Positions 1 through 64,000 of a stretch of DNA of 64,000 nt are shown here, in pieces. The stretch is from positions 17,635 through 81,634 of the forward strand of contig JBGPTH010000004.1 of the NCBI GenBank assembly GCA_041490525.1. The letters are read 5' to 3'. The first letter of the stretch is position 1, and each line of letters begins with the position of its first letter. The position numbers and the translations under genes are program-made. Under the pieces are notes generated by a model that saw only the letters and a list, made by a program, of their open reading frames with translations, was not told where the DNA came from and did no database searches. The DNA comes from Nitrospiria bacterium. Lineage in GTDB: Bacteria > Nitrospirota > Nitrospiria > Nitrospirales > NS-4.

Positions 1-1415
1 GGCTTGAACAGGCGGCCTTCTTGCGCCTCCAGCGTGAAGACCGGCATGAAGGCGATCGCGATCACGAGCAGCGAGGCGAAGATCGAAGGCCCGATCTCCT
101 TGGCGGAATCGATGAGCACTTGCGTCCGATCGCCGACGCTTCCGTTTCGCACCCATTCCTCCAGGCGATGGTGCGCGTTGTCCACTATGATGATGGCACC
201 ATCCACCATGTCTCCGATCGCGACGATGATGCCCCCGATGGACATGATGTTCATGCCGATCCCCATGAAGTACATCGGAATGAAGGCGAGCAGGACCGCC
301 AGGGGCAGCGTGAGGATCGGCAGGAGCGCGGAGCGGATGTGGAGAAGAAACCCGACGATCAGTACGCTGACGACGATCAGTTCTTCGGTCAGGTTCTCGT
401 TGGCCGTGGCGATAGACTCGCGGATGAGGTCGCTGCGATCATAGGTAGTCACGACCTTGACGCCCTTCGGCATCGAGGGCTCGATTTCCTTGAGCTTGGC
501 CTTGACCCGCTCGATGACCGTCATGGCGTTCTCCCCGAAACGCATAATGACGATCCCGCCGACCACCTCCCCCTGCCCGTCCAACTCCACCAACCCCCGC
601 CGCATGTCCGGGCCCAGCCGCACCGTCGCGACATCTCTTAATAATATCGGCGTCCCGTTCGGGTTTACGCCCACGGCGATCTTCTCGATATCGCCGACCG
701 ACTTGATATAGCCGCGCCCGCGGATCATGTACTCGATCCCGGAGAACTCCACGACCCGGCCGCCCACGTCGTTGTTGCTCATGCGGATCTTCTCGATGAT
801 CTCGGGGAGTGAGAGCCTGTAGGCCAGGACCTTCGTGGGGTCCAGGTTCACCTGATACTGGCGGACAAATCCGCCGACGCTCGCCACCTCGGCGACGCCC
901 TCGACGCTTCGCAGCCAGTAGCGGAGGTACCAGTCCTGGAACGAGCGCAGCGAGGCGAGATCCTGCTGCCCTGTTTCATCCACAAGGGCATACTGGAACA
1001 CCCAGCCCACCGCCGTGGCATCCGGTCCGAGTTGAGGCGTGACCCCCTCCGGCAGCCGACCGGAAAGCTGGTTCATGTATTCCAGCACGCGACTTCTGGC
1101 CCAGTAGATGTCGGTGCCATCCTTGAACAGGACATAGACGTAGGAGTAGCCGAAGTCCGAGAAGCCCCGAACCGCCGTGACTTTGGGGGCGGACAAGAGC
1201 GCGGTCACGATGGGATAGGTGATCTGGTCCTCCACGAGGTCTGGGGAGCGGCCCATCCAGGTCGTGTAGACGATCACCTGGGTGTCGGAGAGGTCCGGCA
1301 AGGCATCCACCGGCGTGTGCTTCATCGCCCATAGGCCCGCCGCGGCGAGGCCGAAGACGAACAGGAACACGATGAACCTGTTCCGGGCGCTAAACTCTAT
1401 GATCCGTCCGACCAT
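1..1415 (-). CDS. CusA/CzcA-family heavy-metal efflux RND pump, N-terminal 471 codons (3-prime end lies beyond the left window edge)
   Basis: Absent from the ORF track because it is open at the edge. Hand translation from ATG 1415: MVGRIIEFSARNRFIVFLFVFGLAAAGLWAMKHTPVDALPDLSDTQVIVYTTWMGRSP... This is colinear with the 1061-aa paralog at 4815-8000. Confidence 0.85.
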   Translation of the reverse strand, partial: MVGRIIEFSARNRFIVFLFVFGLAAAGLWAMKHTPVDALPDLSDTQVIVYTTWMGRSPDLVEDQITYPIVTALLSAPKVTAVRGFSDFGYSYVYVLFKDGTDIYWARSRVLEYMNQLSGRLPEGVTPQLGPDATAVGWVFQYALVDETGQQDLASLRSFQDWYLRYWLRSVEGVAEVASVGGFVRQYQVNLDPTKVLAYRLSLPEIIEKIRMSNNDVGGRVVEFSGIEYMIRGRGYIKSVGDIEKIAVGVNPNGTPILLRDVATVRLGPDMRRGLVELDGQGEVVGGIVIMRFGENAMTVIERVKAKLKEIEPSMPKGVKVVTTYDRSDLIRESIATANENLTEELIVVSVLIVGFLLHIRSALLPILTLPLAVLLAFIPMYFMGIGMNIMSIGGIIVAIGDMVDGAIIIVDNAHHRLEEWVRNGSVGDRTQVLIDSAKEIGPSIFASLLVIAIAFMPVFTLEAQEGRLFK

Positions 1416-1431
1416 TCCACGCTCTGTATGG

Positions 1432-1482
1432 CGTTAAACGTGAATCGTTATTCGTTCAACGTTTAACGATTCACGTTTAACG
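1432..1482. repeat. Perfect 18-bp inverted repeat in the adaptor-pump intergenic spacer
   Basis: CGTTAAACGTGAATCGTT (1432-1449) pairs with AACGATTCACGTTTAACG (1465-1482) across a 15-nt spacer. Direct repeat ACGTTTAACGAT occurs at 1459-1470 and 1473-1484. The segment is AT-rich within GC-rich DNA. Confidence 0.9.
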
Positions 1483-1486
1483 ATCA

Positions 1487-2728
1487 CTAGTGCTTCATGC
1501 CCTGCATGGCTCCGACCGCCGCCTTCAGTTGGCTCTCGGAATCAATCAAAAAGTTCGCCGACGTCACGATGTGATCGCCTTCTTTGAGTCCTTCCAGCAC
1601 CTCCACCCAATCACCGGCTTTGGCGCCGAGCTTCACGTTCCGCCATTCGAGCTTGCCGCCTCCATGGTGGATGAAGATCACCTGGCGCTCGCCTGATTCC
1701 AGGACCGCGTCCCGTGGGATAGCCAGCCGGGTGCCGAGCGGAATGGCCAATTCCACATTGGCATACATATCCGGCTTGAGGGTCTCGCTGGGGTTGTCCA
1801 ACTCGAACCGGACCTTGGCGGTCCGCGTCTGCGGATCGAGCGTGGGGTAGATGAATCCGACTCTGGCGGTGAGCACGGTCCGCGGGTCGTAGGAGAGCGT
1901 GACCGTGGCCTGTTGCCCGACCTTGATGAACGGCAGCTCGTACTCATAGATATCGGCCATGATCCAAATGCGGGAGAGGTCGGCGATCGTGTAGAGTTCA
2001 TCGCCGGGGTTCACATGGATCCCGGCCAGGGCCACCTTCTTGATGACGGTCCCCGTGATCGGCGAATGGATGGGAAGGGTCTTGAGCACCTTGCCGGTCC
2101 GCTCCAGATCACGGATGTGGTCCTCGGTGATGTCCCAGAGCTGGAGGCGTCGGCGCGTGACATCCAGCAAGGATTTCGCCCCTTCGGCCACCTCAGGGAA
2201 TTCGCTCCCGCCCAACGCTCTCCCGCCCTTCAAGGCCAGGAGATACTCTTCCTGTGTGGCCACCAACTCGGGACTGTAAATGGTGAACAGAATCTGACCC
2301 TTCTTGACGTGGTCCCCCGTTGCGCTGACCAGCAGCTTGTCGATCCAGCCCTCCAGCTTGATGTTGACGCGCGCCAGTCGACGCTCGTCTATCTCGACCC
2401 GTCCCACCGTCCGTATCGCCTTCGCCAAGGGCTGCTGTTTCACCAGATCGAACTTCACGCCGATCGTCTGGAGTCGCTCGGGGCTGATCGTGATGGTGTT
2501 CGGGCCTGAACCCATCGCCGGCGGAGCCGTGGCGGGGGCTTCCTTTAGCTGGTCGGAAGCCGCGTGGGACGGCTGCTGGTGGTCAGGCTTCGGCGCGGTG
2601 CCCGGCGGAGCCGTCAGCATCGGCGTGGTCCGATCCGGCGCGATTCGTCCCAGATAGGCGAAGACAGCGGCGGCCACCGCGATCAGCACGGCCCCGCCAA
2701 GGAGGACATGGCGCATCCGGGCCGTCAT
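1487..2728 (-). CDS. Efflux RND periplasmic adaptor (CusB/MFP family)
   Basis: 413-aa ORF with an N-terminal TM/signal segment and a barrel-sandwich hybrid plus beta-barrel pattern, similar to the core of the 8004-9734 paralog. It overlaps the upstream OMF gene by 4 nt. Confidence 0.85.
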   Translation of the reverse strand: MTARMRHVLLGGAVLIAVAAAVFAYLGRIAPDRTTPMLTAPPGTAPKPDHQQPSHAASDQLKEAPATAPPAMGSGPNTITISPERLQTIGVKFDLVKQQPLAKAIRTVGRVEIDERRLARVNIKLEGWIDKLLVSATGDHVKKGQILFTIYSPELVATQEEYLLALKGGRALGGSEFPEVAEGAKSLLDVTRRRLQLWDITEDHIRDLERTGKVLKTLPIHSPITGTVIKKVALAGIHVNPGDELYTIADLSRIWIMADIYEYELPFIKVGQQATVTLSYDPRTVLTARVGFIYPTLDPQTRTAKVRFELDNPSETLKPDMYANVELAIPLGTRLAIPRDAVLESGERQVIFIHHGGGKLEWRNVKLGAKAGDWVEVLEGLKEGDHIVTSANFLIDSESQLKAAVGAMQGMKH

Positions 2729-3993
2729 TTGAAACCTCCCACCGTCTCTTCCAGCCTTGCCAGCGCTTTTTCGTGCTCGACCATCTCCCCGTGCAATTCC
2801 AGTTCGCTCTCTTGCAAGGTGAGGAGGCTGTTCAGCAAGGTCAGAAAATCAACCTTGCCGACCGCGTAGCCCGCGAGCGCCGATTGGAGCGCCAAGCCGG
2901 CCTGCGGGATGATGGCGTTCTTGAGCAGCGCGATCAGCCGCTCCGCCCGCTGCGCCTGGACCACGTTGTCCTTGACGCGGAAGAGGAGAGATTGCCGGGT
3001 GGTTTCGAGGTCCTTCCGCGCTCCCTCCAGCGAGGAGAGCGCCCCTTCGACGCCGGCCCGCTGCTTGCGCGCAAAGTAGAGAGGAACCTTGATGCCCAGA
3101 AGGGCTTGGTAGCTGTTGCCCATGGGATCGCCCTGGAGCGGCGGCGCGGCCGAGAAGTTGAGGGAAAAGTCCGGGAAATAGTCCCGGCGGGCCAGCGCCA
3201 CCCCGGTGTCCCCGCGCTCCACACCTTTGATCTGGGCCTTCAGTTCCGGCGACTGTCGCTCGGCCAGCGCGCTCATTTCGGCGATCCCGGCCGGCAGCGC
3301 CGTGAGAATAATTTCGGCCGGCCTGCCGAGCGGAGCGGCCGGCGGGCGATTCAGGTGGCGATTGATCTCGGCATGCATGCTTTCACGCCGCTGGTCCAAC
3401 ACCGCCAGCCGATCCAGCACGCGCGAGAGTTCCACCTGGGCGCGGAAGACGTCCTGCTGCGCCACCTTTCCCACCGCATAGCGCGCCTTGGCGGTCTTTT
3501 CGAAATCCTGCAGAAGCCCTTTGTTCTTCTCCACGATCTCAAGGGCCTTATGGACGAGATGGAGATCGAAGTACGCCTCCTTCACGCGGGCCACGACCCG
3601 CAGGCCAACGGCCGCATAGTCCGCCTCCATCCGCTCCGCCTCCCGGCCGGCCAGCTCCTCCCGAAGCTGCAGCTTGCCGGGGAACGGGACTTCCTGCATC
3701 ACGCCGAAGATGGTAACCGGCTCGGAGGCCAGAGACCCTCGGCTCATGTAGCCGCCGGAGATCACAGGGTCCGGCAGCGTGCCTACCTGCGGCACGACGG
3801 CCTTGGCGGCCTCCCACCGTTGGCGGGCGGCCTTGATTTCGGGATTGTTTTGCGTGGCCTCCTGAACGAGCGCGCCGAGATCAAGGACCGTCTCCGCCGA
3901 CGCATGCTTCTCGGCAGCTCCGGCAAGCTCAGTCCAGCCACCAAGCACAACGAGGCCCAATACCACACATAGTCCACGTCTGAGCCGTTTCAT
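2725..3993 (-). CDS. TolC-family outer membrane efflux protein
   Basis: 422-aa ORF with signal peptide MKRLRRGLCVVLGLVVLGGWTELAGAA and two TolC-like repeats. Paralog of 9731-11023. GGGGGAGAGG Shine-Dalgarno before the ATG. Confidence 0.85.
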   Translation of the reverse strand: MKRLRRGLCVVLGLVVLGGWTELAGAAEKHASAETVLDLGALVQEATQNNPEIKAARQRWEAAKAVVPQVGTLPDPVISGGYMSRGSLASEPVTIFGVMQEVPFPGKLQLREELAGREAERMEADYAAVGLRVVARVKEAYFDLHLVHKALEIVEKNKGLLQDFEKTAKARYAVGKVAQQDVFRAQVELSRVLDRLAVLDQRRESMHAEINRHLNRPPAAPLGRPAEIILTALPAGIAEMSALAERQSPELKAQIKGVERGDTGVALARRDYFPDFSLNFSAAPPLQGDPMGNSYQALLGIKVPLYFARKQRAGVEGALSSLEGARKDLETTRQSLLFRVKDNVVQAQRAERLIALLKNAIIPQAGLALQSALAGYAVGKVDFLTLLNSLLTLQESELELHGEMVEHEKALARLEETVGGFK

Positions 3994-4040
3994 GAGGTCC
4001 TCTCCCCCTTCTTCAGATGGTGCAAGGGACGTTCCCGCTT

Positions 4041-4071
4041 TGACCTTCCACTCGCAGATGAGGTAAGGTCA
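4041..4071. promoter_or_regulatory. Inverted repeat TGACCTT-N17-AAGGTCA upstream of the OMF gene (candidate operator)
   Basis: Perfect 7-bp arms at 4041-4047 and 4065-4071, 48 nt upstream of ATG 3993. Confidence 0.3.
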
Positions 4072-4317
4072 TCCAACCCACTGATATTGCGCGGCAATCA
4101 TCTCATTCAAAACTCACGATCCAGGAAACCCTGGAGCGTTTCGCTACAGCGCCGGCACCCGGCGATGTAGCAAGTGTCGTCAGTCTCCGATCGACAGACC
4201 AACCGTCCCGAGTACGCATGGTGTCTTTCCTCCTGGAAACACGTGCATGGGGGACGGAGCGAGTACGTCCCCAGGACATGTTCCACACAACAAAATGTTG
4301 GGAAAAAGGAGAAGAGA

Positions 4318-4572
4318 CTAGCGGGCGCGAGGAGGGTGGAACTGACCCCGGACCAGTGGACGAGGCGGTGAAACCGGAATCATCAATGACGACCAGCCGA
4401 GCAAGGTCAGGAGAAAGACCACCCCGCCGATAGACTCCGGCCCCATACAGGTGGCGCAGGAAGCGGTAGCGCCATGGTGAAGATGGCCTGTGATGCCATG
4501 GCCAACCCCCATGAGCGGGACCATGCAGACCACCGAAAGGGCAAGCATGCTGATGAGGATCACTCGAACCAT
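4318..4572 (-). CDS. Small two-TM Cys/His-rich membrane protein (hypothetical), probably leaderless
   Basis: 84-aa ORF MVRVILISMLALSVVCMVPLMGVGHGITGHLHHGATASCATC... Shares the C(L/M)VPL(Y/M)G motif with the 118-aa ORF heading the second RND operon. A good sigma-70 promoter ends 5 nt before its ATG. Confidence 0.45.
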   Translation of the reverse strand: MVRVILISMLALSVVCMVPLMGVGHGITGHLHHGATASCATCMGPESIGGVVFLLTLLGWSSLMIPVSPPRPLVRGQFHPPRAR

Positions 4573-4577
4573 GGCTC

Positions 4578-4606
4578 ATTCTACGAGCGGCGCACGGCGT
4601 GGTCAA
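4578..4606 (-). promoter_or_regulatory. Sigma-70-type promoter TTGACC-N17-TAGAAT
   Basis: Read on the minus strand: -35 at 4606-4601, -10 at 4583-4578. The ATG at 4572 lies 5 nt after the -10 box, implying a leaderless mRNA. Confidence 0.45.
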
Positions 4607-4680
4607 CTGCTCTTCTCGATGATACGACGAAAGGACCGGGACCCGCCCCTGGCGGTCCATTGTTTCTGCCTCGTCGTTGA

Positions 4681-4818
4681 CTAGCGTTTCAATTGTTTCC
4701 CAATGACGATGACGAGCAAGACGATGACCAGAATCCCAACGAGCGTCCAGATAAAACCAGAAATTCCCATCCAGCCCATCATGCCGTCCATCATCCCGCC
4801 ACCCATTTGCATCATCAT
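4681..4818 (-). CDS. 45-aa Met/Gly-rich single-TM mini-protein
   Basis: Below the track threshold. Hand translation: MMMQMGGGMMDGMMGWMGISGFIWTLVGILVIVLLVIVIGKQLKR. Its ATG overlaps the RND pump TGA stop (ATGA, 4815-4818). Confidence 0.5.
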   Translation of the reverse strand: MMMQMGGGMMDGMMGWMGISGFIWTLVGILVIVLLVIVIGKQLKR

Positions 4819-7800
4819 GTCGAAGTCTCCTTTGATTGAAAGACCGACTTGTCTATCTGCCCTTTTCCATTACCGGCCTCAATGCTGACCCGCTGAAGTT
4901 GTTTAACCTCTCTCCACCGCCACAAGGCATAAAGGGCTGGTATCACGAGCAGGGTCAGAATCGTCGAGCTGACCATCCCGCCGATCATGGGGGCCGCAAT
5001 GCGCTTCATCACGTCGGCGCCCGTGCCCGTGGTCCACATGATCGGCAGCAGGCCGCCCATGATCGCGGCCACCGTCATCATCTTGGGCCGCACCCGTTGG
5101 ACCGCGCCTTCTAAAATGGATTCGCGCAGGTCCTGCGCCGTGGCCATCCGGCCTTCCCGCACGCGCCGCTCGTAAGCCTCGTCCAGATAGACCAACATGA
5201 CGACTCCGGTCTCGGCCGCCACGCCGGCCAGCGCGATGATCCCCACCCAGACTGCCACGCTCAGGTTGTAGCCCAGGTATTCCAGGTACCAGATTGCCCC
5301 AATCGCGGCAAAGGGGACGGACAGCAGCACGATCAGGGACTTAACCAGCGAGCGGAAGTTGAGATAGAGCAACAGCAAGATCAGACCGAGGGTCACGGGA
5401 ACCACCAGCTTCAACCGCTCCTCAGCCCGGACGAGATGCTCGTATTGCCCCGTCCAGCGCAGCGTATAGCCTGGCGGAAGCGTGACGCGCTCGCGGACCG
5501 CCCGCTGGGCGTCCTCGACGTAGCCGCGCAGGTCGCGCCCGCTGACCGCGATCGACACGAGACCGGATAGGGCCCCGCTCTCATCGGAGATCGACGGCGG
5601 CCCTTTGATGATGACGATCTCGGCGATTTGCCCCAGCGGAATCTGCGCGCCGCTCGGCGTGGGGATCAGCACGCGCTTGAGCCGATCCGGGTCGTCCCGC
5701 AATTCGCGCTTATAGCGGACATTCACCGGATACCGCTCGCGCCCTTCGACTGTTGTCGTCACGGTCTCCCCGCCGATTGCCGAGGTGATGACCGATTGCA
5801 CGTCGCCGACCGTCAGACCATAGCGGGCCGCCTCGCGTCGGTTCACGATCAGGTCCAGGTAGTACCCCTCGTTCAACCGCTCCGCAAAGGCGCTCCGCGT
5901 GCCGGGCACGCTCGCGAGCGCGCGTTCGATCTCCAAGCCGATGGCTTCAATCGTCTTGAGGTCCGGTCCCAGCACTTTGATTCCGACTGGACTCCGCACG
6001 CCGGTCGTGATCATCTCGGTCCGGGTCTGGATCGGCATCCACCAGATGTTCGGAAAGCCCGGAATGCGCAGGCGTGCGTCCATCTCGTCCAGCAGGCGGT
6101 CCCAGGTCATCCCTGGTCGCCATTGCGCCTCTGGCTTGAGGGACACCGTGATCTCGGCCATCCCGGTGAAGGCCGGGTCGGTCGCGGTCGGCGCCTTGCC
6201 CATTTTCCCGAACACCCGTTCCACTTCTGGGAACGTCGTCAGCAGCCGATCCTGAGTTTGCAAGACTTTGACGGCCTCGGTGATCGAGAGGCCGGGCACG
6301 GTAGTCGGCATGTAGAGAATCGTCCCTTCATTGAGGGGTGGCATGAACTCACCGCCGAGCCGCGTGAACACCGGCACCGTGAGTCCCACAGCGACCACCG
6401 CGAGCGCGAGCGTGAGCCAGCGGACGCGGAGCGCGCCCGATAGGATGGGCCGATAGAGTGTGAGCAGCAACCAGTTCAGCGGATTCCGCGTCTCCGCCCG
6501 GATGCGGCCGCGGATCAGAACGACCATTAAGACCGGCGCCAGCGTCACCGACAGCGCCGTCGCGAAGAGCATGGCGAAGGTTTTGGTGTAGGCGAGCGGC
6601 GCGAACAGGCGGCCCTCCTGGGCTTCCAGAGCGAAGATGGGCAGGAACGACACCGCGATCACCAGCAGCGAGAAGAACAATGGCCGCCCGACTTCTTTCG
6701 CAGCGACGATGATGGTCTCCGTGCGGTCTGCGGATGGCGATTGCTCCAGCCGCTTGTGGGCGTTCTCGACCATGACGATGGCCGCGTCCACCATGGCACC
6801 GATCGCGATGGCGATCCCGCCGAGCGACATGATGTTGGAAGTGACTTTGAGGTACGCCATCGGGATGAAGGCCAGGAGGACCGCCGCCGGCAGGATGAGG
6901 ATGGCCACCAGCGCGCTGCGCAGGTGAAAGAGGAACAGCAGCGCGACAAGACTCACGATGACGCTCTCCTCCACCAGCTTCTCGCGAAGCACGGCAATCG
7001 CCCGATGGATGAGGTCCGAGCGGTCATAGGTCGGGATGATGCGCACGCCCTTCGGCAGCGCCTGCTTGATCTCATCCAGCCGCACCTTCACCCGCTCGAT
7101 CACGGCCAGCGCGTTCTCGCCGGCCCGCATAATCACGATGCCGCCGACGGTCTGGCCCTTCCCGTCCAGCTCGGCGATGCCCCGCCGCTGGTCCGGGCCG
7201 ATTTGGACCCGGGCAATGTCCCGGACCAGGATGGGCGTGCCGCGCCGATCCGTGCCGACCGGGACCAGCTCGATGTCCTCGATCGAGCGCAGATAACCCC
7301 GTCCGCGGACGACATACTCGGTGCCAGCCATCTCCAGCACGCGGCCGCTCACTTCTGCGTTGCTGTTGCGGACCGCCTCGATGACGGTCTTAATCGGCAA
7401 CCGATAGGCCGCCAGCGTGTTGGGGTCCACCTCGATCTGATACTGCTTGACGAACCCGCCGATTGCCGCCACCTCGGCCACTCCGGGCACGCTTTCCAAC
7501 TGGTAGCGCAGGTACCAATCCTGCAGACTCCTGAGTTGCGCCAGGTCATGTGTGCCGGACTCGTCCACCAAGGCGTACTGATAGACCCACCCGACGCCGG
7601 TGGCGTCCGGGCCCAGGGTCGGAGAGACCCCCACCGGCAGTTTGCCGGTGAGCTTCTGCATGTACTCCAGCACACGACTCCTGGCCCAGTAGAGATCGGT
7701 CCGGTCTTCGAATATGACATACACGTAAGAGACGCCGTACTCCGACACCCCGCGCACGCGCTTGACTCTCGGGCCCGCCAGCATGGACGTGACGATCGGA

Positions 7801-8000
7801 TATGTGACCTGGTCCTCAATGAGCGTGGGGCTTCGGCCCGGCCACTCGGTGTAGATGATCACCTGAACATCGGAGAGGTCCGGAATGGCATCCAGCGGGA
7901 CCTCAAACACCGCCCACGCCCCCCAGGCGGCCAGCAACACCACAAACAGAATCACCAGGACGGGGTTCCGGGCGCTGTGTTCGATAAGGCGCGCGATCAT
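4815..8000 (-). CDS. CusA/CzcA-family heavy-metal efflux RND pump
   Basis: 1061-aa ORF with 12-TM RND architecture and a typical HME-RND N-terminus, MIARLIEHSARNPVLVILFVVLL... Confidence 0.9.
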   Translation of the reverse strand: MIARLIEHSARNPVLVILFVVLLAAWGAWAVFEVPLDAIPDLSDVQVIIYTEWPGRSPTLIEDQVTYPIVTSMLAGPRVKRVRGVSEYGVSYVYVIFEDRTDLYWARSRVLEYMQKLTGKLPVGVSPTLGPDATGVGWVYQYALVDESGTHDLAQLRSLQDWYLRYQLESVPGVAEVAAIGGFVKQYQIEVDPNTLAAYRLPIKTVIEAVRNSNAEVSGRVLEMAGTEYVVRGRGYLRSIEDIELVPVGTDRRGTPILVRDIARVQIGPDQRRGIAELDGKGQTVGGIVIMRAGENALAVIERVKVRLDEIKQALPKGVRIIPTYDRSDLIHRAIAVLREKLVEESVIVSLVALLFLFHLRSALVAILILPAAVLLAFIPMAYLKVTSNIMSLGGIAIAIGAMVDAAIVMVENAHKRLEQSPSADRTETIIVAAKEVGRPLFFSLLVIAVSFLPIFALEAQEGRLFAPLAYTKTFAMLFATALSVTLAPVLMVVLIRGRIRAETRNPLNWLLLTLYRPILSGALRVRWLTLALAVVAVGLTVPVFTRLGGEFMPPLNEGTILYMPTTVPGLSITEAVKVLQTQDRLLTTFPEVERVFGKMGKAPTATDPAFTGMAEITVSLKPEAQWRPGMTWDRLLDEMDARLRIPGFPNIWWMPIQTRTEMITTGVRSPVGIKVLGPDLKTIEAIGLEIERALASVPGTRSAFAERLNEGYYLDLIVNRREAARYGLTVGDVQSVITSAIGGETVTTTVEGRERYPVNVRYKRELRDDPDRLKRVLIPTPSGAQIPLGQIAEIVIIKGPPSISDESGALSGLVSIAVSGRDLRGYVEDAQRAVRERVTLPPGYTLRWTGQYEHLVRAEERLKLVVPVTLGLILLLLYLNFRSLVKSLIVLLSVPFAAIGAIWYLEYLGYNLSVAVWVGIIALAGVAAETGVVMLVYLDEAYERRVREGRMATAQDLRESILEGAVQRVRPKMMTVAAIMGGLLPIMWTTGTGADVMKRIAAPMIGGMVSSTILTLLVIPALYALWRWREVKQLQRVSIEAGNGKGQIDKSVFQSKETST

Positions 8001-8003
8001 GAA

Positions 8004-9734
8004 TCACATACCTCCGCCGGTCACCATCACACTGAATTTTTCATGCAGGGACGTGCCCCCGGGCGTGACCACATGGACCGTAACCTCCCAATTCCCAGCC
8101 ATCCCCAGCAGCGCTTTTCCTTCGTATATCCCGTCCTTCACGTGTGCAGCGGTCGATTTCGACTCGCTCATGCCGGGCATCGGCATGGTGTACATGAACA
8201 AGACCTGCCCATTCGTCACCGGTTTTCCCGCCTGGTCCGCTAGTTTCAATCGAAGCACCGTTTCGCCGGCCTTGGGCGTCTCGGGCACCGTCGTCAACGT
8301 GAGGGAGAGGCCCCCCACTTGTCTCGTCTCGGCCACAGCCTTGGCTGGAGCCGATGACATTCCTTTCATCCCCTCCATGTCACCTTTCGCACCCTCCCTC
8401 CCCGGTGGCGCCGAGACGCCCCCTTTTCCCATGTCCATGCCTTCCATTTTCTTCTCGTACGCGCCGCGCATCTGCCAGTCGGCCATGCCGAGCTGGCCCA
8501 TCATGGCCTGCATGCTGCCGGCCGAGGCGAGCTTGCTGTCAGCGTCGAGAAGGAAGTTGGCCGAGGTCACAACCCGATCTCCTTCTTTGATGCCCTCCAG
8601 CACTTCAACGCGATCCTGGCTCTTCCGGCCCAGCTTGACCGGCGTGGGTTCATAGATGCCTTGCCCCCGATCCAAGTACACGAGTTGGCGGAGGCCGGAG
8701 TCGAGCACCGCCTCCTTGGGAACGACCAACGTCTTTACAGCGTCGGTTCGCACCGTGACGGTCCCGAACATGCCCGGCTTCAACTTCAACGCCGGATTCG
8801 GCAGTTCCAATCGCACCCGCACCGTGCGGGCTTCCGCATTCAACGAGGGATAGATGTAGGAAACCTTGGCCCGAAAGGTGTCCCCGGGATAGGCCTCGAT
8901 CGTGACCGTGGCAGGTTGGTTGAGCTTCACCATCGCAATCTCCGACTCATAGATGTCGGCATGGACCCAGACCGTGGACAGGTCCGCCACCTCATACAGC
9001 GTGGTTCCAGGTTCCACATATTTCCCCGGCAAGGCCTCACGCTTGAGCACGATCCCGCTGGACGGGGCATAGACGGTCAGGACCGGCTCCGCTTTCCCAC
9101 GACGCTCCAGGACCGCAATCTGCTCATCGGTCAAATCCCAGAGATGAAGGCGCTCACGCGCGCTTGCCACGAGGGCGGCCGCCCCGTCTTTGGCATCGGC
9201 CAGCGGACTGGCGGCTAGTTGGGCTCTCGTCCTCAAGGCCACGAGGTACTCATCCTGCGTGGCCAGGAGGTCCGGCGAATAGAGCGTGAAAAGCGGCTCG
9301 CCCTTGCGCACCGGCCTGCCGACCGAGTTGACGAAGACCTCCTGGACCCACCCGGAGACTCTCAGATTGACCTGCGTGAGCCCTCGCTCGTCGTAGTCCA
9401 CGGTGCCGACCGTTCGGATCTCTTGCTCCAGATCAGCGAAGGCGGCCGGCGCGCTTCTGACGCCGATCAACTGCCGGGTCACGGCTGGAACGGCGACAGC
9501 GCCCTTCATGTCCATTTCCCGCATGGGCATCCCCTTCATGCCCTCTTTCTCACCCTCTCGCCCCGAGGGCGCCGAGACACCCTCCTTTCCCATGTGCATT
9601 CCTGACATGTCGCCCATCATCAGATTGGCCGCGAAGAATCCCCCGACAACTCCGGCAATTACGCCGGCTGCGGCCACACCCGCCAGCAAGGTTTTCCATC
9701 GAATATCGGATTTCATGGTTTGCTCCTCCTTCAC
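8004..9734 (-). CDS. Efflux RND adaptor with duplicated Met-rich cassettes and a C-terminal FixH/YtkA-like domain
   Basis: 576 aa with an MFP core. Met-rich cassette MGKEGVSAPSGREGEKEGMKGM near the N-terminus is repeated as MGKGGVSAPPGREGAKGDMEGMKGM after the core. The last ~105 aa look like an Ig-fold FixH/YtkA-like domain (call by eye). Confidence 0.8.
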   Translation of the reverse strand: MKEEQTMKSDIRWKTLLAGVAAAGVIAGVVGGFFAANLMMGDMSGMHMGKEGVSAPSGREGEKEGMKGMPMREMDMKGAVAVPAVTRQLIGVRSAPAAFADLEQEIRTVGTVDYDERGLTQVNLRVSGWVQEVFVNSVGRPVRKGEPLFTLYSPDLLATQDEYLVALRTRAQLAASPLADAKDGAAALVASARERLHLWDLTDEQIAVLERRGKAEPVLTVYAPSSGIVLKREALPGKYVEPGTTLYEVADLSTVWVHADIYESEIAMVKLNQPATVTIEAYPGDTFRAKVSYIYPSLNAEARTVRVRLELPNPALKLKPGMFGTVTVRTDAVKTLVVPKEAVLDSGLRQLVYLDRGQGIYEPTPVKLGRKSQDRVEVLEGIKEGDRVVTSANFLLDADSKLASAGSMQAMMGQLGMADWQMRGAYEKKMEGMDMGKGGVSAPPGREGAKGDMEGMKGMSSAPAKAVAETRQVGGLSLTLTTVPETPKAGETVLRLKLADQAGKPVTNGQVLFMYTMPMPGMSESKSTAAHVKDGIYEGKALLGMAGNWEVTVHVVTPGGTSLHEKFSVMVTGGGM

Positions 9735-11023
9735 GGCCTTCCTCCCAATTCCGTTCCGACCGCCCGTTCGAGCTCGGCCATCCGCTGCTCAAATGCAGTC
9801 AGGGCTCGGTAATAATCGAGCGTGAAGTCCTTGATCGCTCGCTCGGCATCAAGCAGAGTCAGGAACTCCACCTTGGCCGCTTTATAGCCCACTCTTGCGG
9901 ACTCCAACGTCTGTTGTGCCTGGGGAATCACGGTGGTCTTATAGAGCGTGACCATCTTCTCCGCCGCCTCGATCTTCGCCAGGAGATCCTTCACCTCAAA
10001 CATGATCTGGTTTTGCAGAACCTGGAAGGCCGCTTTCGCCGAGTCCTGGTTGGCCGCCGCCTCCCTAACTCCCGCGTCATATTTGGGCTTGGTCCAGAAG
10101 GCAAACGGGAGGCTCATGGTCAGCCCCGCCCCGAAGCCGTCCCGTGCTCCGAAGTTCTGGAACCGTTCCACCATCACGTTGAAATCCGGGTAATACTGTT
10201 TTTGCGCCAGCGCGGTGGCCGTTTGACTTCTGGCGATCTCAAGGTCTAAAGCCCGCAGCTCAGGCCGGTTCTGAATCACCATCTGCTGAGGGTCCTCCAG
10301 CGCCCGTTTCTCCCGAGGGCCAGCGGGCTCGGCAGGCTCTCCGAGGGGGGCCTGCGGGGGGCGATTCATGAGGATATTGAGTTTCCCCCTGGCGGTCTCC
10401 CGCTGCTGCTCCAGCACGGGGAACTGATTAAAGAGCTTCGAGACCTCCACGGTGGCTTTCAGCACGTCTACCTGCGCCCCCTTCCCCGCCCGAAACCGCG
10501 CGTTGGCGATGTCAAAGAACTCTTTCAAGAGAGCGATCTGCTGGTGATGCACCTCGATGGCCTTGTGGGCGAGGAACAACTCGTAATAGGCGGCCTTGAC
10601 CTGCGCGGCCACTTCACGCTCTTTGGCGAGGAGCATAGAGGCGGCCATCTCGGCCTCTTTGATCGCCAAGCCTTCTTTGAGACCCAGCTTGCCGGGATAG
10701 GGAAAGCGCTGCGACAAGCCGAAAATCGTATTGGCCGAGGCGTCGGGGTAGAGCCTATTGGGATAGTTGAACAGCTCGATCTTGAACTCGGGATCGTCCA
10801 GGGCTCGAGCTTGCGGAGCCCGCTCCTTGGCCGCCTGCCACCGATGGCGGGCCGCCTGGATCTCGGGATTCCGCTCGAGGGCCTCAGCGACGACGGCCTC
10901 AAGCCTAAGCGGATCCGACGAGGGCGCCGCTTGAGCGGGCATGAGTCCGCCCCAAAGACCTATTGCAAGAACCGCACTGCTGATGAACGCACGATGACCT
11001 CCGCACATGGTGCTGACCTCCAA
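9731..11023 (-). CDS. TolC-family outer membrane efflux protein
   Basis: 430-aa ORF with a signal peptide. Paralog of 2725-3993. Overlaps the adaptor gene by 4 nt. Confidence 0.85.
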   Translation of the reverse strand: MEVSTMCGGHRAFISSAVLAIGLWGGLMPAQAAPSSDPLRLEAVVAEALERNPEIQAARHRWQAAKERAPQARALDDPEFKIELFNYPNRLYPDASANTIFGLSQRFPYPGKLGLKEGLAIKEAEMAASMLLAKEREVAAQVKAAYYELFLAHKAIEVHHQQIALLKEFFDIANARFRAGKGAQVDVLKATVEVSKLFNQFPVLEQQRETARGKLNILMNRPPQAPLGEPAEPAGPREKRALEDPQQMVIQNRPELRALDLEIARSQTATALAQKQYYPDFNVMVERFQNFGARDGFGAGLTMSLPFAFWTKPKYDAGVREAAANQDSAKAAFQVLQNQIMFEVKDLLAKIEAAEKMVTLYKTTVIPQAQQTLESARVGYKAAKVEFLTLLDAERAIKDFTLDYYRALTAFEQRMAELERAVGTELGGRP

Positions 11024-11081
11024 AAAAAGAAGACACGGGTTCTCGGTGAGAACCTCAGGTACAGTCAGCTTGTGCGGAGGA

Positions 11082-11438
11082 TCAGATGCGGAGGATCGAG
11101 GTCAAAGAGAGTGGGTCGCGCTCAAGAAAGGGGGGACTTCCTAAGAGAGCATAATGATGAGATAGAACCGAATCCAGAATCGAACCCGAAACCTGCTCAC
11201 CCACAACCACCTGCGAGTGGCAATCAAGGAGCGGGTCGGCTGAAGAAAGAGTCTGGACGCCGATGGACTTGAAGGCGTCGCAGTGCTGGCGGGCAGGCTG
11301 CTCCTGCGGCATTGTGCAGTCACTCCCCTGCGCCACCTTTACCCCGCCATACAGCGGGACCAGGCAGGCGTACGCATTTAGCGCCAGGAGGAAGTAGATT
11401 ATCGCCAGAGTAGTGGCTATGAACGGAGGCCGCTTCAT
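11082..11438 (-). CDS. Small secreted/membrane Cys-containing protein (hypothetical), first gene of the second RND operon
   Basis: 118-aa ORF MKRPPFIATTLAIIYFLLALNAYACLVPLYGG... No Shine-Dalgarno. An extended -10 box lies 8 nt upstream. Confidence 0.5.
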   Translation of the reverse strand: MKRPPFIATTLAIIYFLLALNAYACLVPLYGGVKVAQGSDCTMPQEQPARQHCDAFKSIGVQTLSSADPLLDCHSQVVVGEQVSGSILDSVLSHHYALLGSPPFLERDPLSLTSILRI

Positions 11439-11446
11439 AATTTTAA

Positions 11447-11455
11447 ATCATACCA
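11447..11455 (-). promoter_or_regulatory. Extended -10 promoter element TGGTATGAT
   Basis: Minus-strand TGGTATGAT lies 8 nt before ATG 11438 with no Shine-Dalgarno between, giving a leaderless-type arrangement like that at 4578-4606. Confidence 0.35.
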
Positions 11456-11560
11456 CTAAAGCCCTCAATATACTATCTCTGCGGTTCACCGTTCCTTCGT
11501 GATCGAATCCTGCCGTGGTTCACACAAATCAGTGGGGGCTTGAGCTTCCCCCTTCGCTCC

Positions 11561-12004
11561 TCACGCGGCGGGGACCTCCATGACGTACGCTTCCCCCTTC
11601 ATTTGGGGGTGCAGGTCGCAGCGGAAGGAATACTTTCCGGGCCGCTGGTTGTTGAAGCGGATGACGAGCGTCTTGCCCGGTTCCACGTAGAATCCTTCCA
11701 CTCCCTTGCCGTACGCGGCGACTCCTTCGCCCTCACCCTGTACCATGATTCCCTGAAGCATGGCTGAGTAGAAGCCGTGCCGGACGATGTCCTGATTGCG
11801 CAGGATGATGACCGCCGGCAGCCCAGGCTGGATCATCGTAGGTTTGGCCACCTGGAACTCATAATCCCGCATGAGAATTTCAAGCCGTTGCTCCGGCAAG
11901 GCCTGCGCCGCGCTCTGGACGTCCACGCGGAGCGCCGCAAGGCTCCCCCCGACAAGCATCATGACGGCGAGTACCCGTGTCACTCCATATGCTCCGCTTT
12001 TCAT
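11561..12004 (-). CDS. Cupredoxin (type-1 copper, amicyanin/plastocyanin-like) with signal peptide
   Basis: C-terminal ligand loop FRCDLHPQMKG (Cys-x2-His-x2-Met) plus an upstream His (VRHGFY). I prefer ATG 12004 (GGGAGG Shine-Dalgarno, MKSGAYGVTRVLAVMMLVGG) over the track start at 12088, which would overlap the upstream gene. Confidence 0.7.
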   Translation of the reverse strand: MKSGAYGVTRVLAVMMLVGGSLAALRVDVQSAAQALPEQRLEILMRDYEFQVAKPTMIQPGLPAVIILRNQDIVRHGFYSAMLQGIMVQGEGEGVAAYGKGVEGFYVEPGKTLVIRFNNQRPGKYSFRCDLHPQMKGEAYVMEVPAA

Positions 12005-12033
12005 AGAACCTCCCTTCCAGTCTGAACGGTCCA

Positions 12034-12579
12034 TCAACCTTCTTCCCGTTCCCAGTTCACCCGCACCAGCTTGTCCCGGTGGGCCCAATGGTAACTGGTT
12101 TTGCCCTTAAACGCTCGCTCCATCTCCCGCCCCATCCGCTGGGCCAGCTTGGTATTCGTGGTGAACACGCGCAATTCCTTCCCGTCGTCCTCGATCTTCA
12201 TAATCCGCTCCAGGGGATTGACCTCCTGCGCCCGGGCCGCTTCGTTATGCAACAGGCCGAGGACATCGCGCCGGTGCTCGGGGAGGCCGGGCCACCGCAA
12301 CGTCAGGACTCCATCAGGATAGCGGTCATGGACCTTGACACACGCCGGGCAGATGACCGCTTTGGTCCGTTTCTGGGAGACCAATTTCACGGACGCCGGC
12401 TCGTCGAATCGCCACCGTTTTTTCTCATAGATCGCATGACACTCCTTACAGACGGCGGGACCCGGCTGGGCCCCCCGAACGGCATAAGGATCCGGCTGCT
12501 GGCCGGCCAGACGACGCGGGTTGGAGACAAGGCGTCTCCCCTGCTTCCCGGCCGCTTTCCCGGTTCGCTTTCTTGACAT
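12034..12579 (-). CDS. BCAM0308-family / NMD3-like zinc-ribbon protein
   Basis: 181 aa with CKEC...CPAC motifs. Clear paralog of 31974-32477 (shared DKYP.G.LTL...NEEARA...P..RIM.IE...). Family name is from memory. Confidence 0.6.
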   Translation of the reverse strand: MSRKRTGKAAGKQGRRLVSNPRRLAGQQPDPYAVRGAQPGPAVCKECHAIYEKKRWRFDEPASVKLVSQKRTKAVICPACVKVHDRYPDGVLTLRWPGLPEHRRDVLGLLHNEAARAQEVNPLERIMKIEDDGKELRVFTTNTKLAQRMGREMERAFKGKTSYHWAHRDKLVRVNWEREEG

Positions 12580-12613
12580 ATCTGGCCTCCTTCCTAATCT
12601 TCGTGCTGATCAA

Positions 12614-12629
12614 CGCAAAGGTAGTACCA
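12614..12629 (-). promoter_or_regulatory. Sigma-54 promoter TGGTACTACCTTTGCG
   Basis: GG-N10-GC spacing is exact. Followed by a 33-nt leader containing GGAAGGAGG and ATG 12579. Confidence 0.55.
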
Positions 12630-12712
12630 GGAGCCCTCCGAGGGCGGGCAAAAAATTTCAGACCTGAATCATACGGTTATTGGTAGAGCACGTCGAGCGG
12701 TGAGGCATTGGT

Positions 12713-12734
12713 GACGCCAATTGCCCCAGACCCG
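12713..12734. promoter_or_regulatory. Candidate upstream activator element (copy A)
   Basis: GACGCCAATTGCCCCAGACCCG. The 13-mer TGCCCCAGACCCG is identical to 53649-53661, and GCCAATTGCCCCA is identical to 62245-62257. Lies 93 nt upstream of the -24 element. Confidence 0.4.
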
Positions 12735-12884
12735 TTGAAAGATTTCGTCCCGAAATTCCTCAGCGGACACCGACGCCGGTTCAGATTAAATCAGGCGTGG
12801 GGCATACGGGCGGGATTGTACCAGAATTCAGGTGCCCGTTGTGTTGACACGGCAAGAAGTGAAGTCTAGTCTTAGCTTCCTGGA

Positions 12885-13235
12885 TTGCTGGGTAGAGAAA
12901 AGGTGTCTGGAACCGTCTTTCAAATGATCTTTATCATTGTGCTTTGGTTCTCTTTCTTCGGACTTGCGCCTACTCAGGCGGCTGATCGGGGCTCGGCGTT
13001 GCAGTCGCCGGAACAACCCCCAGGCCCTTCCCAAACGTACCGCTCAATCACGCTCCGCATGACCAAGGAAGAAGTCCACCGATTGATGGGAAAGCCGTCC
13101 CGGTCAACCGATACGCTGTGGCTCTATACGTATGCGGATGGGACGACCGTGGAGGTCATCTTCTCGAAGAAGAGGCGCGTGACCCAGGTTGTCCATTATA
13201 AGAAGCAGCAGCAGTTCCCTCCGAAAGGGAAGTAA
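12885..13235 (+). CDS. Small secreted protein, SmpA/OmlA (BamE)-like (hypothetical)
   Basis: 116-aa ORF with a hydrophobic N-terminus (MIFIIVLWFSFFGLAPTQAA if started at 12924) and MTKEEVHRLMGKP. TTGACA-N17-TAGTCT lies about 40 nt upstream. Confidence 0.5.
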   Translation: MLGREKVSGTVFQMIFIIVLWFSFFGLAPTQAADRGSALQSPEQPPGPSQTYRSITLRMTKEEVHRLMGKPSRSTDTLWLYTYADGTTVEVIFSKKRRVTQVVHYKKQQQFPPKGK

Positions 13236-13251
13236 CAGAAACCGCATTGGA

Positions 13252-14064
13252 TCAGAATCCGATCGACAGCCCGACAGTGCCGAACACCGCAGATCGGTCG
13301 GAAGGCCCGGCGAACTCGGTTCCTAGGCCCCCATCCAATACGATTCGCGAGCTGAACTGATGGCGAAGTCCCACCTCGATTCCGGTGGGATTGCGGCCCC
13401 CGCTGAGGTCCGACTGGCGGGTGAACACGTCCGCGATCAGCGTTTCTCGGAACCGCATGGGATATCCTAGCGGATAACTCACGCCCAAAGCCAGGCGGTA
13501 CAGTCCATCGCGCTCTCCTCCTCGAGCGGAGCCCACGACCGTGTACTCCACATTAAGATGCGTCCGCCAACGGCCGAATGAGCGCGTCAGAATGCCGGCC
13601 AGCGTGCCATCCACGCCCTTTGAGCGAACGCCGGTCGGAAACTCCAGGTCGAGCTTCACGGCCAGCGCCGGCAGACTGAGCGTCTCCGTGTTGAGGTTGT
13701 ACAGGACGCCGACACGCACGTCTCCGGACTTCTCGGCACCTTCCACCGAAGTCGGCTCCGTAACCAGGTCTCCGCCGATCTCAAGCTGCGTGTTATAGAA
13801 CGCTCCGTACAGCACTTGCGGCTGGAACACGAACCGGGTTCTCCCCTGCCGCCGGTCCACGAATCGGGCACCACCCTCCAGGCCAAACTCGCCCTTTGCT
13901 AAAGGATACGCATCCTCGATCCGGAGCGGGCGGTTCTTGTCGAGGTTGTCGTGATCAAGCGCCCAGGCTGGCGGGAGGCCCAGACAGAGAAGGAAGGTTA
14001 CAATACTGAGCAGGCAGCCTCGCATCAGGCATGCCAGCCTTTCATTGTTTCTCATGCCGGTCAT
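13252..14064 (-). CDS. Putative outer-membrane beta-barrel protein
   Basis: 270-aa ORF with a signal-like MRGCLLSIVTFLLCLGLPPAWA, alternating beta-strand pattern and terminal Phe (LSIGF). Start is uncertain (14064, 14055 or 14025). Confidence 0.5.
   Translation of the reverse strand: MTGMRNNERLACLMRGCLLSIVTFLLCLGLPPAWALDHDNLDKNRPLRIEDAYPLAKGEFGLEGGARFVDRRQGRTRFVFQPQVLYGAFYNTQLEIGGDLVTEPTSVEGAEKSGDVRVGVLYNLNTETLSLPALAVKLDLEFPTGVRSKGVDGTLAGILTRSFGRWRTHLNVEYTVVGSARGGERDGLYRLALGVSYPLGYPMRFRETLIADVFTRQSDLSGGRNPTGIEVGLRHQFSSRIVLDGGLGTEFAGPSDRSAVFGTVGLSIGF
14021..14036 (-). promoter_or_regulatory. Sigma-54-like 16-mer TGGCATGCCTGATGCG (anomalous position)
   Basis: Matches the promoters at 24840-24855 and 43003-43018 at 14 of 16 positions each, but overlaps candidate start ATG 14025 of the beta-barrel ORF. 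Confidence 0.3.
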
Positions 14065-15010
14065 GCTTCATTTCTTGTTTCTGCCCGATCATCGGATTCG
14101 TGGCGTCGGCGCTCTCGAGATAGTAGCTGTCCAGGATCCGGTAAATTTCCGCCCGCTTGGCTTCCCGGGTGGGGAATAGATCACTGACCAAAATGTCGCT
14201 GATGTTGTCGTGGAGCATGTGGAGGTTATCGAAGATGTTCGCGATCTCGGGATAGCGGGCCGCGAACTTCGGGCTCAATTCGGCCGTCAGGGGCATGAAG
14301 GTCCATTCCACCGGCGGCCGCTGGAGATATCCATGGTACATCATTAAGATAGGCCGCACGACCGTCCGCTTGGCTGCCAGGTCCGGAGCGGCTTGCAGCA
14401 CGTCATACACGGCGACTTGGAGGTAGTGATAGGCCCAGATGGTGGCGTTGAAGAGCGGGAACTTCCACCGGAAGGCCTTCGAATACGGAAACTGGTCGAG
14501 GCGGCGGTGGTCCAGTCGTTGAGCGGTAATCGCGTAGGGGCTCTGCCGGTAGAAGGCCAGGGCCTCCTGGAGCGCGGCGTTTTTGTCGGTGATGATGGCG
14601 GAGACGTAGATGTCGTACGTGGCGCGGTGCAGTGCATGCGCTTCATCGAAGGCGTTCTGCGCGCGCCAGGCCAGCTTCATGTAGGTGGGGGCGATCGCCT
14701 CTTCGTTCGGCGGAAGGACCGGTCTCGACGCAATGAACCGCAGGGTCTGCCCGCGCGCCTCCTCTTCGACGGCCGGGACGCTCTTGGCGCCGGTGACCAG
14801 CAAAGTCTCATAAAGATGCGAATGGCCGAAGTCCACGCCGTTGAACTCGATGTCGAGCTCGGGAAGATCGTCGCGAAGCGCGAAGTTCCAGACGGCCCGG
14901 TCATAAAACCGCTTGTCGCGCGGCTCGAATTGGGCTGGCACGATCGAAGCGGAAAGCGCCGCAAGAGCCAGCAGGAATATCAGAATAGCAAGCAAGCGAT
15001 CAGGCCGCAT
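14042..15010 (-). CDS. Secreted hypothetical protein
   Basis: 322-aa ORF with signal peptide MRPDRLLAILIFLLALAALSASIVPA. No family recognised. Confidence 0.5.
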   Translation of the reverse strand: MRPDRLLAILIFLLALAALSASIVPAQFEPRDKRFYDRAVWNFALRDDLPELDIEFNGVDFGHSHLYETLLVTGAKSVPAVEEEARGQTLRFIASRPVLPPNEEAIAPTYMKLAWRAQNAFDEAHALHRATYDIYVSAIITDKNAALQEALAFYRQSPYAITAQRLDHRRLDQFPYSKAFRWKFPLFNATIWAYHYLQVAVYDVLQAAPDLAAKRTVVRPILMMYHGYLQRPPVEWTFMPLTAELSPKFAARYPEIANIFDNLHMLHDNISDILVSDLFPTREAKRAEIYRILDSYYLESADATNPMIGQKQEMKHDRHEKQ

Positions 15011-15111
15011 GGCGCCTCACCTCTTTGGATTCCTGGACTGGATACCCTTACGTCTGTGGCTGACTGAACTGCCTCACTGAGGAAGGGAGTGCCGCCAGAC
15101 GGACAAAGACC

Positions 15112-15996
15112 CTACCGCCTGAACACCAGCACCGAACACGGGGCGTATTTGATGACGCCGTCGGAGACGCTGCCCATGAGGAATCGGGTGGTGCCGGAGA
15201 GCCCGCGGGAGCCGACGACGGCCAGATCGGCGCGCTCGGCCTCGGCCAGTTTCACGATCTCGTGGCTCGGATGTCCGTGCACAACCGCGGTGCTCACCTG
15301 AAAGCCAGCCTTTTCGATGCGCTCGGCAGCCTGCTTCGCGATCGTATGGGCCTCTTCGATGAACGGGGCCCGCACCCGGTCGAGAAGAGCCCCCTCCAGC
15401 GGCGGTTCCATCGAGGCCTCGATCGGGAGCGGAGGGACGACCGAAACGACCGTCAGGTGGGCCGCTTCCGGCAAGGGCATCTGAAGGAGAAACTCGAGGC
15501 CGGCCCGCGCGTCCTTGGAAGCATCCATGCCCACGACGATCCGTCTGAGCACCGGCACCCGCTTCTTGACCAGCAGCACCGGACAGCCGGCGTGCACCAC
15601 GACCTTGCGCGACACGCTGCCCAGCAGGAAGGCCCGGACATCCGTCAGCCCCCGCGAGCCCATCACGATCATGTCGGCTTTCAGCTTCGCCGCCGTCCGC
15701 ACGATGCTCTCGGCCGGGTGCCCGCGCACGAGGCGGCTGTCCACGGTTCCCCAAACAGGAGAGAGCGCGGCCTTCTCGCGCGCCAACACGGTCCGGCCGG
15801 TCTCCTCCGCCAGGCCCAGCGCCTGCCTCATGGCGTCCTCGGCCCCCTCCCCCGCTCCCCGGTGGGGCTTGTACTTGGCGGTGTCCACCATGTGCACGAG
15901 CACCAGCGCCGACCCCCGAGGAAAGGGCCAGCGCCGCAGCGCCTCCAGCGCCCACTTCGAATGCTTCGATCCGTCCACCGCGCAGAGGACCTTCAT
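15112..15996 (-). CDS. Universal stress protein, tandem Usp domains
   Basis: MKVLCAVDGSKHS... plus a second domain VVGMDASKDA... Both have G-x2-G-x9-G(S/T)V ATP-type motifs. ATG 15996 is preceded by AGGAGA. The track start is 16023. Confidence 0.85.
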   Translation of the reverse strand: MKVLCAVDGSKHSKWALEALRRWPFPRGSALVLVHMVDTAKYKPHRGAGEGAEDAMRQALGLAEETGRTVLAREKAALSPVWGTVDSRLVRGHPAESIVRTAAKLKADMIVMGSRGLTDVRAFLLGSVSRKVVVHAGCPVLLVKKRVPVLRRIVVGMDASKDARAGLEFLLQMPLPEAAHLTVVSVVPPLPIEASMEPPLEGALLDRVRAPFIEEAHTIAKQAAERIEKAGFQVSTAVVHGHPSHEIVKLAEAERADLAVVGSRGLSGTTRFLMGSVSDGVIKYAPCSVLVFRR

Positions 15997-16015
15997 GCCG
16001 GATGCTCTCCTGCCC

Positions 16016-17044
16016 TTAGTCACGCTCGTTCATGTAGGCCGCCGTCTCCTCCGGCACCGCGGTATTGATGAAGATGCCGGACCCGATCTCGAACCCCGCG
16101 ACGGTGGTCAGGCGAGGGATGATGCACAGATGCCAGAGGAAATAGGGCTTGTTCTCGTCCTCGATGGGGGCCGAGTGGACGACAAAGTTGTAGTCCGGGT
16201 CGTTGAGATGCCGAGAGATCTTTGAAAGGACAGCCGCGAGGACCCGGGCGAACCGCTTGGCCTCGTCCGTCGAAATCTGCCCGAAGGAGGGGACGTGGTG
16301 GGTCGGGGCGATCCAGGTCTCGAACGGCGAGCGCGAGGCGAAGGGATGGAAGGCGACGAACCCCTCCCCTTCAAAGACCACCCGCTCCTTCGCCTTCCGC
16401 TCCTCCTTCACCACGTCGCAATAGATGCACCCGCCGGTGTCGTCGTAGTACTGGGTGGCCACCGTGTATTGGGCGCGAAGGTGCTCCGGAACGATCGGCG
16501 TGCCGACGATCTGGGCGTGCGGATGCACGAGGGACGTCCCGGCCGCCTCCCCATAGTTCTTGAACAGGATGACGGCCTTCACGGAGGGGGCCTCACCGAG
16601 CGCCAGGTACCGGTCCCGGTACATGAGGACGGCTTCCTGCGCCTGGTGATCCGACAGGAGGGCGAACGGCAGGTTGTGCGCCGGGGTTTCGATGATGACC
16701 TCGTGCCGGCCGACGCCGGCCATCCGCCGGAAATAATGGTCGCCGCTGCGGTCACCGGAGGCCTCGGGAGCGAGCGCCGGGAACCGATTGGGGACCACCC
16801 GCACCCACCACCCGGGCGCGTTCGGGCTGCCGACCCGAAAGGCGGCCACTTCGGGCGGGGTCGATGCCTCGTTGCCGGGACAGAAGGGGCAAGACGGGTC
16901 GGAGGCCGGGCGCTCAGGAGGCTCTCTCCGGGACCGGAACTCGTCCGGTCGCCGGGCGCGATCCCGGGCAATGATCACCCACTCCTTCGTGAAGGGATTC
17001 TGGCGCAGTTCAGACATGGGCGGGCGGATTGTCTCACAGGGCAT
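16016..17044 (-). CDS. galT: Galactose-1-phosphate uridylyltransferase-family (GalT/HIT-like) nucleotidyltransferase
   Basis: CPFCPGNE zinc motif and HPHAQIV active-site HxHxQ motif. Start uncertain (17044 or 17017). Confidence 0.75.
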   Translation of the reverse strand: MPCETIRPPMSELRQNPFTKEWVIIARDRARRPDEFRSRREPPERPASDPSCPFCPGNEASTPPEVAAFRVGSPNAPGWWVRVVPNRFPALAPEASGDRSGDHYFRRMAGVGRHEVIIETPAHNLPFALLSDHQAQEAVLMYRDRYLALGEAPSVKAVILFKNYGEAAGTSLVHPHAQIVGTPIVPEHLRAQYTVATQYYDDTGGCIYCDVVKEERKAKERVVFEGEGFVAFHPFASRSPFETWIAPTHHVPSFGQISTDEAKRFARVLAAVLSKISRHLNDPDYNFVVHSAPIEDENKPYFLWHLCIIPRLTTVAGFEIGSGIFINTAVPEETAAYMNERD

Positions 17045-17129
17045 TCGGGAATGCCAGGCTCGCGCGAGGCGTCCCTTTCCATCGCAGGCTCAACAAGGGT
17101 AGAATACCGGAATTCTCGGAGCCTGGATC

Positions 17130-17783
17130 ATGCACGAACACTACCAGATCAATGTGTTGGCCAAGGAGGAATCGTGGCGTCTGTTTCGGATCATCGGCGA
17201 GTTCGTGGAGGGCTTCGACGCGCTGCCCAAAGTCCTTCCCGCCGTGACGATTTACGGAAGCTCCCGGGCCGACCCCGGCACGTGGGCCTATGCGACCGCC
17301 GAAAAGACCGCGCGCGCCCTGGCCCAGAAGGGCTTCTCGATCATCACGGGGGGCGGGCCCAGCGTAATGGAGGCGGCCAACAAGGGGGCCTTCGAGGGCG
17401 GGGGGAAGTCGGTTGGCCTGAACATCGACATTCCGGTGGAGCAGGTCTCGAACCGCTATACCACGCTCTCCCTGAAGTTCCACTACTTCTTCGTCCGGAA
17501 GGTCATGCTGGTCAAGTACGCGACCGCCTTCATCCTGTTCCCGGGGGGATTCGGGACGCTGGACGAGCTCTTCGAGATCGCCACCTTGATCCAGACCGAA
17601 AAGCTCCAACCCTTTCCGGTAATTCTAATGGGACGGTCGTACTGGAGTGGGCTCCTGGAATGGCTCCGGACCCAGGTGGTCGGCCACGAGTTTCTGGACC
17701 CGTCCAGTCTCGACCTGTTCACGATCACGGACGATGTCCAGGAGGTGGTGACCATCATCGAGAATTGTTGTCGCCCCACCTGA
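17130..17783 (+). CDS. LOG-family / TIGR00730 Rossmann-fold nucleotide-binding protein
   Basis: GGGPSVMEAANKGAFEGGG and PGGFGTLDELFE motifs. Confidence 0.8.
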   Translation: MHEHYQINVLAKEESWRLFRIIGEFVEGFDALPKVLPAVTIYGSSRADPGTWAYATAEKTARALAQKGFSIITGGGPSVMEAANKGAFEGGGKSVGLNIDIPVEQVSNRYTTLSLKFHYFFVRKVMLVKYATAFILFPGGFGTLDELFEIATLIQTEKLQPFPVILMGRSYWSGLLEWLRTQVVGHEFLDPSSLDLFTITDDVQEVVTIIENCCRPT

Positions 17784-17833
17784 ACGCTCTTCGAGGGTTG
17801 CGACGGAGAGAAGAGACGAGGGGTTCCAGTTAA

Positions 17834-19642
<1,809 letters not shown>

Positions 19643-19666
19643 CGAGAGCCGTCCGCAAGACCGCCC

Positions 19667-20209
19667 TCAGGAGATCACCGGCAGGGGGTTGACGGTCGTC
19701 GCCTGGGGCCCTTTTTCTCCCGGTTCGAGATTGAAGACCACTTCCACGCCGTCCTCCAGGGCCTCAAACGTCAGGCCGTGCAGCGCGTTCTTATGAAAGT
19801 ACACCTCCCCGCCCCCTTCCCTCAGGATGAACCCGTACCCCTCCTGAGGGAACAGCTTGCAGATCACCCCGCGCAGCGGCGGAACCGGCGGGGTCCGCAC
19901 CTCGGTCGTAGCGCGCTTCCCGCGGAACTTTTGCAACTCGATGTCCACCGACAGGAAGGCGGCGCGGATGGCCTCCTCGAAGGTCTTTTCCTCTTTCCTG
20001 GCCGTGATCGTGTGCCGGCCGGGCAGCGTCACCACCACCAGCGCTTCCGCCACCCGCCGGTCCTTCTTATGGTGCAGATTCTTCGTCAGGGTCACCCGCC
20101 CGTGGAGCAGGTCGTCATGGCCCGCCTGCAGGTCGGCCATCCTTTCCTCGACCTCCGTCTTCCATCTCGGCGTCATCGCCACATTCCGGCTCTCAATATG
20201 CAGTTCCAT
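19667..20209 (-). CDS. HPF/RaiA ribosome-hibernation domain fused to a cold-shock domain
   Basis: The N-terminal ~100 aa are RaiA-like (MELHIESRNVAMTPRWKTEVEERM...). The C-terminus is CSD-like (GYGFILREGGGEVYFHKNAL...GEKGPQATTV). Confidence 0.7.
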   Translation of the reverse strand: MELHIESRNVAMTPRWKTEVEERMADLQAGHDDLLHGRVTLTKNLHHKKDRRVAEALVVVTLPGRHTITARKEEKTFEEAIRAAFLSVDIELQKFRGKRATTEVRTPPVPPLRGVICKLFPQEGYGFILREGGGEVYFHKNALHGLTFEALEDGVEVVFNLEPGEKGPQATTVNPLPVIS

Positions 20210-20279
20210 CGCTCCTCCTCGGCCTCCCGTTGTTGAACTGGATGATCAGGATAAGTCCCCCAAGAGTCAACCCCCCGTC

Positions 20280-21377
20280 TCAGACCGCGATCGCCCAGCG
20301 GCCCTCGATGAAGCCCGCACAGTTCGGACAGCGTCCGGCGCTGAGCCGATTCTGCACCAATCCCACTCCGCGCCGCCGGATGACCCTGTCGCCGCAGAAC
20401 GGACAGACCGTGTCCTCACCGCCCTCCTCTTCCGGCGCATTGCCCACGTAAACGTACCTGAGTCCGGCTTCGCGCCCGATCTCGCGAGCGCGCCTCAGCG
20501 TGGCGAGCGGGGTCTCCTCGACGTCGGCCATCTTGTACGCCGGATAGAACCGGCTGAGGTGCCACGGCACGGATTCGCCGAGGTCCGTCCGGATGAAGGC
20601 CGCCATCTCCCGCAATTCCATTTCATCATCGTTCAGCCCGGGGATGATCAGCGTCGTCAATTCGATCCATACGCCCAGTTGCTTGTACAGCCGGATCGCC
20701 TCGAGGATCGGTTGCAGCCGGGCCCCGCAGACCCGCTTGTAAAAGCCGTCGCGAAAGGATTTGAGGTCGATGTTCGCCGCGTTCAGATAGGGAGCGATCT
20801 CGCGCAAGGGCGCCGGCGCGATGAATCCGTTGGTCACGAAGATATTGCCGAGGCCAGCCTCCGACGCCGCCCGGGCCGTGGCAAGGGCGAGCTCGAAAAA
20901 GATCGTCGGCTCGGTGTAGGTATAGGCGATGGAGGCCGCTCCCGAACGGGCCGCCTCCGCGACCAGCTCCGAGGGCATTACGCGCGTCCCCAACGCCGTC
21001 TCGTCTGGCTGGGCGGCCAGATCTGGACACACGACCTCGCCGGGATGATCGGAGGGCGGCTCCGGATGCCGCAGCTTGGGCCATTGGGAGATGAGCCAGT
21101 TCTGACAGAACAGGCAGCGCAAGTTACACCCCACCGTCGCGATCGAGTAGGCCCGGCTCCCCGGCAGGAAGTGGAACAGCGGCTTCTTCTCGACCGGGTC
21201 CACGTCGCAGGCGACCACCCGGTCGGCCACCAGCGTGTACAGCCGCCCGTCGTGGTTGACCCGCACCCCGCACGCCCCTCGATGGCCCGGCGCGATCTTA
21301 CAGTCGTGCGGGCACAGCGTGCAGAGCACGCGCCCATTCGGAAGACTCTCGTAATATAGCGCCGCCTGGAGATTCAT
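20280..21377 (-). CDS. AmmeMemoRadiSam-type radical SAM enzyme (AmrS-like)
   Basis: CNLRCLFCQNW radical-SAM cluster motif, N-terminal CTLCPHDC...GACGVR motif and DPVEKKPLFHFLPG. ATG 21377 follows GGGGAGGAGG. Confidence 0.8.
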   Translation of the reverse strand: MNLQAALYYESLPNGRVLCTLCPHDCKIAPGHRGACGVRVNHDGRLYTLVADRVVACDVDPVEKKPLFHFLPGSRAYSIATVGCNLRCLFCQNWLISQWPKLRHPEPPSDHPGEVVCPDLAAQPDETALGTRVMPSELVAEAARSGAASIAYTYTEPTIFFELALATARAASEAGLGNIFVTNGFIAPAPLREIAPYLNAANIDLKSFRDGFYKRVCGARLQPILEAIRLYKQLGVWIELTTLIIPGLNDDEMELREMAAFIRTDLGESVPWHLSRFYPAYKMADVEETPLATLRRAREIGREAGLRYVYVGNAPEEEGGEDTVCPFCGDRVIRRRGVGLVQNRLSAGRCPNCAGFIEGRWAIAV

Positions 21378-21447
21378 GTGCCTCCTCCCCAACCTGCCGC
21401 ACGGATCGATATGAGGATCGCCCCGGCCGTTCGAAGTTCCCTCAAGG

Positions 21448-21999
21448 TCACTTCCGACAGCGATAAGGGGTGAGCGCGCCGGACTGCGCTTCCCGCTCCA
21501 GATCCTCGATGGTCCGGTCCGTGAGCACCGAGGTTTCGCACGTCTCGGTGATCTCGGTGCCCGGACGCGCCTCCTCGTCCTGGTTCTTCACCAGCAGCCA
21601 CTGCCGGGGGCGGCCCTTCATCCGGATCAGGGAGAACCGGCCCTTGAGCCGCCGCCCGTGTAGGATGACATCCAGCTTGCCGGCATCCGCCATCGCCTCC
21701 GCGGCGGCGCCGGCCTTCTCCCCCGCCGCGGGCTCAAACCAGCCGGTGTCCCAAACCAGCACGGGCCCGGCTCCGTATTGGCTCTCTTCGATCACACCCT
21801 CGAAGTCGGCATACTCAAGGTCATGGTCCTCCACTGCCACCGCCAACCGTTTCACCGCCGGATCCAGGGACGGGCCCTTGGGAATCGTCCAGGACTTGAG
21901 GACGCCGCCGATCTCCAGCCGGAAATCATAATGCAGATGGGAGGCCTTGTGTTTCTGCACGTTGAAGATCGGCCGCCTGGCTCTGGGGGATCCGCCCAT
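21448..21999 (-). CDS. LigD-type 3-prime phosphoesterase (PE) domain protein, stand-alone
   Basis: QKHKASHLHYDFRLEIGGVLKSWTIPKGPSLDP is the hallmark of the LigD PE domain. No ligase or polymerase domain is attached. Confidence 0.8.
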   Translation of the reverse strand: MGGSPRARRPIFNVQKHKASHLHYDFRLEIGGVLKSWTIPKGPSLDPAVKRLAVAVEDHDLEYADFEGVIEESQYGAGPVLVWDTGWFEPAAGEKAGAAAEAMADAGKLDVILHGRRLKGRFSLIRMKGRPRQWLLVKNQDEEARPGTEITETCETSVLTDRTIEDLEREAQSGALTPYRCRK

Positions 22000-22032
22000 A
22001 CGCCCGCCTCGCTCCCTGATCCTCCGGAGGAC

Positions 22033-23241
22033 TCAACAGACTCCGTACTCGCCCCGCGCCAGCGCCTCGCAGAACGGCCCGATCTCGGCCAGCGCGTCCC
22101 GAACATGGCGGCGCACCGCCGGCTCCACCGTCTTCAGGCTGATGCCCCGACGCAAGGCTACCTCCACCGCCGCAAGCCGCGGCGAGGAGACCGGCCGGCC
22201 GATCTCGCTCGTGAGCCAGACCGTGACCTCCCGGAGCCCCCCGACCGTACGCAGGATCCGTTCCGCCAGGACCTGGGCCAGCACGGTGTAGATCTTCCCG
22301 ACGTGCGCGACCGGATTCTTGCCCGCGGCCGCCTCGGCGCTCGCCGGCCGCCCCAGCGAGATGACCCCGCACACCCGATTGCCCCGCCCCACCTCGCCGG
22401 AGTCCCCGGCCTCCGCCGACGTGCCGAGGAGCGAGAGATACATCCCCGCCACGCCGGCGCCCGGTCGGTCCAGCGTGTTCATGTGCACCCGCACGGTCAA
22501 GCCCGCCACGGCCTCTCCTTGCACAAAGCGCCGGATCGCCTCCTGCACCGCGGCCTTCCGTTCGAAGTAGGCTCTCTCCGACCGGATGGCCGAGGCCAGC
22601 AAGGGCATCGCGACGGTCACGGTCAGCGTGGGGCCGCTGCGGACCCCGAGCACCTTGACGTCCTCACCGGTCTCCGGAAACGCGGCCTTGAACGCTGCGC
22701 CGTTCAGAAACCGCTCCACGCCCAGCACGAGCCGCTCAGTCCGCGTCAGCGGCGCATAGCCGACCGCGGCGGAGGTATCGTTGGCCACCGGGACCTTCCG
22801 CCCGACCACGGACTGCAGCTCCGCCGACGCCGGCCTCAGCTCCACCTGACAGCGCAGGTGCTTCGCCGGGTCCACGTGCCGAAGGTGCGTCCGGAACCAG
22901 TCGTGCACCGCGCGCACGGCGACGTCCTTGACCGGCACGCGTTTCCGGCGCCATTCAAACGTCGCCCGGTCGCCGAGGACCAACCGCATCGGTTCAAGCA
23001 CGCGTCCCCCGCCCATCCGGCAATCCACCGCGCCCGCCACCAGCAGGCCTTTGTCCGCGTTAAAGTGGAGGACGCGGCCACAAATTTCCTGATAGGCCCG
23101 CGCCAGCCTGACCGCGACCTGCTCCATGACGGCGTCGCAGATCGTATCGGGGTGACCCAGACCCTTCCGTTCCACCACCTCGAGCGGCTGGGTCGCGATG
23201 GGACCGCGGGATGACTCCAGCACCTGGATCGAGGTGGTCAT
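22033..23241 (-). CDS. Archaeal-type S-adenosylmethionine synthetase (methionine adenosyltransferase)
   Basis: VERKGLGHPDTICDAVMEQV near the N-terminus and 402 aa length fit the archaeal MAT family. The true ATG 23241 forms an ATGA overlap with the upstream stop. The 86-aa N-terminal extension in the track is spurious. Confidence 0.7.
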   Translation of the reverse strand: MTTSIQVLESSRGPIATQPLEVVERKGLGHPDTICDAVMEQVAVRLARAYQEICGRVLHFNADKGLLVAGAVDCRMGGGRVLEPMRLVLGDRATFEWRRKRVPVKDVAVRAVHDWFRTHLRHVDPAKHLRCQVELRPASAELQSVVGRKVPVANDTSAAVGYAPLTRTERLVLGVERFLNGAAFKAAFPETGEDVKVLGVRSGPTLTVTVAMPLLASAIRSERAYFERKAAVQEAIRRFVQGEAVAGLTVRVHMNTLDRPGAGVAGMYLSLLGTSAEAGDSGEVGRGNRVCGVISLGRPASAEAAAGKNPVAHVGKIYTVLAQVLAERILRTVGGLREVTVWLTSEIGRPVSSPRLAAVEVALRRGISLKTVEPAVRRHVRDALAEIGPFCEALARGEYGVC

Positions 23242-24125
23242 CCGAACCCACCATGACCTTCTTGGTCTGGCTCCCGGTAGTACGCCGCGCACTCGGCTTC
23301 CCGGCCGCGGACAATGCGCTTGCCTTTCAGCGGGTCCTGCTGCGCGGTGATGACGGTGCACTGGTGCTCCCCGCGCCCGTCGTCGAAGTACAGGATTACC
23401 CAGTCGCGGGTCTTCCCCAATTGATGTGCCCGCGCCGTGTTCGAGAACAGCACCGTATAATGCCGCGACCCTCGCTGAGTGTGCAGGACCGGAAGCCACG
23501 CCTCGCCGGTCGGGTTAAACCGCCTCGGCGAGATCGTGCGAAGCGTTCCGGCCGCGGCCCTCTCCCGATATTCACGGTCCACTTCGAGCAGTTCGCCGAC
23601 CGAGGTCTCCAGGCCCGGCGCACGGGGCGCCGTCTCGCCGAATCGTCCCCGCACGCGCCCGAGCCGGCCCGCCAATGAATCGATGATGCCCGCCAGCCTC
23701 TTCTCTCCGATCCCGGCGATCTCAGAGAGCCGCCCATCGTGGGCGGCCGTCTCCAACTCCTCCAGCGTGTCGATGCCGAGATCGTGGTGCAGCCGCTTGG
23801 CCATGGCCTCGCCGATTCCCGGCACCGAGGCCAACAGCGTGACCGGGTCGGCCTCCCCCCGCAATCGGTCCAGCATGGGAAGCCGCCCCGTATTCACCAG
23901 ATCCCGGATCGACCGCGCGAGGCTTTCGCCGATCCCGGGCAATTGCTGGAGCCCTTCCATCCCCTCCGCGTTCAGGATGTCCGTCACCGGACGCTCCAGG
24001 CGATGCAAGGTCTCGCCGGCGCGGCGGTACGCCTGGACCCGAAAGGGGTTGGCCCCCTGCTCCTGGAGCAGGCGCGCCACCTCTTTCAGGCGCTGGGCGA
24101 TTTCGTCATTGAGCATCTCGGCCAT
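23238..24125 (-). CDS. Helix-hairpin-helix protein resembling the N-terminal (8-kDa/fingers) part of family-X DNA polymerases, without a catalytic domain
   Basis: LNDEIAQRLKEVARLLQEQGANPFRVQAYRRAGETL and repeated GIGE HhH motifs. The C-terminal half (RRFNPTGEAWLPVLHT...RIVRGREAEC) has unknown function. Start is 24125 (ATG) or 24155 (GTG). Confidence 0.6.
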   Translation of the reverse strand: MAEMLNDEIAQRLKEVARLLQEQGANPFRVQAYRRAGETLHRLERPVTDILNAEGMEGLQQLPGIGESLARSIRDLVNTGRLPMLDRLRGEADPVTLLASVPGIGEAMAKRLHHDLGIDTLEELETAAHDGRLSEIAGIGEKRLAGIIDSLAGRLGRVRGRFGETAPRAPGLETSVGELLEVDREYRERAAAGTLRTISPRRFNPTGEAWLPVLHTQRGSRHYTVLFSNTARAHQLGKTRDWVILYFDDGRGEHQCTVITAQQDPLKGKRIVRGREAECAAYYREPDQEGHGGFG

Positions 24126-24144
24126 GGTGGACCGGAGAATTGCG

Positions 24145-24825
24145 TCAGCAAGCACCTTCTGGCGATTTCCTCGGAAGATACTGACAAAACCACCGGCGTG
24201 CGTGATCCGCGACCTGCTCCAGCGTCCCAGGCTCTTCGAACAAGTGCGTGGCGCCGGGCACGATCACCAACTGTTTGTGACACGCGAGCAGGGCGAGGGC
24301 TTCCTCGTTCATCCGGATCACGGGCACATCCAGGCCGCCGACAATTAAAAGCGTCGGGGCCTTGACCCGAGGGAGATAGGGCGCGGCCAGATCGGGCCGG
24401 CCGCCGCGGGAGACGACCGCGGCCACGGAGGCAGGCGCGCGCCCCGCCGCCTGCAAGGCCGCGCCGGCTCCCGTGCTCGCTCCGAAATAGCCCAGCGGAA
24501 GGCCCTTTGTCGCCGGCTCCTGCGCAAGCCAGCCGGCGGCCGCCATCAAGCGATCCGCCAGCAGATCAATGTCGAAGACCTTGCGCCGGTCCTCGGCTTC
24601 GTCCTCCTCCAGGAGATCAAGCAGCAGCGTCGCCAACCCGCCCTCTTGAAGCGTGCGCGCCACGAACGTGTTGCGCGGACTCAGCCGGCCGCTGCCGCTC
24701 CCATGGGCGAACAGCACAATCCCCGCCGGTTTCGCCGGCAGACCGAGGATGCCCTGGAGCACGACCGGGCCCGCCGACACCTCGACCGGCCGCTCACTGC
24801 TCGTCCCTGGTTTCTCAGGTTTCAT
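24145..24825 (-). CDS. Dienelactone-hydrolase-like alpha/beta hydrolase
   Basis: 226 aa with IVLFAHGSGSGRLSPRN and a C-terminal GATHLFEEPG pattern. Confidence 0.65.
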   Translation of the reverse strand: MKPEKPGTSSERPVEVSAGPVVLQGILGLPAKPAGIVLFAHGSGSGRLSPRNTFVARTLQEGGLATLLLDLLEEDEAEDRRKVFDIDLLADRLMAAAGWLAQEPATKGLPLGYFGASTGAGAALQAAGRAPASVAAVVSRGGRPDLAAPYLPRVKAPTLLIVGGLDVPVIRMNEEALALLACHKQLVIVPGATHLFEEPGTLEQVADHARRWFCQYLPRKSPEGAC

Positions 24826-24839
24826 TGGGATTACACTTC

Positions 24840-24855
24840 TGCATCACGCATGCCA
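24840..24855 (-). promoter_or_regulatory. Sigma-54 promoter TGGCATGCGTGATGCA
   Basis: Exact GG-N10-GC spacing. Only 14 nt separate it from ATG 24825, implying a near-leaderless transcript. Confidence 0.55.
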
Positions 24856-25003
24856 TCTAATGGTTGCGGCTCATCCGGACCGATCAGGAGAGGGAGCACA
24901 AGGGAAATTCCCCCGCTTCCGTCAGCGAAGACAAGAAATCCCACGGGCATCACAACGAGAAAATGCCCTAAAATGCCACAACGGAAAGAATGAAAGTGTG
25001 GAG

Positions 25004-25714
25004 ATGGGACACAGTCATGAGAGAATGACTTCCGACCACATGGTACTCTGGCTTGTCCTCTTCCTGTCGCTCCTTCCACTGGGGTGCGCGGCCCCCGTTC
25101 GCGATCTGTGGCCGCCCACGCCGGGTGCGCCGTCCCGGACCATTTACGTCTCGCTCGATACGTGGCATGCCATGATCGCCTTTCCTCAAGCGGCGCTGCA
25201 AGAACCTCCTGCGTCTCCCCTCGAATCCCTCCCCCACCCCCCGATGAGCCGAGCGCCCCGGTTCGAAGAGTGGGGCTATGCCGAGCGCGACTGGTACCTC
25301 GAGGGCCGCCGGGGCATCACCGGCGTGGTCAGGGCGCTCTTCTGGCCGACGCCGGGCACGATCGAGATCGGGCTGCATGACGAGGTCTGGGCGGCCCGTA
25401 CGCCGCAGCCCCCCTCCGACCTTTTCACCTTTCGGCTGAGCGACGACGGCTATCGGCGCTTGCGCCGGCACCTGCGTGCCACGATCGCGGACCCCGCTCC
25501 CATCTTGGTCGCGGGGACCACCGCGTTCTTTGCCTCGCAGCGCTCGTACCATCTGTTCCATAACTGTCACCAATACGTGGCGGGAGCGCTCCGGGAGGCC
25601 GGACTGCCGCTCTCCACCTTCTTGGCGTTCAACCGGGCGAGCCTAGCCCTGCAGCTTCGCCGCGCAACACACATGGCGGAAGAAAATGAGGCGGCCGGTT
25701 CCGGGGCCCGATGA
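25004..25714 (+). CDS. TIGR02117/DUF2459-like lipoprotein (hypothetical)
   Basis: Lipobox LSLLPLGCAA and IYVSLDTWHAMIAF. Candidate starts are 25004, 25025 and 25040. The track ORF starting at 24653 is over-extended. Confidence 0.5.
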   Translation: MGHSHERMTSDHMVLWLVLFLSLLPLGCAAPVRDLWPPTPGAPSRTIYVSLDTWHAMIAFPQAALQEPPASPLESLPHPPMSRAPRFEEWGYAERDWYLEGRRGITGVVRALFWPTPGTIEIGLHDEVWAARTPQPPSDLFTFRLSDDGYRRLRRHLRATIADPAPILVAGTTAFFASQRSYHLFHNCHQYVAGALREAGLPLSTFLAFNRASLALQLRRATHMAEENEAAGSGAR

Positions 25715-25715
25715 C

Positions 25716-26780
25716 TCACCGGTCGGCGGGCCGAAAGCCGCTGCCGGTCACCGACAGAACGTGATCTTCGATCCGCACCTCCGCCCCCAGGAATTCCTTG
25801 GCGAGCCAGGCGCTGGTCTCCACATGCTCGGTGACGGAGGGAATTCGGAAGGAGCTCGCGCCTTCCGCCAGCGCGGCAAAGGGAATGATCTGGTCGGCGG
25901 CGAACCGGTCCAGCGTCGCTCCCGTCCGCAAGTCTTCCAGAAGGTGGTGGGCCACAAAGCGCCCGATGGCTTCAGACCGCCGTCCCCGCGCGCCTGCGCG
26001 GTCTGCGCCCAGGCGCGCCTTCCCGCTCAAATCGACGAACGCCGCCAGCGCCGCTCCCGGTTGCGCGGCGGTGGTGTCATATCGGACTTCAAAGTCGGCC
26101 CGATACCCGGCTCCCGCCAGCACTTCGTTCGCCGCCTCGGCCATGCGATGACTCACCCTCGCCTCCTCGAGCTGGGAGGCCAGCGCGATCCCCCAGACCC
26201 GTTCCACGGTTCCAGGCTCTTCCAGAACCAGGCTTTGCAGCCCCCGAAGGACGGGTTTCACGCTCAAGGAAAGAATGCCGCCGCCCTGCGGGACATAGCC
26301 GGGGCGCTTCATCTCCACCTCGGCCTCAAGACCCATTCTGACCAGCAGCGGCAGCATCACGTGTTGCAGGTAAAACACCGACGGCGCAAAGTCCTGAAAG
26401 AGCCCTCCCCGGAGTTCGGCTTGAATCGGTGAGGGCGCAAAGGCCAGCACCGGAAGAAGCGCCAAGCCCAGCATCGTGGTGGAGCCGGCGGAGCCGATAT
26501 CCCAGTGGTAATGCCGGCCCGCCTGCACGGACCCGGGACGGAAGATCAGTTCCTGCGAACCCTTGGCGAGCCCTTCGACCGTCCCGTCCACCAGTTGGCG
26601 AATGGCTTCGACGACCAGGACATGTTGCGCACGGAGGCCCGGCTTGGGGCGCCGAACGCGGGCCTTCACGATGTGGACCGCCCGGCCCGTCAGTGCGGAG
26701 AACATCACCGCCTGGCGGACAATGGTGCCGCTGCCGGAATACCGCGATCCGTCAATCTCGAGCATCGCTATCGTTACCAC
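25716..26780 (-). CDS. rtcA: RNA 3-prime-terminal phosphate cyclase
   Basis: MLEIDGSRYSGSGTIVRQAVMFSALTGRAVHIVKARVRRPKPGLRAQHV is a typical RtcA N-terminus, and the length fits. Confidence 0.8.
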   Translation of the reverse strand: MVTIAMLEIDGSRYSGSGTIVRQAVMFSALTGRAVHIVKARVRRPKPGLRAQHVLVVEAIRQLVDGTVEGLAKGSQELIFRPGSVQAGRHYHWDIGSAGSTTMLGLALLPVLAFAPSPIQAELRGGLFQDFAPSVFYLQHVMLPLLVRMGLEAEVEMKRPGYVPQGGGILSLSVKPVLRGLQSLVLEEPGTVERVWGIALASQLEEARVSHRMAEAANEVLAGAGYRADFEVRYDTTAAQPGAALAAFVDLSGKARLGADRAGARGRRSEAIGRFVAHHLLEDLRTGATLDRFAADQIIPFAALAEGASSFRIPSVTEHVETSAWLAKEFLGAEVRIEDHVLSVTGSGFRPADR

Positions 26781-26794
26781 TGCTCTGATGGATA

Positions 26795-27601
26795 TTATGG
26801 ACCCGGCGGGGACGTCGCCGGCGCCCGGCCCACGATCAGCACCCGGGGGCCCTCCTTCACCTCCAGCAGTCTTCTCTCTTCAGGAAGAGATCCAAGGACC
26901 CAGAGAAAGAGCGTCTTCGCGTCTTCCAGCACCGGATCCTTCGGATATCCATAGTAGCGTTTCTGCATGGCTTCGTCGGACAGCCCGATGCACCCGTGGG
27001 AGACCGGAGCGCCCGGAAGGTCCCGGCCGTGGATCCAGAAGGCGACTCCGCTCGGGCTGATGTGGAACCGAAGGGCGAAGTTCATGGGGTAGGGAATGTC
27101 CGTGTCCTTGATAAAATACAACGAGGAGCGGTGCTGTGGGTGAGCGGCGGTGATTCGGAATTCCCCTCTCGGGGTCTCATTTCCCGGCTCCCCCGTGGTG
27201 ATCGGGAGGGAGAACACCAGGCGACCGAACTCATAGGCGCCGAGGAACTGCTCCGACAGGTCCACCAGGATATATCTGGCCTCCGCGGACGGGATGACCC
27301 GGGGCATGGGCGAAAATTCCGAGATCGCGTCCAGGGACTCCGGAATCTTCAGGGAGACCCCGGGAGCGGCATGGCGCCGGTCGATGCGGTTGAACCGGGC
27401 CACGTCCCGCCATCGGTCCCCGAAACGGCCTTGCAGGGTTTCGCGTGCCCGGAGCCGCCTGCACTTCCACTCAATCTTCGCATCGCTGGGATAGTGCATC
27501 CGGCATGGCGAGGGATGCATCGGGGGATCGGCGCCCCACGAAGACCCCGGCGTGAACAGAACGAGCAGGATGACGAGAACCGGGCATCTCCCGAGAGGCA
27601 A
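26795..27601 (-). CDS. L,D-transpeptidase (YkuD domain) with signal peptide
   Basis: Catalytic motif HGRDLPGAPVSHGCIGL. Confidence 0.75.
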   Translation of the reverse strand: MPLGRCPVLVILLVLFTPGSSWGADPPMHPSPCRMHYPSDAKIEWKCRRLRARETLQGRFGDRWRDVARFNRIDRRHAAPGVSLKIPESLDAISEFSPMPRVIPSAEARYILVDLSEQFLGAYEFGRLVFSLPITTGEPGNETPRGEFRITAAHPQHRSSLYFIKDTDIPYPMNFALRFHISPSGVAFWIHGRDLPGAPVSHGCIGLSDEAMQKRYYGYPKDPVLEDAKTLFLWVLGSLPEERRLLEVKEGPRVLIVGRAPATSPPGP

Positions 27602-27742
27602 GCGTTCCCCCGATGGACCGTGTCGTCAGGAAGCTGATCGGAAACCCTTACGCCGTTCGGCGGGATGGCGAAACCTGGGCAACCGGAGCAGAAAGGCACG
27701 CGGGCTGGCTGGCCTGATGCCGGCCATCGGCCCGCGCCCGTA

Positions 27743-27994
27743 TTAGTTCATGTTTTCTTTCTTCTGTTTCTTGTGCGCCTTCTTTCTCTCTCGCTTCTTT
27801 TTCTTTTCGGGCTTGGCGTCCCCCTTCTTGCCTTCGTCCGCTTTCATTTCGCCGGCAGGAGGAGGAACTGCCGGAGATGCTGGAGCTGCCGGAGTAGCCG
27901 GAGCGGCCGGCGTCGCCGGCGCAGGCTGGGCCAAGGTCACGGTGCCGAAGGACAGGCCGAGTATCACGGCGAACACTGCTGCGAGAACTTTCAT
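27743..27994 (-). CDS. Small secreted Pro/Ala-repeat, Lys-rich protein (hypothetical)
   Basis: Signal peptide MKVLAAVFAVILGLSFGTVTLA, followed by PAPATPAAPATPAAPASPA repeats and a KKKKRERKKAHKKQKK tail. Confidence 0.5.
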   Translation of the reverse strand: MKVLAAVFAVILGLSFGTVTLAQPAPATPAAPATPAAPASPAVPPPAGEMKADEGKKGDAKPEKKKKRERKKAHKKQKKENMN

Positions 27995-28176
27995 TCAGGA
28001 TTCACCCCCTTTCTATCTCAAAAGCGCCTCTACCATGCCCAAAACTGCCCAGGAAAGCAACACTCGGGAAACAAAAATTGGTGACAAATGCGACAGGCCC
28101 GATCCATGTTCGGTTTCGCATTCTCGTAGGGGTGTGTTTTCTGGCCGGAAATCCCGCCGCCGTTCACTGGTCTCGC

Positions 28177-28192
28177 TGGTATCGACCTTGCA
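28177..28192 (+). promoter_or_regulatory. Sigma-54 promoter TGGTATCGACCTTGCA
   Basis: Exact spacing, 38 nt before ATG 28230, with a GAGGG Shine-Dalgarno in the leader. Confidence 0.55.
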
Positions 28193-28229
28193 GGATTTCA
28201 TCGAGCACTTCAATATCAAATGAGGGCCT

Positions 28230-28955
28230 ATGCGCGGCAAAGAAGAAGTCCTCAAGGAGGTTCGAGCGGCGTTTGAGCACGAGCCGCGGATAAAACTGCA
28301 CCGGTGTCCGGTCCACATGGACTTTACCGACGGCGTCCTGACCTTGGAAGGGGAACTGGAGAATATCGCCGCCAAGAAGCTGGCCATGGAACTGGCGATC
28401 GCCGTTCCCGGTGTCAGCGGGATCGTGGACCGCCTTCGGACGGCTCCGGCCGAGCGCATGGGCGATGGGGCCGTTCTCGATGCCGTGTGCGACGCGCTCC
28501 TTGAGGAACACGCCCTGCAGAACTGCACGATCAAAAGAAAGGCCAAGGGGAAGATGACCGTTGTCAGCGAGTCCCGCGCGGAGCCTCACGGCGTGATCGA
28601 GGTTTCCGTCAAGGACGGGGTCGTGCTCCTGGACGACCATGTCCCCAGCCTGTCCCAGAAGCGCCTGGCCGGAGTCCTAGCCTGGTGGGTCCCCGGAAGC
28701 CGCGACGTCATCAACGGCATGGAGGTGGTTCCCCCCGAGGAGGACAACGACGACGAGGTGACCGAGGCGGTACGGATGGTGTTGGAGAAGAACCGCTTCC
28801 TCAATGCGGATCAAATCCAGGTGACCACCCGGAACTTCGTGGTCACCTTGGAGGGAGTCGTCCGCACGGAGGCCCAGAAGGAGATGGCCGAATTCGATGC
28901 CTGGTACGTCTTTGCCGTGGACAAGGTCGTCAATAACCTCACGGTGCTGGAATAA
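28230..28955 (+). CDS. BON-domain protein (three BON repeats)
   Basis: Three repeats of the DGV(L/V)TLEG...A......VPGV..V.N.L pattern. Confidence 0.8.
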   Translation: MRGKEEVLKEVRAAFEHEPRIKLHRCPVHMDFTDGVLTLEGELENIAAKKLAMELAIAVPGVSGIVDRLRTAPAERMGDGAVLDAVCDALLEEHALQNCTIKRKAKGKMTVVSESRAEPHGVIEVSVKDGVVLLDDHVPSLSQKRLAGVLAWWVPGSRDVINGMEVVPPEEDNDDEVTEAVRMVLEKNRFLNADQIQVTTRNFVVTLEGVVRTEAQKEMAEFDAWYVFAVDKVVNNLTVLE

Positions 28956-29772
28956 CCGGCGATCTTCGATAGACCCGCATGTTCAGAGACCAGGGTTCCC
29001 ATCCCGCCGCTCCTTCGGGGAGGGACTCGAGGCTGCCGAGCACGAGCGCCCCTTCCGGAAGCAGCCTGTCAGAGATCTTCTGAAGCGTCGCGCGCTGCAA
29101 CTCGTCATCGAAATAGGTGAAGGCGAGATTGCGGCACAGGATCAGATGAAAGCGATCCTCCGGCGCGCTCTGCCTCACATCCTGCAGCAGAAAGTTCACC
29201 GGCTCCCGGTATTCGGGTTTCACGCAAAACCCGTCCGCCGAAGGGACGCACGCCTTCGCCAGCAGATCCCCCGGCAGCTCCTTGAGGCTGCTCGCCGGGT
29301 AGCAGCCTCGCTGGGCGCGCTCGATCGCCCGCGGGTCGGCATCCGTGGCCAGAATCCGAAGACAGAGGGACGGCCACCGCGGCGCAAGGACGAGCTTCCA
29401 GAGAATCGTCAGGGTATAGGGCTCCTCCCCGGACGCGCACCCGATGCTCCAGCCCCGCACCGCCTGTTCCCCTTTGGCGGACGCCGCCTGGGCGATCTGA
29501 GTCAGGACTTCCCGCTCCAGAAACTGAAAGACCCCTTTGTCCCGATAAAACCGGGAAATGGAAATCCAGCACAGCTCGTCCAGTATCTTCCATTCGGCCG
29601 GATGGGTGTCCAGGTAGGCCCGGTACTCGTCGGGGCCCGACAACTCCAGTTCCTTCAACCGACGGTCGATGCGCTTATAGACCTGCCGGCGAACCTTGCG
29701 AAACCCCGGCCATCGCAAATGCAGCCTCGGCAAGCACCACTGCAGCAGCTGAATCCCCTCGGAATCTTTCAT
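28939..29772 (-). CDS. CheR-type SAM-dependent methyltransferase
   Basis: ISRFYRDKGVFQFL, WSIGCASGEEPYTL and ILCRNLAFTYF motifs. No other chemotaxis genes are nearby. Confidence 0.75.
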   Translation of the reverse strand: MKDSEGIQLLQWCLPRLHLRWPGFRKVRRQVYKRIDRRLKELELSGPDEYRAYLDTHPAEWKILDELCWISISRFYRDKGVFQFLEREVLTQIAQAASAKGEQAVRGWSIGCASGEEPYTLTILWKLVLAPRWPSLCLRILATDADPRAIERAQRGCYPASSLKELPGDLLAKACVPSADGFCVKPEYREPVNFLLQDVRQSAPEDRFHLILCRNLAFTYFDDELQRATLQKISDRLLPEGALVLGSLESLPEGAAGWEPWSLNMRVYRRSPVIPAP

Positions 29773-29792
29773 CAGGGGAACGAAAAACGCCC

Positions 29793-30041
29793 CTATCCCG
29801 GCGGCCCGGCCGACGGGAACCGTTTCAGGCCAAGACGCCCGGCGATCTCGTGAAGCTTTTCATGAACCGATTCGTTGTTGTACTCATGGATATCGGACAA
29901 GGCGAAGGAGAAATCGGTCAAGGCGACGAGCCACTCTTTGTGGCTTTCGAGCGTTGAGGGCTTTGTCCGAGCCTGTTCAATCCGAAACGAGGCCTCTTTG
30001 AGCCGGGCCACGGCTTCCTCTAAATGCTTTGGCAGCGACAT
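29793..30041 (-). CDS. Hypothetical helical protein
   Basis: 82-aa ORF in an operon position between the protease and CheR genes. Confidence 0.4.
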   Translation of the reverse strand: MSLPKHLEEAVARLKEASFRIEQARTKPSTLESHKEWLVALTDFSFALSDIHEYNNESVHEKLHEIAGRLGLKRFPSAGPPG

Positions 30042-30147
30042 GGTATTCCTCCACTCTCGTCATCGGATGCTCACGGCTCCGCCAGCCGGCCCGTTTCCAG
30101 GAGCCTGCGGTAGGCCGCCGGTCTTCGCTCTGCCGCCTGACCCCGTT

Positions 30148-31068
30148 TCATGGGTTCCTCGCCTTCGCGGCGGCGGACAGCAGTTGCCTGACCCGAAACG
30201 CCGGCTCGATGACGCCGATGCCGATAAAGCTCGGCACAAAAATGGTCTCGGGCCGTTTCCTGCCTTTGAGCTGGACCTCCAGCTCTTTCCCGCCGACCGT
30301 GAGCGGAAGCTTTTGAATCCGGGCCTGCGACACGATTCCCAAGAAGGGCACCGCCCCGCCTCCCGCAAGGCTCCCGTGCCGATCTGGTCCGGATGGCAAC
30401 TGAAACACCGGGCCCCCGCTGTTGCCGGGGAACACATTGCTGTCGATTAAAAACACCGTTGACTCCGGTTTCGTCGGGGAGACCCACGACACGATGCCCT
30501 GCCGCACAATGGCTCGAGGCCAGAAGCTCGGCCCGACCGCGCCGGGATAGCCCAGCACGGCCACCGGCGCGCCCTCGTAAATCTCCCCGCCTTTGGCGAA
30601 GGCGCCCAACGTCACTCTGGGCACCTTGCCCAGGCCCGCCTGCTCCTTGGTGATGAGGAGAGGAAGACACGCCAGGTCAACCACCTCCTCCGGGTGGGAG
30701 AGCCAGCATCTCTTGCCCCCCTTTTTAAGGTCGATGCGAATGCCGAAATATTCATCCACCGGTTTCTCGTCAAACCAGGAGAAGCGGATTTGCAGGTCGG
30801 CGGGGTCCCATTTTTCGGCAGGATCCCGAAAGACGTGTTTTGCCGTGACCAACCACGGGGTATTGGTCGGGTCGTCCTGCAAGCCGAAGACCACCCCGGT
30901 CCCCACGACCACGAAGAGCTTCTTCTTAGCAATCCTCCCGCTCGGCCCCTTCACTCCCGCGCGATACAGATGACCGATCGCCACGGTGGCATCTCGCCAG
31001 ACATCGAGCCAGGTCCCCCTCTTCATATCGGCACTCGCCGCTTTCGCCCCAGACGGTCTACGGCTCAT
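30148..31068 (-). CDS. Trypsin-like (S1) serine protease
   Basis: GNSGGPVF active-site serine motif. Overlaps the upstream PH-domain gene by 4 nt. Confidence 0.7.
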   Translation of the reverse strand: MSRRPSGAKAASADMKRGTWLDVWRDATVAIGHLYRAGVKGPSGRIAKKKLFVVVGTGVVFGLQDDPTNTPWLVTAKHVFRDPAEKWDPADLQIRFSWFDEKPVDEYFGIRIDLKKGGKRCWLSHPEEVVDLACLPLLITKEQAGLGKVPRVTLGAFAKGGEIYEGAPVAVLGYPGAVGPSFWPRAIVRQGIVSWVSPTKPESTVFLIDSNVFPGNSGGPVFQLPSGPDRHGSLAGGGAVPFLGIVSQARIQKLPLTVGGKELEVQLKGRKRPETIFVPSFIGIGVIEPAFRVRQLLSAAAKARNP

Positions 31069-31544
31069 GACGGCGAGACTGGATCGGCGGCTCGAGCGCC
31101 CACCACCGGCCGCATCTCCTGAATCCGCCCCTTGACCGACTCCGGATCTTTGATCCCGCGCAACCGGAGGACTTTTTCCCCGCTGAGGCTGCGGATAACG
31201 ACGGTGCCGATTCCCAACAGCCCCGCGACTGGGCCTTGCCTGACGGTGATATTTTCAATATCATCGAGGGCGACTGCTTGGATCTCGCGGCCGGTGTACC
31301 CGTTGCTCACCACCACGCGGCTCGACGTGAGCGTGTACCCGGCCCACCGGCGAAGGAGAGCGGCGCATACGAGAAGCGCCGCCGCGCCGCCCACCCACCC
31401 CTCCCATCCGGCCAGATCGAACAGGAGATAGAGCAGGCCCCGAAAGCCGGTAAGCAGGCTGATGAGATACAGCCATGCGAACTGGCCCCAGGAGGGATAG
31501 GCCGTCCATACCACCGTCTCGTTGCTCTTGAAGGGTCCGGTCAT
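31065..31544 (-). CDS. Bacterial PH-domain (YdbS/DUF304-like) membrane protein
   Basis: Two TM helices followed by YTLTSSRVVVSNGYTGREIQAVALDDIENITVRQGPVAGLLGIGTVVI. Confidence 0.65.
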   Translation of the reverse strand: MTGPFKSNETVVWTAYPSWGQFAWLYLISLLTGFRGLLYLLFDLAGWEGWVGGAAALLVCAALLRRWAGYTLTSSRVVVSNGYTGREIQAVALDDIENITVRQGPVAGLLGIGTVVIRSLSGEKVLRLRGIKDPESVKGRIQEMRPVVGARAADPVSPS

Positions 31545-31597
31545 GATGGTGGCTCCGTGTGGCGATCTGCAGAACCGTAGCTCTGTCCCATTGCTTC

Positions 31598-31613
31598 AGC
31601 AAGGGCAATACCA
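31598..31613 (-). promoter_or_regulatory. Sigma-54 promoter TGGTATTGCCCTTGCT
   Basis: Exact spacing, 53 nt before ATG 31544. Divergent partner of the promoter at 31866-31881. Confidence 0.55.
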
Positions 31614-31865
31614 TCGGGGCCGGGAGATGGAACCGGTGGATTCCGTGGAAATCCAGGATATTGCGGCCGGAGGCCCGAATCTCAGGAAGGGGCAGGGGGA
31701 AATCCTGCTACAATCGCACCCTCCTTGATGTAGTGAAAAGCCACAGCGCCGGAGAGCCCGACCCTATCCCATCCCACGAAGCTCCGGACCAATCTCCAGA
31801 GGAACCTCCCGCCAGGTAACGTGATCTTTCAGGGACAGCACGCCAGAGGGCGACCGCGAGAGCCA

Positions 31866-31881
31866 TGGCATCGGTTTTGCG
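31866..31881 (+). promoter_or_regulatory. Sigma-54 promoter TGGCATCGGTTTTGCG
   Basis: Exact spacing, 92 nt before ATG 31974, with a GAGGAGGAG Shine-Dalgarno. Confidence 0.6.
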
Positions 31882-31973
31882 GTGATTTATTAATGAATCA
31901 ATTTTCGGAGCCAGGCAAGGAGGACCGACACGAACAGGATTCAGGATCTAGCCGCGTTTCCTGAGGAGGAGTT

Positions 31974-32477
31974 ATGACTGACAGCTCACGAGAGGCCCCC
32001 TTCGAGAAGTCCCAGCGCGACCGTACGGTGCAAGAGGAATACGAGCACGACGCCTATAAGTCCAGCGGCAAACTGCCGGAGCCAACCGTGTGTCCTAAAT
32101 GCAAGGCCTTGTTCCACAAAGGCCGGTGGACGTGGCAGTCCCACCCAGGCGAAGCGCACCAAGAGATGTGCCCGGCCTGCCATCGGACCCATGACAAATA
32201 CCCTGCCGGGTATCTTACGTTGAGCGGACCGTTTCTCAAAGAGCACAAGGACGAAGTCCTGAGCCTGGCTCGCAACGAGGAGGCGAGGGCCAAGGCAGAA
32301 CACCCGCTTCGCCGGATCATGACCATTGAGGAAAACAAGGAGGGCATTCTGATTTGCACGACCGATACGCACTTGCCACGACGGATCGGAGAAGCGATCA
32401 AACACGCTTTCCACGGCGAACTCCATTTCCGATATGCTGAAGATGAAAAGTTACTCCGTGTGGCCTGGAAAAGATAA
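31974..32477 (+). CDS. BCAM0308-family / NMD3-like zinc-ribbon protein (paralog 2)
   Basis: CPKC...CPAC motifs. Alignable by eye with 12034-12579. Confidence 0.6.
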   Translation: MTDSSREAPFEKSQRDRTVQEEYEHDAYKSSGKLPEPTVCPKCKALFHKGRWTWQSHPGEAHQEMCPACHRTHDKYPAGYLTLSGPFLKEHKDEVLSLARNEEARAKAEHPLRRIMTIEENKEGILICTTDTHLPRRIGEAIKHAFHGELHFRYAEDEKLLRVAWKR

Positions 32478-32500
32478 ATGCCCGCTATGCGTGAACCACC

Positions 32501-32848
32501 ATGCTGCCGATAGAAGAACTTCGCATGAAACTTCTCAAGCAACGACTGGCCATTTTCCGGGATGTGGCTCAGATCGAAGACGACCTACTGTGGCTGGAAA
32601 CGGATGTCGAGCCTGAAGCGGAGGAACGCGGGCAGGATGAAAACGTCATTCGCTTGCTGGCTCGGCTCGACGACCGGCAGAAGGCTGAAATCGAAGAGAT
32701 CGATCGGGCGCTGGGGAAGATTGCCAGGGGAGAATACGGCCGCTGCGAGGCCTGCGGGAAGCCCATATCTTGGTCCCGGCTGGAGGCGCTGCCCACGGCG
32801 GTCACCTGCCTCCCCTGTGGAGAAGCGCGCGAACAGACGCCGTCCTGA
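32501..32848 (+). CDS. DksA/TraR-family C4 zinc-finger protein
   Basis: C-terminal CEACGKPISWSRLEALPTAVTCLPC preceded by a coiled-coil. Confidence 0.75.
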   Translation: MLPIEELRMKLLKQRLAIFRDVAQIEDDLLWLETDVEPEAEERGQDENVIRLLARLDDRQKAEIEEIDRALGKIARGEYGRCEACGKPISWSRLEALPTAVTCLPCGEAREQTPS

Positions 32849-32872
32849 GCGATTCAGTGGATAGGTCCACAA

Positions 32873-33097
32873 GTGGCTCTTCGGGTGGAATGCTACGCGG
32901 GGTACCGGGGGGAGGAGATGCCCCGCGCGTTCTTTCTCGCAGACCGCCGGATCGAGGTGGCGGAAGTGCTCGACTCCTGGCTTGCCCCGGATCACCGCTA
33001 TTTCAAGATCCGGGGCGATGACGGCTGCCTCTACATCCTCCGGCACGACGTGATGTCCGGCGAGTGGGAAATGACACTGTTCGAGCAGCGGAGGTAG
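32873..33097 (+). CDS. Hypothetical 74-aa protein
   Basis: Third ORF of the operon, 24 nt after the DksA/TraR stop. Confidence 0.4.
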   Translation: MALRVECYAGYRGEEMPRAFFLADRRIEVAEVLDSWLAPDHRYFKIRGDDGCLYILRHDVMSGEWEMTLFEQRR

Positions 33098-33218
33098 TGC
33101 GCGCGGCGTTGCGATCTTCCTCCTCTTCCTCCGGCTCCTAAGCTGCGGGGACCTTCGGGATGATGCCCTCCCTCATGAGAGCCTGCGTCGCGTCGCGCCC
33201 GCTCCCGAATGCGGGAGG

Positions 33219-33530
33219 CTAGCCAAGCGAGCGCCAGGCACCGTCCTTCCAGACGTAGGTCTGACCTTTCGGATCGTCGACCGGACACTGGGCCAGAACC
33301 AATCGGCAGCCGGTTCGCTTATAGAGGTGTTCGGCCTTTTGCCCCATCAAGAGGGCCAGGCTCAGGGAGGGCACCGCCGCCCTCAGACGGACGGGCACGA
33401 TGATCTGCCCTTCGGGGCCGCGAACGATGTGATCGGAGTCCGCTTGGGGTTCAGCCTCGAACCGCTCCGCTTCCAGCAGACCCAGAAATTCCTTCACGGC
33501 CAGACGCTCGCCGGAATCCAGCGTATTCAT
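33219..33530 (-). CDS. Hypothetical 103-aa protein
   Basis: Its start overlaps the upstream Usp stop by 4 nt. Confidence 0.4.
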   Translation of the reverse strand: MNTLDSGERLAVKEFLGLLEAERFEAEPQADSDHIVRGPEGQIIVPVRLRAAVPSLSLALLMGQKAEHLYKRTGCRLVLAQCPVDDPKGQTYVWKDGAWRSLG

Positions 33531-34390
33531 CGGAAGATCAGCACCGGACGAGTGGCGCGATGCAGCACGGCATGCGCCACGCTGCCCATCAAGAACCTTG
33601 AGATTCCCCGGCGGGCGAGGGATCCCATCAGGATGAGATCCGCATCGGTCACCATCGCCTCATGGATGATCTCCACCGCCGGGAATCCGATTCTCGTCAC
33701 TCCCGCGGCGATATGCTGCATTGGCTTGAGCCGCGAGGCGACCTCCTCCACGAAGTGTCGGGCGCTTTGCAGAGCCTGGTTTTTCAGGGACTCGATTTCA
33801 GCGATGCCCGCCGACCACATCGGCTGGCCGAACGGCAGCACGGTCAGGACCGTCACATCAACCGGCTTCTTGAACGGCTTCGTGGCGAGGAACTTCACGG
33901 CCGCCTCGGCGTCTTCCGGCCCTTGCACCGCCAGGAGCACCCGGCGCAGGGACTGGAGGGGCGTGTTGACCACCAAGGTGGGACAGGGCGCATGAGTCAG
34001 CACCCGGTGAGACACGCTCCCCAGGACCAGCTCATGCACCGGACCTACCCCTCGCCTCCCCACCACAATCAGATCCACCCGTTCTTTCTCGGCGGTATTC
34101 AGGATCAGGGCGGCCGGCGAGCCGGTCTCGATCCGCTTGGACACCGAGCCGGCACTCCGCGGCAGGATCGAGGAGAGCCGGCTGAGGACGCGCTCCCCCT
34201 CCTCCCGCATCTGCCGCTCGACCTGGCCATAGAGATCGCGGGCGGCCTCCGGGACCATCGTCGGGTAGGCCGCCATCGGGACATCCAGGACATACAGCAC
34301 GATCAACTCTTCAGCCCGGGCCAGGTGCTCGAGCGCCCGCGCCGCTTCCGATGAGTGGTTTGAGCCGTCAATCGCCAGCAGAATTCGCAC
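33527..34390 (-). CDS. Universal stress protein, tandem Usp domains
   Basis: MRILLAIDGSNHSSEAARALEHL... Close paralog of 42111-42974. Confidence 0.85.
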   Translation of the reverse strand: MRILLAIDGSNHSSEAARALEHLARAEELIVLYVLDVPMAAYPTMVPEAARDLYGQVERQMREEGERVLSRLSSILPRSAGSVSKRIETGSPAALILNTAEKERVDLIVVGRRGVGPVHELVLGSVSHRVLTHAPCPTLVVNTPLQSLRRVLLAVQGPEDAEAAVKFLATKPFKKPVDVTVLTVLPFGQPMWSAGIAEIESLKNQALQSARHFVEEVASRLKPMQHIAAGVTRIGFPAVEIIHEAMVTDADLILMGSLARRGISRFLMGSVAHAVLHRATRPVLIFR

Positions 34391-34405
34391 CGGACGCTCC
34401 CCTTT

Positions 34406-34711
34406 TCACAACGCCTTCAGCCTCTTTGCCAGGTCGGTAAACCGGTCCCACGGCGTGACGAGCCAGGTCTCCGTGGTCGCATGGCCGAATAAGCGCACGA
34501 GCAAGCTCACTCTGGTCGCCGCATCGGCGTCCGGGGCCTCGAAAATGTCCAGGTAGTCGCAAGGGCCCAGGACCGCATAATTGGCCAGCCATTTGACCCC
34601 TGGACATTCCTGCTTGATCCGGTCCTCCACTTTTCTGTTCAACTCCATGAACGCCTCCGGTTTGGTGAGCGCCTCCGGAGAAAGTCTCGTCAACATCGCA
34701 TAGGTCGCCAT
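34406..34711 (-). CDS. GYD-domain protein
   Basis: MATYAMLTRLSPEAL...GPCDYLDIFEAPDADAA is the typical GYD family pattern. Confidence 0.7.
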   Translation of the reverse strand: MATYAMLTRLSPEALTKPEAFMELNRKVEDRIKQECPGVKWLANYAVLGPCDYLDIFEAPDADAATRVSLLVRLFGHATTETWLVTPWDRFTDLAKRLKAL

Positions 34712-34757
34712 GACACACCTCCCGTTGGTTTCCGCGCTCCCCAGGCCCTGTCGCGTC

Positions 34758-35219
34758 TTACTGAGCCGCCCGCTTGCCTGCGCTCAGAGGAGTCGGGTTC
34801 GTCCCTTCTCCGGAGGATTCCCCCAGGGCCTCCTCCACCATCCGGAGGAGCGCCGCCTCTTTATCCTGCGTGCAAAGGATCAGACAATGATAGGCCCCCG
34901 GACTGATGGCACGGGCGTTTCTCCCGATCGGCCAAGGAAACGGGTTCACGATGACCGGGATCTCCGGATACTTTTCGCGTAGCACAGACGTCAACTGCCT
35001 GCTTCCCATCCCGCGCAGGTGCTCTCCGATCACCACCGCATCAAACCGGACCTGCCGCAGGTATTGTAACCCCTGGTGAGACGAGGATACGGCCCGAACC
35101 TTGTATGGGCCCTCGGCGAGCGCGCGCTTCGTCCATTGACGCCGGAACTCATAATCGTCCACCACAAGGACATAGAAGGGGCTTTCCCTGCTTGAATGAT
35201 CGATCGGTGTCGGGACCAT
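34758..35219 (-). CDS. Stand-alone receiver-like domain, apparently lacking the phospho-acceptor Asp
   Basis: FYVLVVDDYEF...FDAVVIGEHLRGMG has Gly where the acceptor Asp is expected. I trimmed the track ORF (to 35552) because sigma-54 promoters at 35245-35260 and 35500-35515 lie inside its 5-prime part. Confidence 0.5.
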   Translation of the reverse strand: MVPTPIDHSSRESPFYVLVVDDYEFRRQWTKRALAEGPYKVRAVSSSHQGLQYLRQVRFDAVVIGEHLRGMGSRQLTSVLREKYPEIPVIVNPFPWPIGRNARAISPGAYHCLILCTQDKEAALLRMVEEALGESSGEGTNPTPLSAGKRAAQ

Positions 35220-35244
35220 CTCGTTCAGTTCCCCGATCATGCAG

Positions 35245-35260
35245 GGCAAAAGAAATGCCA
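35245..35260 (-). promoter_or_regulatory. Sigma-54 promoter TGGCATTTCTTTTGCC
   Basis: Exact spacing. Its first 15 nt are identical to the promoter at 37051-37066. Confidence 0.6.
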
Positions 35261-35499
35261 TCCATCCATCACAGTCGGGAGCACCGAAGAGGCCGATCTG
35301 CCAACTTGTTCCCGGGCAATTAGCGGGGATGGCCTCCAAGGGAGAGAAATTATGATGCGCTTTTCCCCAGGCAGGCCAGCTAGAATGTACTGAAACGCCA
35401 CAGAACGATTCGAAGCCGAGATCCCAGAGAATTAGCAAGAGAGGCGGCCCGACGGGATCTTCCTTTGACCACCTGCCTTTCTCGTCAGCCCCGATTCCA

Positions 35500-35515
35500 T
35501 GGCATTCCCCTTGCG
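35500..35515 (+). promoter_or_regulatory. Sigma-54 promoter TGGCATTCCCCTTGCG
   Basis: Exact spacing, 56 nt before ATG 35572, with a GGAAGGAGG Shine-Dalgarno. Confidence 0.6.
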
Positions 35516-35571
35516 TCGGCCAGGATACAAGGTAGGAACCATACCCATTCATTTTCGGAAGGAGGCGCAGG

Positions 35572-36000
35572 ATGAAAGTCCCTCAATTGAGTATGAAGGC
35601 GCGTGAGGTCATGAACCCGAGAGTCATGGCGGCGACCAGGCGGGCCGTCGGGCGGGATCTGGCGCTCCAGGTGCTTTCCGGCCAGTACAGCGGGCTTCCC
35701 GTGGTGGACGAGCGCGACGGGCAGGTGATCGGGATGGTGACCGAGTTTGATTTGCTGAAGGCGGTCCTGGAAGGAAAAGATTTGAACTCGATCAAGGCGG
35801 AAGACATCATGAACCCCGTCCCTTTATGTGTTAATGAAGACACCTCGGTTGAGGAGATCCTCAAGACGATGATCGACAACAACGTGATCCGGGTCCCGGT
35901 TGTCCGCAAAGGGAAGCTCGTGGGCGTGGTCGCCCGGGCCGACCTGCTGAGCCATCTGATCGACCCGGAATTCGTCCGATTCTACGGAGGATTGGCGTAG
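35572..36000 (+). CDS. CBS-domain pair protein
   Basis: Two CBS motifs (VMNPRVMAA...GLPVVDE; IMNPVPLCV...RVPVVRKGKLVGVV). Confidence 0.85.
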   Translation: MKVPQLSMKAREVMNPRVMAATRRAVGRDLALQVLSGQYSGLPVVDERDGQVIGMVTEFDLLKAVLEGKDLNSIKAEDIMNPVPLCVNEDTSVEEILKTMIDNNVIRVPVVRKGKLVGVVARADLLSHLIDPEFVRFYGGLA

Positions 36001-36004
36001 TCGC

Positions 36005-36515
36005 TCAATCTCCGTGTAGCATTGGGGCAAATCGCACCAGATTGGGTTTCTTGATTAAGGTACCCGAACGAATGGAAAAGCGAGTCCGCATGGAACGCGG
36101 GATGGCTCCGACCCCGCATTCGTCGTCAAGAGTCTCGGCCACAACGATGACATCCGGGTCTTTAAAATCAACCGAGGGAGTCTGACCCCGCACCATCAGG
36201 CGCTCACGAAGGGCTCCGTCCAGTTCTTGCTCCACATGCTGACTGTGAATCTCCCCCGCATGCCCGCGCCGCGAACCCGAAAGTTCGGTCGATCGGCACC
36301 AGCTTGGACAACGGATCGAGAAATCCGGGTTCCTCTTCTTCGTGCCGCCGCAGTTCCTCAAAAAAAGCTTCAGGCTCCTTCACCCGCCCGACCAGGACTC
36401 CCAGAAACCGGGTCCGTCGAAAATTCCCGAAGCGCCGCAACAGTCCCGCCAGACGGCGTTGTTCCATGTCCTTCGCCGTGGCGAGCACATTCCAGTTTTC
36501 AAGGCCCTTTACCAT
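36005..36515 (-). pseudogene. THUMP-like domain gene split by an apparent +1 frameshift near 36272
   Basis: Frame A reads MVKGLENWNVLATAKD...LSKLVPIDRTFGF up to ~36273. Frame B continues RRGHAGEIHSQHVEQELDGALRERL...VDFKDPDVIVVAETLDDECGVGAI. The span is 511 nt, which is 170 codons plus 1 nt. Confidence 0.4.
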
Positions 36516-36534
36516 GCCTTCTCCGGATATGCCA

Positions 36535-36996
36535 TTACCGCCCAAATCGGCCCATGACTTGGACTTCCGCCTGGATGTGCCCTTTGCAGGCCTCCAGGAC
36601 CTTGGCCTTGGTCGCCCGCGGCTTCAGATCCAGCAGGGTGTCCAGGGCGTAGAGCTTGAAGTAATACCGGTGGGGAGCGCCGGGTGGAGGGCATGGGCCT
36701 CCATATCCGACCCGCTTGAAATCGTTGAGGCCCTGCCGGGCGCCATTCGCTAACGTCTCCTGCGGCGGGACCCCTTCCTGAAGATCGCGCTGGCTCTCGG
36801 GCAGGTTGAAGAGGACCCAATGGACCCAGGTTCCCACAGGCGCGTCGGGGTCATCGGCAATCAAGGCGAAACTGCGTGTTCCGCGGGGCGGGTCCGTCCA
36901 CCGTAAAGCAGGCGAGAGATCGGCGCCCTCGCAGGTGTATTGTTTCGGAATGAGTCCTCCCTCCTTGAAGGCCTGACTGGTCAATTGGAAAGCCAT
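36535..36996 (-). CDS. YbhB/YbcL-family PEBP (Raf-kinase-inhibitor-like) protein
   Basis: FALIADDPDAP.GTWVHWV and GYGGPCPP.G.HRYYFKLYALD motifs. ATG 36996 follows GGAGGAA; the track start at 37035 is also possible. Confidence 0.8.
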   Translation of the reverse strand: MAFQLTSQAFKEGGLIPKQYTCEGADLSPALRWTDPPRGTRSFALIADDPDAPVGTWVHWVLFNLPESQRDLQEGVPPQETLANGARQGLNDFKRVGYGGPCPPPGAPHRYYFKLYALDTLLDLKPRATKAKVLEACKGHIQAEVQVMGRFGR

Positions 36997-37050
36997 GCGC
37001 ATTTCCTCCATTGATAGATGGATCGCAAGACTCATGGGAGTCGTATATGA

Positions 37051-37066
37051 CGCAAAAGAAATGCCA
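37051..37066 (-). promoter_or_regulatory. Sigma-54 promoter TGGCATTTCTTTTGCG
   Basis: Exact spacing, located in the 74-nt gap after the Mut7-C gene. Confidence 0.6.
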
Positions 37067-37109
37067 CGAAATGTCTACGGCCCCGCGACGGTCTCTCCCC
37101 TCCGTCCCC

Positions 37110-37706
37110 TTACTGGGTTCGCAGCCGCTCAAGCTGCGCGCGCAGATGGGCCCACTGGGTGCCGGGCCAGTAGACGTGCCCGCACCCGGCGCATCCTGCA
37201 AACCGGGTGTGCTGCTGAGCGACGAAGAGGGGCACCCGAGGGGCGGCTTCTTCGCGGGGGATTGGGGTGAGGAGCAGATTACACTCAGGGCAACGGCTGG
37301 GCGTCTCGGCGTCGAGATTCAAGCTGAGGTTCAGCTCCGTCCGGAGCTGGCGCAGTTGATCGAAGAGATGGTCGCTTTGGATCAGCGTATGACGGTCCCG
37401 GACGATCTTGCGCTTCGCCAGGTGCCCGTCTCGCGTGAGGAGCCATCGGTGTTCCTCCAACACGCGCTGAACGAGCACGTCATCCGGGATGATTTTCTCG
37501 TAGGCCGTGTCGTATCCCACAATCCGCAGCCAGCGGGCAAGCCTGCCGAGCATGACGTCCGCAAAAAAGGCGCTGGGCGGATTGAGCTGCAGGGAAGGAT
37601 CCCACGCGGGCCGGAGAGGCCCGCGTTCTAATCGACCCGATGGGGTACGAAATGGAAATTCATTTGTTGACCCATGCCCTGATTCTCCGGACTGGTTGGC
37701 TCCCAC
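37110..37706 (-). CDS. Mut7-C (DUF82) RNase-domain protein
   Basis: FFADVMLGRLARWLRIVGYD near the N-terminus and a C-terminal zinc ribbon CPECN...CAGCGHVYWPG. Start uncertain; the track start overlaps the upstream gene by 79 nt. Confidence 0.65.
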   Translation of the reverse strand: MGANQSGESGHGSTNEFPFRTPSGRLERGPLRPAWDPSLQLNPPSAFFADVMLGRLARWLRIVGYDTAYEKIIPDDVLVQRVLEEHRWLLTRDGHLAKRKIVRDRHTLIQSDHLFDQLRQLRTELNLSLNLDAETPSRCPECNLLLTPIPREEAAPRVPLFVAQQHTRFAGCAGCGHVYWPGTQWAHLRAQLERLRTQ

Positions 37707-38053
37707 GTGCCGACCGTGAAATTGCCGCCGACAAGGGCCGCCGCCAGCAGTTTTCCGAACTCGTCAAGGTTCCGGACCGGCTTGCTGTCGATCTCGGCGA
37801 TGACCGCATGGACTTTGATGCCGGCCAAATCCGCCAGGCTCTCCCCGATGATCTCGAACACGGCCACGCCCTCCGCCGATCGGAGATTCAACTCCTTGCG
37901 GATGTCCTCGGTCACCGGGCCCACGATCAACCCGAATTCCTCAGCCATGGCAATGGGATCCTTTGGCTTTTCCGACGGCACGGCTCCGTAAGCCGCCGTT
38001 AAGCTGACCACCACGGCCACCATCAAGCTGCCGATGATTCGAACAACCCTCAT
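37628..38053 (-). CDS. Secreted PDZ-like domain protein
   Basis: Signal peptide MRVVRIIGSLMVAVVVSLTAAYG plus GVAVFEIIGESLADLAGIKVHAVIAEIDSKPVRNLDEF. Confidence 0.5.
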   Translation of the reverse strand: MRVVRIIGSLMVAVVVSLTAAYGAVPSEKPKDPIAMAEEFGLIVGPVTEDIRKELNLRSAEGVAVFEIIGESLADLAGIKVHAVIAEIDSKPVRNLDEFGKLLAAALVGGNFTVGTWEPTSPENQGMGQQMNFHFVPHRVD

Positions 38054-38109
38054 ACGATTCTATCTGCCCCCTTCAATCAAAATCCCAACACATCCAGGAG
38101 CCTCATGTG

Positions 38110-38139
38110 TTTGGGGCTGTCCCTTCGGACAGCCCCAAA
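38110..38139. other. 13-bp perfect stem-loop TTTGGGGCTGTCC-CTTC-GGACAGCCCCAAA
   Basis: Lies 11 nt after the stop of the 48-aa ORF and 57 nt before the PDZ gene start. No clean U-run on either strand. Confidence 0.6.
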
Positions 38140-38149
38140 TCACTCTCTT

Positions 38150-38296
38150 TTAGGCCGCTTTCTTCTGGGGCTTGCCGGTGAAGTTCTGCACGACCGGAAC
38201 GGTCATGGGCTCGAAGGCCTTCAGGCTCGCTCCCAGCATCAACACACCCGCCACCAGTCCCGAGATAGCCAGAAACCCATCAATGACGGAATCCAT
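38150..38296 (-). CDS. 48-aa single-TM mini-protein (hypothetical)
   Basis: Hand translation: MDSVIDGFLAISGLVAGVLMLGASLKAFEPMTVPVVQNFTGKPQKKAA. A GAGGAGG Shine-Dalgarno lies 9 nt upstream of the ATG. Confidence 0.45.
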   Translation of the reverse strand: MDSVIDGFLAISGLVAGVLMLGASLKAFEPMTVPVVQNFTGKPQKKAA

Positions 38297-38652
38297 CTTC
38301 TATTCACCTCCTCATTCGCGTTGGGTAAGTAGTCTATAGAATTGAGCTGCTTGATAAGATAGCAGCCCCACATTAGGAGCAGATTAACAGCACATTAGAA
38401 TTGTCTTATTTCCGCGGAACTGAGCCGGAAAATCAGTTGAATTCGAAGAGGGTGGAGGGGGTCGTTCAGAGCTCTTTTGTTTACGGCGGAGATCGCGGAA
38501 AGATTTTAGGTTTCCCGGTCAGCCGGGCCTACACACCATCTCTGCACTTGACCCCCCTTTTGCTCCTACTGTGTCTCTTGTGGCCCCTCAACCCTCTATT
38601 TATAAAGTAGGTCCTGATCTCAGGTAGTCAAGACGCCTCCAGATCCCCTCCC

Positions 38653-38680
38653 TTGACCGAGGCCGCTGAGTGGCTAATAT
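38653..38680 (+). promoter_or_regulatory. Sigma-70-type promoter TTGACC-N16-TAATAT
   Basis: -35 at 38653-38658 and -10 at 38675-38680, in an AT-rich patch. Predicted TSS is about 38688. Confidence 0.4.
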
Positions 38681-38687
38681 ATTAATA

Positions 38688-39015
38688 GGGGGTGAGAGAA
38701 GGCCTGATGCAGGACGGCATCCTGATTTTGACTCGCTCTTGTGCCGAAAGGTGTCGGCCGTTGGTCCTGTTTCTGAGGAACAGGGCGCAAAGTGGGTTTC
38801 GGCCGGATGCCGCAAGGGTTGAGGTTCTGTGCCGGAAGCGGGATCGCTTCCGATGGTGCGTGCCTCGAACTCGATGCCAGTAGGCATGGCCGTAAATGCG
38901 AGCCCGATGAAGCCGAGGCACGGGGTGGCCTGAAAGAGCAGGAGGGTTACCCGGATCGGTTCCGGCTGGTAGACAGGACTGAGGCTCACACAAGAGCGAG
39001 CCGTTTTAATGTTTA
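38688..39015 (+). ncRNA. Candidate structured RNA (unclassified), about 0.3 kb; strand tentative
   Basis: ORF-free and visibly lower in G+C. A 12-bp closing helix (38732-38743 with 38989-39000) encloses at least five hairpins (details in findings). The 3-prime strand is followed by CCGTTTTAATGTTT. Confidence 0.35.
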
Positions 39016-39052
39016 GGCCCTGTTTTCGTCCCCCCTTATGGCGAGCCCCAAG

Positions 39053-39061
39053 TGTTATAAT
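39053..39061 (+). promoter_or_regulatory. Extended -10 element TGTTATAAT
   Basis: 12 nt before ATG 39074 with no Shine-Dalgarno between. Confidence 0.35.
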
Positions 39062-39073
39062 GATTTTTAAGCT

Positions 39074-40171
39074 ATGACGACCTCCAAGCTCAATACCGTC
39101 GTGCCCACGAAGTACTGGCACGCACTCGAAGACGGGCGCGTCCAGTGCGATCTCTGCCCCCGGTTCTGCAAGCTCCAGGAGGGGCAGCGGGGGATGTGTT
39201 TCGTGCGCGCCTGTGAAAACGGCCAGGTCGTTCTGACCACCTACGGGCGGTCCAGCGGCTTCTGCGTCGACCCGATCGAGAAAAAGCCGCTGAACCATTT
39301 TTTGCCGGGCACCCCGGTGCTGTCCTTCGGGACGGCCGGCTGCAACCTGGCGTGCAAGTTTTGCCAGAACTGGGACATCAGCAAATCCCGCGAGATTGAT
39401 ACGCTCGCCGATGAAGCCTCCCCCGAAGTGATCGCACGGGCGGCCCGCGATCTGGGGTGCCGGAGCGTGGCGTTTATTTACAATGATCCGGTCATCTTCC
39501 ACGAGTACGCGATCGACGTCGCCCAGGCCTGCCGTGAAGTCGGGGTGAAATCGGTGGCCGTGACGGCCGGGTACGTGTGCGAGGCACCGCGCGAGGAGTT
39601 TTACCGGTACATGGACGCCGCCAATGTGGACCTCAAGGGGTTCACCGAGCGATTTTACAAAGAGATGACCGCCAGCCACCTGCAAAATGTGCTGGATACG
39701 CTGGTATACCTCAAGCATCACACGAAGGTCTGGTTCGAGGTGACCACCCTGCTGATTCCCGGGGAAAACGACTCGGAACGGGAACTGGAGGAATTGACCC
39801 AGTGGATGGCGGAGCACCTCGGGCCGGATGTACCCCTGCACTTCACCGCCTTCCACCCTGACTGGAAAATGCTGGACAAGCCTCCGACCCCACCCGCCAC
39901 CCTCACCCTGGCGCGCCGCATCGCGATGAACAACGGGCTCCGCTACGTCTATACCGGCAACGTCCATGACGAGGAAGGGGGCAGCACCTACTGCCCGCAC
40001 TGCGGGAAGAAGCTCATCGGCCGCGACTGGTACGTGTTGACCGAGTGGAATCTGACAGCGGACGGCGGGTGCACGTTCTGCGGCGCGGAGTGCCCGGGGG
40101 TGTTCGAGGCCTCGCCCGGAAGCTGGGGGGCAAAGCGCCTGCCGGTCCGCCTCAGAGACTTCGCAAACTAA
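39074..40171 (+). CDS. AmmeMemoRadiSam-type radical SAM enzyme (AmrS-like), second copy
   Basis: CDLCPRFC...GMCFVR, DPIEKKPLNHFLPG and CNLACKFCQNW motifs. Paralog of 20280-21377. Confidence 0.8.
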   Translation: MTTSKLNTVVPTKYWHALEDGRVQCDLCPRFCKLQEGQRGMCFVRACENGQVVLTTYGRSSGFCVDPIEKKPLNHFLPGTPVLSFGTAGCNLACKFCQNWDISKSREIDTLADEASPEVIARAARDLGCRSVAFIYNDPVIFHEYAIDVAQACREVGVKSVAVTAGYVCEAPREEFYRYMDAANVDLKGFTERFYKEMTASHLQNVLDTLVYLKHHTKVWFEVTTLLIPGENDSERELEELTQWMAEHLGPDVPLHFTAFHPDWKMLDKPPTPPATLTLARRIAMNNGLRYVYTGNVHDEEGGSTYCPHCGKKLIGRDWYVLTEWNLTADGGCTFCGAECPGVFEASPGSWGAKRLPVRLRDFAN

Positions 40172-40202
40172 GTCGGTACGACTCCGAGCGCGGGGCTTTC
40201 GC

Positions 40203-41366
40203 CTACTCGACGCTCTGCAACGTCACGGTGACCTGCCGGCTCCGGCCCTCCCGCATCAACTCCATCATGACCTGATCGCCCACTTTGTGGCGGTCGAGGA
40301 CGCGGAGGAGGTCATCCACCACCTGAACCGGCTGCCCGTCGACTTTGGTAATCACATCGCCCAGCTCGATCCGGCCGCCCGTGATTTCTTTGGTGCCGCG
40401 TAACCCTGAACGGGCGGCCGCGCTGCCCGATGTGACGCGGCCCACGATGACGCCCTTCACGCCCCACCGTTCGGCGATCTCATCAGGAATCAGAGACACC
40501 CCGAGCCCGGGCCGGATGATCTTGCCGAATTTGATCAGTTGAGGAACGATCCGATTCACGGTATCGGCCGGCACCGCAAACCCGATGCCCGCGAAGGCCC
40601 CGCTGGGGCTCACGATCTGCGTGTTGACGCCGATGAGCCGCCCGAAGCTGTCCAGCAGCGGCCCCCCGGAATTCCCCGGATTGATGGCCGCGTCGGTCTG
40701 GATCACGCCGTCAATCGTCCGGTCCGTCATGGACTTGATCGTCCGCCCGAGGGCGCTGACCACCCCGGTGGTCAGCGTGTGATCCAGGCCGAAGGGATTG
40801 CCGATGGCCAGGACCTTCTGCCCCACCCGCAAGTCGTGGGAGCTGCCGATCTCCACCGGAACCAGTTTTTCCTTCGGGGCCCGAATCTGAATCACCGCGA
40901 GATCATGATCGGGGTCCACCCCCACCACGCGTGCCCGGTAGTCGGACCGGTCGCCGAGGACGACGTTGATCGTGTCGGCCCGGTAGAGGACGTGGAAGTT
41001 GGTGACGATATGGCCCTCCCGGTTCCAGATGAATCCGGACCCGGAGCCTTGCGGCACTTCGAAGAGGTTCAGGGAGAATAAGTCCCGCTGGATCGCGGTG
41101 TTCGTGATGAAGACCACCGAGCGCGTGGCCTTCTCGAACACCTCGATCGTCCCCCGCTCATCGGGACCCAAGGGCGAGGGCGCGGGCGAGAGAGGTCGTG
41201 GTTGCACTTCGGGGCCGGTATAGTCCGGCCCCAGCGGCCGGCCCCACTCCCCGCCGATCAAGGCGAGGGCGCCCACGGCCGTCAGGGTCAACAGCGGGAT
41301 AAGGATCACCCCTACCGATCGAACGAACTTCATGCCGGTCCAGTCGCGATGGGTCACAGTCGCCAC
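40203..41366 (-). CDS. HtrA/DegP-family serine protease (trypsin domain plus PDZ)
   Basis: GNSGGPLLD catalytic motif, HVLY..D His/Asp region, and a C-terminal PDZ (GVIVGRVTSGSAAARSGLRG). Confidence 0.85.
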   Translation of the reverse strand: MATVTHRDWTGMKFVRSVGVILIPLLTLTAVGALALIGGEWGRPLGPDYTGPEVQPRPLSPAPSPLGPDERGTIEVFEKATRSVVFITNTAIQRDLFSLNLFEVPQGSGSGFIWNREGHIVTNFHVLYRADTINVVLGDRSDYRARVVGVDPDHDLAVIQIRAPKEKLVPVEIGSSHDLRVGQKVLAIGNPFGLDHTLTTGVVSALGRTIKSMTDRTIDGVIQTDAAINPGNSGGPLLDSFGRLIGVNTQIVSPSGAFAGIGFAVPADTVNRIVPQLIKFGKIIRPGLGVSLIPDEIAERWGVKGVIVGRVTSGSAAARSGLRGTKEITGGRIELGDVITKVDGQPVQVVDDLLRVLDRHKVGDQVMMELMREGRSRQVTVTLQSVE

Positions 41367-41439
41367 CTCTGTAATTGTGATCGACTATAGCACAGGCGGC
41401 AGGCCGCCCCCTACCTCGGTCGGATCCATTCGCCTCTGG

Positions 41440-41862
41440 TCAGGCATCGGGATAGAGGTGTGTGCCCCCCTGCCCGGAAAAAGAGTCCAACGCCTTCTCC
41501 GGCGTGGTGATGATGACTTCGCGTCCGCCTCGCTCGAGAAAGTGGATTGCCGCCTCGATTTTCGGCCCCATGCTTCCCGGCGCGAAGTGGCCCTCGGCGA
41601 GATATCGTTTCGCCTCCGAGACCGACAGCGCGGGCAGATTCCGTTCGCTCGGGGACCCGAAGTGGAGTTTGACGTGCTCCACATCCGTGAGATCGAGAAT
41701 TTTCTCGGCCCCGATGGTCACGGCCAGCAGGCTGGACGCCAGGTCCTTGTCCACCACCGCCTCGACACCGACGAGCGTTCCGTCATCCGCCAAGGAAACC
41801 GGCACCCCACCGCCGCCCACCGCGACGACCACGACGCCCTCCTCAAAGAGCCGGTGGACCAC
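41440..41862 (-). pseudogene. Carbamate kinase, C-terminal ~140-aa fragment only
   Basis: [18 protein letters not shown]...[16 protein letters not shown]...GHFAPGSMGPKIEAAIHFLERGG matches the C-terminal half of carbamate kinases. The N-terminal ~170 aa are absent. Confidence 0.6.
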
Positions 41863-41870
41863 CGCTCGCT

Positions 41871-42101
41871 GACTCCGGCATGGCCGTACGCGTCGTATTC
41901 CCGCCGCTTGGCATCATCGGAGAGAACCGCGTACGCCTCGGCGATCTCCCTGAATTTTTCCGCGGCATCGGGGGCCTTGTTCCTATCGGGATGGTATGTG
42001 AGGGCCAGACGGCGGTAGGACTGCTTGATCTGGTCGCGCGTGGCAGAGCGCTCCACGCCCAGCACATCGTAGTAGTCACGCTTGCTCTGGGCGGTCGCCA
42101 C
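41871..42101 (-). pseudogene. DnaJ-type J-domain remnant (77 codons), running out of frame into the carbamate kinase fragment
   Basis: GTG start; [76 protein letters not shown] with HPD intact. This is followed by an Arg/Trp-rich nonsense tail to 41718. Confidence 0.55.
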
Positions 42102-42110
42102 GGGGTCACG

Positions 42111-42974
42111 TCACCGGAAGACCAGCATGGGACAGGGCGCTCGGTGCAGCACGGCGTGCGAGACGCTGCCGAGCAAGAACCGGGACGTTCCCCGAAGCCC
42201 GCGCGTCCCCAACATAATCAGATCAGGATCGGTCTTCGCCGCCTCCTGGAGAATCGCGTGCGCCGGAGCTTCCGTCCGGACCACAGCCGTCGCCCGGTAG
42301 CCGAGCGCAGTCAGGCGCGCGGCGACGTCGTCCACGAACCGCTGCGTGATCGTGACGAGTTCCTCCGCCAGCGACGCGGAGGCCGAGAATCCGGCAGGCC
42401 ACGCGGGGTGCGCGTAAGGCTCCGCGCTCAGGACCGTTACCTCGGGCGGCTCCTTGAAGGGCTTGGACGCGAGAAATCGAACAGCCGCTTCGGCGTCTTC
42501 CGGCCCTTGCAGGGGAAGCAATATATGGCGCAACGATCCCACCGCCCTATTCACGATCAACGTCGCGCAGGGAGCGTGCGAAATGACACGGTGAGACACG
42601 CTTCCCAGCAGGAGCTCCCGCACCGGGCCAAGGCCGCGTGCCCCCAGCACGATCAAGTCCGCCGTCACCTCCTCGGCGACGCTCAGAATCATCTCGGCCG
42701 GCTTGCCGAGGTCGAGGCGCTTGGAGACCCGACCCGTATGCGGCGGAAGGATCGCGGCGGTGAAATTGAGCACCCGCTCGCCCTCCTCCCGCAACCGCCG
42801 CTCGGTCGCTGCGGTGATCTCCAACGAGAGCTCCGGCATGACCCCCGGATAGGCCGGTCTGGGAACATCGACGGCGTGCAGGACAACCACGCGGTCGGGC
42901 GGCGCCAGGTGCTCAAGCGCCCGCGCCGCGAAGTACGCCTGATCGGACCCGTCAACTGCCAGGACGATTTTCAT
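42111..42974 (-). CDS. Universal stress protein, tandem Usp domains
   Basis: MKIVLAVDGSDQAYFAARALEHL... Paralog of 33527-34390. Confidence 0.85.
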   Translation of the reverse strand: MKIVLAVDGSDQAYFAARALEHLAPPDRVVVLHAVDVPRPAYPGVMPELSLEITAATERRLREEGERVLNFTAAILPPHTGRVSKRLDLGKPAEMILSVAEEVTADLIVLGARGLGPVRELLLGSVSHRVISHAPCATLIVNRAVGSLRHILLPLQGPEDAEAAVRFLASKPFKEPPEVTVLSAEPYAHPAWPAGFSASASLAEELVTITQRFVDDVAARLTALGYRATAVVRTEAPAHAILQEAAKTDPDLIMLGTRGLRGTSRFLLGSVSHAVLHRAPCPMLVFR

Positions 42975-43002
42975 GGGCCCCTCCTCCGATTGCTCCTAGA
43001 TG

Positions 43003-43018
43003 TGCATCATGCATGCCA
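43003..43018 (-). promoter_or_regulatory. Sigma-54 promoter TGGCATGCATGATGCA
   Basis: Exact spacing, 28 nt before ATG 42974, with a GGAGGAGG Shine-Dalgarno. Confidence 0.6.
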
Positions 43019-43217
43019 GCAAGAAGCGCCCGCAACTCGCGCTGCGACCGCACCTCTCAACCGCTGCCTGTGGCATCTCGCGCCAGTGCCGAAAGGCTGT
43101 GGCGTGGTCTTTCTCCCCATCCCCTGGTGGATTCTTACGGTCGCGCAGGCATCGCCGGCGGAATGATCAGACACGCACGCGGTAGTGGTCCCCGCCTCCG
43201 CTCTTCAAGTCCCCGCG

Positions 43218-43328
43218 TCAGTCCAGGCACATGCCTTCCAACTGGCGGAGCACTCGGTGGAACTCTTCGTTGCGCAGCATCAATTTGGCCGCTTCGTGGT
43301 CGTCTCTCAATGGCTCCATCGCTTTCAT
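43218..43328 (-). CDS. 36-aa hypothetical mini-protein
   Basis: MKAMEPLRDDHEAAKLMLRNEEFHRVLRQLEGMCLD. A TAAGGAGG Shine-Dalgarno overlaps the cytochrome stop codon. Confidence 0.3.
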   Translation of the reverse strand: MKAMEPLRDDHEAAKLMLRNEEFHRVLRQLEGMCLD

Positions 43329-43341
43329 GGTCAGCGCCTCC

Positions 43342-43704
43342 TTACTTCTGCAATGCCCGCACGTAAGCAAGCACGTGACGGCTCTCCTCTTCCGTGAGCG
43401 CAACCTTTCAGGCGCCCATGGCGGTACCGGGATGCCCGTGACGGATCGTCACAAGCAGCTCCGCGTCCGTTCTGCTCCGGGTTGCGAAGGCGCTCAAATC
43501 GGCCGGAGGCGGCTTGAGGAAGGGATAGCCGTCTCCCTTCCCTTTCGCGCCGTGGCACGCGAGGCAATGCTGCTCGTACACCGCTTTCCCCTTGGCCGTG
43601 ACCTCATCGCCCGGCTGCGCTGCCGTCAGCGCAGAACAGCCTGCGCCGAGACCCAACAGCATGACTTGAGCGAGCCGCAAAACGTTGCCGTTCCTGTCTC
43701 TCAT
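43342..43704 (-). pseudogene. Class I c-type cytochrome interrupted by an in-frame TGA (43408-43410)
   Basis: Signal peptide, CLACHG heme site and GTAMGA Met ligand come first, then TGA. The same frame continues KVALTEEESRHVLAYVRALQK to TAA at 43342. Confidence 0.55.
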
Positions 43705-43780
43705 GGGTGCGGGTCCTCCGAAACCCGACGATTCATTTCCCGTCCTGCGGCTGATTCATACGCTCCCTCTCGCCCTGGGG

Positions 43781-44320
43781 TCACGCGTCATGCTGCTCCC
43801 CGAAGGTTGCGCCTATCCAGTCCCCGACGAAATGCGTGATGGTGATCACCAGGAAGGCGATGAGCACGTGCTCGAGGATGACCGGCCACGGCTTCACGCG
43901 CTGCTCCCTGGCGATGTAAAAGCTGAGCGCGGCCAAGAGGAGCAACCCCCACACGACGCTCACGCCGATGGCGAGCGTCAGCGGAAGCGCCAGGACCGGC
44001 ACCACAAAGGTGAGGGCGAACACGAACTTAGCCAGGAACGTCGCACCCGTTGACTCCCACACCGCCAGGTTCGTATGCCGGTTCTGGGATTCCTGGGAAA
44101 TATGCATCCCGAGGGCGTCCGAGAAGGCGTCCGCCACCGCGATGGTCAGAACGCCGCCGATCACGGCCACCCTCGAATGCGTGCCGGAGTGCAACCCGAC
44201 GATCAGCCCCAGGGTCGTGATGATCCCGGAGGTGATCCCGAACGCCAGCCCGGTCTTAAATGAGCCTTTGATCATCCGCGGCCTCTTATTTGCGCGCCAG
44301 CTTCGCCGCGTCCGCCGCAT
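43781..44320 (-). CDS. VIT1/CCC1-family membrane protein (putative Fe/Mn transporter)
   Basis: GLAFGITSGIITTLGLIVGL and TIAVADAFSDALGMHISQES patterns. An alternative start (MIKGSF) lies at 44275. Confidence 0.55.
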   Translation of the reverse strand: MRRTRRSWRANKRPRMIKGSFKTGLAFGITSGIITTLGLIVGLHSGTHSRVAVIGGVLTIAVADAFSDALGMHISQESQNRHTNLAVWESTGATFLAKFVFALTFVVPVLALPLTLAIGVSVVWGLLLLAALSFYIAREQRVKPWPVILEHVLIAFLVITITHFVGDWIGATFGEQHDA

Positions 44321-44356
44321 CCACGACGGCGCCCACGTCCTTGGTCGAGTCCCTCC

Positions 44357-45589
44357 TCACTCATAGCGCAGCGCGTCGATTGGGTTGAGCCGCGACGCCT
44401 TGTTGGCCGGGTAGATGCCAAACACAATGCCGACCGCCACCGAAAAGCCGAAGGCAATCGCAGCAGCCTCTAGAGAGATGAAAATCGGCCACCCCGCGAA
44501 CTTGGTCATCAGATACGCACCCGCAATGCCGGCCGCCACCCCAATGATCCCTCCGGTCAGGCCGAGAATGATCGCCTCGCTAAGGAACTGCAGGAGGATA
44601 TGCCAGCGCTTGGCCCCCACGGCCATCCGGATGCCGATCTCGCGCGTTCGCTCCACGACCGATACGAACATGATGTTCATGATGCCGATGCCGCCGACCA
44701 GCAGCGAGATGGAGGCGATGCTGAGCAGCATCAGCATCATCGTGCGACTGGCACTGGCCGAGGCCTTCGCGACGTCCTCCATCGTCCGGATCGTGAAGTC
44801 GTCGTCCTGTTTCGGTTGGATACGATGGCGTGCCCTCAGCAACTCTTTGATGTCCTCCACCACCAGGGGGACTTGTTCCCGCCGCTCGGTCGCGATCAAG
44901 ACCGCGCCAACCGTCCCGAGGAACTTCGTGCCTAAAACCTTACGCTCGGCGGTCGAAAACGGGATGTAGACGACATCGTCCTGATCCTGGCCCTGCATGG
45001 TCTGCCCTTTCCGTGCGAGGATGCCAAGAACACGAAGCGGTACGCTCTTGATCCTAATCTGCGCTCCTACCACCTCTTCGCCTTGGTCGAACAGATTGTC
45101 GACAGCAGTTTTGCCGAGGACGGCCACCTTTGCCCCATGGTCTTCATCGGACTGCGTATAGAATGTCCCCAGGGCCATCGGCCAGTCGCGAATTGTCGGG
45201 AAAACGGGAGTCGTACCAATGACCACGGTGCTCCAATTCTTATTCTCGTGCACGACCTGAAGGACCGAGCGGGTCGCATAGGTGACAGCGGAGACGCCGG
45301 CGATCTTCCGCTCAATCTCTTTCGCGTCATCGACGGTCAGCGTCGAGACCCCGCCGGTCCCGGTCCGCACTCCGCCAACCGTCGTGGCCCCGGGGATCAC
45401 GACCATCACGTTCGTTCCGAGACTGGCGATCTGGGCCTGGACGAGCGCGCCGGCGCCCTGTCCAAGACTGACCATCGCAACCACCGCCCCCACGCCAATG
45501 ATCATGCCGAGCATGGTGAGTCCCGTCCGCAAGGGATTGCGCACCAAAATACGGAGCGCCAATTGAAAGGTCATCAGCAGGAAGTTCAC
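44357..45589 (-). CDS. ABC-transporter permease, MacB/FtsX type
   Basis: 410 aa: N-terminal TM helix, large periplasmic domain and a C-terminal FtsX 3-TM bundle. Confidence 0.8.
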   Translation of the reverse strand: MNFLLMTFQLALRILVRNPLRTGLTMLGMIIGVGAVVAMVSLGQGAGALVQAQIASLGTNVMVVIPGATTVGGVRTGTGGVSTLTVDDAKEIERKIAGVSAVTYATRSVLQVVHENKNWSTVVIGTTPVFPTIRDWPMALGTFYTQSDEDHGAKVAVLGKTAVDNLFDQGEEVVGAQIRIKSVPLRVLGILARKGQTMQGQDQDDVVYIPFSTAERKVLGTKFLGTVGAVLIATERREQVPLVVEDIKELLRARHRIQPKQDDDFTIRTMEDVAKASASASRTMMLMLLSIASISLLVGGIGIMNIMFVSVVERTREIGIRMAVGAKRWHILLQFLSEAIILGLTGGIIGVAAGIAGAYLMTKFAGWPIFISLEAAAIAFGFSVAVGIVFGIYPANKASRLNPIDALRYE

Positions 45590-45623
45590 GCGCGCACCTG
45601 TGGCTGCCCTACGAAAAAAGGAC

Positions 45624-46973
45624 TCATCGCATTGGCGGGCCTCCTCCGAATCCTGGAGGCAACGCTTTTTGTTCTTGCTCGCCCACCGTTTCGACGCCGA
45701 CGATCACCGCATCACCCTCGTGGATGTCCCCTCCCACGACCTCTGTAAACGCCGAGTCGACGATCCCGGCTTGGAACGTAATCGGACGCGGCATGCCTTT
45801 GTTGTCCAATTTCCACACGACCGCTTTCTGCCGTTCGATCGGAGCGCCGGGCAGCTTAAAGCGAGGGGCCGCGTTCGGGACACGGAGTACCTGATCCTTC
45901 CTCAGCGTGACGATTGAGACATTGGCTGTCATGCCGGGCTTGAGCTTGAGGGCACGGTTGTCCGCGCCGATCACGACGTCGTAGGTCACCACGTTCTGGA
46001 TGCTGATTGGCGCATTCCGCACTTGCACGACCGTCCCCTTGAACGGCTGATTCGGATAGGCGTCCACCGTGAACTCCGCGTCCTTGCCCTCGGCCACGCC
46101 GCCGATGTCCGACTCGCTCACGTTGGCGTCCACTTGCATATGAGTTAAGTCTTGAGCGATCAGAAAGAGCGTCGGGGCCTGGAGACTGGCTGCGACAGTT
46201 TGACCGACATCGACGTTCCTCGAGACGACGATTCCATCAACCGGGGAGTTGATCGTACAGTGCTTCAGGTCGAGTTTAGCAGAGTCCAGAACCGCCGCGG
46301 CCTGGTCCACTCCCGCAATGCTGAGATCGACCTGCGCGATGGCATCCCGGTAATTGGTCACCGCCAGATCGAGATCTGACTGCGCCACGAAATCCTGGCC
46401 GCGCAGCTCCACCATCCGGTCCATCTCAAGCTTCCGCTGCGCCAAATCCGTCCGGGCTTTGACGAGGTTGCTCTGGGCGGTTTTCAGGTTGGCGCGTGCC
46501 TGATCGACTTTCGCCTCGAACGGCTCTGGGTCAACCTGGGCAACCACCTGCCCCGCTTTTACGATCGAGTTGAAATCGGCGTAGAGTGCCTTGATGATGC
46601 CTGACACTTGACTCCCAACTTGCACCGTGATCACTGGATTGACCGTCCCCGTGGCTGTGACCACCGCACTGATGGGACCACGGTCCACGCGAACCGTCTT
46701 ATAGCGTTCCACGGGAGCGGCAGGCGTCAGCCAGTACCAGTAGGCGGCCCCGGCCAGCGCGGTCCCCACCACGAGGGCGGCCAGCGCCAGCCCGCGCCGG
46801 AAACGCCGGTGGGGACCCGGCTCAGGCACGGGCATCATCGCCGGAAGGTGGACCGGTCCCTCGATGACGACGGGCTCGGCAGGCCGAGCCGGGTCGGCAA
46901 TGTCGGCCCTACGCGCCTGAACCTCCGGAACCAGCTTGTCTTCCGTTTTGTGGCCGTTGCCGTCCGGCTTCAT
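45624..46973 (-). CDS. HlyD/MacA-type periplasmic adaptor
   Basis: 449 aa with a TM anchor, coiled-coil hairpin (QARANLKTAQSNLVKARTDLAQ) and beta-barrel region. Confidence 0.8.
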   Translation of the reverse strand: MKPDGNGHKTEDKLVPEVQARRADIADPARPAEPVVIEGPVHLPAMMPVPEPGPHRRFRRGLALAALVVGTALAGAAYWYWLTPAAPVERYKTVRVDRGPISAVVTATGTVNPVITVQVGSQVSGIIKALYADFNSIVKAGQVVAQVDPEPFEAKVDQARANLKTAQSNLVKARTDLAQRKLEMDRMVELRGQDFVAQSDLDLAVTNYRDAIAQVDLSIAGVDQAAAVLDSAKLDLKHCTINSPVDGIVVSRNVDVGQTVAASLQAPTLFLIAQDLTHMQVDANVSESDIGGVAEGKDAEFTVDAYPNQPFKGTVVQVRNAPISIQNVVTYDVVIGADNRALKLKPGMTANVSIVTLRKDQVLRVPNAAPRFKLPGAPIERQKAVVWKLDNKGMPRPITFQAGIVDSAFTEVVGGDIHEGDAVIVGVETVGEQEQKALPPGFGGGPPMR

Positions 46974-47009
46974 GGATCGGTTCCTCGTGAACCCAGGGTC
47001 GTCCCCACT

Positions 47010-47102
47010 CTAATGACACTCGGTGGGGCAGAATACGATGTACAGGAAGATCGCGATCCCGAGGAGGACCGCTCCGAGCAGAATCCATTGTGTTCGCGTC
47101 AT
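47010..47102 (-). CDS. 30-aa single-TM mini-protein ending CPTECH
   Basis: Hand translation: MTRTQWILLGAVLLGIAIFLYIVFCPTECH. A GGAGGG Shine-Dalgarno lies 5 nt upstream. Confidence 0.4.
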   Translation of the reverse strand: MTRTQWILLGAVLLGIAIFLYIVFCPTECH

Positions 47103-47170
47103 GGCGCCCTCCAGTCAAACCGGCTCAAGTCTTCTCAATCTCCAGGATCATCACCGCATCGTTCCGCTGG

Positions 47171-50008
47171 TCAGGAACGGCCGCGTGACAAGAACCTGGC
47201 CGTCACCAGCTTTCGAATCTCCTCGGCGAGCAGCAAGGCGGCCGCCCCGACTAGAAGCGGCCCCCACGCCCACCAAGGCAGCGGGCCGGTGCCGAGGACC
47301 AGATTGCCGAAGGGGGTGTACACGATCAGCGCCAGCAAGGTCAGTTCCACGGCGATTCCCCACAGGATGAACGGATTGGTCAGGAACCCGAGCCGGAAGG
47401 CCGACACCCGCTCGGATCGGCAGGCAAACACGTTGGCAACCTGGGCCACGACGATCGCGGCGAACGTGATGGTAGTGGCCTGCCGATACAGCGGATCGGT
47501 CCAGTCGAGGGGCGCCCCCCAGGTCCAACCCTGCGCGCGTAGGAACCAGAAGAAGGCCGCCATCGCGATCCCCGCCTCGATCAGCCCAAGGAAGGCGTAG
47601 GCCCGCAGGAGGAGCGAGAGGCTCAGGAGCCGTTCGGTCCGCGGGCGCGGGGGCAGGTCCATGATTCCCGCATGAGGCGCTTCCGCGCCCAAGGCCAGGG
47701 CCGGGACCATATCGGTCCCCAGATCCACCGCAAGGATCTGCGGCACCGTCAGCGGCAAGGGGATCGCGAAGAGCCCGTAGCCCAGGTACGGAACAATTTC
47801 GGGAACATTGCTGGACAGCACGTAGGTCACGAACTTGCGGATGTTGGCGTACACCGCACGCCCTTCTTCGATCGCGTTGACGATGGTGGCGAAATTGTCG
47901 TCCAGCAGGATCATGTCGGCGGTCTCCTTCGCCACATCGGTACCGGCCACCCCCATGGCGATCCCGATGTCGGCCTTCTGGAGCGCGGGGGCGTCGTTGA
48001 CTCCATCCCCGGTGACCGCCACGACCTCGCCCATATCCTTCAACACCGAGACGACCCGCATCTTGTGGCGCGGAGCCATCCGGGCGAAGACGGGCTCGGT
48101 GTTATTAGAACGCTGCTCATGACCCGTTGCATTTGAGGCAACGGGTACCCCGACCTCGCAGCTACGGAAGCCGCAGGCGCTAGCGGACGGCGCAAGCAAT
48201 CGGCGCAACTCCTCGTCGCTCATGCCGTCCAGTTGGGACCCTTCGAGCACTGCCCTGGAGTCGTCCGGCGACCCCTTCGCTTCCGGCGGCACCAGCCCGA
48301 TCTTGCGCGCGAGCGCCAGGGCAGTCAGCGGGTGATCCCCCGTGATCATGATGACCCGGACTCCGGCCTTTCGGCAGCGGGCCACCGCCTCGGGGACTTC
48401 CCGGTGCGGCGGGTCCATCATGGCCACGAGGCCGAGGAAGGTCAGATCCCGTTCCACCGCGTCGGGCCCCAGGTCCTGGGCGGCGCCGGTCTCGATCTCC
48501 CGCATGGCCACGGCGAGCACCCGGTAGGCCTGCTGGGCGAACGCGCGGCTCTGAGCGAGGATCGTGGTCCGCTCGCTGGGGGTCATCAGCGAGACATCCG
48601 CATGAACCCGGCTCCGGTTGCAGAGCGGGAGAAGAAACTCCGGCGCGCCTTTGACGAAGGCCACCAAGCGCCCTTCCATCCAATGGATCGTGCTCATCCG
48701 CTTGCGGTCTGCATCGAAGGGGAGTTCGCCCATCCTGGGAAAGTGGTCCCGGTCCATGGCCCCGTAGGCCTCGGCGAATTCGACGAGGGCAACTTCCGTG
48801 GGATCTCCCGTGAACGAGACCTGACCCGTTTGGCGCCGCACGCGCTTGGCATTGTTGCAGAGGGTGAGGCCCTGAAACAGGGGCTCCCACTGCTCCCGGT
48901 CGTACGCGCTGGGCTCTTTTCCATGCACGAGCAGGCGGCTCTCCCCCGCCTCAACTTCCACGCCATCCACGTAGAGACGGTCCACCCGCATCCGGTTCTC
49001 GGTGAGCGTGCCGGTTTTGTCCGTGCAGATCACGGTCGTGCAGCCCAGCGTCTCGACGGACGTCAACTGTTTGATGATCGCCTTGCGGCGGGCCATCCGC
49101 TGGCTGCCGACCGCGAGCGCCAAGGTCACCGTCGGCAGAAGCCCCTCCGGCACGTTGGCGACGATGATCCCCACCCCGAACACAAAACTGACCCAGACCC
49201 CCCGCCCCATGGACACGCCAATGAAGAAAAAGATGATTCCCATGACCGCCGCGAGGAGGGCGACGACATGCGTGACCGTCACGATCTCGCGCTGGAGCGG
49301 GCTAAGCCCCGACTCGACCGTGGCAGCCAGGTGCGCGATCTTCCCGAACTCGGTCCGCATCCCGGTCGCATAGACGACGGCCCGGCCGCGCCCGGACAGG
49401 ACCGTCGTGCCGGCAAAGACCAGGTTGGGAGCGTCGAGGGCATTCCCTGCGGTCACCGGCTCGGCCAGCCGGCGCTTCGGCTTGGCCTCCCCCGTCAGCG
49501 AGGAGTTGTCCACGCGCATCTGGATGGATTCGATCAGCCGCGCATCGGCCGGAACCTGTTCCCCTTCTTCGAGCAGGAGGAAATCCCCCGGCACCAGTTC
49601 CCGCCGCGGGACTTGAGTGGTATGGCCCGACCGGACCACCCACGCCGTGGCCGGCAGGAGCCGTCGCAGGGCCTGCACGGCCCGCTCCGCTTTGTATTCC
49701 TGAACGAAGGTGAAGAGGGCGTTGATCAGAATGACGCCCATGATCGCCCACCCCAGCGTGGCCATGCCCTCGCCGGGCTTCAGGGCTTCGGCGAGAAAGG
49801 ACAGGCCGGCGGCGATCCAGAGGAGGAGGGCCAGGAAGTGCGTGAACTGCCGTAGAAACCGCTTGGTGAGGGGAGGTCCCTTGACCTCCTGGAGGCTGTT
49901 GGGTCCATGCAGGAGGAGGCGCCGGCGCGCCTCCTCCTGCAAAAGGCCGTCCGGCGAGGTGCCGAGTTCCTTCAGGACCTCGCTGTCACGAAGGCGAAAG
50001 ATCTCCAT
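47171..50008 (-). CDS. Cation-transporting P-type ATPase (P2, Ca2+/CtpF-like)
   Basis: DKTGTLT phosphorylation site, TGD, GDGVNDAPAL hinge and 10-TM layout. Confidence 0.85.
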   Translation of the reverse strand: MEIFRLRDSEVLKELGTSPDGLLQEEARRRLLLHGPNSLQEVKGPPLTKRFLRQFTHFLALLLWIAAGLSFLAEALKPGEGMATLGWAIMGVILINALFTFVQEYKAERAVQALRRLLPATAWVVRSGHTTQVPRRELVPGDFLLLEEGEQVPADARLIESIQMRVDNSSLTGEAKPKRRLAEPVTAGNALDAPNLVFAGTTVLSGRGRAVVYATGMRTEFGKIAHLAATVESGLSPLQREIVTVTHVVALLAAVMGIIFFFIGVSMGRGVWVSFVFGVGIIVANVPEGLLPTVTLALAVGSQRMARRKAIIKQLTSVETLGCTTVICTDKTGTLTENRMRVDRLYVDGVEVEAGESRLLVHGKEPSAYDREQWEPLFQGLTLCNNAKRVRRQTGQVSFTGDPTEVALVEFAEAYGAMDRDHFPRMGELPFDADRKRMSTIHWMEGRLVAFVKGAPEFLLPLCNRSRVHADVSLMTPSERTTILAQSRAFAQQAYRVLAVAMREIETGAAQDLGPDAVERDLTFLGLVAMMDPPHREVPEAVARCRKAGVRVIMITGDHPLTALALARKIGLVPPEAKGSPDDSRAVLEGSQLDGMSDEELRRLLAPSASACGFRSCEVGVPVASNATGHEQRSNNTEPVFARMAPRHKMRVVSVLKDMGEVVAVTGDGVNDAPALQKADIGIAMGVAGTDVAKETADMILLDDNFATIVNAIEEGRAVYANIRKFVTYVLSSNVPEIVPYLGYGLFAIPLPLTVPQILAVDLGTDMVPALALGAEAPHAGIMDLPPRPRTERLLSLSLLLRAYAFLGLIEAGIAMAAFFWFLRAQGWTWGAPLDWTDPLYRQATTITFAAIVVAQVANVFACRSERVSAFRLGFLTNPFILWGIAVELTLLALIVYTPFGNLVLGTGPLPWWAWGPLLVGAAALLLAEEIRKLVTARFLSRGRS

Positions 50009-50075
50009 CAGCGTAGACCCTCACCTGTCGTGCGCGCGACCGAGGGCGGACCGGCACTCACACCCAAGAGACCTG

Positions 50076-50339
50076 TCACCGGCTGCGAAATTTATCTTCC
50101 AGGCGTCGTCCCTTTGCAGCCTGCCGGAGGCCGTTCTTCTTGCGGCGTTCCTCCACGAGGATCCGTTCCGCCATGAACCAATCCTCCTGATCCCGCCCAT
50201 GCCCGCCGCCACGTTGCAGATATAACTCGTACGCCAGCCGCGCCACTTGTTCCGGAGCAACCGCCGGTTTGGGGGGCTTCGGCTTGGGGGGCTTCACCGC
50301 TTTCGCCTTAGGTTTTTTGCCCGGCATCTCGCGCCTCAC
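50076..50339 (-). CDS. DUF2934-domain protein
   Basis: QVARLAYELYLQRGGGHGRDQEDWFMAERIL preceded by a Lys/Pro-rich N-terminus. Confidence 0.6.
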   Translation of the reverse strand: MRREMPGKKPKAKAVKPPKPKPPKPAVAPEQVARLAYELYLQRGGGHGRDQEDWFMAERILVEERRKKNGLRQAAKGRRLEDKFRSR

Positions 50340-51270
50340 CTCCGGACCGGGATTGATATTTGGGGCTCTTTACCGTGAACACCGGGCAGGCGGCATGCCT
50401 CACGACGTATTCGGCCACGCTGCCGAGCGCCAGCCTCTTCAGACCGCCGCGCCCGTGGGTCCCCATCACAATGGCATCGGCCGCTCTCCCCGCCTCGCCC
50501 CTGGCCTGGGTCAGGATCACCCCGGCCGGCGCACCCATTTCGACGACACTCTCGGCTGCGACGCCGTCGGCCTTCAACACCGACACCAGCTCCTGCAGCC
50601 GCTCGCGAACCCGCGCCTGCAGGGCCTTCTCATCGCTTACATGCATCAGGCTGAAGTCCAGGGGATACGCCGCCGGCTCCATGGCGTGCACCAGTCGGAT
50701 GCCCGCGCCGAGCCGTTTGGCGAGCAAGGCGGCATACTCGAAGGCCTCCTGCGCGAACTCCGAGAAGTCCATGGGCACCAGCAAGCGGTCCACCCGCACC
50801 CCGCCCGGACTCTCCATGCGCTCCTCCGCCTTCGTGACCCGCACCGTCAGGACCGGACAGGGGGCCTCCCGCACCACCTGTTCCGCCGTGCTGCCCAGGA
50901 GCAGGCGATCCCAGCCGGTCCGCCCATGCGTCCCCAGCACCACCAGGATGGCCCCCGTCTTCCCCGCGACTTCCGAGATACGGACCGCGGAGACTCCGTA
51001 TTCTTGCATGGGCTCAGGCCGGAGTCCGGCCTCCTCCGCCACACGGACCAGGCGTCCCAGTTCAAGCTTGGACTCGTTCTGAAGGCGCTCCAGATAGAGG
51101 GTGTTGACCGGGAACTCCCGGTCCAGCCCCGGCGGCCCTTCCAGCACATTCAGAATGACCACACGGGCATCGAGCGCCGACGCGAACCTGGCCGCATAGG
51201 CATACGCCCGTTGCGCGGGTGTCGAGAAATCGGTCGCGAGCAGAATCCGTGTGTCTCCCCGTGTCGTCAT
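50308..51270 (-). CDS. Universal stress protein, tandem Usp domains
   Basis: MTTRGDTRILLATDFSTPAQRAY... ATG 51270 avoids overlap with the upstream gene; the track start is 51402. Confidence 0.85.
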   Translation of the reverse strand: MTTRGDTRILLATDFSTPAQRAYAYAARFASALDARVVILNVLEGPPGLDREFPVNTLYLERLQNESKLELGRLVRVAEEAGLRPEPMQEYGVSAVRISEVAGKTGAILVVLGTHGRTGWDRLLLGSTAEQVVREAPCPVLTVRVTKAEERMESPGGVRVDRLLVPMDFSEFAQEAFEYAALLAKRLGAGIRLVHAMEPAAYPLDFSLMHVSDEKALQARVRERLQELVSVLKADGVAAESVVEMGAPAGVILTQARGEAGRAADAIVMGTHGRGGLKRLALGSVAEYVVRHAACPVFTVKSPKYQSRSGGEARDAGQKT

Positions 51271-51287
51271 CGCCCTCGCCGGGCTTA

Positions 51288-51491
51288 TTAACCCAGCCCT
51301 CCCTTTTCGATCTTTCGCTTCTCGGCCAGGGCCTCCGCCTGCACCGTGATCTTGCAGTGTTCGCAGATGGTCTCCGGGCCCGGCTTGCCGCAGATCAGGC
51401 AATTATGCCGCTCTTCAAACGGCCGGTCCTCCTTGTCCGTCTGCTCCTTCTTCACCTTATTCTTATTCGGCTTCTTAATTGGCGCGGCCAT
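51288..51491 (-). CDS. Small zinc-ribbon protein
   Basis: 67 aa with CLICG...CEHC and a Lys-rich N-terminus. Confidence 0.5.
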   Translation of the reverse strand: MAAPIKKPNKNKVKKEQTDKEDRPFEERHNCLICGKPGPETICEHCKITVQAEALAEKRKIEKGGLG

Positions 51492-51554
51492 GGTGTCTCC
51501 TCCTCCCTTACCATCCGGTCTGCTTTGTGCGCCCCCGTATGTCCACCGGCTGAT

Positions 51555-52085
51555 TCATGCGCGAGCCCCCCCGCGTGCGGTCGACCTCCTCTCCGCTCCC
51601 AGTCCCTTGAGCGGCACACAGAGGACGGGACAGGGAGAGGCCCGCACCACCTTCTCCGCGGTGCTGCCGAAGAAGATCTTCTCCACCTCGCCCGTCCGGC
51701 CCCCATAAGTCCCAATCACGATGAGGTCCACCTTCTCGGTCCGGGCCTGGCGCATAATCTCCGTGAAGGGGGCACCCTCGGCGATGGTCCGCCGCGTCCT
51801 CACCCCTTTCTCGGACTCCATGAGCCCCCTGAAGGAGAGCCGGACCCGGTGGCGGATTTTCTTGATCTGGCCCGCGGGAAGCGGAACCCCGAGCTGCTCC
51901 ACCGCCGCGAGCATCCGCGTGTCCACCACGTAGAGCAGACGGAGTTCGGCGTCGTATCGACGGGCGACCGACAGGGCCATACGGTAGGCCTCCAGCGAGC
52001 AGGGCGAGAAGTCGATGGGAACCAGGATGGTCGCGATCTCCGCGGAGGACTTCGCAATCGCCGGGTTCAGGGTCGGCTTGGCCAT
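51555..52085 (-). CDS. Universal stress protein, single Usp domain
   Basis: ILVPIDFSPCSLEAYRMALS...IGTYGGRTGEVEKIFFGSTAEKVVR. Confidence 0.85.
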   Translation of the reverse strand: MAKPTLNPAIAKSSAEIATILVPIDFSPCSLEAYRMALSVARRYDAELRLLYVVDTRMLAAVEQLGVPLPAGQIKKIRHRVRLSFRGLMESEKGVRTRRTIAEGAPFTEIMRQARTEKVDLIVIGTYGGRTGEVEKIFFGSTAEKVVRASPCPVLCVPLKGLGAERRSTARGGARA

Positions 52086-52097
52086 TCCGGCTCCTCA

Positions 52098-52985
52098 TTA
52101 ATCATTCAGGCCTCTCACTTTTACGACCAGCACCGCGCTCGGCGCTTTGTGGACCACCGCATGCGACACGCTCCCGAGGAAGAGGCGCTTGAGCCCGGCC
52201 AGGCCCCGCGACCCCACGACCACCAGATCCATCTTGCGTTCCTCGGCCAACCGCGCAAGCGTTTTGCCGGGATCCCCCACCAGGACCTCCGCGGTGGAAG
52301 TGAACCGGTCCGACGGAAGCTGGCGCCGGACCTTCTCGACCAGTTCCGCGGCCGCTGTTTTCACCATCGTCATGAATCGCTCGGCCCCGGACCCCGGCTC
52401 CTGCATGGCGGCCGGCTGCTCCGGCCAGACCGTCACAATGGTCAGCTCCACCTTGTCCCGGAACAATCCTCTCCCCAGGAAATCGGCCGCGCGATCCGCT
52501 TCGTCCGACCCATCATACGCCAGCAGGACCTTGCGCAGCTTGTCGAGCGGCCGCTTGACCAGGAGCACCGGGCACGAAGCCTGGCTCGCGACTTTGTAGG
52601 AGACCCCGCCCACAAACCATTCCTGCAAGGTGTCCAGCCCGCGCGATCCCAGCACCAGGAGATCGGGATGATGTCTCGCGGTCGCCTCGAGGATTGTTTC
52701 GGCGGGACGACCGACCTCGACCTCCGTCTCGACCCGGCGAGGCTCGAACGGCAAGGCCGCCTTGACTTCATTCAACAACAGATGGCCGGCTTTCGTCAGG
52801 AGATCCTGCATCCGCACATAATAGTCCGGCGGGATGAGCGGGGGCATCGAGGGATGTTGGTAGCGCGCCACGTCCACCACATGGAGCAGGCGCAGGTGGT
52901 CCGGGGGCGCGAACTGGGACAGGGCGGAGGCCGCCACCCGGGCGGACGTCGAATCGTCAACGGCAAACAGGACGCGCACGGCCAC
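52098..52985 (-). CDS. Universal stress protein, tandem Usp domains
   Basis: VLFAVDDSTSARVAA... and LLAYDGSDEADRAA... domains. Confidence 0.85.
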   Translation of the reverse strand: MAVRVLFAVDDSTSARVAASALSQFAPPDHLRLLHVVDVARYQHPSMPPLIPPDYYVRMQDLLTKAGHLLLNEVKAALPFEPRRVETEVEVGRPAETILEATARHHPDLLVLGSRGLDTLQEWFVGGVSYKVASQASCPVLLVKRPLDKLRKVLLAYDGSDEADRAADFLGRGLFRDKVELTIVTVWPEQPAAMQEPGSGAERFMTMVKTAAAELVEKVRRQLPSDRFTSTAEVLVGDPGKTLARLAEERKMDLVVVGSRGLAGLKRLFLGSVSHAVVHKAPSAVLVVKVRGLND

Positions 52986-53006
52986 TCCTCTCCTTCCGCC
53001 CGACGC

Positions 53007-53462
53007 TCACGCGACTTTGATCTCGACGCTCTTGGGCTTCGCCTTCTCGGACTTCGGCAGACGCACCCTCAGCACCCCGTCCTTGAACTCCGCGGTCACC
53101 TTGGAGGGATCGGCGTCATCCGGCAGGGTGAAGCTGCGCGCGTAGCGCCCGTAGGCGCGCTCGATGCGGTGGTACTTCTTGCCCTTCTCCTCTTTCTCGA
53201 ACTTCCGCTCCCCGGAGACCGTCAGGACGTCCTCCTCGACCGACACCTTGACGTCCTCTCTCCTGACTTCGGGCAGTTCGGCCTTGATGAGGTACTCCTT
53301 CTCGTCCTCCACGATATCCACCAGCGGCGCCCATTCGGCCACAGTCATGGCCTCTTCCTTCTCGCTGTCCTTGCGGAGCGGGGCGCGGCCGTACATCATG
53401 GACAGCCGCTTGTTCAGTTCATCCAGCTCCTTGAACGGATCCCACCTCGTGATGGCATTCAT
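53007..53462 (-). CDS. Hsp20/alpha-crystallin small heat-shock protein
   Basis: MNAITRWDPFKELDELNKRL... and AELPEVRREDVKVSVEEDVLTVSGERK. ATG 53462 follows AAGGAGG; the track start at 53582 is over-extended. Confidence 0.9.
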   Translation of the reverse strand: MNAITRWDPFKELDELNKRLSMMYGRAPLRKDSEKEEAMTVAEWAPLVDIVEDEKEYLIKAELPEVRREDVKVSVEEDVLTVSGERKFEKEEKGKKYHRIERAYGRYARSFTLPDDADPSKVTAEFKDGVLRVRLPKSEKAKPKSVEIKVA

Positions 53463-53531
53463 AGCGTATCCTCCTTTGTGATGATAGCTTTTTTGAGTCC
53501 GTTGGCCAAATTCCCTCTCCCTACTGGACCA

Positions 53532-53547
53532 CGCAAGAGAAATGCCA
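53532..53547 (-). promoter_or_regulatory. Sigma-54 promoter TGGCATTTCTCTTGCG
   Basis: Exact spacing, 69 nt before ATG 53462. Confidence 0.65.
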
Positions 53548-53639
53548 CCACGTTCCCCCGCCGCCGGCGCCGGAACCATCAAGAAATGAGGCGGTTAGAG
53601 GAAGGTCTATGGGGATAGCCGGAAGGGGGCGATCACGTT

Positions 53640-53661
53640 GGCGCACCCTGCCCCAGACCCG
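53640..53661. promoter_or_regulatory. Candidate upstream activator element (copy H)
   Basis: GGCGCACCCTGCCCCAGACCCG. The 13-mer TGCCCCAGACCCG is identical to 12722-12734. Lies 102 nt upstream of the -24 element. Confidence 0.4.
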
Positions 53662-53699
53662 CTTCCTGGACCGTCCTGAAATGCCACAGCCCTCCGCCC

Positions 53700-56219
53700 T
53701 CACCATTTCACCAGGCGGTAAAACGCCTGCTTGGCTCCCTCCGCCGCCAGCGCATACAGCACGATGATGCCAGCCAGGACCGCCAGGAAGAGAACCGGAA
53801 GGGGCGCAAATCCCAGGACGCCCTTCAGAGGAGTGAAGGGCAGAACGAGCGTCACGACCCCGACCAGGAGGGTGGACAGCCACAGCCACGTTCCCGGCCT
53901 GCTCCGGTAGAAGGGCCTTCGGCTCCGGATCACCAGCACGATCACCGAGGCGGAAATCACCGATTCCAGAAACCAGCCGGTCCGGAATTGCTCCGGGGAC
54001 GCCTTGAGAAGAAACAACAGCACGCCGAACGTCAGGTAGTCAAACACCGAGCTCACGAACCCGAACGTGAGCATGAACTTGCGGATGAAGGCGATATCCC
54101 ACCGCCGGGGCTGATCGACCATCTCGCGGTCCACGCTGTCGGTGGCGATCGTCATCTCCGGGATATCGGTCAGCAAATTGGTCAATAGGATTTGCTTGGG
54201 CAGCAGCGGCAGAAACGGCAGGAAGAGGGACGCGCCGGCCATGCTGAACATGTTGCCAAAGTTGGCGCTGGTCGCCATGAAGACGTACTTCAAGGTATTG
54301 GCGAACGTCGTTCTCCCTTCCTGGACCCCTTGTACCAGGACGCCGAGGTCTTTTTCCAGCAGGACGATGTCCGCAGCCTCTTTGGCCACATCCACGGCGC
54401 TGTCGACGGAAATCCCGACGTCGGCGGCATGCAGGGCGGAGGCGTCGTTGATACCGTCCCCGCCGTACCCGACCACATTGCCGGCCTTCCTCAGCGCGAG
54501 AATGATCCGCTCTTTCTGGTTGGGCTCGACCTCTGCGAAGACATTGACCTCATTCACCCGATTGAGCAGGGCCTCGTCGCTCATCAGGCGCAGATCCGAC
54601 CCGGTAAGCACCGCCGGAGTCGCCAGTCCCACCTGCTCGCTCACGTGGGCCGCGACCAGGCGGTTATCGCCGGTGATGATCTTGAGCGACACGCCGAGGC
54701 GCTTGAGATCGCCGATGGTCTCCGCGATGCCCGGCTTGGGCGGATCGGCGAACACCAGGAAACCCAGAAATGTCATGCCCGTCTCATCATGCTTGGAGAT
54801 GCGGGCGGCGGTCTCGATGTCCCGATACGCGATGCCCAGAGTGCGGAAGCCCCGGCTGCTCAAGTCCTGTACTCGTTGCTGGATCTGGTCGCGCACGGCG
54901 GCGATCTCCACGCGGCCGTCCCCCGGCATCTCCGCGGCGGTGCAGACTTCGAGCACATTCGGCAACGCCCCCTTGGTCACCATCAGGCGCGCCTCGCCGT
55001 TAGAGACCAGGACGGACAGGCGCTTTCGGACGAAATCGTACGGCTCCTCATCCAGCTTTCGCCAGGCGGAGACCTCGAACGCGCGATGCGTGCGGATCGC
55101 TTCGTCGATCGGGTTCAGGAACCCCGTCTCAAAGCGCGCGTTGAGATACGCGTAGAACAACACCTTGTCGCTGGCGGCCCCCGTCACGTCGAGCGCGGCG
55201 TGCACGTGCACGACCCCCTCGGTCAAGGTGCCCGTCTTATCGGAGCAGAACACGTTCATGCTGCCGAAGTTTTCAATGGACGCCAGGCGCTTGACGATCA
55301 CGCCACGGGCCGCCATGCGCTTGGCGCCGTGGGCCAGGTTGATGCTGATGATCGCCGGGAGCAGCTGCGGCGTGAGGCCGACCGCGAGCGCGAGAGAGAA
55401 GAGGAAGGCCTCCAGCACCGGGCGGGCCAACGCGACGTTGATCACGAAGACGGCGATGACCAGGACGAGCGTGACCTCCATAAGGAGGTACCCGAACTGC
55501 CGGACGCCTCGTTCGAACTCCGTTTCCGGAGGCCTGAATTTCAGCCGTTCGGCGACTTTCCCAAATTCGGTCTCCCTGCCCGTGCGAACGACCAGAGCCG
55601 TTGCCGCCCCGCTGATCACATGCGTGCCCATAAACAGGCTGTTCGTGCGCAGGCCGAGCGGGGTCTCGGCATTCAGCATCCCGGTGGTCTTCTCGACAGG
55701 ATAGGTTTCGCCGGTCATGGCCGCTTCATCCACGAAGAGGTCCTTGGATTCCAGGACCAGGCAATCGCCTGGAACCTTGTCGCCCGCTTTGAGGCAGACC
55801 ACGTCGCCGGGCACGAGGTCTTCGACAGGAATCTCCATCTGACTGCCGTCGCGCCACACGTCCGCTTTGATCTTGACGATCGCGAGCAACCGGGCGACCG
55901 CATCGGCGGCGCCCCGTTCCTGCCAGAATCCCAGTAACGCGCTGGCGAAGATGATCGTCAGGATGATGAGAGCGTCGGTGGGATCGCGCAGAAAGAACGA
56001 CAACCCCGCGGCGGCGAGGAGGACGAGAATGATCGGACTTTTGAATTGTGCCAGCAGGAGCACCAGGACGTGGTGTTCCTTCTCCGGCTTCAGCCGATTG
56101 GGGCCGTACAGGCTCAGACGCTGACGGGCTTCGTCGGAGGTCAGCCCCTGCGGGGTCGCGTGTAGGCAGCCGAGCAAGTCGGCGGCAGGGAGGCTCCAAA
56201 AGGCCGGCGGCTGGGTCAT
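53700..56219 (-). CDS. mgtA: Magnesium-translocating (MgtA-like) P-type ATPase
   Basis: 839 aa with an N-terminus typical of MgtA (GLTSDEARQRLSLYGPNRL), DKTGTLT and GDGINDASAL. Its ATG overlaps the ACP stop (ATGA). Confidence 0.7.
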   Translation of the reverse strand: MTQPPAFWSLPAADLLGCLHATPQGLTSDEARQRLSLYGPNRLKPEKEHHVLVLLLAQFKSPIILVLLAAAGLSFFLRDPTDALIILTIIFASALLGFWQERGAADAVARLLAIVKIKADVWRDGSQMEIPVEDLVPGDVVCLKAGDKVPGDCLVLESKDLFVDEAAMTGETYPVEKTTGMLNAETPLGLRTNSLFMGTHVISGAATALVVRTGRETEFGKVAERLKFRPPETEFERGVRQFGYLLMEVTLVLVIAVFVINVALARPVLEAFLFSLALAVGLTPQLLPAIISINLAHGAKRMAARGVIVKRLASIENFGSMNVFCSDKTGTLTEGVVHVHAALDVTGAASDKVLFYAYLNARFETGFLNPIDEAIRTHRAFEVSAWRKLDEEPYDFVRKRLSVLVSNGEARLMVTKGALPNVLEVCTAAEMPGDGRVEIAAVRDQIQQRVQDLSSRGFRTLGIAYRDIETAARISKHDETGMTFLGFLVFADPPKPGIAETIGDLKRLGVSLKIITGDNRLVAAHVSEQVGLATPAVLTGSDLRLMSDEALLNRVNEVNVFAEVEPNQKERIILALRKAGNVVGYGGDGINDASALHAADVGISVDSAVDVAKEAADIVLLEKDLGVLVQGVQEGRTTFANTLKYVFMATSANFGNMFSMAGASLFLPFLPLLPKQILLTNLLTDIPEMTIATDSVDREMVDQPRRWDIAFIRKFMLTFGFVSSVFDYLTFGVLLFLLKASPEQFRTGWFLESVISASVIVLVIRSRRPFYRSRPGTWLWLSTLLVGVVTLVLPFTPLKGVLGFAPLPVLFLAVLAGIIVLYALAAEGAKQAFYRLVKW

Positions 56220-56470
56220 CCTCGCGCAGCCAGATACTCGACGCAGCCGTTCAGGGTGGCCATCTTCGGATAGTCGGCCTCGGGGATCTCCACGTGCAGC
56301 GCCTCGTGCACGGCGATCACGAAGTTCAGAAAGTCCATCGAGTCGATGTCCAGTTGGTCGCGGAAACTCACGTCCGGCTTAATCCGGGTGAGGTTCGCCT
56401 CCGGCGCGATCTCGCCGAGGATGCGGAGCACGGTGCTCCTGATCTCGTCGGTCGTGAGCTTCGGCGTCAC
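56216..56470 (-). CDS. Acyl carrier protein (stand-alone)
   Basis: 84 aa read from a GTG that overlaps the E2 stop (GTGA): [62 protein letters not shown], with a DSM phosphopantetheine site. In the track it is hidden inside a 269-aa over-extended ORF. Confidence 0.7.
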
Positions 56471-57690
56471 AGCCGACCCGGCTCCTGCAGCAGGCGGTCC
56501 ACGGCCGCGAGAAACAGCCCGCCGCGATGGCCGTCGGTGACCCGATGGTCGGCCGACAAGGTGGCGGTCAGCACGGACCGCGGGACGATCTGCTTGTCCA
56601 CGACCCAGGGACGCTCGACCATCTTGCCGAAGCCGACGATCGCGACCTGCGGCGGATAGATGACGGCATAGACCGACTCGACGCCCTGCTCGCCGAGACT
56701 GGTCACGGTGATGGTCGGGTCGGACAACTCGGAGCTCCGCAAGCCGCCGGCGCGAGCGCGCGTCACGAGATCCCGGAAGTTTCGCATGAGGTCGTCCAGT
56801 CTTTGGCCGTCGGTGTCGTGCAGGGCAGGCGCCACGAGACCTCCGGACCGCAAGGAAATCGCCACGCCGACGTGAATGGCGTCGCTTCGCACCACGTCGT
56901 TCCCTTTCCACCGCGCGTTCAGCTCGGGCACCTCCCGCAGGGCCAGGGCCACCGCCTTGAGAAGCAGGACACCGTAGAGCAGGCGATCCTTCGTGGGACG
57001 CTTGAGGTTTTCTTCTGTAAGCCAAGCCAATGCCTTGCTCATATCGATAGTGGTGCTCACATAGTAATGGGGGATCTCCCGCTTGGAGCGGGCCATGGCG
57101 GCCGCGATGGCCTGCCGCATGCGAAGCAGGCGATCGTCCGCTTCGCCGGCTCGTGGCACGGGGCTAGGGGCTATAGGTGGTTCTCGTTCTCCACCTCTCG
57201 CCTCTTGCCTCGTGCCTCGTGCCTCCGCGACGCGCAAGACATCGTCGCGGCTGATCCCGCCGCCGGGACCAGTGCCCTTCACGAGGATGAGATCAACCCC
57301 CAGCTCGGCCGCCAGTTGCTTCGCCGAAGGTGAGACGCGGAGACGCCCAGGTTCGGTGACAGGAGCCTGTGGTGTCGGTGACACGGGTGCAACGGCAGGT
57401 TGAGGCGGCGCCCCTGCGACCGGCGGCGCCGGCTTTGGTTCCGCGCTCGGCTTGCCTTCCTCGCGGATAATGGCCAGCGCGGTGCCGACCGGCACCTTCG
57501 TCATCGGCTCGACGAGCGTCTTCTCCAAGAGACCGGTCATGAAACTTTCAATCTCGATGATACCCTTGTCGGTCTCCACCTCCGCGATGATGTCACCCTT
57601 CTTCACGGCCTCGCCTGGCTTCTTCAGCCAGGCGACCAGGGTGCCGGCCTCCATGTCCGCCCCGAGGGAGGGCATGACGAATTCAGCCAT
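56467..57690 (-). CDS. 2-oxoacid dehydrogenase E2 (dihydrolipoamide acyltransferase)
   Basis: Lipoyl domain ([14 protein letters not shown]), E3/E1-binding domain ([15 protein letters not shown]) and catalytic DHRVTDG. Confidence 0.85.
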
Positions 57691-58660
57691 GCAGCATCTC
57701 TTGCACGGTCTTCACGATGGCGGCTGCCTGGGGCAACGCCGCGTCCTCCAGATGCTTCGGGTAGGGCATCGGCACTTCGGCGCTGCACACGCGCGCCACG
57801 GGGGCATCGAGGTCGTAGAAGGCGCCTTCCATGATCCGCGCGCTGATCTCCGCCGCAAAGCTGCCCGTGCGCCAGGCCTCGTCCACGATCACGGCCCGAT
57901 GGGTCTTCCCCACGGAGGCCAGGATCGTCGGCGTATCCAACGGCCGGAGCACGCGGAGATCGATGACCTCGGCCTCGATCCCGGAGGAGGCAAGCTGGTC
58001 GGCGGCTTCCAGCGTCTTCCACAGCGACCCCCCGAACGTGATCAGGGTGACATCGGTGCCCGGCCGGCGCACCGCCGCCGTTTTGATGTCCACGGGGCCG
58101 GCATTGTCATCCAGTTCCCCTTCCATGGGATAGAGCATGGCGTGCTCAAAGATGAAGACCGGGTCCGGCTCGCGGAGCGCGGTCAGCAGCATCCCCTTCG
58201 CGTCGGCCAGCGTCGCGGGGGTGACCACCTTGATTCCGGGAATGTGCGCATACCAGCCCTCCAGGCTGTGGGAATGCTGCGCCGCGACCTGGCGCCCCGC
58301 GCCCGTGGCCATGCGGACGATGAGCGGCACGCTGAACTGGCCGCCGGACATGTGCCGGATGGCGGCCGCATTGTTGACGATTTGGTCCAGGGCCAGCAGG
58401 CTGAAGTTCACCGTCATCACCTCGACGATCGGCCGCATCCCGCCGAGCGCCGCGCCGATGCCGGCCCCGACGAAGGTGGACTCCGACAGCGGCGTGTCGC
58501 GCACCCGCTCGGGCCCGAACTCTTCCAGGAGCCCGTGGCTGCACGCGTAGCTGCCGCCGTAGCGGCCGACGTCCTCCCCCATGAGGAAGACGCGCGGGTC
58601 GCTCGTGAGCGCCTCCCGAAGCCCGGCCCGCACCGCCTCGCGGTACTTCATCTTGATCAT
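57683..58660 (-). CDS. 2-oxoacid (pyruvate/acetoin-type) dehydrogenase E1 beta subunit
   Basis: [30 protein letters not shown] is a typical E1-beta N-terminus. Confidence 0.85.
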
Positions 58661-59646
58661 GGCGTGTACACGTCCCTGGTCAGCTCCTCGACGGGCTCCC
58701 AGGGGCCGGCTTCCGCGAAGGCGACCGCGTCCGCGATCTCCGCGTCCACGGCCGCTTCGATCGTGGCCCGATCCGCATCCTTGAGGAGGCCGTCCTCGCG
58801 AAGCCGCTCTTCAAACGTCACGATCGGATCGCGCTTCTTCCACTGCTCGACCTCCTCCTTGTTCCGGTAGAGTTCCGGGTCGTACATCGAATGGGCGCGG
58901 AACCGGTAGGTCCGGAATTCAATCAGGTACGGCCGCATCTCCCCTCGGACGATCTCTACGGCCCGTCGCGTGGCGTCCTCGACCGCGAGCACATCCATGC
59001 CGTCCACCGCCTCGCCCGGCACGCCGTCGCCTTTCGCCTTGAGCGTGATGTCGGTCTGGGCCTGGTGCCGGGCCAGGGCCGTCCCCATCGCGTACAGGTT
59101 GTTCTCGCAGAGAAAGAGCACGGGCAGCTTCCAGAGTGCGGCGAGATTGAGCGATTCGTGAAACTCCCCCTCCGCCACCGCGCCGTCGCCGAAGAAGCAG
59201 GCGGTCACGCGCGCCCGCCCCTGGAGCTTGTCGGCGAGGGCCAGGCCGACCGCGACCGGCAGGCCCCCGCCCACGATCGCCAGGCCGCCGTAAAAGCGCC
59301 GCGCGGCGTCGAAGAAATGCATGGACCCCCCGCGCCCGCGGCTGCAGCCGTTGGCCTTCCCGTACAGTTCCGCCATCAGCGGCCCTGCCGGCGTCCCCCG
59401 CACGAGCGAGTGCCCGTGCTCGCGATAGGTAGCGACGATGGCGTCATCCGGCGTGAGCGCCTGGATCGCGCCGACCGCCACGGCTTCTTCGCCTATGTAT
59501 AAATGTAGGAACCCGCGGATCTTCCCGGCGCTGTACAACTCCACCGACTTCTCCTCGAAGCGGCGGATGCGCAACATCTCATGAAACAGCTTGATCCCAT
59601 GCGCGCGATCCAGAGGCGGCTGGCCCGCTTCCACGAAGCAGTCCAT
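58657..59646 (-). CDS. 2-oxoacid dehydrogenase E1 alpha subunit (TPP-binding)
   Basis: LRIRRFEEK...[11 protein letters not shown] and GDGA..EG.FHE.LN.A TPP motif. Confidence 0.85.
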
Positions 59647-61440
59647 TCAACTTCCCTCCAACGTCGACGTGTCCCCCTCGGGCAGCCCAAGTTCACGGGC
59701 CTTGAGCAACCGCCGCATGATCTTCCCGCTCCGGGTCCTGGGCAGGGTCGCCAGGAACTCGATCTCCTTCGGCGCGACCACCGCGCCGAGCCTGGTCCGG
59801 GCAAATCCCAACAACTCGCGCCGCAGCTCGGGGGTCGCCTCGTACCCGTCCTTGAGCGAGACGAACGCCTTGACCACCTCCAGCGCCACCGGGTCGGGCT
59901 TTCCGATCACGCCAGCCTCGGCCACCGCCTTGTGCTCCATCAACACGCTCTCGACCTCAAACGGCCCGATCAGATGCCCGGAGGTCTTGATCACGTCGTC
60001 CGTGCGCCCGACGAACCAGAAGTACCCGTCCTTGTCCCGCTTGGCGAGATCGCCGGTGAGATACCAGCCGCCGAGGAAGCATTTCTGGTAGCGCTCCGGC
60101 TCGTTCCAGTAGCCCCGGAACATGGACGGCCATCCGGGCTTGAGCGCCAGCTCGCCCTGGACGTCGGCCTCCACGATTTCTTCGACCCCGCCGTCGGCGG
60201 TCTTCCGCACGACCGCCGCCTCAATTCCCGGCAGGGGCCGGCCCATCGACCCGGGCCGGATATCCATGGCGGCGTAGTTGGCGATCATGATCCCCCCCGT
60301 CTCGGTCTGCCACCAATTATCGTGGAACGGGAGCCCGAATGCCCGCTGGCCCCAAACGACGGCTTCGGGGTTGAGGGGCTCGCCGACGCTGGCAAGGAAG
60401 CGGAGCGTGCGGAGGTCGTATTTATGGATGGGGTCGAGGCCTGTCTTCATCATCATGCGGATGGCGGTCGGCGCGGTGTACCAGACGGAGACGCGTTGGT
60501 CCTGGAGGATGCGGTACCAGCGCTCGGCGTCGAAGTCGGCTTCATCCACAATGCTGGTGATCCCGTTCGTCAAGGGGGCGATGACGCCGTACGAGGTGCC
60601 GGTCACCCAGCCCGGATCGGCCGTGCACCAGAAGACATCGTCCTTGTGCAGGTCCAGAGCGAGCTTGCCCGTGATGTGGTGGGCAACGACTGCCTGGTGG
60701 ACGTGGACTGCGCCTTTGGGCGTGCCGGTGGTCCCGCTGGTGAAGTGCAGCAGCGCCCTGTCTTCCGGAGCGGTCGGCCCGATCGTGAACCGGTCGGACG
60801 CTTGCTCCATCAGCCGAAGATAGTCGCGCGTGCCGGCCACATCGGTCGGCTGGTGATCGTCCCCGACGAGGAGGACATGCTCAAGGTCGGGCAAGGAGGC
60901 GCGCAGCCCCTCCACCTTGCGATGGTAGAGCGACTCCGTCGTAACGAGGACCTTGGCCTGGCCGATCGTCATCCGTGCGCGGATGGGCTCGGGCCCGAAG
61001 GCCGAGAACAGGGGGCAGAAGACGCTCCGGTGTTTCAGCGTCCCGAGGGCGGCGATATAGAGCTCGGGAATCCGGCCCGCCAGGGCATACACCCGATCCC
61101 CGGGGGCCACGCCCAGCCCGTGCAGCACGTTGGCAAAGCGGTTCGTGAGGTCCCGAAGCGAGGCATAGGTGTAGTCCCGGACCTCGCCGGTCTTGCCAAG
61201 CCACCGCAGCGCGAGGTGGTCCCGGCGGGCGTGCGCCGCGTGACGATCAACCGCCTCATGGGCGATATTGAGCCCCTTTTCGCCCGGAAGGCCGTCCAGT
61301 TCGCGGCGGGCGCGGTCCCAGGAAAAGGCCGCGCGGACCTGGCCGTAGTCGTGGAGATTCGGGATGACCGCCCCCCAGTCCCGCCGTGATTTTATGATCG
61401 TCTCCCAGCCCATCGTGTGAGCTGTCTCCGGATGAATCAT
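59647..61440 (-). CDS. AMP-forming acetyl-CoA synthetase-like ligase (AcsA type)
   Basis: 597 aa with an AMP-binding signature ([12 protein letters not shown]), a C-terminal SGKIMRR and an AcsA-like N-terminus ([10 protein letters not shown]). Its stop abuts the E1-alpha start with no gap. Confidence 0.8.
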
Positions 61441-62105
61441 CCGCGTGCGGGCTTGTCCCGCCCGCGCAAGGCCGCAGCGGCCTCCTTCAGGTATCGGACG
61501 ACGGTCGCATCATCCACCTGCCTGAAATCCGCATAGTGATTGCCGACGGCGAAGAACGGGTCCGGCGTCTCGAGGACGACCACCTCATCCACGGTCTTTC
61601 CGACCAGGCGAATCGTATCAGGGGGGGCCACCGGGATCCCCGCCACCAGGCGTTTCACGTGAAGCTGCCGGAGCGCCTCGGCCGACGCCAGGAACGTGGC
61701 CCCCGTGGCGATCCCGTCATCGACCAGCAACACCGTTCGTGCAGTCAGGTCCGGCAAGGGTCGCCCGCCCCGGTACAGGACTTGCCGCCTGACGATCTCT
61801 TCCTGTAAGGCCCGCCGGGCTTGTTCCACATACTCGGCGGGAATCATGTACGCCTCGATCGCGTCCCGATTGAGATGGATCGACCCGGTCTCGGCCACCG
61901 CGCCGAGGGCGAATTCCGGATTGTCCGGAGCCCCCAGTTTGCGCGTGATGAATACATCCAGAGGGAGGCCCAGGGCCAGGCTCAGCGTATAGCCTACCGC
62001 CACCCCGCCCCGGGGCAAGGCCAGGATGAGGGCCGTCGGATCATTCCGATAAGCGCTCAACCGCTTTGCCAGCAGCCGGCCTGCTTCTTCGCGATCTTGA
62101 AACAT
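61437..62105 (-). CDS. Phosphoribosyltransferase-family protein
   Basis: [16 protein letters not shown]...ILALPRGGV and [17 protein letters not shown] motif. ATG 62105 is chosen because the track start at 62138 lies inside the sigma-54 promoter. Confidence 0.75.
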
Positions 62106-62133
62106 CGGCGCTCCGCGTTCAGGTTCCTGTTTG

Positions 62134-62149
62134 AGCAAGGCCAGTGCCA
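62134..62149 (-). promoter_or_regulatory. Sigma-54 promoter TGGCACTGGCCTTGCT
   Basis: The best consensus match in the window (TGGCAC-N5-TTGCT), 28 nt before ATG 62105. Confidence 0.7.
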
Positions 62150-62241
62150 GAGGGCCCTTCCAATTCGGTCCCCAATCCTATATTGTTTCAACCGGTTAAC
62201 GAGGAGCCATTCAAGAGGAAGACTAACGTGAACGGCAGCCT

Positions 62242-62263
62242 GTTGCCAATTGCCCCAAGAGGG
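62242..62263. promoter_or_regulatory. Candidate upstream activator element (copy B)
   Basis: GTTGCCAATTGCCCCAAGAGGG shares GCCAATTGCCCCA with 12716-12728. Lies 102 nt upstream of the -24 element. Confidence 0.35.
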
Positions 62264-62399
62264 TTATAGCATAGCGCCCCGAAAATCCCCATTGGGTGCG
62301 GCGGCCAAACCGGCGCCGATGAGCAATGCGCACTTAAATAAAGGGTATTTGCCGCGCGTATAGGTTTTGCATAATCCCATCCATCCAGAAGGGAACGTG

Positions 62400-64000
62400 A
62401 TGCCACCTCCTGAGAAATTCAAACTTCCCGTCGACATGCTGGCGCCCGTCGTCGAACCGGCCCGCCTGGGTTTTTCGACCACCGGCGAACTGGCACCGCT
62501 GGACGAAACGATCGGGCAGGCCCGCGCCGTGGAGGCGTTGGAGTTCGGCCTGCGCATGGAAAGCGTGGGCTTCAACATCTACGTATCGGGACCGGTCGGG
62601 GCCGGCAAGACGACCCTCGTGCGGGAGATGGTGAAGCGGCTGGCCCTCTCGGCCCCCCCGCCTCCCGACTGGTGCTACGTCAACAACTTTCTGGATCAGG
62701 CCCGGCCCTGTTGCCTCTCGTTCCCGGCGGGCCAGGGCCGGCAGTTCCAACAGGCGATGGCCACGCTGATTCAGGGCCTGCGCCGCGACATCCCGAAGAC
62801 CTTCGAGGGCACCAAGTACCTCGAGGCAAAGGCGGGGATCGTCGAGGACATCGAGGGAAAAAAGAAGGCGCTCTTCAAGGAGCTGACCGAGCTGGGCCGC
62901 CTCCAGGGGTTCGGCTTTGAGGAGACCCCGTTCGGGTTCACCATGTTTGCCCTGCGCGGCGGCCGGCCCTTGAAGGGGTCCGACCTGGAGCGGCTCTCCG
63001 AGAGGGAGAAGGCGGAGATCCTGGAGCGGAAGAAAGCCCTGGGGGGGGAGATCCTGGACTTCAAGGTTCGCCTCCATGCCCTGGACCACGAAGGCGAGAA
63101 CCGCCTCCGCGACATGGATCGTCAATGGGTGGAGAACGTGCTGGAGGGCCGGATCGAGACGCTGCGGCGGTCCTATCAGGGCCAGCCCGAGGCTCTGGCC
63201 TATCTGGATCGGGTCCATGAAGATATCGTCTCCACGTACAAGGACTTCCTTCCGCGCGAAGCGCCGGCCCTGCCGATCCCGGGCCTGGAATCGCTGAGCC
63301 GCCCGCCCGAGCTGACGCGGTATCAAGTAAACCTGATCGTCGAACACGCGGAGGGCGCCGGGGCCCCGGTGGTGGAAGAGTCGCATCCCACCTACGCGAA
63401 CCTGATCGGGAAGATCGAGCGCAAGGCCCACCTGGGGGTGGTGTTCACGGACTTCACCGAAATCAAGGCCGGCGCCATCCTCCAAGCCAGCGGCGGCTAT
63501 CTAATCCTGAACGCCCTGGATTTGCTCCGCCAGCCTTTCGCGTGGGACGCCCTCAAGCGCGCGATCAAGACGCGGGCGGTCAAGATCGAAGATCCGGGCG
63601 AGTTCTTCGGCTTTTCGACGACCGGCCTCAAGCCGCAGCCGGTTCCCGTGAACGTCAAGGTGATCATGGTCGGCTCGCCGATTTTGTATAACCTGCTCCA
63701 GGCCTACGAGGAGGACTTTCAGAAGATCTTCAAAGTGAAGGCCGACTTCGACCAGGAGGTGAACCGCGACGAGAACCAGGACAGACTCTACGCCCGGTTC
63801 GTGGCCCGGATCTGCCGGGACGAGGGGCTGCCGCACTTCGATGCCGAGGCCGTCGCGGACTTGATCGCCTACGGCACCCGCCTGGCTGAACGACACGATC
63901 GGCTGTCGCTGCGGTTCAGCCTGGTGAGCGACGTGGTCCGGGAAGCGGCGTTCTGGGCGCACGGGGCTGGGCGCACGCTGGTGTCGCGGGCCGATGTGGA
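62400..64000 (+). CDS. Lon-related AAA+ ATP-dependent protease, N-terminal ~533 codons (continues past the right edge)
   Basis: Absent from the ORF track because it is open at the edge. Hand translation from ATG 62400: MPPPEKFKLPVDMLAPVVEPARLGFSTTGELAPLDETIGQARAVEALEFGLRMESVGFNIYVSGPVGAGKTTLV... (Walker A), later GGYLILNALDLL (Walker B-like). Confidence 0.7.
   Translation, partial: MPPPEKFKLPVDMLAPVVEPARLGFSTTGELAPLDETIGQARAVEALEFGLRMESVGFNIYVSGPVGAGKTTLVREMVKRLALSAPPPPDWCYVNNFLDQARPCCLSFPAGQGRQFQQAMATLIQGLRRDIPKTFEGTKYLEAKAGIVEDIEGKKKALFKELTELGRLQGFGFEETPFGFTMFALRGGRPLKGSDLERLSEREKAEILERKKALGGEILDFKVRLHALDHEGENRLRDMDRQWVENVLEGRIETLRRSYQGQPEALAYLDRVHEDIVSTYKDFLPREAPALPIPGLESLSRPPELTRYQVNLIVEHAEGAGAPVVEESHPTYANLIGKIERKAHLGVVFTDFTEIKAGAILQASGGYLILNALDLLRQPFAWDALKRAIKTRAVKIEDPGEFFGFSTTGLKPQPVPVNVKVIMVGSPILYNLLQAYEEDFQKIFKVKADFDQEVNRDENQDRLYARFVARICRDEGLPHFDAEAVADLIAYGTRLAERHDRLSLRFSLVSDVVREAAFWAHGAGRTLVSRADV

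Follow-up and report, generated by a model that had tools for sequence, protein, structure and literature searches.

The stress island described here resembles the DosR (DevR) dormancy regulon of Mycobacterium tuberculosis. The likeness would lie in USPs, an alpha-crystallin, a CBS protein, a P-type ATPase, an HPF-like protein, and phosphoribosyltransferase and DLH-type hydrolase domains, and in related loci also in nitroreductases (L001), class II RNR (L090, L094, L095) and the RNA-repair enzyme RtcB (L094, L095). To our knowledge, the methionine adenosyltransferase (MAT), radical SAM enzyme (rSAM), LigD-type 3′-phosphoesterase (PE) and HhH protein encoded here are not members of the DosR regulon. 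The rtcBA RNA repair operon of Escherichia coli is controlled by RtcR and sigma-54, and like our region it combines sigma-54-type control with RNA-end-healing enzymes.

The large co-regulated low-oxygen-activated locus (lxa) of Burkholderia cenocepacia carries an Anr/FNR-like TGA-N6-TCA motif, and both LOG/lysine-decarboxylase-like and FtsH annotations are found in it (BCAM0283, BCAM0309) (Sass et al. 2013, PMC3721108). Table 4 of that paper, which covers part of 50 genes, names no MAT, radical SAM, LigD PE, HhH, HPF-CSD or RtcA. The hibernation factor HPFcold is the Coxiella burnetii protein CBU_0020 (PDB 9t0z/9tze). It sits in the 30S decoding site and protects the 16S 3′ end with its CSD, and the authors' tree of the HPF-CSD fusion takes in Nitrospirota (bioRxiv 10.1101/2025.11.08.686982).

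The stress island and its promoter elements

The window, the whole stretch of 64,000 nucleotides that was analysed, is lxa/DosR-like in content. Its stress island spans at least 50 kb, and the bacterium is Nitrospira-like with a high GC content. This supports the link to a dormancy regulon proposed in a preliminary description of this DNA. The island contains five tandem USPs, HSP20, BON, CBS, GYD, LOG, FtsH, cytochrome c, MacB/HlyD, two P-type ATPases and two BCAM0308-family proteins, one of which (31974-32477) scores 218 bits against NF040826. Shared with lxa are many USPs, a small HSP, BON proteins annotated as 'phospholipid-binding', a Zn protease of the FtsH type, a lysine-decarboxylase/LOG-like protein, cytochrome c, an ABC/HlyD transporter, a cation P-type ATPase and the BCAM0308-family proteins. 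The LOG/lysine-decarboxylase-like gene and FtsH (17130..19642, plus strand) are convergent with the end of the operon. Unlike lxa, the window has sigma-54-type elements instead of the Anr/FNR-like motif, and no clear FNR-box pattern is found in it. No DosR box is found in the window either, and the regulatory logic differs from that of the DosR regulon. In the low-oxygen proteome of N. marina, USP-linked clusters are up and a 188-aa 'CspA family' protein, possibly an HPF-CSD, is up 2.1-fold. The island is probably switched on when oxygen is scarce or growth stops, a low-oxygen trigger being suggested by analogy with lxa and by these proteomics.

The RNA 3′-phosphate cyclase RtcA (25716..26780, minus strand; TIGR03399, 298 bits), Mut7-C (37110-37706) and a THUMP-like gene (36005-36361, a weak match) are all present in the island, as described before. 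RtcA is placed outside the operon because a plus-strand DUF2459 gene (about 25004-25714; PF09601) intervenes. In contrast to E. coli rtcBA, the window has no RtcR or RtcB, and RtcA is outside the operon and lacks a -24/-12 element.

The operon is preceded by a sigma-54-type -24/-12 promoter-like element, TGGCATGCGTGATGCA (24840..24855, minus strand), which ends 14 nt before the hydrolase ATG, a start backed by the alignment with PDB entry 2o2g. Its GG/GC spacing is correct. Several observations would suit a chance match, with the genes under unrelated, unrecognised promoters and no regulation common to the island. The element has two mismatches to TGGCACN5TTGCW, its -12 box being ATGC rather than TTGC, and its distance of only 14 nt from the ATG leaves a leader of ~4 nt, without a Shine-Dalgarno sequence. 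The window yielded neither a bEBP (sigma-54 activator) gene nor an upstream activator site, and the raw matches to the -24/-12 pattern across the window (29 versus 22.8 expected) are not above chance. Against this stands a strong enrichment by position: 12 elements lie within 7,678 nt of intergenic DNA, where shuffles give 1.4 +/- 1.2 (binomial 1.7e-11), and all 12 face a gene. The operon element is 15/16 identical to one at 43003-43018 preceding a USP gene, and it is identical in the related loci L088 and L089. Clear sigma-54 promoters are also found at orthologous genes in relatives. TGGCAC-N5-TTGCT lies 23-61 nt upstream of the rSAM orthologue in 14 of 17 related loci. This gene is usually under its own strong sigma-54 promoter, and the HPF-CSD gene of Nitrospira Kam-Ns4a has a -24/-12 element of its own. 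We therefore regard a chance match as very improbable, and the sigma-54 promoter proposed earlier at this site as plausible, its two mismatches notwithstanding.

The six-gene unit and its products

All six minus-strand genes were found as described, and Pfam and NCBIfam profiles plus PDB sequence matches confirm their identities and tight same-strand layout, with a maximum gap of 70 nt and one ATGA overlap. The hydrolase and HhH genes are separated by 19 nt, or overlap by 11 nt if the HhH reading frame begins at GTG 24155, which is also possible. The HhH and MAT genes share the ATGA at 23241-23238, exactly as previously given. The gaps are 33 nt between MAT and PE, 70 nt between PE and rSAM and 70 nt between rSAM and HPF-CSD. 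A weak sigma-70-like site, TTGACT-17-GATCAT (20242..20270, minus strand), is a possible internal promoter in the last gap; it is not significant because one site was found versus 0.8 expected. No significant internal promoter or terminator was found in the unit. The HPF-CSD gene has its own Shine-Dalgarno sequence, which, like the weak sigma-70-like site, counts against a single transcript. Judged from the sequence, the six genes are probably read from one sigma-54-type promoter.

The first gene encodes a DLH-type alpha/beta serine hydrolase of 226 aa (24145..24825, minus strand; PF01738, E 3e-6). Its residues 11-217 match 2o2g, a 'dienelactone hydrolase' (E 1e-71), and a GASTG nucleophile motif is present in the translation. 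The enzyme would act on some small-molecule substrate.

The HhH protein (23238..24125, minus strand) has HHH_8 and HHH_5 matches and contains the 8-kDa and fingers domains of PolX. Its residues 4-154 are aligned by phmmer to residues 1-151 of Thermus thermophilus PolX (3au2), and the match to residues 2-150 has an E of 7e-28. Both HhH domains at the N terminus, 8-kDa and fingers, are thus shared with PolX, whereas the thumb, the PHP domain and the palm, which holds the catalytic aspartates, are absent and an unrelated conserved C-terminal domain is added. By eye, the dRP-lyase lysine of Pol beta appears to be a serine here. The family is 70-80% identical across phyla, and the C-terminal domain is present in 1029 50%-identity clusters. 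A model of this domain was obtained with a pLDDT of 79, but it has no Foldseek match in the PDB. As a PolX N-terminal module without the polymerase core, the protein may bind gapped or nicked DNA.

The PE is a stand-alone protein of 183 aa (21448..21999, minus strand; TIGR02777, 177 bits, cut-off 144). It matches the stand-alone PE 5dmp (E 2e-48) and the PE of Pseudomonas aeruginosa LigD 3n9b (E 7e-43), and its HxASHLHYDFRLE and EDH..Y motifs align with both. Like the stand-alone PEs (5dmp, 3p43, 3p4h) and 3n9b, it has the full domain with the metal-binding/catalytic motif conserved, and it is a separate protein as in 5dmp and the archaeal PEs. It is found in a stress island and not in an NHEJ locus, and no ligase, polymerase or Ku genes accompany it in the window. 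With the motif intact, it would remove 3′-phosphate or ribonucleotide blocks from broken strands, as shown for LigD PE homologues.

The last gene (19667..20209, minus strand) encodes an HPF-CSD fusion of 180 aa (PF02482 and PF00313), a ribosome hibernation factor of the HPFcold type. Its residues 3-173 match PDB 9t0z chain 9 (E 5e-13, 52 bits), and at least 1083 homologues exist. With the same two domains, architecture and length of ~180 aa, it is by sequence a member of the recently described HPFcold class. Its relationship to Coxiella HPFcold is distant; the Nitrospira protein is a predicted ribosome binder and, unlike the Coxiella one, is encoded by the last gene of a multi-gene unit. Like its Coxiella homologue, it would occupy the 30S decoding site, with the 16S 3′ end shielded by the CSD.

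The SAM synthetase and its probable radical SAM partner

The operon rSAM (20280..21377, minus strand) scores 342 bits against TIGR04337, above the cut-off of 220. A start at TTG 21392 was rejected; the true start is ATG 21377, behind GGAGGAGG. The earlier assignment to the AmmeMemoRadiSam type is correct insofar as the score, the CxxxCxxC motif, the N- and C-terminal Cys motifs and the PflA-like core agree with it, but the protein is a divergent, MAT-linked paralogue and not the canonical enzyme. The canonical enzyme (39074..40171, plus strand; TIGR04337, 659 bits, full length) is located outside the operon, 18 kb away. Compared with it, the operon rSAM is 42% identical, has about half the score and contains an insertion of ~29 aa after CxxxCxxC, while operon rSAM orthologues are 65-69% identical. 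As had been claimed, no AMMECR1 or Memo domain is found among all substantial ORFs of the window, and none occurs near the operon rSAM in five other Nitrospira neighbourhoods. This absence weighs less than previously thought, because the operon rSAM is divergent and the canonical enzyme is elsewhere in the window. Instead of the AmmeMemoRadiSam partners, the operon rSAM is linked to MAT and a PflX-like rSAM.

The MAT is an archaeal-type enzyme of 402 aa (22033..23241, minus strand; PF01941, E 3e-140; NF003363, 543 bits) and matches archaeal MAT structures (E 1e-87; PDB 6s81, E 7e-87). Its pairing with a radical SAM enzyme, pointed out before, recurs across the Nitrospiraceae: of 18 other MAT loci flanked on each side by 5 kb or more, 10 have rSAM or rSAM2 within 5 kb of MAT. 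The adjacency thus holds in only about half of them, and common descent within a single family may account for part of it.

MAT could be a housekeeping SAM synthetase, the rSAM adjacency inherited synteny without coupling and the operon an accident of gene order. The incomplete linkage (only 10/18) would fit, as would the MATs closest to that of the window (70-71% identity), which mostly have no operon-type rSAM nearby. We nevertheless think this unlikely. The rSAM/rSAM2-MAT adjacency persists where nearly all other neighbours are shuffled, and strong sigma-54 promoters precede the pair. In Methylomirabilis (L044) and Rokubacteria (L081), too, an archaeal-type MAT has island genes around it. 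Furthermore, the arginine-biosynthesis genes of N. marina include one for a 383-aa MAT that is abundant and constitutive; since this length fits a bacterial MetK, it suggests that the archaeal-type MAT is an extra isozyme beside a putative bacterial MetK. The MAT/radical SAM coupling alone looks like a real functional pair. Because the arrangement sigma-54 promoter, rSAM, (PflX-like rSAM), MAT recurs in relatives, MAT may feed radical SAM enzymes, supplying SAM to oxygen-labile enzymes that would be able to work under such conditions.

Gene order in relatives and the function of the operon

The preliminary description saw in the operon a SAM-dependent system for repairing or modifying DNA or RNA. 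As a single pathway, it would have the MAT-fed rSAM act on damaged nucleic-acid ends recognised by the HhH protein and processed by PE. The tight operon with its ATGA overlap and the several nucleic-acid-related domains in one unit speak for it, and so do RtcA, Mut7-C and THUMP within the island. The canonical paralogue, rSAM_B, adjoins Mut7-C and/or RtcA at loci of other Nitrospira (L018, L028, L067 and probably L040), and RtcB is close to HPF-CSD in L094 and L095. However, the six-gene order, whose conservation had been set beforehand as a test, is kept only in near-identical relatives with an HhH protein 95-99% identical, and a coherent repair module is therefore unsupported. In the 18 Nitrospiraceae loci, the HhH, HPF-CSD and hydrolase genes are never found within 10 kb of MAT, while PE is in 3 and RtcA in 5. 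Elsewhere, PE, HhH, hydrolase and HPF-CSD occur in the same type of island with different neighbours. Ribosome hibernation by HPF-CSD needs none of the other products. The nearest sequence relatives of the operon rSAM are protein-activating PflA-type enzymes, and nothing was found that points to the proposed nucleic-acid substrate. A single repair pathway is thus quite improbable.

Radical SAM enzymes and CSD proteins are known in some defence systems, and weak domain-level PADLOC matches exist (CSD_V for the CSD; pVip, E 8e-4, for the paralogue only). That the cluster serves anti-phage defence or some other conflict is still extremely improbable: apart from the generic CSD, none of the six is matched by a PADLOC system protein, and the context is one of stress and housekeeping genes without mobile-element or toxin signatures.

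We favour, with some reservation, one sigma-54-type unit made up of island genes in a combination peculiar to this lineage and not a conserved machine. Once the island is on, its six products would act in parallel to preserve the macromolecules of a non-growing cell. Elsewhere in the Nitrospirota, and also in Methylomirabilis, Rokubacteria and one alphaproteobacterium, the same island families surround MAT, rSAM, HhH and HPF-CSD in shuffled order.

Layout of the probable operon and gene products

Our ORF listing and Pfam and NCBIfam scans, with gene starts refined by reading the junctions, agree with the preliminary description in placing six co-directional genes at 19667–24855, all on the minus strand. 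The first encodes an alpha/beta hydrolase (24825–24145) with a weak DLH match (PF01738, E 3e-6) and an alignment to 2o2g, a 'dienelactone hydrolase' (E 1e-71). It is followed by a helix–hairpin–helix (HhH) protein (24125–23238; HHH_8 and HHH_5), residues 4–154 of which align to residues 1–151 of T. thermophilus PolX, and by an archaeal-type methionine adenosyltransferase (MAT; 23241–22033) that matches PF01941 (E 3e-140) and archaeal MAT structures (E 1e-87). The remaining genes encode a stand-alone LigD PE protein (21999–21448; TIGR02777, 177 bits against a cut-off of 144), a radical SAM enzyme, termed rSAM (21377–20280; TIGR04337, 342 bits against a cut-off of 220), and a fusion of a hibernation-factor domain with a cold-shock domain, HPF-CSD (20209–19667; PF02482 and PF00313). 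The HhH gene probably starts at ATG 24125, and the junction reading places the rSAM start at ATG 21377, preceded by GGAGGAGG.

The gaps in gene order are 19, −4, 33, 70 and 70 nt, the negative value being the ATGA overlap of the HhH and MAT genes, which is present as first noted. Consensus scans found a single weak sigma-70-like site within the operon, in the last gap (1 found against 0.8 expected), and one weak terminator-like match on the minus strand, a 5-bp stem that falls within the hydrolase gene. The gene identities, the short gaps and the lack of a strong internal promoter or terminator thus confirm the earlier observation of an operon-like arrangement, and we infer that the genes are co-transcribed. 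Essentially every substantial ORF of the window was annotated, and the gene list was curated by hand; GC3-based automatic picking mis-called several regions. The region 20001–24000 has the highest G+C of the window (0.65–0.69 against about 0.63 overall) with a strong negative GC skew.

The MAT aligns to PF01941 over residues 4–398 of 402 (468 bits) and scores 543 bits against NF003363, slightly below the equivalog cut-off of 557. In rSAM the CxxxCxxC motif reads CNLRCLFC. A second radical SAM gene (39074–40171, plus strand) matches TIGR04337 over its full length with 659 bits; the two enzymes are 42% identical, and rSAM carries an insertion of about 29 residues after CxxxCxxC. The enzyme at 39074–40171 is the canonical AmmeMemoRadiSam enzyme and rSAM its divergent paralogue. 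Orthologues of the canonical paralogue adjoin Mut7-C and/or RtcA genes in other Nitrospira, in the comparison loci L018, L028 and L067 and probably in L040. Domain scans of the window ORFs found no AMMECR1-family or Memo-family gene, as had been noted, and none lies within 10 kb in five Nitrospira rSAM neighbourhoods or beside the Bathyarchaeia homologue. Our literature searches on AmmeMemoRadiSam function yielded incidental mentions only. The nearest solved relatives of rSAM are PflA-type activases, and nothing indicates a nucleic-acid substrate for it.

The PE protein (183 aa) consists of the PE domain only. Its HLHYDFRLE and EDHDLEY stretches, containing the His/Asp/Arg/Tyr catalytic motif, align to P. 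aeruginosa PE and to 5dmp. The protein lacks the ligase and polymerase domains that mark LigD as an NHEJ ligase, and the window contains neither a Ku gene nor one for a ligase or a primase-polymerase.

The HPF-CSD protein has an N-terminal PF02482 domain, a short linker and a C-terminal PF00313 cold-shock domain in about 180 residues, a layout which fits HPFcold. Its residues 3–173 align to chain 9 of PDB entries 9t0z and 9tze, which is the Coxiella protein CBU_0020, named HPFcold in a 2025 preprint (bioRxiv 10.1101/2025.11.08.686982). In that work the N-domain occupies the 30S decoding centre, while on 70S monomers the cold-shock domain is bound to the anti-Shine-Dalgarno 3' end of 16S rRNA and shields it; the authors' tree of HPF-CSD fusions includes Nitrospirota (bioRxiv 10.1101/2025.11.08.686982). 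Ribosome binding was shown for the Coxiella protein only, and the protein of the operon is a putative counterpart by its architecture. At least 1,083 homologues are present in the database and all of the 120 best carry both domains. HPF-CSD is no longer an orphan architecture, and an HPFcold hibernation factor within such islands, beside RNA/DNA end-healing enzymes, is a testable lead.

The HhH protein belongs to a family of about 288 residues that is 70–80% identical across phyla. A profile search against the PDB matched only PolX residues 2–150, and no counterpart of the PolX palm with its catalytic aspartates, of the thumb or of the PHP domain was found in the protein. The C-terminal 128 residues (23241–23624, minus strand) are predicted to form a helix, a six- to seven-stranded sheet and a second helix (pLDDT 79, pTM 0.72). 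The Foldseek comparison proposed earlier for this half found no matching fold in the PDB (best E 0.93), and no Pfam model covers it. The Pol beta motif 'YFTGS...MRAHA' can be likened to 'LFSNTARAH' of the HhH protein, a resemblance that raised the suspicion of a degenerate PolX palm/thumb; this reading was dropped because neither the PDB profile search nor Foldseek supports it. The domain occurs in 1,029 clusters at 50% identity, nearly always behind an HhH module. Among the homologues collected (P0361–P0510), D, H, SNT, DW and E residues are invariant, which suggests an active or binding site. A highly conserved polymerase-less PolX derivative, with its C-terminal domain in at least 1,000 protein clusters, is likewise a testable lead. 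One representative, P0493, has a phosphoribosyltransferase (PRT) domain fused ahead of the C-terminal domain, and Rv0571c of M. tuberculosis is a fusion of a PRT and a DLH hydrolase. Together with the DLH hydrolase gene directly preceding the HhH gene, these fusions are a lead rather than a result.

The probable promoter element and its family

The element upstream of the hydrolase gene, TGGCATGCGTGATGCA (24855–24840, minus strand), keeps the proper spacing of GG and GC and differs from TGGCACN5TTGCW at two positions: the sixth base is T instead of C, and the first T of TTGC is A. Across the whole window, consensus matches are no more frequent than chance predicts (29, with 22.8 expected). Twenty matches keep both GG and GC; 12 of these 20 are intergenic, and all 12 face the next gene, although such positions make up 4.9% of the window (binomial probability of this enrichment 1.7e-11). 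Shuffled intergenic DNA (7,678 nt, 2,000 trials) gave 1.4 ± 1.2 matches and never more than 7, compared with the 12 observed.

The other 11 members lie at 4021–4036, 12614–12629, 31598–31613, 35245–35260, 37051–37066, 43003–43018, 53532–53547 and 62134–62149 on the minus strand and at 28177–28192, 31866–31881 and 35500–35515 on the plus strand. The genes behind them encode BON, bPH_2, CBS, PEBP and HSP20 proteins, a response regulator, two BCAM0308-family proteins, a universal stress protein (USP), a PRT and, behind the element at 4021–4036, the outer-membrane protein of an efflux operon. The element before the PRT gene (62149–62134), TGGCACTGGCCTTGCT, matches the consensus perfectly. The one before a tandem-USP gene (43003–43018), TGGCATGCATGATGCA, is identical to that of the operon at 15 of 16 positions, and both have an unusual ATGC −12 box; past this shared 16-mer no similarity was found between the upstream regions of the hydrolase gene and this USP3 gene.

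Related loci carry such elements as well. TGGCAC-N5-TTGCT lies 23–61 nt upstream of the rSAM orthologue in 14 of 17 related loci, the HPF-CSD gene of Nitrospira Kam-Ns4a has its own −24/−12 element, and the identical 16-mer precedes the hydrolase gene in both near-identical relatives. The operon element ends 14 nt before the hydrolase ATG, a start backed by the 2o2g alignment, which implies a near-leaderless transcript; transcription would start near 24829, with a predicted leader of about 4 nt. The window ORFs scanned contain no sigma-54 activator domain, and no inverted repeat or upstream activator site was found in 24800–25050. The activator could be encoded outside the window. We take the element to be a probable sigma-54-type promoter, with the caveats that its transcript would be near-leaderless and that neither an activator gene in the window nor an upstream activator site was found.

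Gene order in related loci

We compared 95 loci, comprising rSAM-homologue neighbourhoods, 80 genome loci around MAT relatives, and neighbourhoods of HhH and HPF-CSD homologues, and searched them with all window proteins by tblastn. Linkage was counted in those 18 Nitrospiraceae MAT loci whose flanks reach 5 kb or more on each side. The hydrolase–HhH–MAT arrangement is present in L089 and L088 and absent from all other loci. The HhH protein is 99% identical in L089 and 95% in L088, which has an extra PF04008 gene upstream, and both contigs stop in or just past MAT. None of the 18 MAT loci has an HhH, HPF-CSD or hydrolase gene within 10 kb; PE lies within this distance in 3 and RtcA in 5. HPF-CSD relatives (85–88% identity) adjoin or lie near RtcB, USP, HSP20 or ClpB, and HhH homologues adjoin USP, class II RNR, MgtC or sensor kinases. 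RtcB, not RtcA, is close to HPF-CSD in L094 and L095.

The preliminary description had proposed a six-gene module acting as a single nucleic-acid repair or modification pathway, and had itself named unconserved gene order as a refutation. The order is kept only in L089 and L088 and the genes have other neighbours elsewhere. The six-gene module is therefore refuted on this count, the evidence does not support a single such pathway, and the idea of a novel six-gene repair machine cannot be upheld. The pairing of MAT with a radical SAM enzyme, which the preliminary description had also pointed out, fares better. The operon-type rSAM lies within 5 kb of MAT in 7 of the 18 loci, a PflX-like second radical SAM gene (rSAM2) in 6, and one or the other in 10, and MAT is found within 4 kb in all five distinct rSAM-centred neighbourhoods. 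In many Nitrospira rSAM2 is directly upstream of MAT (in L006 at 11189–12154, 321 aa), with equivalents in L001, L005, L010, L012, L018, L022, L024, L029, L030, L032, L074 and L079; its conservation within Nitrospira is 73–86%, with L079 as an outlier at 54%. It is absent from the window. In Bathyarchaeia, rSAM-like and rSAM2-like genes stand in tandem, 5–7 kb from MAT.

The recurrent succession of a sigma-54 promoter, a radical SAM gene, in some cases a PflX-like radical SAM gene, and an archaeal-type MAT could represent a source of SAM reserved for anaerobic radical chemistry in dormancy, in which the MAT would be an accessory enzyme. A bolder proposal is that a sigma-54-controlled Nitrospiraceae core, consisting of the divergent TIGR04337-type enzyme, usually the PflX-like one and the accessory MAT, possibly co-acquired from archaea, performs a new SAM-dependent radical reaction specific to low-oxygen dormancy, and that this lineage recruited PE, the pseudo-PolX HhH protein and HPFcold into one unit on account of a target that would be either a nucleic acid or the ribosome. 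We regard this as improbable.

[quoted passage not shown] Its products would act in parallel and not as one machine: HPF-CSD in ribosome hibernation, PE in the healing of 3' ends, the HhH protein in DNA binding, the MAT in providing SAM for oxygen-labile radical enzymes, and the hydrolase in the hydrolysis of some substrate. We infer these substrates, save those assigned from homologues.

The source organism is Nitrospira-like: the top match of rSAM has 93% identity, the next ones follow at 69%, and many of the best matches bear the name Nitrospira. In species-level genome collections nothing is closer than 71% to the window MAT and 69% to rSAM, so the source lineage is poorly represented there. 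One MAG holds two MAT loci (L022 and L026) that are 79% identical and could be paralogues or mixed strains.

The surrounding island and its known counterparts

The operon ends convergently with an FtsH gene (17834–19642), next to a gene for a LOG/lysine-decarboxylase-like protein (17130–17783). The window further contains five tandem-USP genes, all on the minus strand (15112–16023, 33527–34390, 42111–42974, 50308–51402 and 52098–52985), and genes for HSP20 (53007–53462), a triple-BON protein (28230–28955), a CheR-type methyltransferase (28939–29772), a GYD protein (34406–34711), a CBS pair (35572–36000), MacB/HlyD (44357–46973) and two P-type ATPases (47171–50008 and 53700–56219), together with cytochrome c, RtcA, Mut7-C, PEBP, a weak THUMP match and a set of E1/E2 and acyl-CoA-synthetase genes. 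Two paralogous Zn-ribbon proteins, each behind a −24/−12 element, belong to the BCAM0308 family: one (31974–32477, plus strand) matches NF040826, 'lxa_BCAM0308', with 218 bits, and the other (12034–12579, minus strand) was assigned by a weak NMD3 Pfam match and paralogy. The family name ties the window to the lxa locus.

The 50-gene lxa island shows induction of up to 240-fold at 6% O2, and anoxic persistence depends on it (PMC3721108). Its gene table lists six USPs, an alpha-crystallin, BON 'phospholipid-binding' proteins, a lysine decarboxylase, the FtsH-type protease BCAM0309, cytochrome c, ABC and outer-membrane transporters and a cation ATPase, and its authors note an overlap with the DosR regulon (PMC3721108). 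The window likewise clusters USPs, HSP20, BON, FtsH, LOG, BCAM0308-family proteins, a P-type ATPase and transporters, a content that bears out the dormancy or stress context suggested earlier. Its regulation is unlike that of both lxa and DosR, being marked by the sigma-54-type family. No DosR-type regulation is evident, the box GGGACN4GTCCC being found 3 times in the window against 5.9 expected. FNR/Anr boxes number 35 against 11 expected; almost all lie inside genes, and they are uninformative and form no upstream pattern in the window. We rate the window as a low-oxygen/dormancy-type island with wiring unlike that of known ones and with extra content.

Products of USP-linked gene clusters rank with the N. 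marina proteins that increase most when O2 is low (PMC8115632). That data set includes a 188-aa 'CspA family' protein (locus 2597409377) that is up 2.1-fold (adjusted p 0.04; PMC8115632); its gene number puts it only a few genes away from the USP/pfkA cluster induced at low O2, and by size it fits a candidate HPF-CSD. It also includes a 383-aa methionine adenosyltransferase (locus 2597410679), encoded among arginine-biosynthesis genes, whose level is high and does not change (PMC8115632); its size and context fit a candidate bacterial MetK. By analogy with these systems, low oxygen would be the trigger of the window island.

Nitrospira are key nitrite oxidisers and must survive oxygen fluctuations. 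Our results suggest that their genomes contain a persistence island of the lxa/DosR type whose wiring runs through sigma-54-type promoters; the searches made here, which covered part of the literature, found no description of such an island in Nitrospira. The same island families flank MAT, rSAM, HhH and HPF-CSD genes, in shuffled order, in other Nitrospirota, Methylomirabilis (L044), Rokubacteria (L081) and an alphaproteobacterium (L092); L081 contains USP, hydrolase, PRT, GYD, GalT-like, MAT and RtcA genes. Mut7-C and RtcA are adjacent in this order and on the same strand in L012, L018, L028 and L040 and 10 kb apart in the window, which indicates that the island is rearranged here. Rfam gave no match across the whole window, so it holds no SAM riboswitch or other known RNA, and no system matched the PADLOC defence models.

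Several minor features were also observed. An E2/E1beta/E1alpha/acyl-CoA-synthetase/PRT gene string (56467–62138, minus strand; PRT at 61437–62138) stands behind the perfect TGGCACTGGCCTTGCT, and a partial LonC-like protease gene (62367–63998, plus strand) diverges from it; in Nitrospira Kam-Ns4a (L093) LonC directly follows HPF-CSD. Positions 1–11023 (minus strand) carry two RND/Cus-type efflux systems with a partial AcrB-family gene, HlyD/CusB-like genes, of which one has a YtkA domain, and TolC-like genes; a cupredoxin-like gene (11561–12088) lies next to them. A 140-aa ORF (41440–41862, minus strand) matches only profile positions 124–233, the C-terminal half, of the amino-acid/carbamate kinase family and could represent a gene that was truncated or has a frameshift; a full-length AA_kinase (352 aa) is present in L095, whose island is comparable.

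Follow-up and report, generated by a model that had tools for sequence, protein, structure and literature searches.

Genomic locus and coding content

Positions 38297-39073 of the window, the stretch of 64,000 nucleotides that was analysed here, separate a 48-codon gene on the minus strand (38150-38296) from a gene for an AmrS-like radical SAM protein on the plus strand (39074-40171), and contain no credible open reading frame. The gap holds two divergently oriented features (Table 1), a predicted structured RNA on the plus strand, hereafter simply the RNA, and a probable 6S RNA gene on the minus strand. The first-pass annotation, made from the letters of the window, had proposed a structured, non-coding plus-strand RNA of about 0.3 kb with its own promoter, a terminator-like end and no known family, and this core reading is supported by the comparisons presented below.

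Table 1. Features of the intergenic region, in coordinates of the window
Feature	Position	Strand	Basis or remark
Probable 6S RNA (ssrS)	38441..38600	-	partial RF00013 match, fold, conserved beside the RNA
-35 box TTGACC of the RNA promoter	38653..38658	+	promoter scan; conserved
-10 box TAATAT	38675..38680	+	promoter scan
Predicted transcript of the structured RNA, ~320 nt	38687..39007	+	promoter, U-tract, end of homology
Leader hairpin GAUGC/GCAUC (tentative)	38706..38721	+	U-A to A-U in L137 at 38708/38719
P1 5' arm, 12-bp closing helix	38732..38743	+	perfect complement of 38989-39000
P2 domain	38750..38811	+	helix 38750-60 with 38800-11, enclosing P2a
P2a hairpin	38761-73 with 38778-90	+	within P2
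P3 and P3'	5' arms 38816..38830, 3' arms 38973..38987	+	13 pairs
Hairpin Ha, CGGAAGCG-GGAU-CGCUUCCG	38833..38852	+	8 bp; arms 38833-40 with 38845-52
P5 domain	38859..38922	+	9-bp helix 38859-67 with 38914-22 and a 3-bp extension
P5a hairpin ATGCC/GGCAT	38874-87	+	inside P5
P5b	38888-38904	+	inside P5
Hairpin P6	38923..38952	+	9 bp, 12-nt loop with invariant CAGGAGGG
Short hairpin Hb (GGA/UCC)	38953..38963	+	stem invariant
Variable single-stranded linker	38964..38972	+	most variable stretch within the RNA
P1 3' arm	38989..39000	+	perfect complement of 38732-38743
U-tract directly 3' of P1, likely intrinsic terminator	39004..39007	+	U-tract in all copies

The open reading frames inside the gap have sizes of 50-103 aa. 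The four sense and antisense frames compared with Pfam gave no match, the frames overlapping the RNA have no protein relatives beyond their own near-identical cluster in an index of 5.8 billion proteins, and an exhaustive HMMER search of 1.84 billion representative proteins with the sense-frame ORF P0121 returned only the query itself. A concatenated six-frame translation of the RNA, a protein query of doubtful validity, likewise gave no match. Among the homologous copies, a 1-nt indel in the loop of P2a places the only sizeable sense ORF in different frames in the window and in L084, L134 and L136; L135 has one further 1-nt insertion, and the divergent copy L137 has several indels of 1-2 nt and lacks the ATG at 38707 (AAG instead). 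Loop indels of 1-2 nt between the copies rule out a protein-coding gene, and these searches and alignments revealed neither an in-frame conserved ORF nor a protein homologue. The initial impression that the gap has no convincing ORF is thus borne out, and nothing in Pfam or in the protein collections identifies it as a degraded protein-coding gene.

The lower G+C content that had been remarked upon applies to 38300-38700, a segment spanning the 6S gene and the promoters (0.47-0.53), but not to the folded core of the RNA, which resembles its surroundings (0.60-0.63). The plus strand of the RNA folds at -149.2 kcal/mol (z -3.5 against shuffles) and the minus strand at -123.6 kcal/mol (z -5.1). 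By itself, the perfect 12-bp repeat that forms the closing helix is within chance at the 64-kb scale, where by our estimate about one is expected within 300 nt. We accept the element as real because of the comparative evidence, and not because of this repeat alone.

Homologues and their genomic context

Seven copies of the RNA, falling into two lineages, were found: that of the window (the L081 sequence, which equals L082), a partial one in L083, and those of L084, L134, L135, L136 and L137. Five close copies are 94-96% identical, and L137 is divergent, with 72% identity over the core and an nhmmer score of 177 bits. The PDZ-domain protein encoded at 37628-38053 served as a useful anchor. Exact and near-exact look-ups with it led to L081-L083, L084 (88% protein identity) and L095, and its relative P0003 (75% identity) to L137, which carries a divergent RNA together with the 6S candidate. 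An ORF miscalled over the RNA in L084 led to the close copies L134-L136. According to its AmrS protein, which is 82% identical in amino acids to that of Nitrospirae genome bins, the window belongs to Nitrospirota.

When the window and about 1 Mb of fetched loci were searched with a calibrated covariance model of the RNA core (R1; 274 positions, 91 pairs), only the known copies were recovered, and the RNA is single-copy in the window and in these related loci. A match of R1 in L022 (19 bits) was discarded as a bare hairpin without all of the inner domains. Among 39 metagenomic loci examined for PDZ synteny only L095 is related, and its contig ends before the RNA; the paralogue contexts P0032, P0102 and P0107 hold no RNA, and Rfam matches nothing in a gene-free gap of 890 nt in L142. 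BLAST searches of plasmids and phages gave no match, and viral contigs scanned with the conserved motifs yielded chance 17-mers only. Between close relatives the RNA is 94-97% identical, compared with 86-99% for the neighbouring coding genes, which indicates no marked excess of constraint; for L137 the corresponding gauge is 72% for the RNA and 75% for the neighbouring PDZ protein.

The genes found next to the RNA across the loci encode AmrS, HtrA, the PDZ protein, a Mut7-C protein, Usp and a nitroreductase. AmrS lies downstream in the window and in L135, co-oriented and 63 nt away from the RNA. In L084 the downstream gene is a convergent Usp gene, accompanied by an EndoV gene; L134 and L136 share the start of this flank on contigs that end before the next gene, and in L137 the downstream gene is a convergent nitroreductase gene. 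The P0008 locus, considered for its gene order only, resembles L137 in having a nitroreductase gene, a 56-aa ORF, an 865-nt gap and a PDZ gene. Eighty genome loci that encode relatives of AmrS contain neither the RNA nor 6S according to nhmmer and covariance-model searches.

The downstream neighbour differs across three lineages and is convergent in two of them, which argues against the RNA being a leader of AmrS. A 5' UTR position conserved before the same gene or pathway across species, as would be expected for a riboswitch, was not found among these loci. The adjacency to AmrS is specific to the lineage of the window, and the conserved linkage is that with 6S. The position upstream of the second radical SAM gene, as originally described, is therefore correct for the window but not a general trait of the element, given the convergent Usp and nitroreductase genes in L084 and L137. 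AmrS is without a Shine-Dalgarno sequence, and the extended -10 box attributed to it is present at 39053-61 (TGTTATAAT).

Secondary structure and covariation

The structural model was obtained with RNAalifold on the close copies and from an independent fold of L137, after which alternatives were compared pair by pair; L137 folds independently into the same architecture. The supported fold branches at five points. Pair statistics were calculated for the 91-pair model on six distinct sequences, with 500 shuffles and with slid controls, in which the partners were shifted by 1-3 columns. Standard pairs make up 98% of the pair cells as opposed to 36-46% in the slid controls, a contrast that is inflated because the structure was derived from the same sequences. 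Ten pairs have changed on both sides, compared with 2.1±1.3 in the 500 shuffles, none of which attains ten, and with 0-5 in the slid controls, although these covariation statistics are weak because the copies represent effectively two to three independent lineages. The pairing result is identical on the MAFFT alignment and on a model-guided alignment. In L137, 82 of the 91 pairs form despite 28% differences in the core, and without correction for a register shift in the lower part of P2.

Changes on both sides are located in P2, P2a, Ha, P5 (two), P5a and P6, and all stem from L137 except that at 38927/38948, which stems from L135. In P2, the pair 38753/38808 changes from G·U to C-G in L137, and the domain shows, apart from the register shift, one G·G mismatch in L136. 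G-C is exchanged for A-U in L137 both in P2a (38764/38786) and in Ha (38834/38851), and three one-sided changes in Ha give G·U. The two exchanges in P5 of L137 are U-A to C-G at 38861/38920 and C-G to G-C at 38866/38915, and that in P5a is A-U to G-C at 38874/38887. Within P6, the pair 38926/38949 occurs as U-A, U·G and C-G (U-A to C-G in L137) and the pair 38927/38948 as G·U, A-U and G-C. The P5 domain also contains GCCAGUAGGCAYGGCCGUAAAURCGAGCC, which is the same in all copies save at its Y and R positions.

Other helices are conserved without such exchanges. In P1, ten pairs are invariant and two become U·G in L137, a pairing that is allowed on the plus strand only, and no compensatory change occurs. 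Six of the 13 pairs of P3 and P3' vary one-sidedly and all remain paired, 38826/38977 occurring as U·G, U-A and C-G, with no change on both sides. Hb shows no compensatory change and is neither supported nor contradicted. For the leader, a rival hairpin of 38710-14 with 38720-24 is possible. Three further pairings were rejected. A long-range pairing from RNAalifold (P4; 38839-46 with 38957-64) gains no compensation and acquires mismatches, whereas the competing Ha has the G-C to A-U exchange; the repeat I3 (38831-40 with 38957-66) behaves likewise, and L137 has not retained the leader repeat I5 (38715-22 with 38805-12).

The helix arms listed in the first-pass annotation are all present in the sequence, and the closing helix as well as five of its six inner hairpins have a place in the supported model. 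Ha, the 9-bp helix of P5 and P5a correspond to what was proposed, and the CCTGTT/AACAGG hairpin (38766-84) falls in the P2a region. A CCGGA/TCCGG hairpin (38951-65) does exist in the sequence, but its 5-bp version overlaps P6 and the model keeps the 3-bp Hb. The CCGA/TCGG hairpin (38744-57), on the other hand, is unsupported, its bases belonging to the longer helix of P2. Compensatory changes of the kind that a functional fold should display in homologues are found in most helix groups, P1 and P3/P3' excepted.

Promoter, ends and strand

The motif TTGACC-N16-TAATAT (38653-38680), already proposed as a promoter, is the sole sigma-70-like match in 38000-39300. Its -35 box is TTGACC in the window, L134 and L137 and TTGAAC in L084, L135 and L136, and CCTTGAMCG forms a conserved island in the spacer between the 6S candidate and the RNA, for which the identity with L137 is no more than about 60%. 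Within this spacer, CCTTGACCG is retained in L137. The -10 box is conserved in position and variable in sequence (TAATCT, TAACTT, TATCTA), and hence poorly conserved as a box. Judged from the position of the promoter, transcription would start at about 38687-38688.

The terminator-like sequence noted behind the closing helix is kept in all copies as a U-tract, which has a length of U4 in the window, U6 in L084, L134 and L136 and U7 in L137, and which is present before all three unrelated downstream flanks. Homology among the relatives stops at 39007-39010, and the flanks begin beyond this point. A small local hairpin, GGCUC (38983-87) with GAGCC (38998-39002), is possible before the U-tract and competes with P1 and P3. 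As a terminator this arrangement is unusual, consisting either of a long-range helix or of a local hairpin of just 5 bp. The purine-rich leader and the C/U-rich tracts past the U-tract could be imagined to form a stalk, but such leader-trailer pairing is no better than in shuffles in six copies with all three flank types. We predict that the RNA extends from about 38687 to about 39007 because the -35 box is conserved, a U-tract follows P1 and homology stops there.

The strand was at first assigned tentatively from one G-U pair, and this assignment has been borne out. Each copy contains 12-16 G·U pairs, which on the minus strand become C·A mismatches and leave 67-79 of the 91 pairs. Substitutions between close relatives repeatedly yield G·U (38837 A to G, 38845 C to U, 38921 C to U), and one-sided substitutions mostly yield G·U or a restored Watson-Crick pair. 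The fold of the plus strand is also lower in energy than that of the minus strand, by 25 kcal/mol. The G·U pairs and the orientation of both the -35 box and the U-tract indicate the plus strand.

A probable 6S RNA gene beside the RNA

The minus strand at 38441-38600 is probably a divergent 6S RNA gene. Positions 38485-38556 give a partial match to RF00013 (34.1 bits, E 4e-5; model positions 59-134 of 187), and the equivalent match in L137 scores 38.6 bits, both under the gathering score of 46.4. The fold has a closing stem of 13 bp (GAGGGUUGAGGGG/CCCCUCCACCCUC), an irregular helix inside it and a GC hairpin at its end. This is the shape typical of 6S RNA, a molecule of about 160-190 nt in which a long closing stem and a terminal hairpin lie on either side of an open centre. 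The energy of the fold is no better than that of shuffles (z -0.4). The earlier statement that the region has no 6S match consequently applies to the plus-strand RNA, which has no RF00013 match, but overlooked this probable 6S gene on the minus strand next to it.

The 6S candidate lies beside the RNA in every lineage except L135, with the PDZ gene beyond. L135 lacks 161 bp that take in most of 6S together with its promoter, which is either a real deletion or an assembly artefact. The presence of the RNA without 6S in this lineage argues against an obligate coupling of the two, unless the deletion is such an artefact. The RNA and the 6S candidate are transcribed divergently, with predicted start points about 90 nt apart. 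Complementarity between them is no better than in shuffles by a crude method.

Comparison with known RNA families

None of the 4227 models of Rfam 15 matches the window at the gathering score. A permissive scan of 38250-39120 (E<=10) gave, inside the RNA, only isrA noise (14.7 bits against a gathering score of 51, E 1.7), and the RNA of L137 likewise gave only noise. ARAGORN found no tRNA or tmRNA in the window, and searches of the literature returned no description of such an RNA. The suspicion that the element corresponds to none of RNase P, tmRNA, SRP, 6S or the riboswitch consensus sequences is confirmed for the plus-strand RNA by these covariance-model searches.

RNase P RNA, tmRNA and large SRP RNA belong to the same size class of 270-400 nt and share a long-range closing helix and a branched fold with the new RNA, but their covariance models do not match it even at E<=10. 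By eye, the P4 motif of RNase P (GGAAAGUCC) and the tRNA-like end of tmRNA are absent from it. Also by eye, GGA enrichment as in CsrA sponges, K-turn motifs resembling box C/D and signatures of RNase P or SRP are absent or not conserved. A retron ncRNA (msr-msd) was dismissed, no reverse transcriptase being called at any locus. With riboswitches and structured 5' leaders the RNA has in common a P1-type closing helix around a multi-helix junction, with a 3' arm that abuts a U-tract; it differs in having no conserved downstream gene and no family match, and in exceeding nearly all known aptamers in size.

6S RNA, which adjoins the new RNA and shares its promoter region, is likewise a non-coding RNA of the abundant type with a promoter and terminator of its own, and is similar to the new RNA in size or somewhat smaller. 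However, 6S RNA is rod-shaped and imitates an open promoter with its central bubble, whereas the new RNA has a branched two-domain fold. The closest parallels are the orphan large RNAs such as the raiA motif RNA, OLE, ROOL and GOLLD. These are likewise stand-alone RNAs of a few hundred nt with multiple helices and multi-way junctions, whose structures are supported by comparison and whose distribution is limited to certain lineages. The new RNA differs from them in sequence and structure, with no match in Rfam 15, and is so far confined to one small clade of uncultured Nitrospirota. A 6S gene as partner is not known for the raiA, OLE, ROOL or GOLLD families.

Alternative explanations

The most obvious alternative is a cis-acting 5' leader, riboswitch or attenuator, that controls read-through into AmrS, with P1 beside the U-tract deciding on termination. 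The short distance to AmrS on the same strand in the window and in L135, the missing Shine-Dalgarno sequence of this gene and the overlap of the 3' arm of P1 with the possible terminator hairpin GGCUC/GAGCC and the U-tract, which is the usual layout of an expression platform, would all agree with such a role. However, the RNA is fully conserved in L084 and L137 where the next gene is convergent, homology stops directly past the U-tract, a TGTTATAAT box belongs to AmrS itself, none of the 80 AmrS loci of other genomes carries the element and no riboswitch family is matched, so that we consider a leader of AmrS highly improbable. We give only slightly more credence to the possibility that the minus strand is the functional one, either as an antisense RNA or as the long, structured 5' leader of a 6S precursor that starts at a distal promoter. 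The ssrS gene of E. coli has such a promoter, and here the 6S candidate immediately follows the region when the minus strand is read. Watson-Crick compensation is equal on both strands, and the minus strand has the better z-score in the window (-5.1 vs -3.5) as well as in L137 (-3.9 vs -3.2). These points are outweighed by the loss of pairs on the minus strand, where G·U becomes C·A, by new substitutions that repeatedly make G·U and not A·C, and by the TTGACC box and the U-tract, which are oriented for the plus strand; moreover, no sequence that could serve as a promoter is conserved past 39010, where the three flanks are unrelated.

We also have to consider that the element could be a non-functional remnant, a decaying pseudogene or a miniature transposable element whose terminal inverted repeats are the 12-bp arms of P1, so that the likeness of the copies would merely reflect recent ancestry. 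The perfection of this repeat, the location of the element at a synteny breakpoint, its restriction to a narrow clade and a conservation among close relatives no better than that of coding genes fit this explanation. The retention of 82 of 91 pairs in L137 at 72% identity, with about ten changes on both sides, would not result from neutral decay. A second copy of the element occurs neither in the window nor at the related loci (about 1 Mb). The element also shows no target-site duplication or flanking direct repeat, has no protein similarity (P0121; the four ORFs compared with Pfam) and no match in plasmid, phage and viral collections, and a remnant is in our view as improbable as a functional minus strand. 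Least credible is a small protein, encoded for example by the ORF 38692-38883 or by the 'hypothetical proteins' of 112-114 aa in public assemblies. Gene callers annotated ORFs over the region in four assemblies, and in close relatives the ATG at 38707 has an AGGAGG-like sequence before it. Against this, the 1-nt loop indel puts two thirds of the ORF out of frame between the window and L084, L134 and L136, the ATG is AAG in L137, the 1.84 billion representative proteins hold no relative but the ORF itself, and Pfam is negative.

Proposed role and significance

Positions 38687-39007 of the plus strand are likely to constitute a gene in its own right, the product of which is a non-coding RNA of about 320 nt that is highly structured and belongs to an undescribed family. 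At the level of sequence comparison, its fold, strand, boundaries and non-coding nature are shown, as is its linkage to 6S and not to AmrS. Transcription would start from the sigma-70-type promoter and end at the U-tract after the 3' arm of P1, as P1 closes. Inside P1 the RNA is predicted to form two domains, the P2/P2a arm and a P3/P3' stalk with a multi-helix junction composed of Ha, the P5-P5a-P5b three-way junction, P6 and Hb. The gene would stand back-to-back with the probable 6S gene and share with it a control region of about 90 nt.

Such an RNA may act in trans as a folded molecule, for which binding of a protein or a function as scaffold of an RNP is most plausible. It would probably be expressed in the same programme as 6S, that is in growth arrest or stress, since with a shared control region of about 90 nt co-regulation is the most economical guess. 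A bolder and rather unlikely possibility is that the RNA represents the first member of a novel class of large structured RNAs that are genetically coupled to 6S via back-to-back promoters and work with or against 6S on RNA polymerase or growth arrest in Nitrospirota, or else a new RNP or ribozyme of which a wider family has been missed through fast evolution.

The family is new, with no described match, while its kind, the orphan structured bacterial ncRNA, has precedents. Large structured RNAs are rare in bacteria, and most of the few characterised so far have proved to possess unusual biochemistry. The present candidate comes with a well-defined predicted gene that includes a promoter, a terminator, a strand and a fold of 91 pairs with compensatory support. 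Its recognition also corrects public annotation, in which gene calling across the RNA and 6S has produced several spurious 'hypothetical proteins' and one PDZ protein that is too long. Nitrospirota are environmentally important and, as far as we know, their RNA biology is almost uncharted. For this group the conserved head-to-head pairing with the probable 6S gene provides a testable lead, which may point to co-regulation of the two RNAs or to a functional link with the control of RNA polymerase.

A probable 6S RNA gene and its small neighbours

The minus strand between the PDZ gene and the predicted ~320-nt structured RNA (new RNA) probably carries a 6S RNA gene, which the first-pass annotation overlooked; this gene and the new RNA are divergently oriented. 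The 6S candidate is closed by a 13-bp stem, contains a terminal hairpin and matches the Rfam family RF00013 partially, with 34.1 bits at a gathering score of 46.4, and its counterpart in L137, the divergent copy of the locus, reaches 38.6 bits with the same model. The close relative L135 lacks 161 bp at 1047-1048 (corresponding to window 38476-38637), a segment that takes in most of the candidate 6S gene together with its promoter, and retains the new RNA and its adjacency to the radical SAM gene (AmrS). Either 6S has been deleted naturally in this relative, or the gap is an artefact of assembly.

A 48-codon gene is 85-100% conserved in the close relatives and not present in L137, and its peptide has no Pfam match. 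Between this gene and the PDZ gene lies a strong hairpin; in every close relative the covariance model built from the core of the new RNA also matches it, as a hairpin alone.

Features around the new RNA and gene calls in its copies
Feature	Sequence	Position	Strand	Remarks
6S RNA gene candidate	window	38441-38600	minus	partial RF00013 match, closing stem, terminal hairpin
48-codon gene	window	38150-38296	minus	small hydrophobic single-helix peptide, MDSVIDGFLAISGLVAGVLMLGASLKAF...
G+C-rich 14-bp hairpin	window	38109-38140		GTTTGGGGCTGTCC-CTTC-GGACAGCCCCAAAT
Spurious call	L084	3998-4336		
Spurious call	L134	692-1036		
Spurious call	L135	1117-1392		
Spurious call	L136	168-512		
Call, 90-aa ORF	L137	2636-2908		
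Call, PDZ protein	L137	3132-3731		

Gene calls and boundaries of the new RNA

The public gene calls across the new RNA are spurious; their products are 'hypothetical proteins' of 91-114 aa and, in L137, the 90-aa ORF. The PDZ protein of L137 is annotated as 199 aa instead of ~141 aa, because its ORF extends back over the 6S gene. Two Shine-Dalgarno-like purine runs occur in the new RNA, UAGGRGGUG at its 5' end (38688-38695) and CAGGAGGG in the loop and 3' arm of the hairpin P6 (38941-38946), the latter invariant across all copies including L137, and neither is followed by a start codon.

Downstream, the AmrS-like gene starts with the ATG at 39074, about 6 nt past the transcription start expected from the TGTTATAAT box, and no Shine-Dalgarno sequence is found there (39053-39076); the gene may have an almost leaderless mRNA. 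Beside it the window has neither an AMMECR1 nor a MEMO partner gene, and the next gene is a convergent one for an HtrA-type protease. The 3' end of the new RNA is a synteny breakpoint (window 39007-39073, L084 ~4036, L137 ~2655), at which three unrelated downstream blocks, namely AmrS, an EndoV and Usp block of ~2 kb, and a nitroreductase gene, each begin no more than a few bases from the U-tract.
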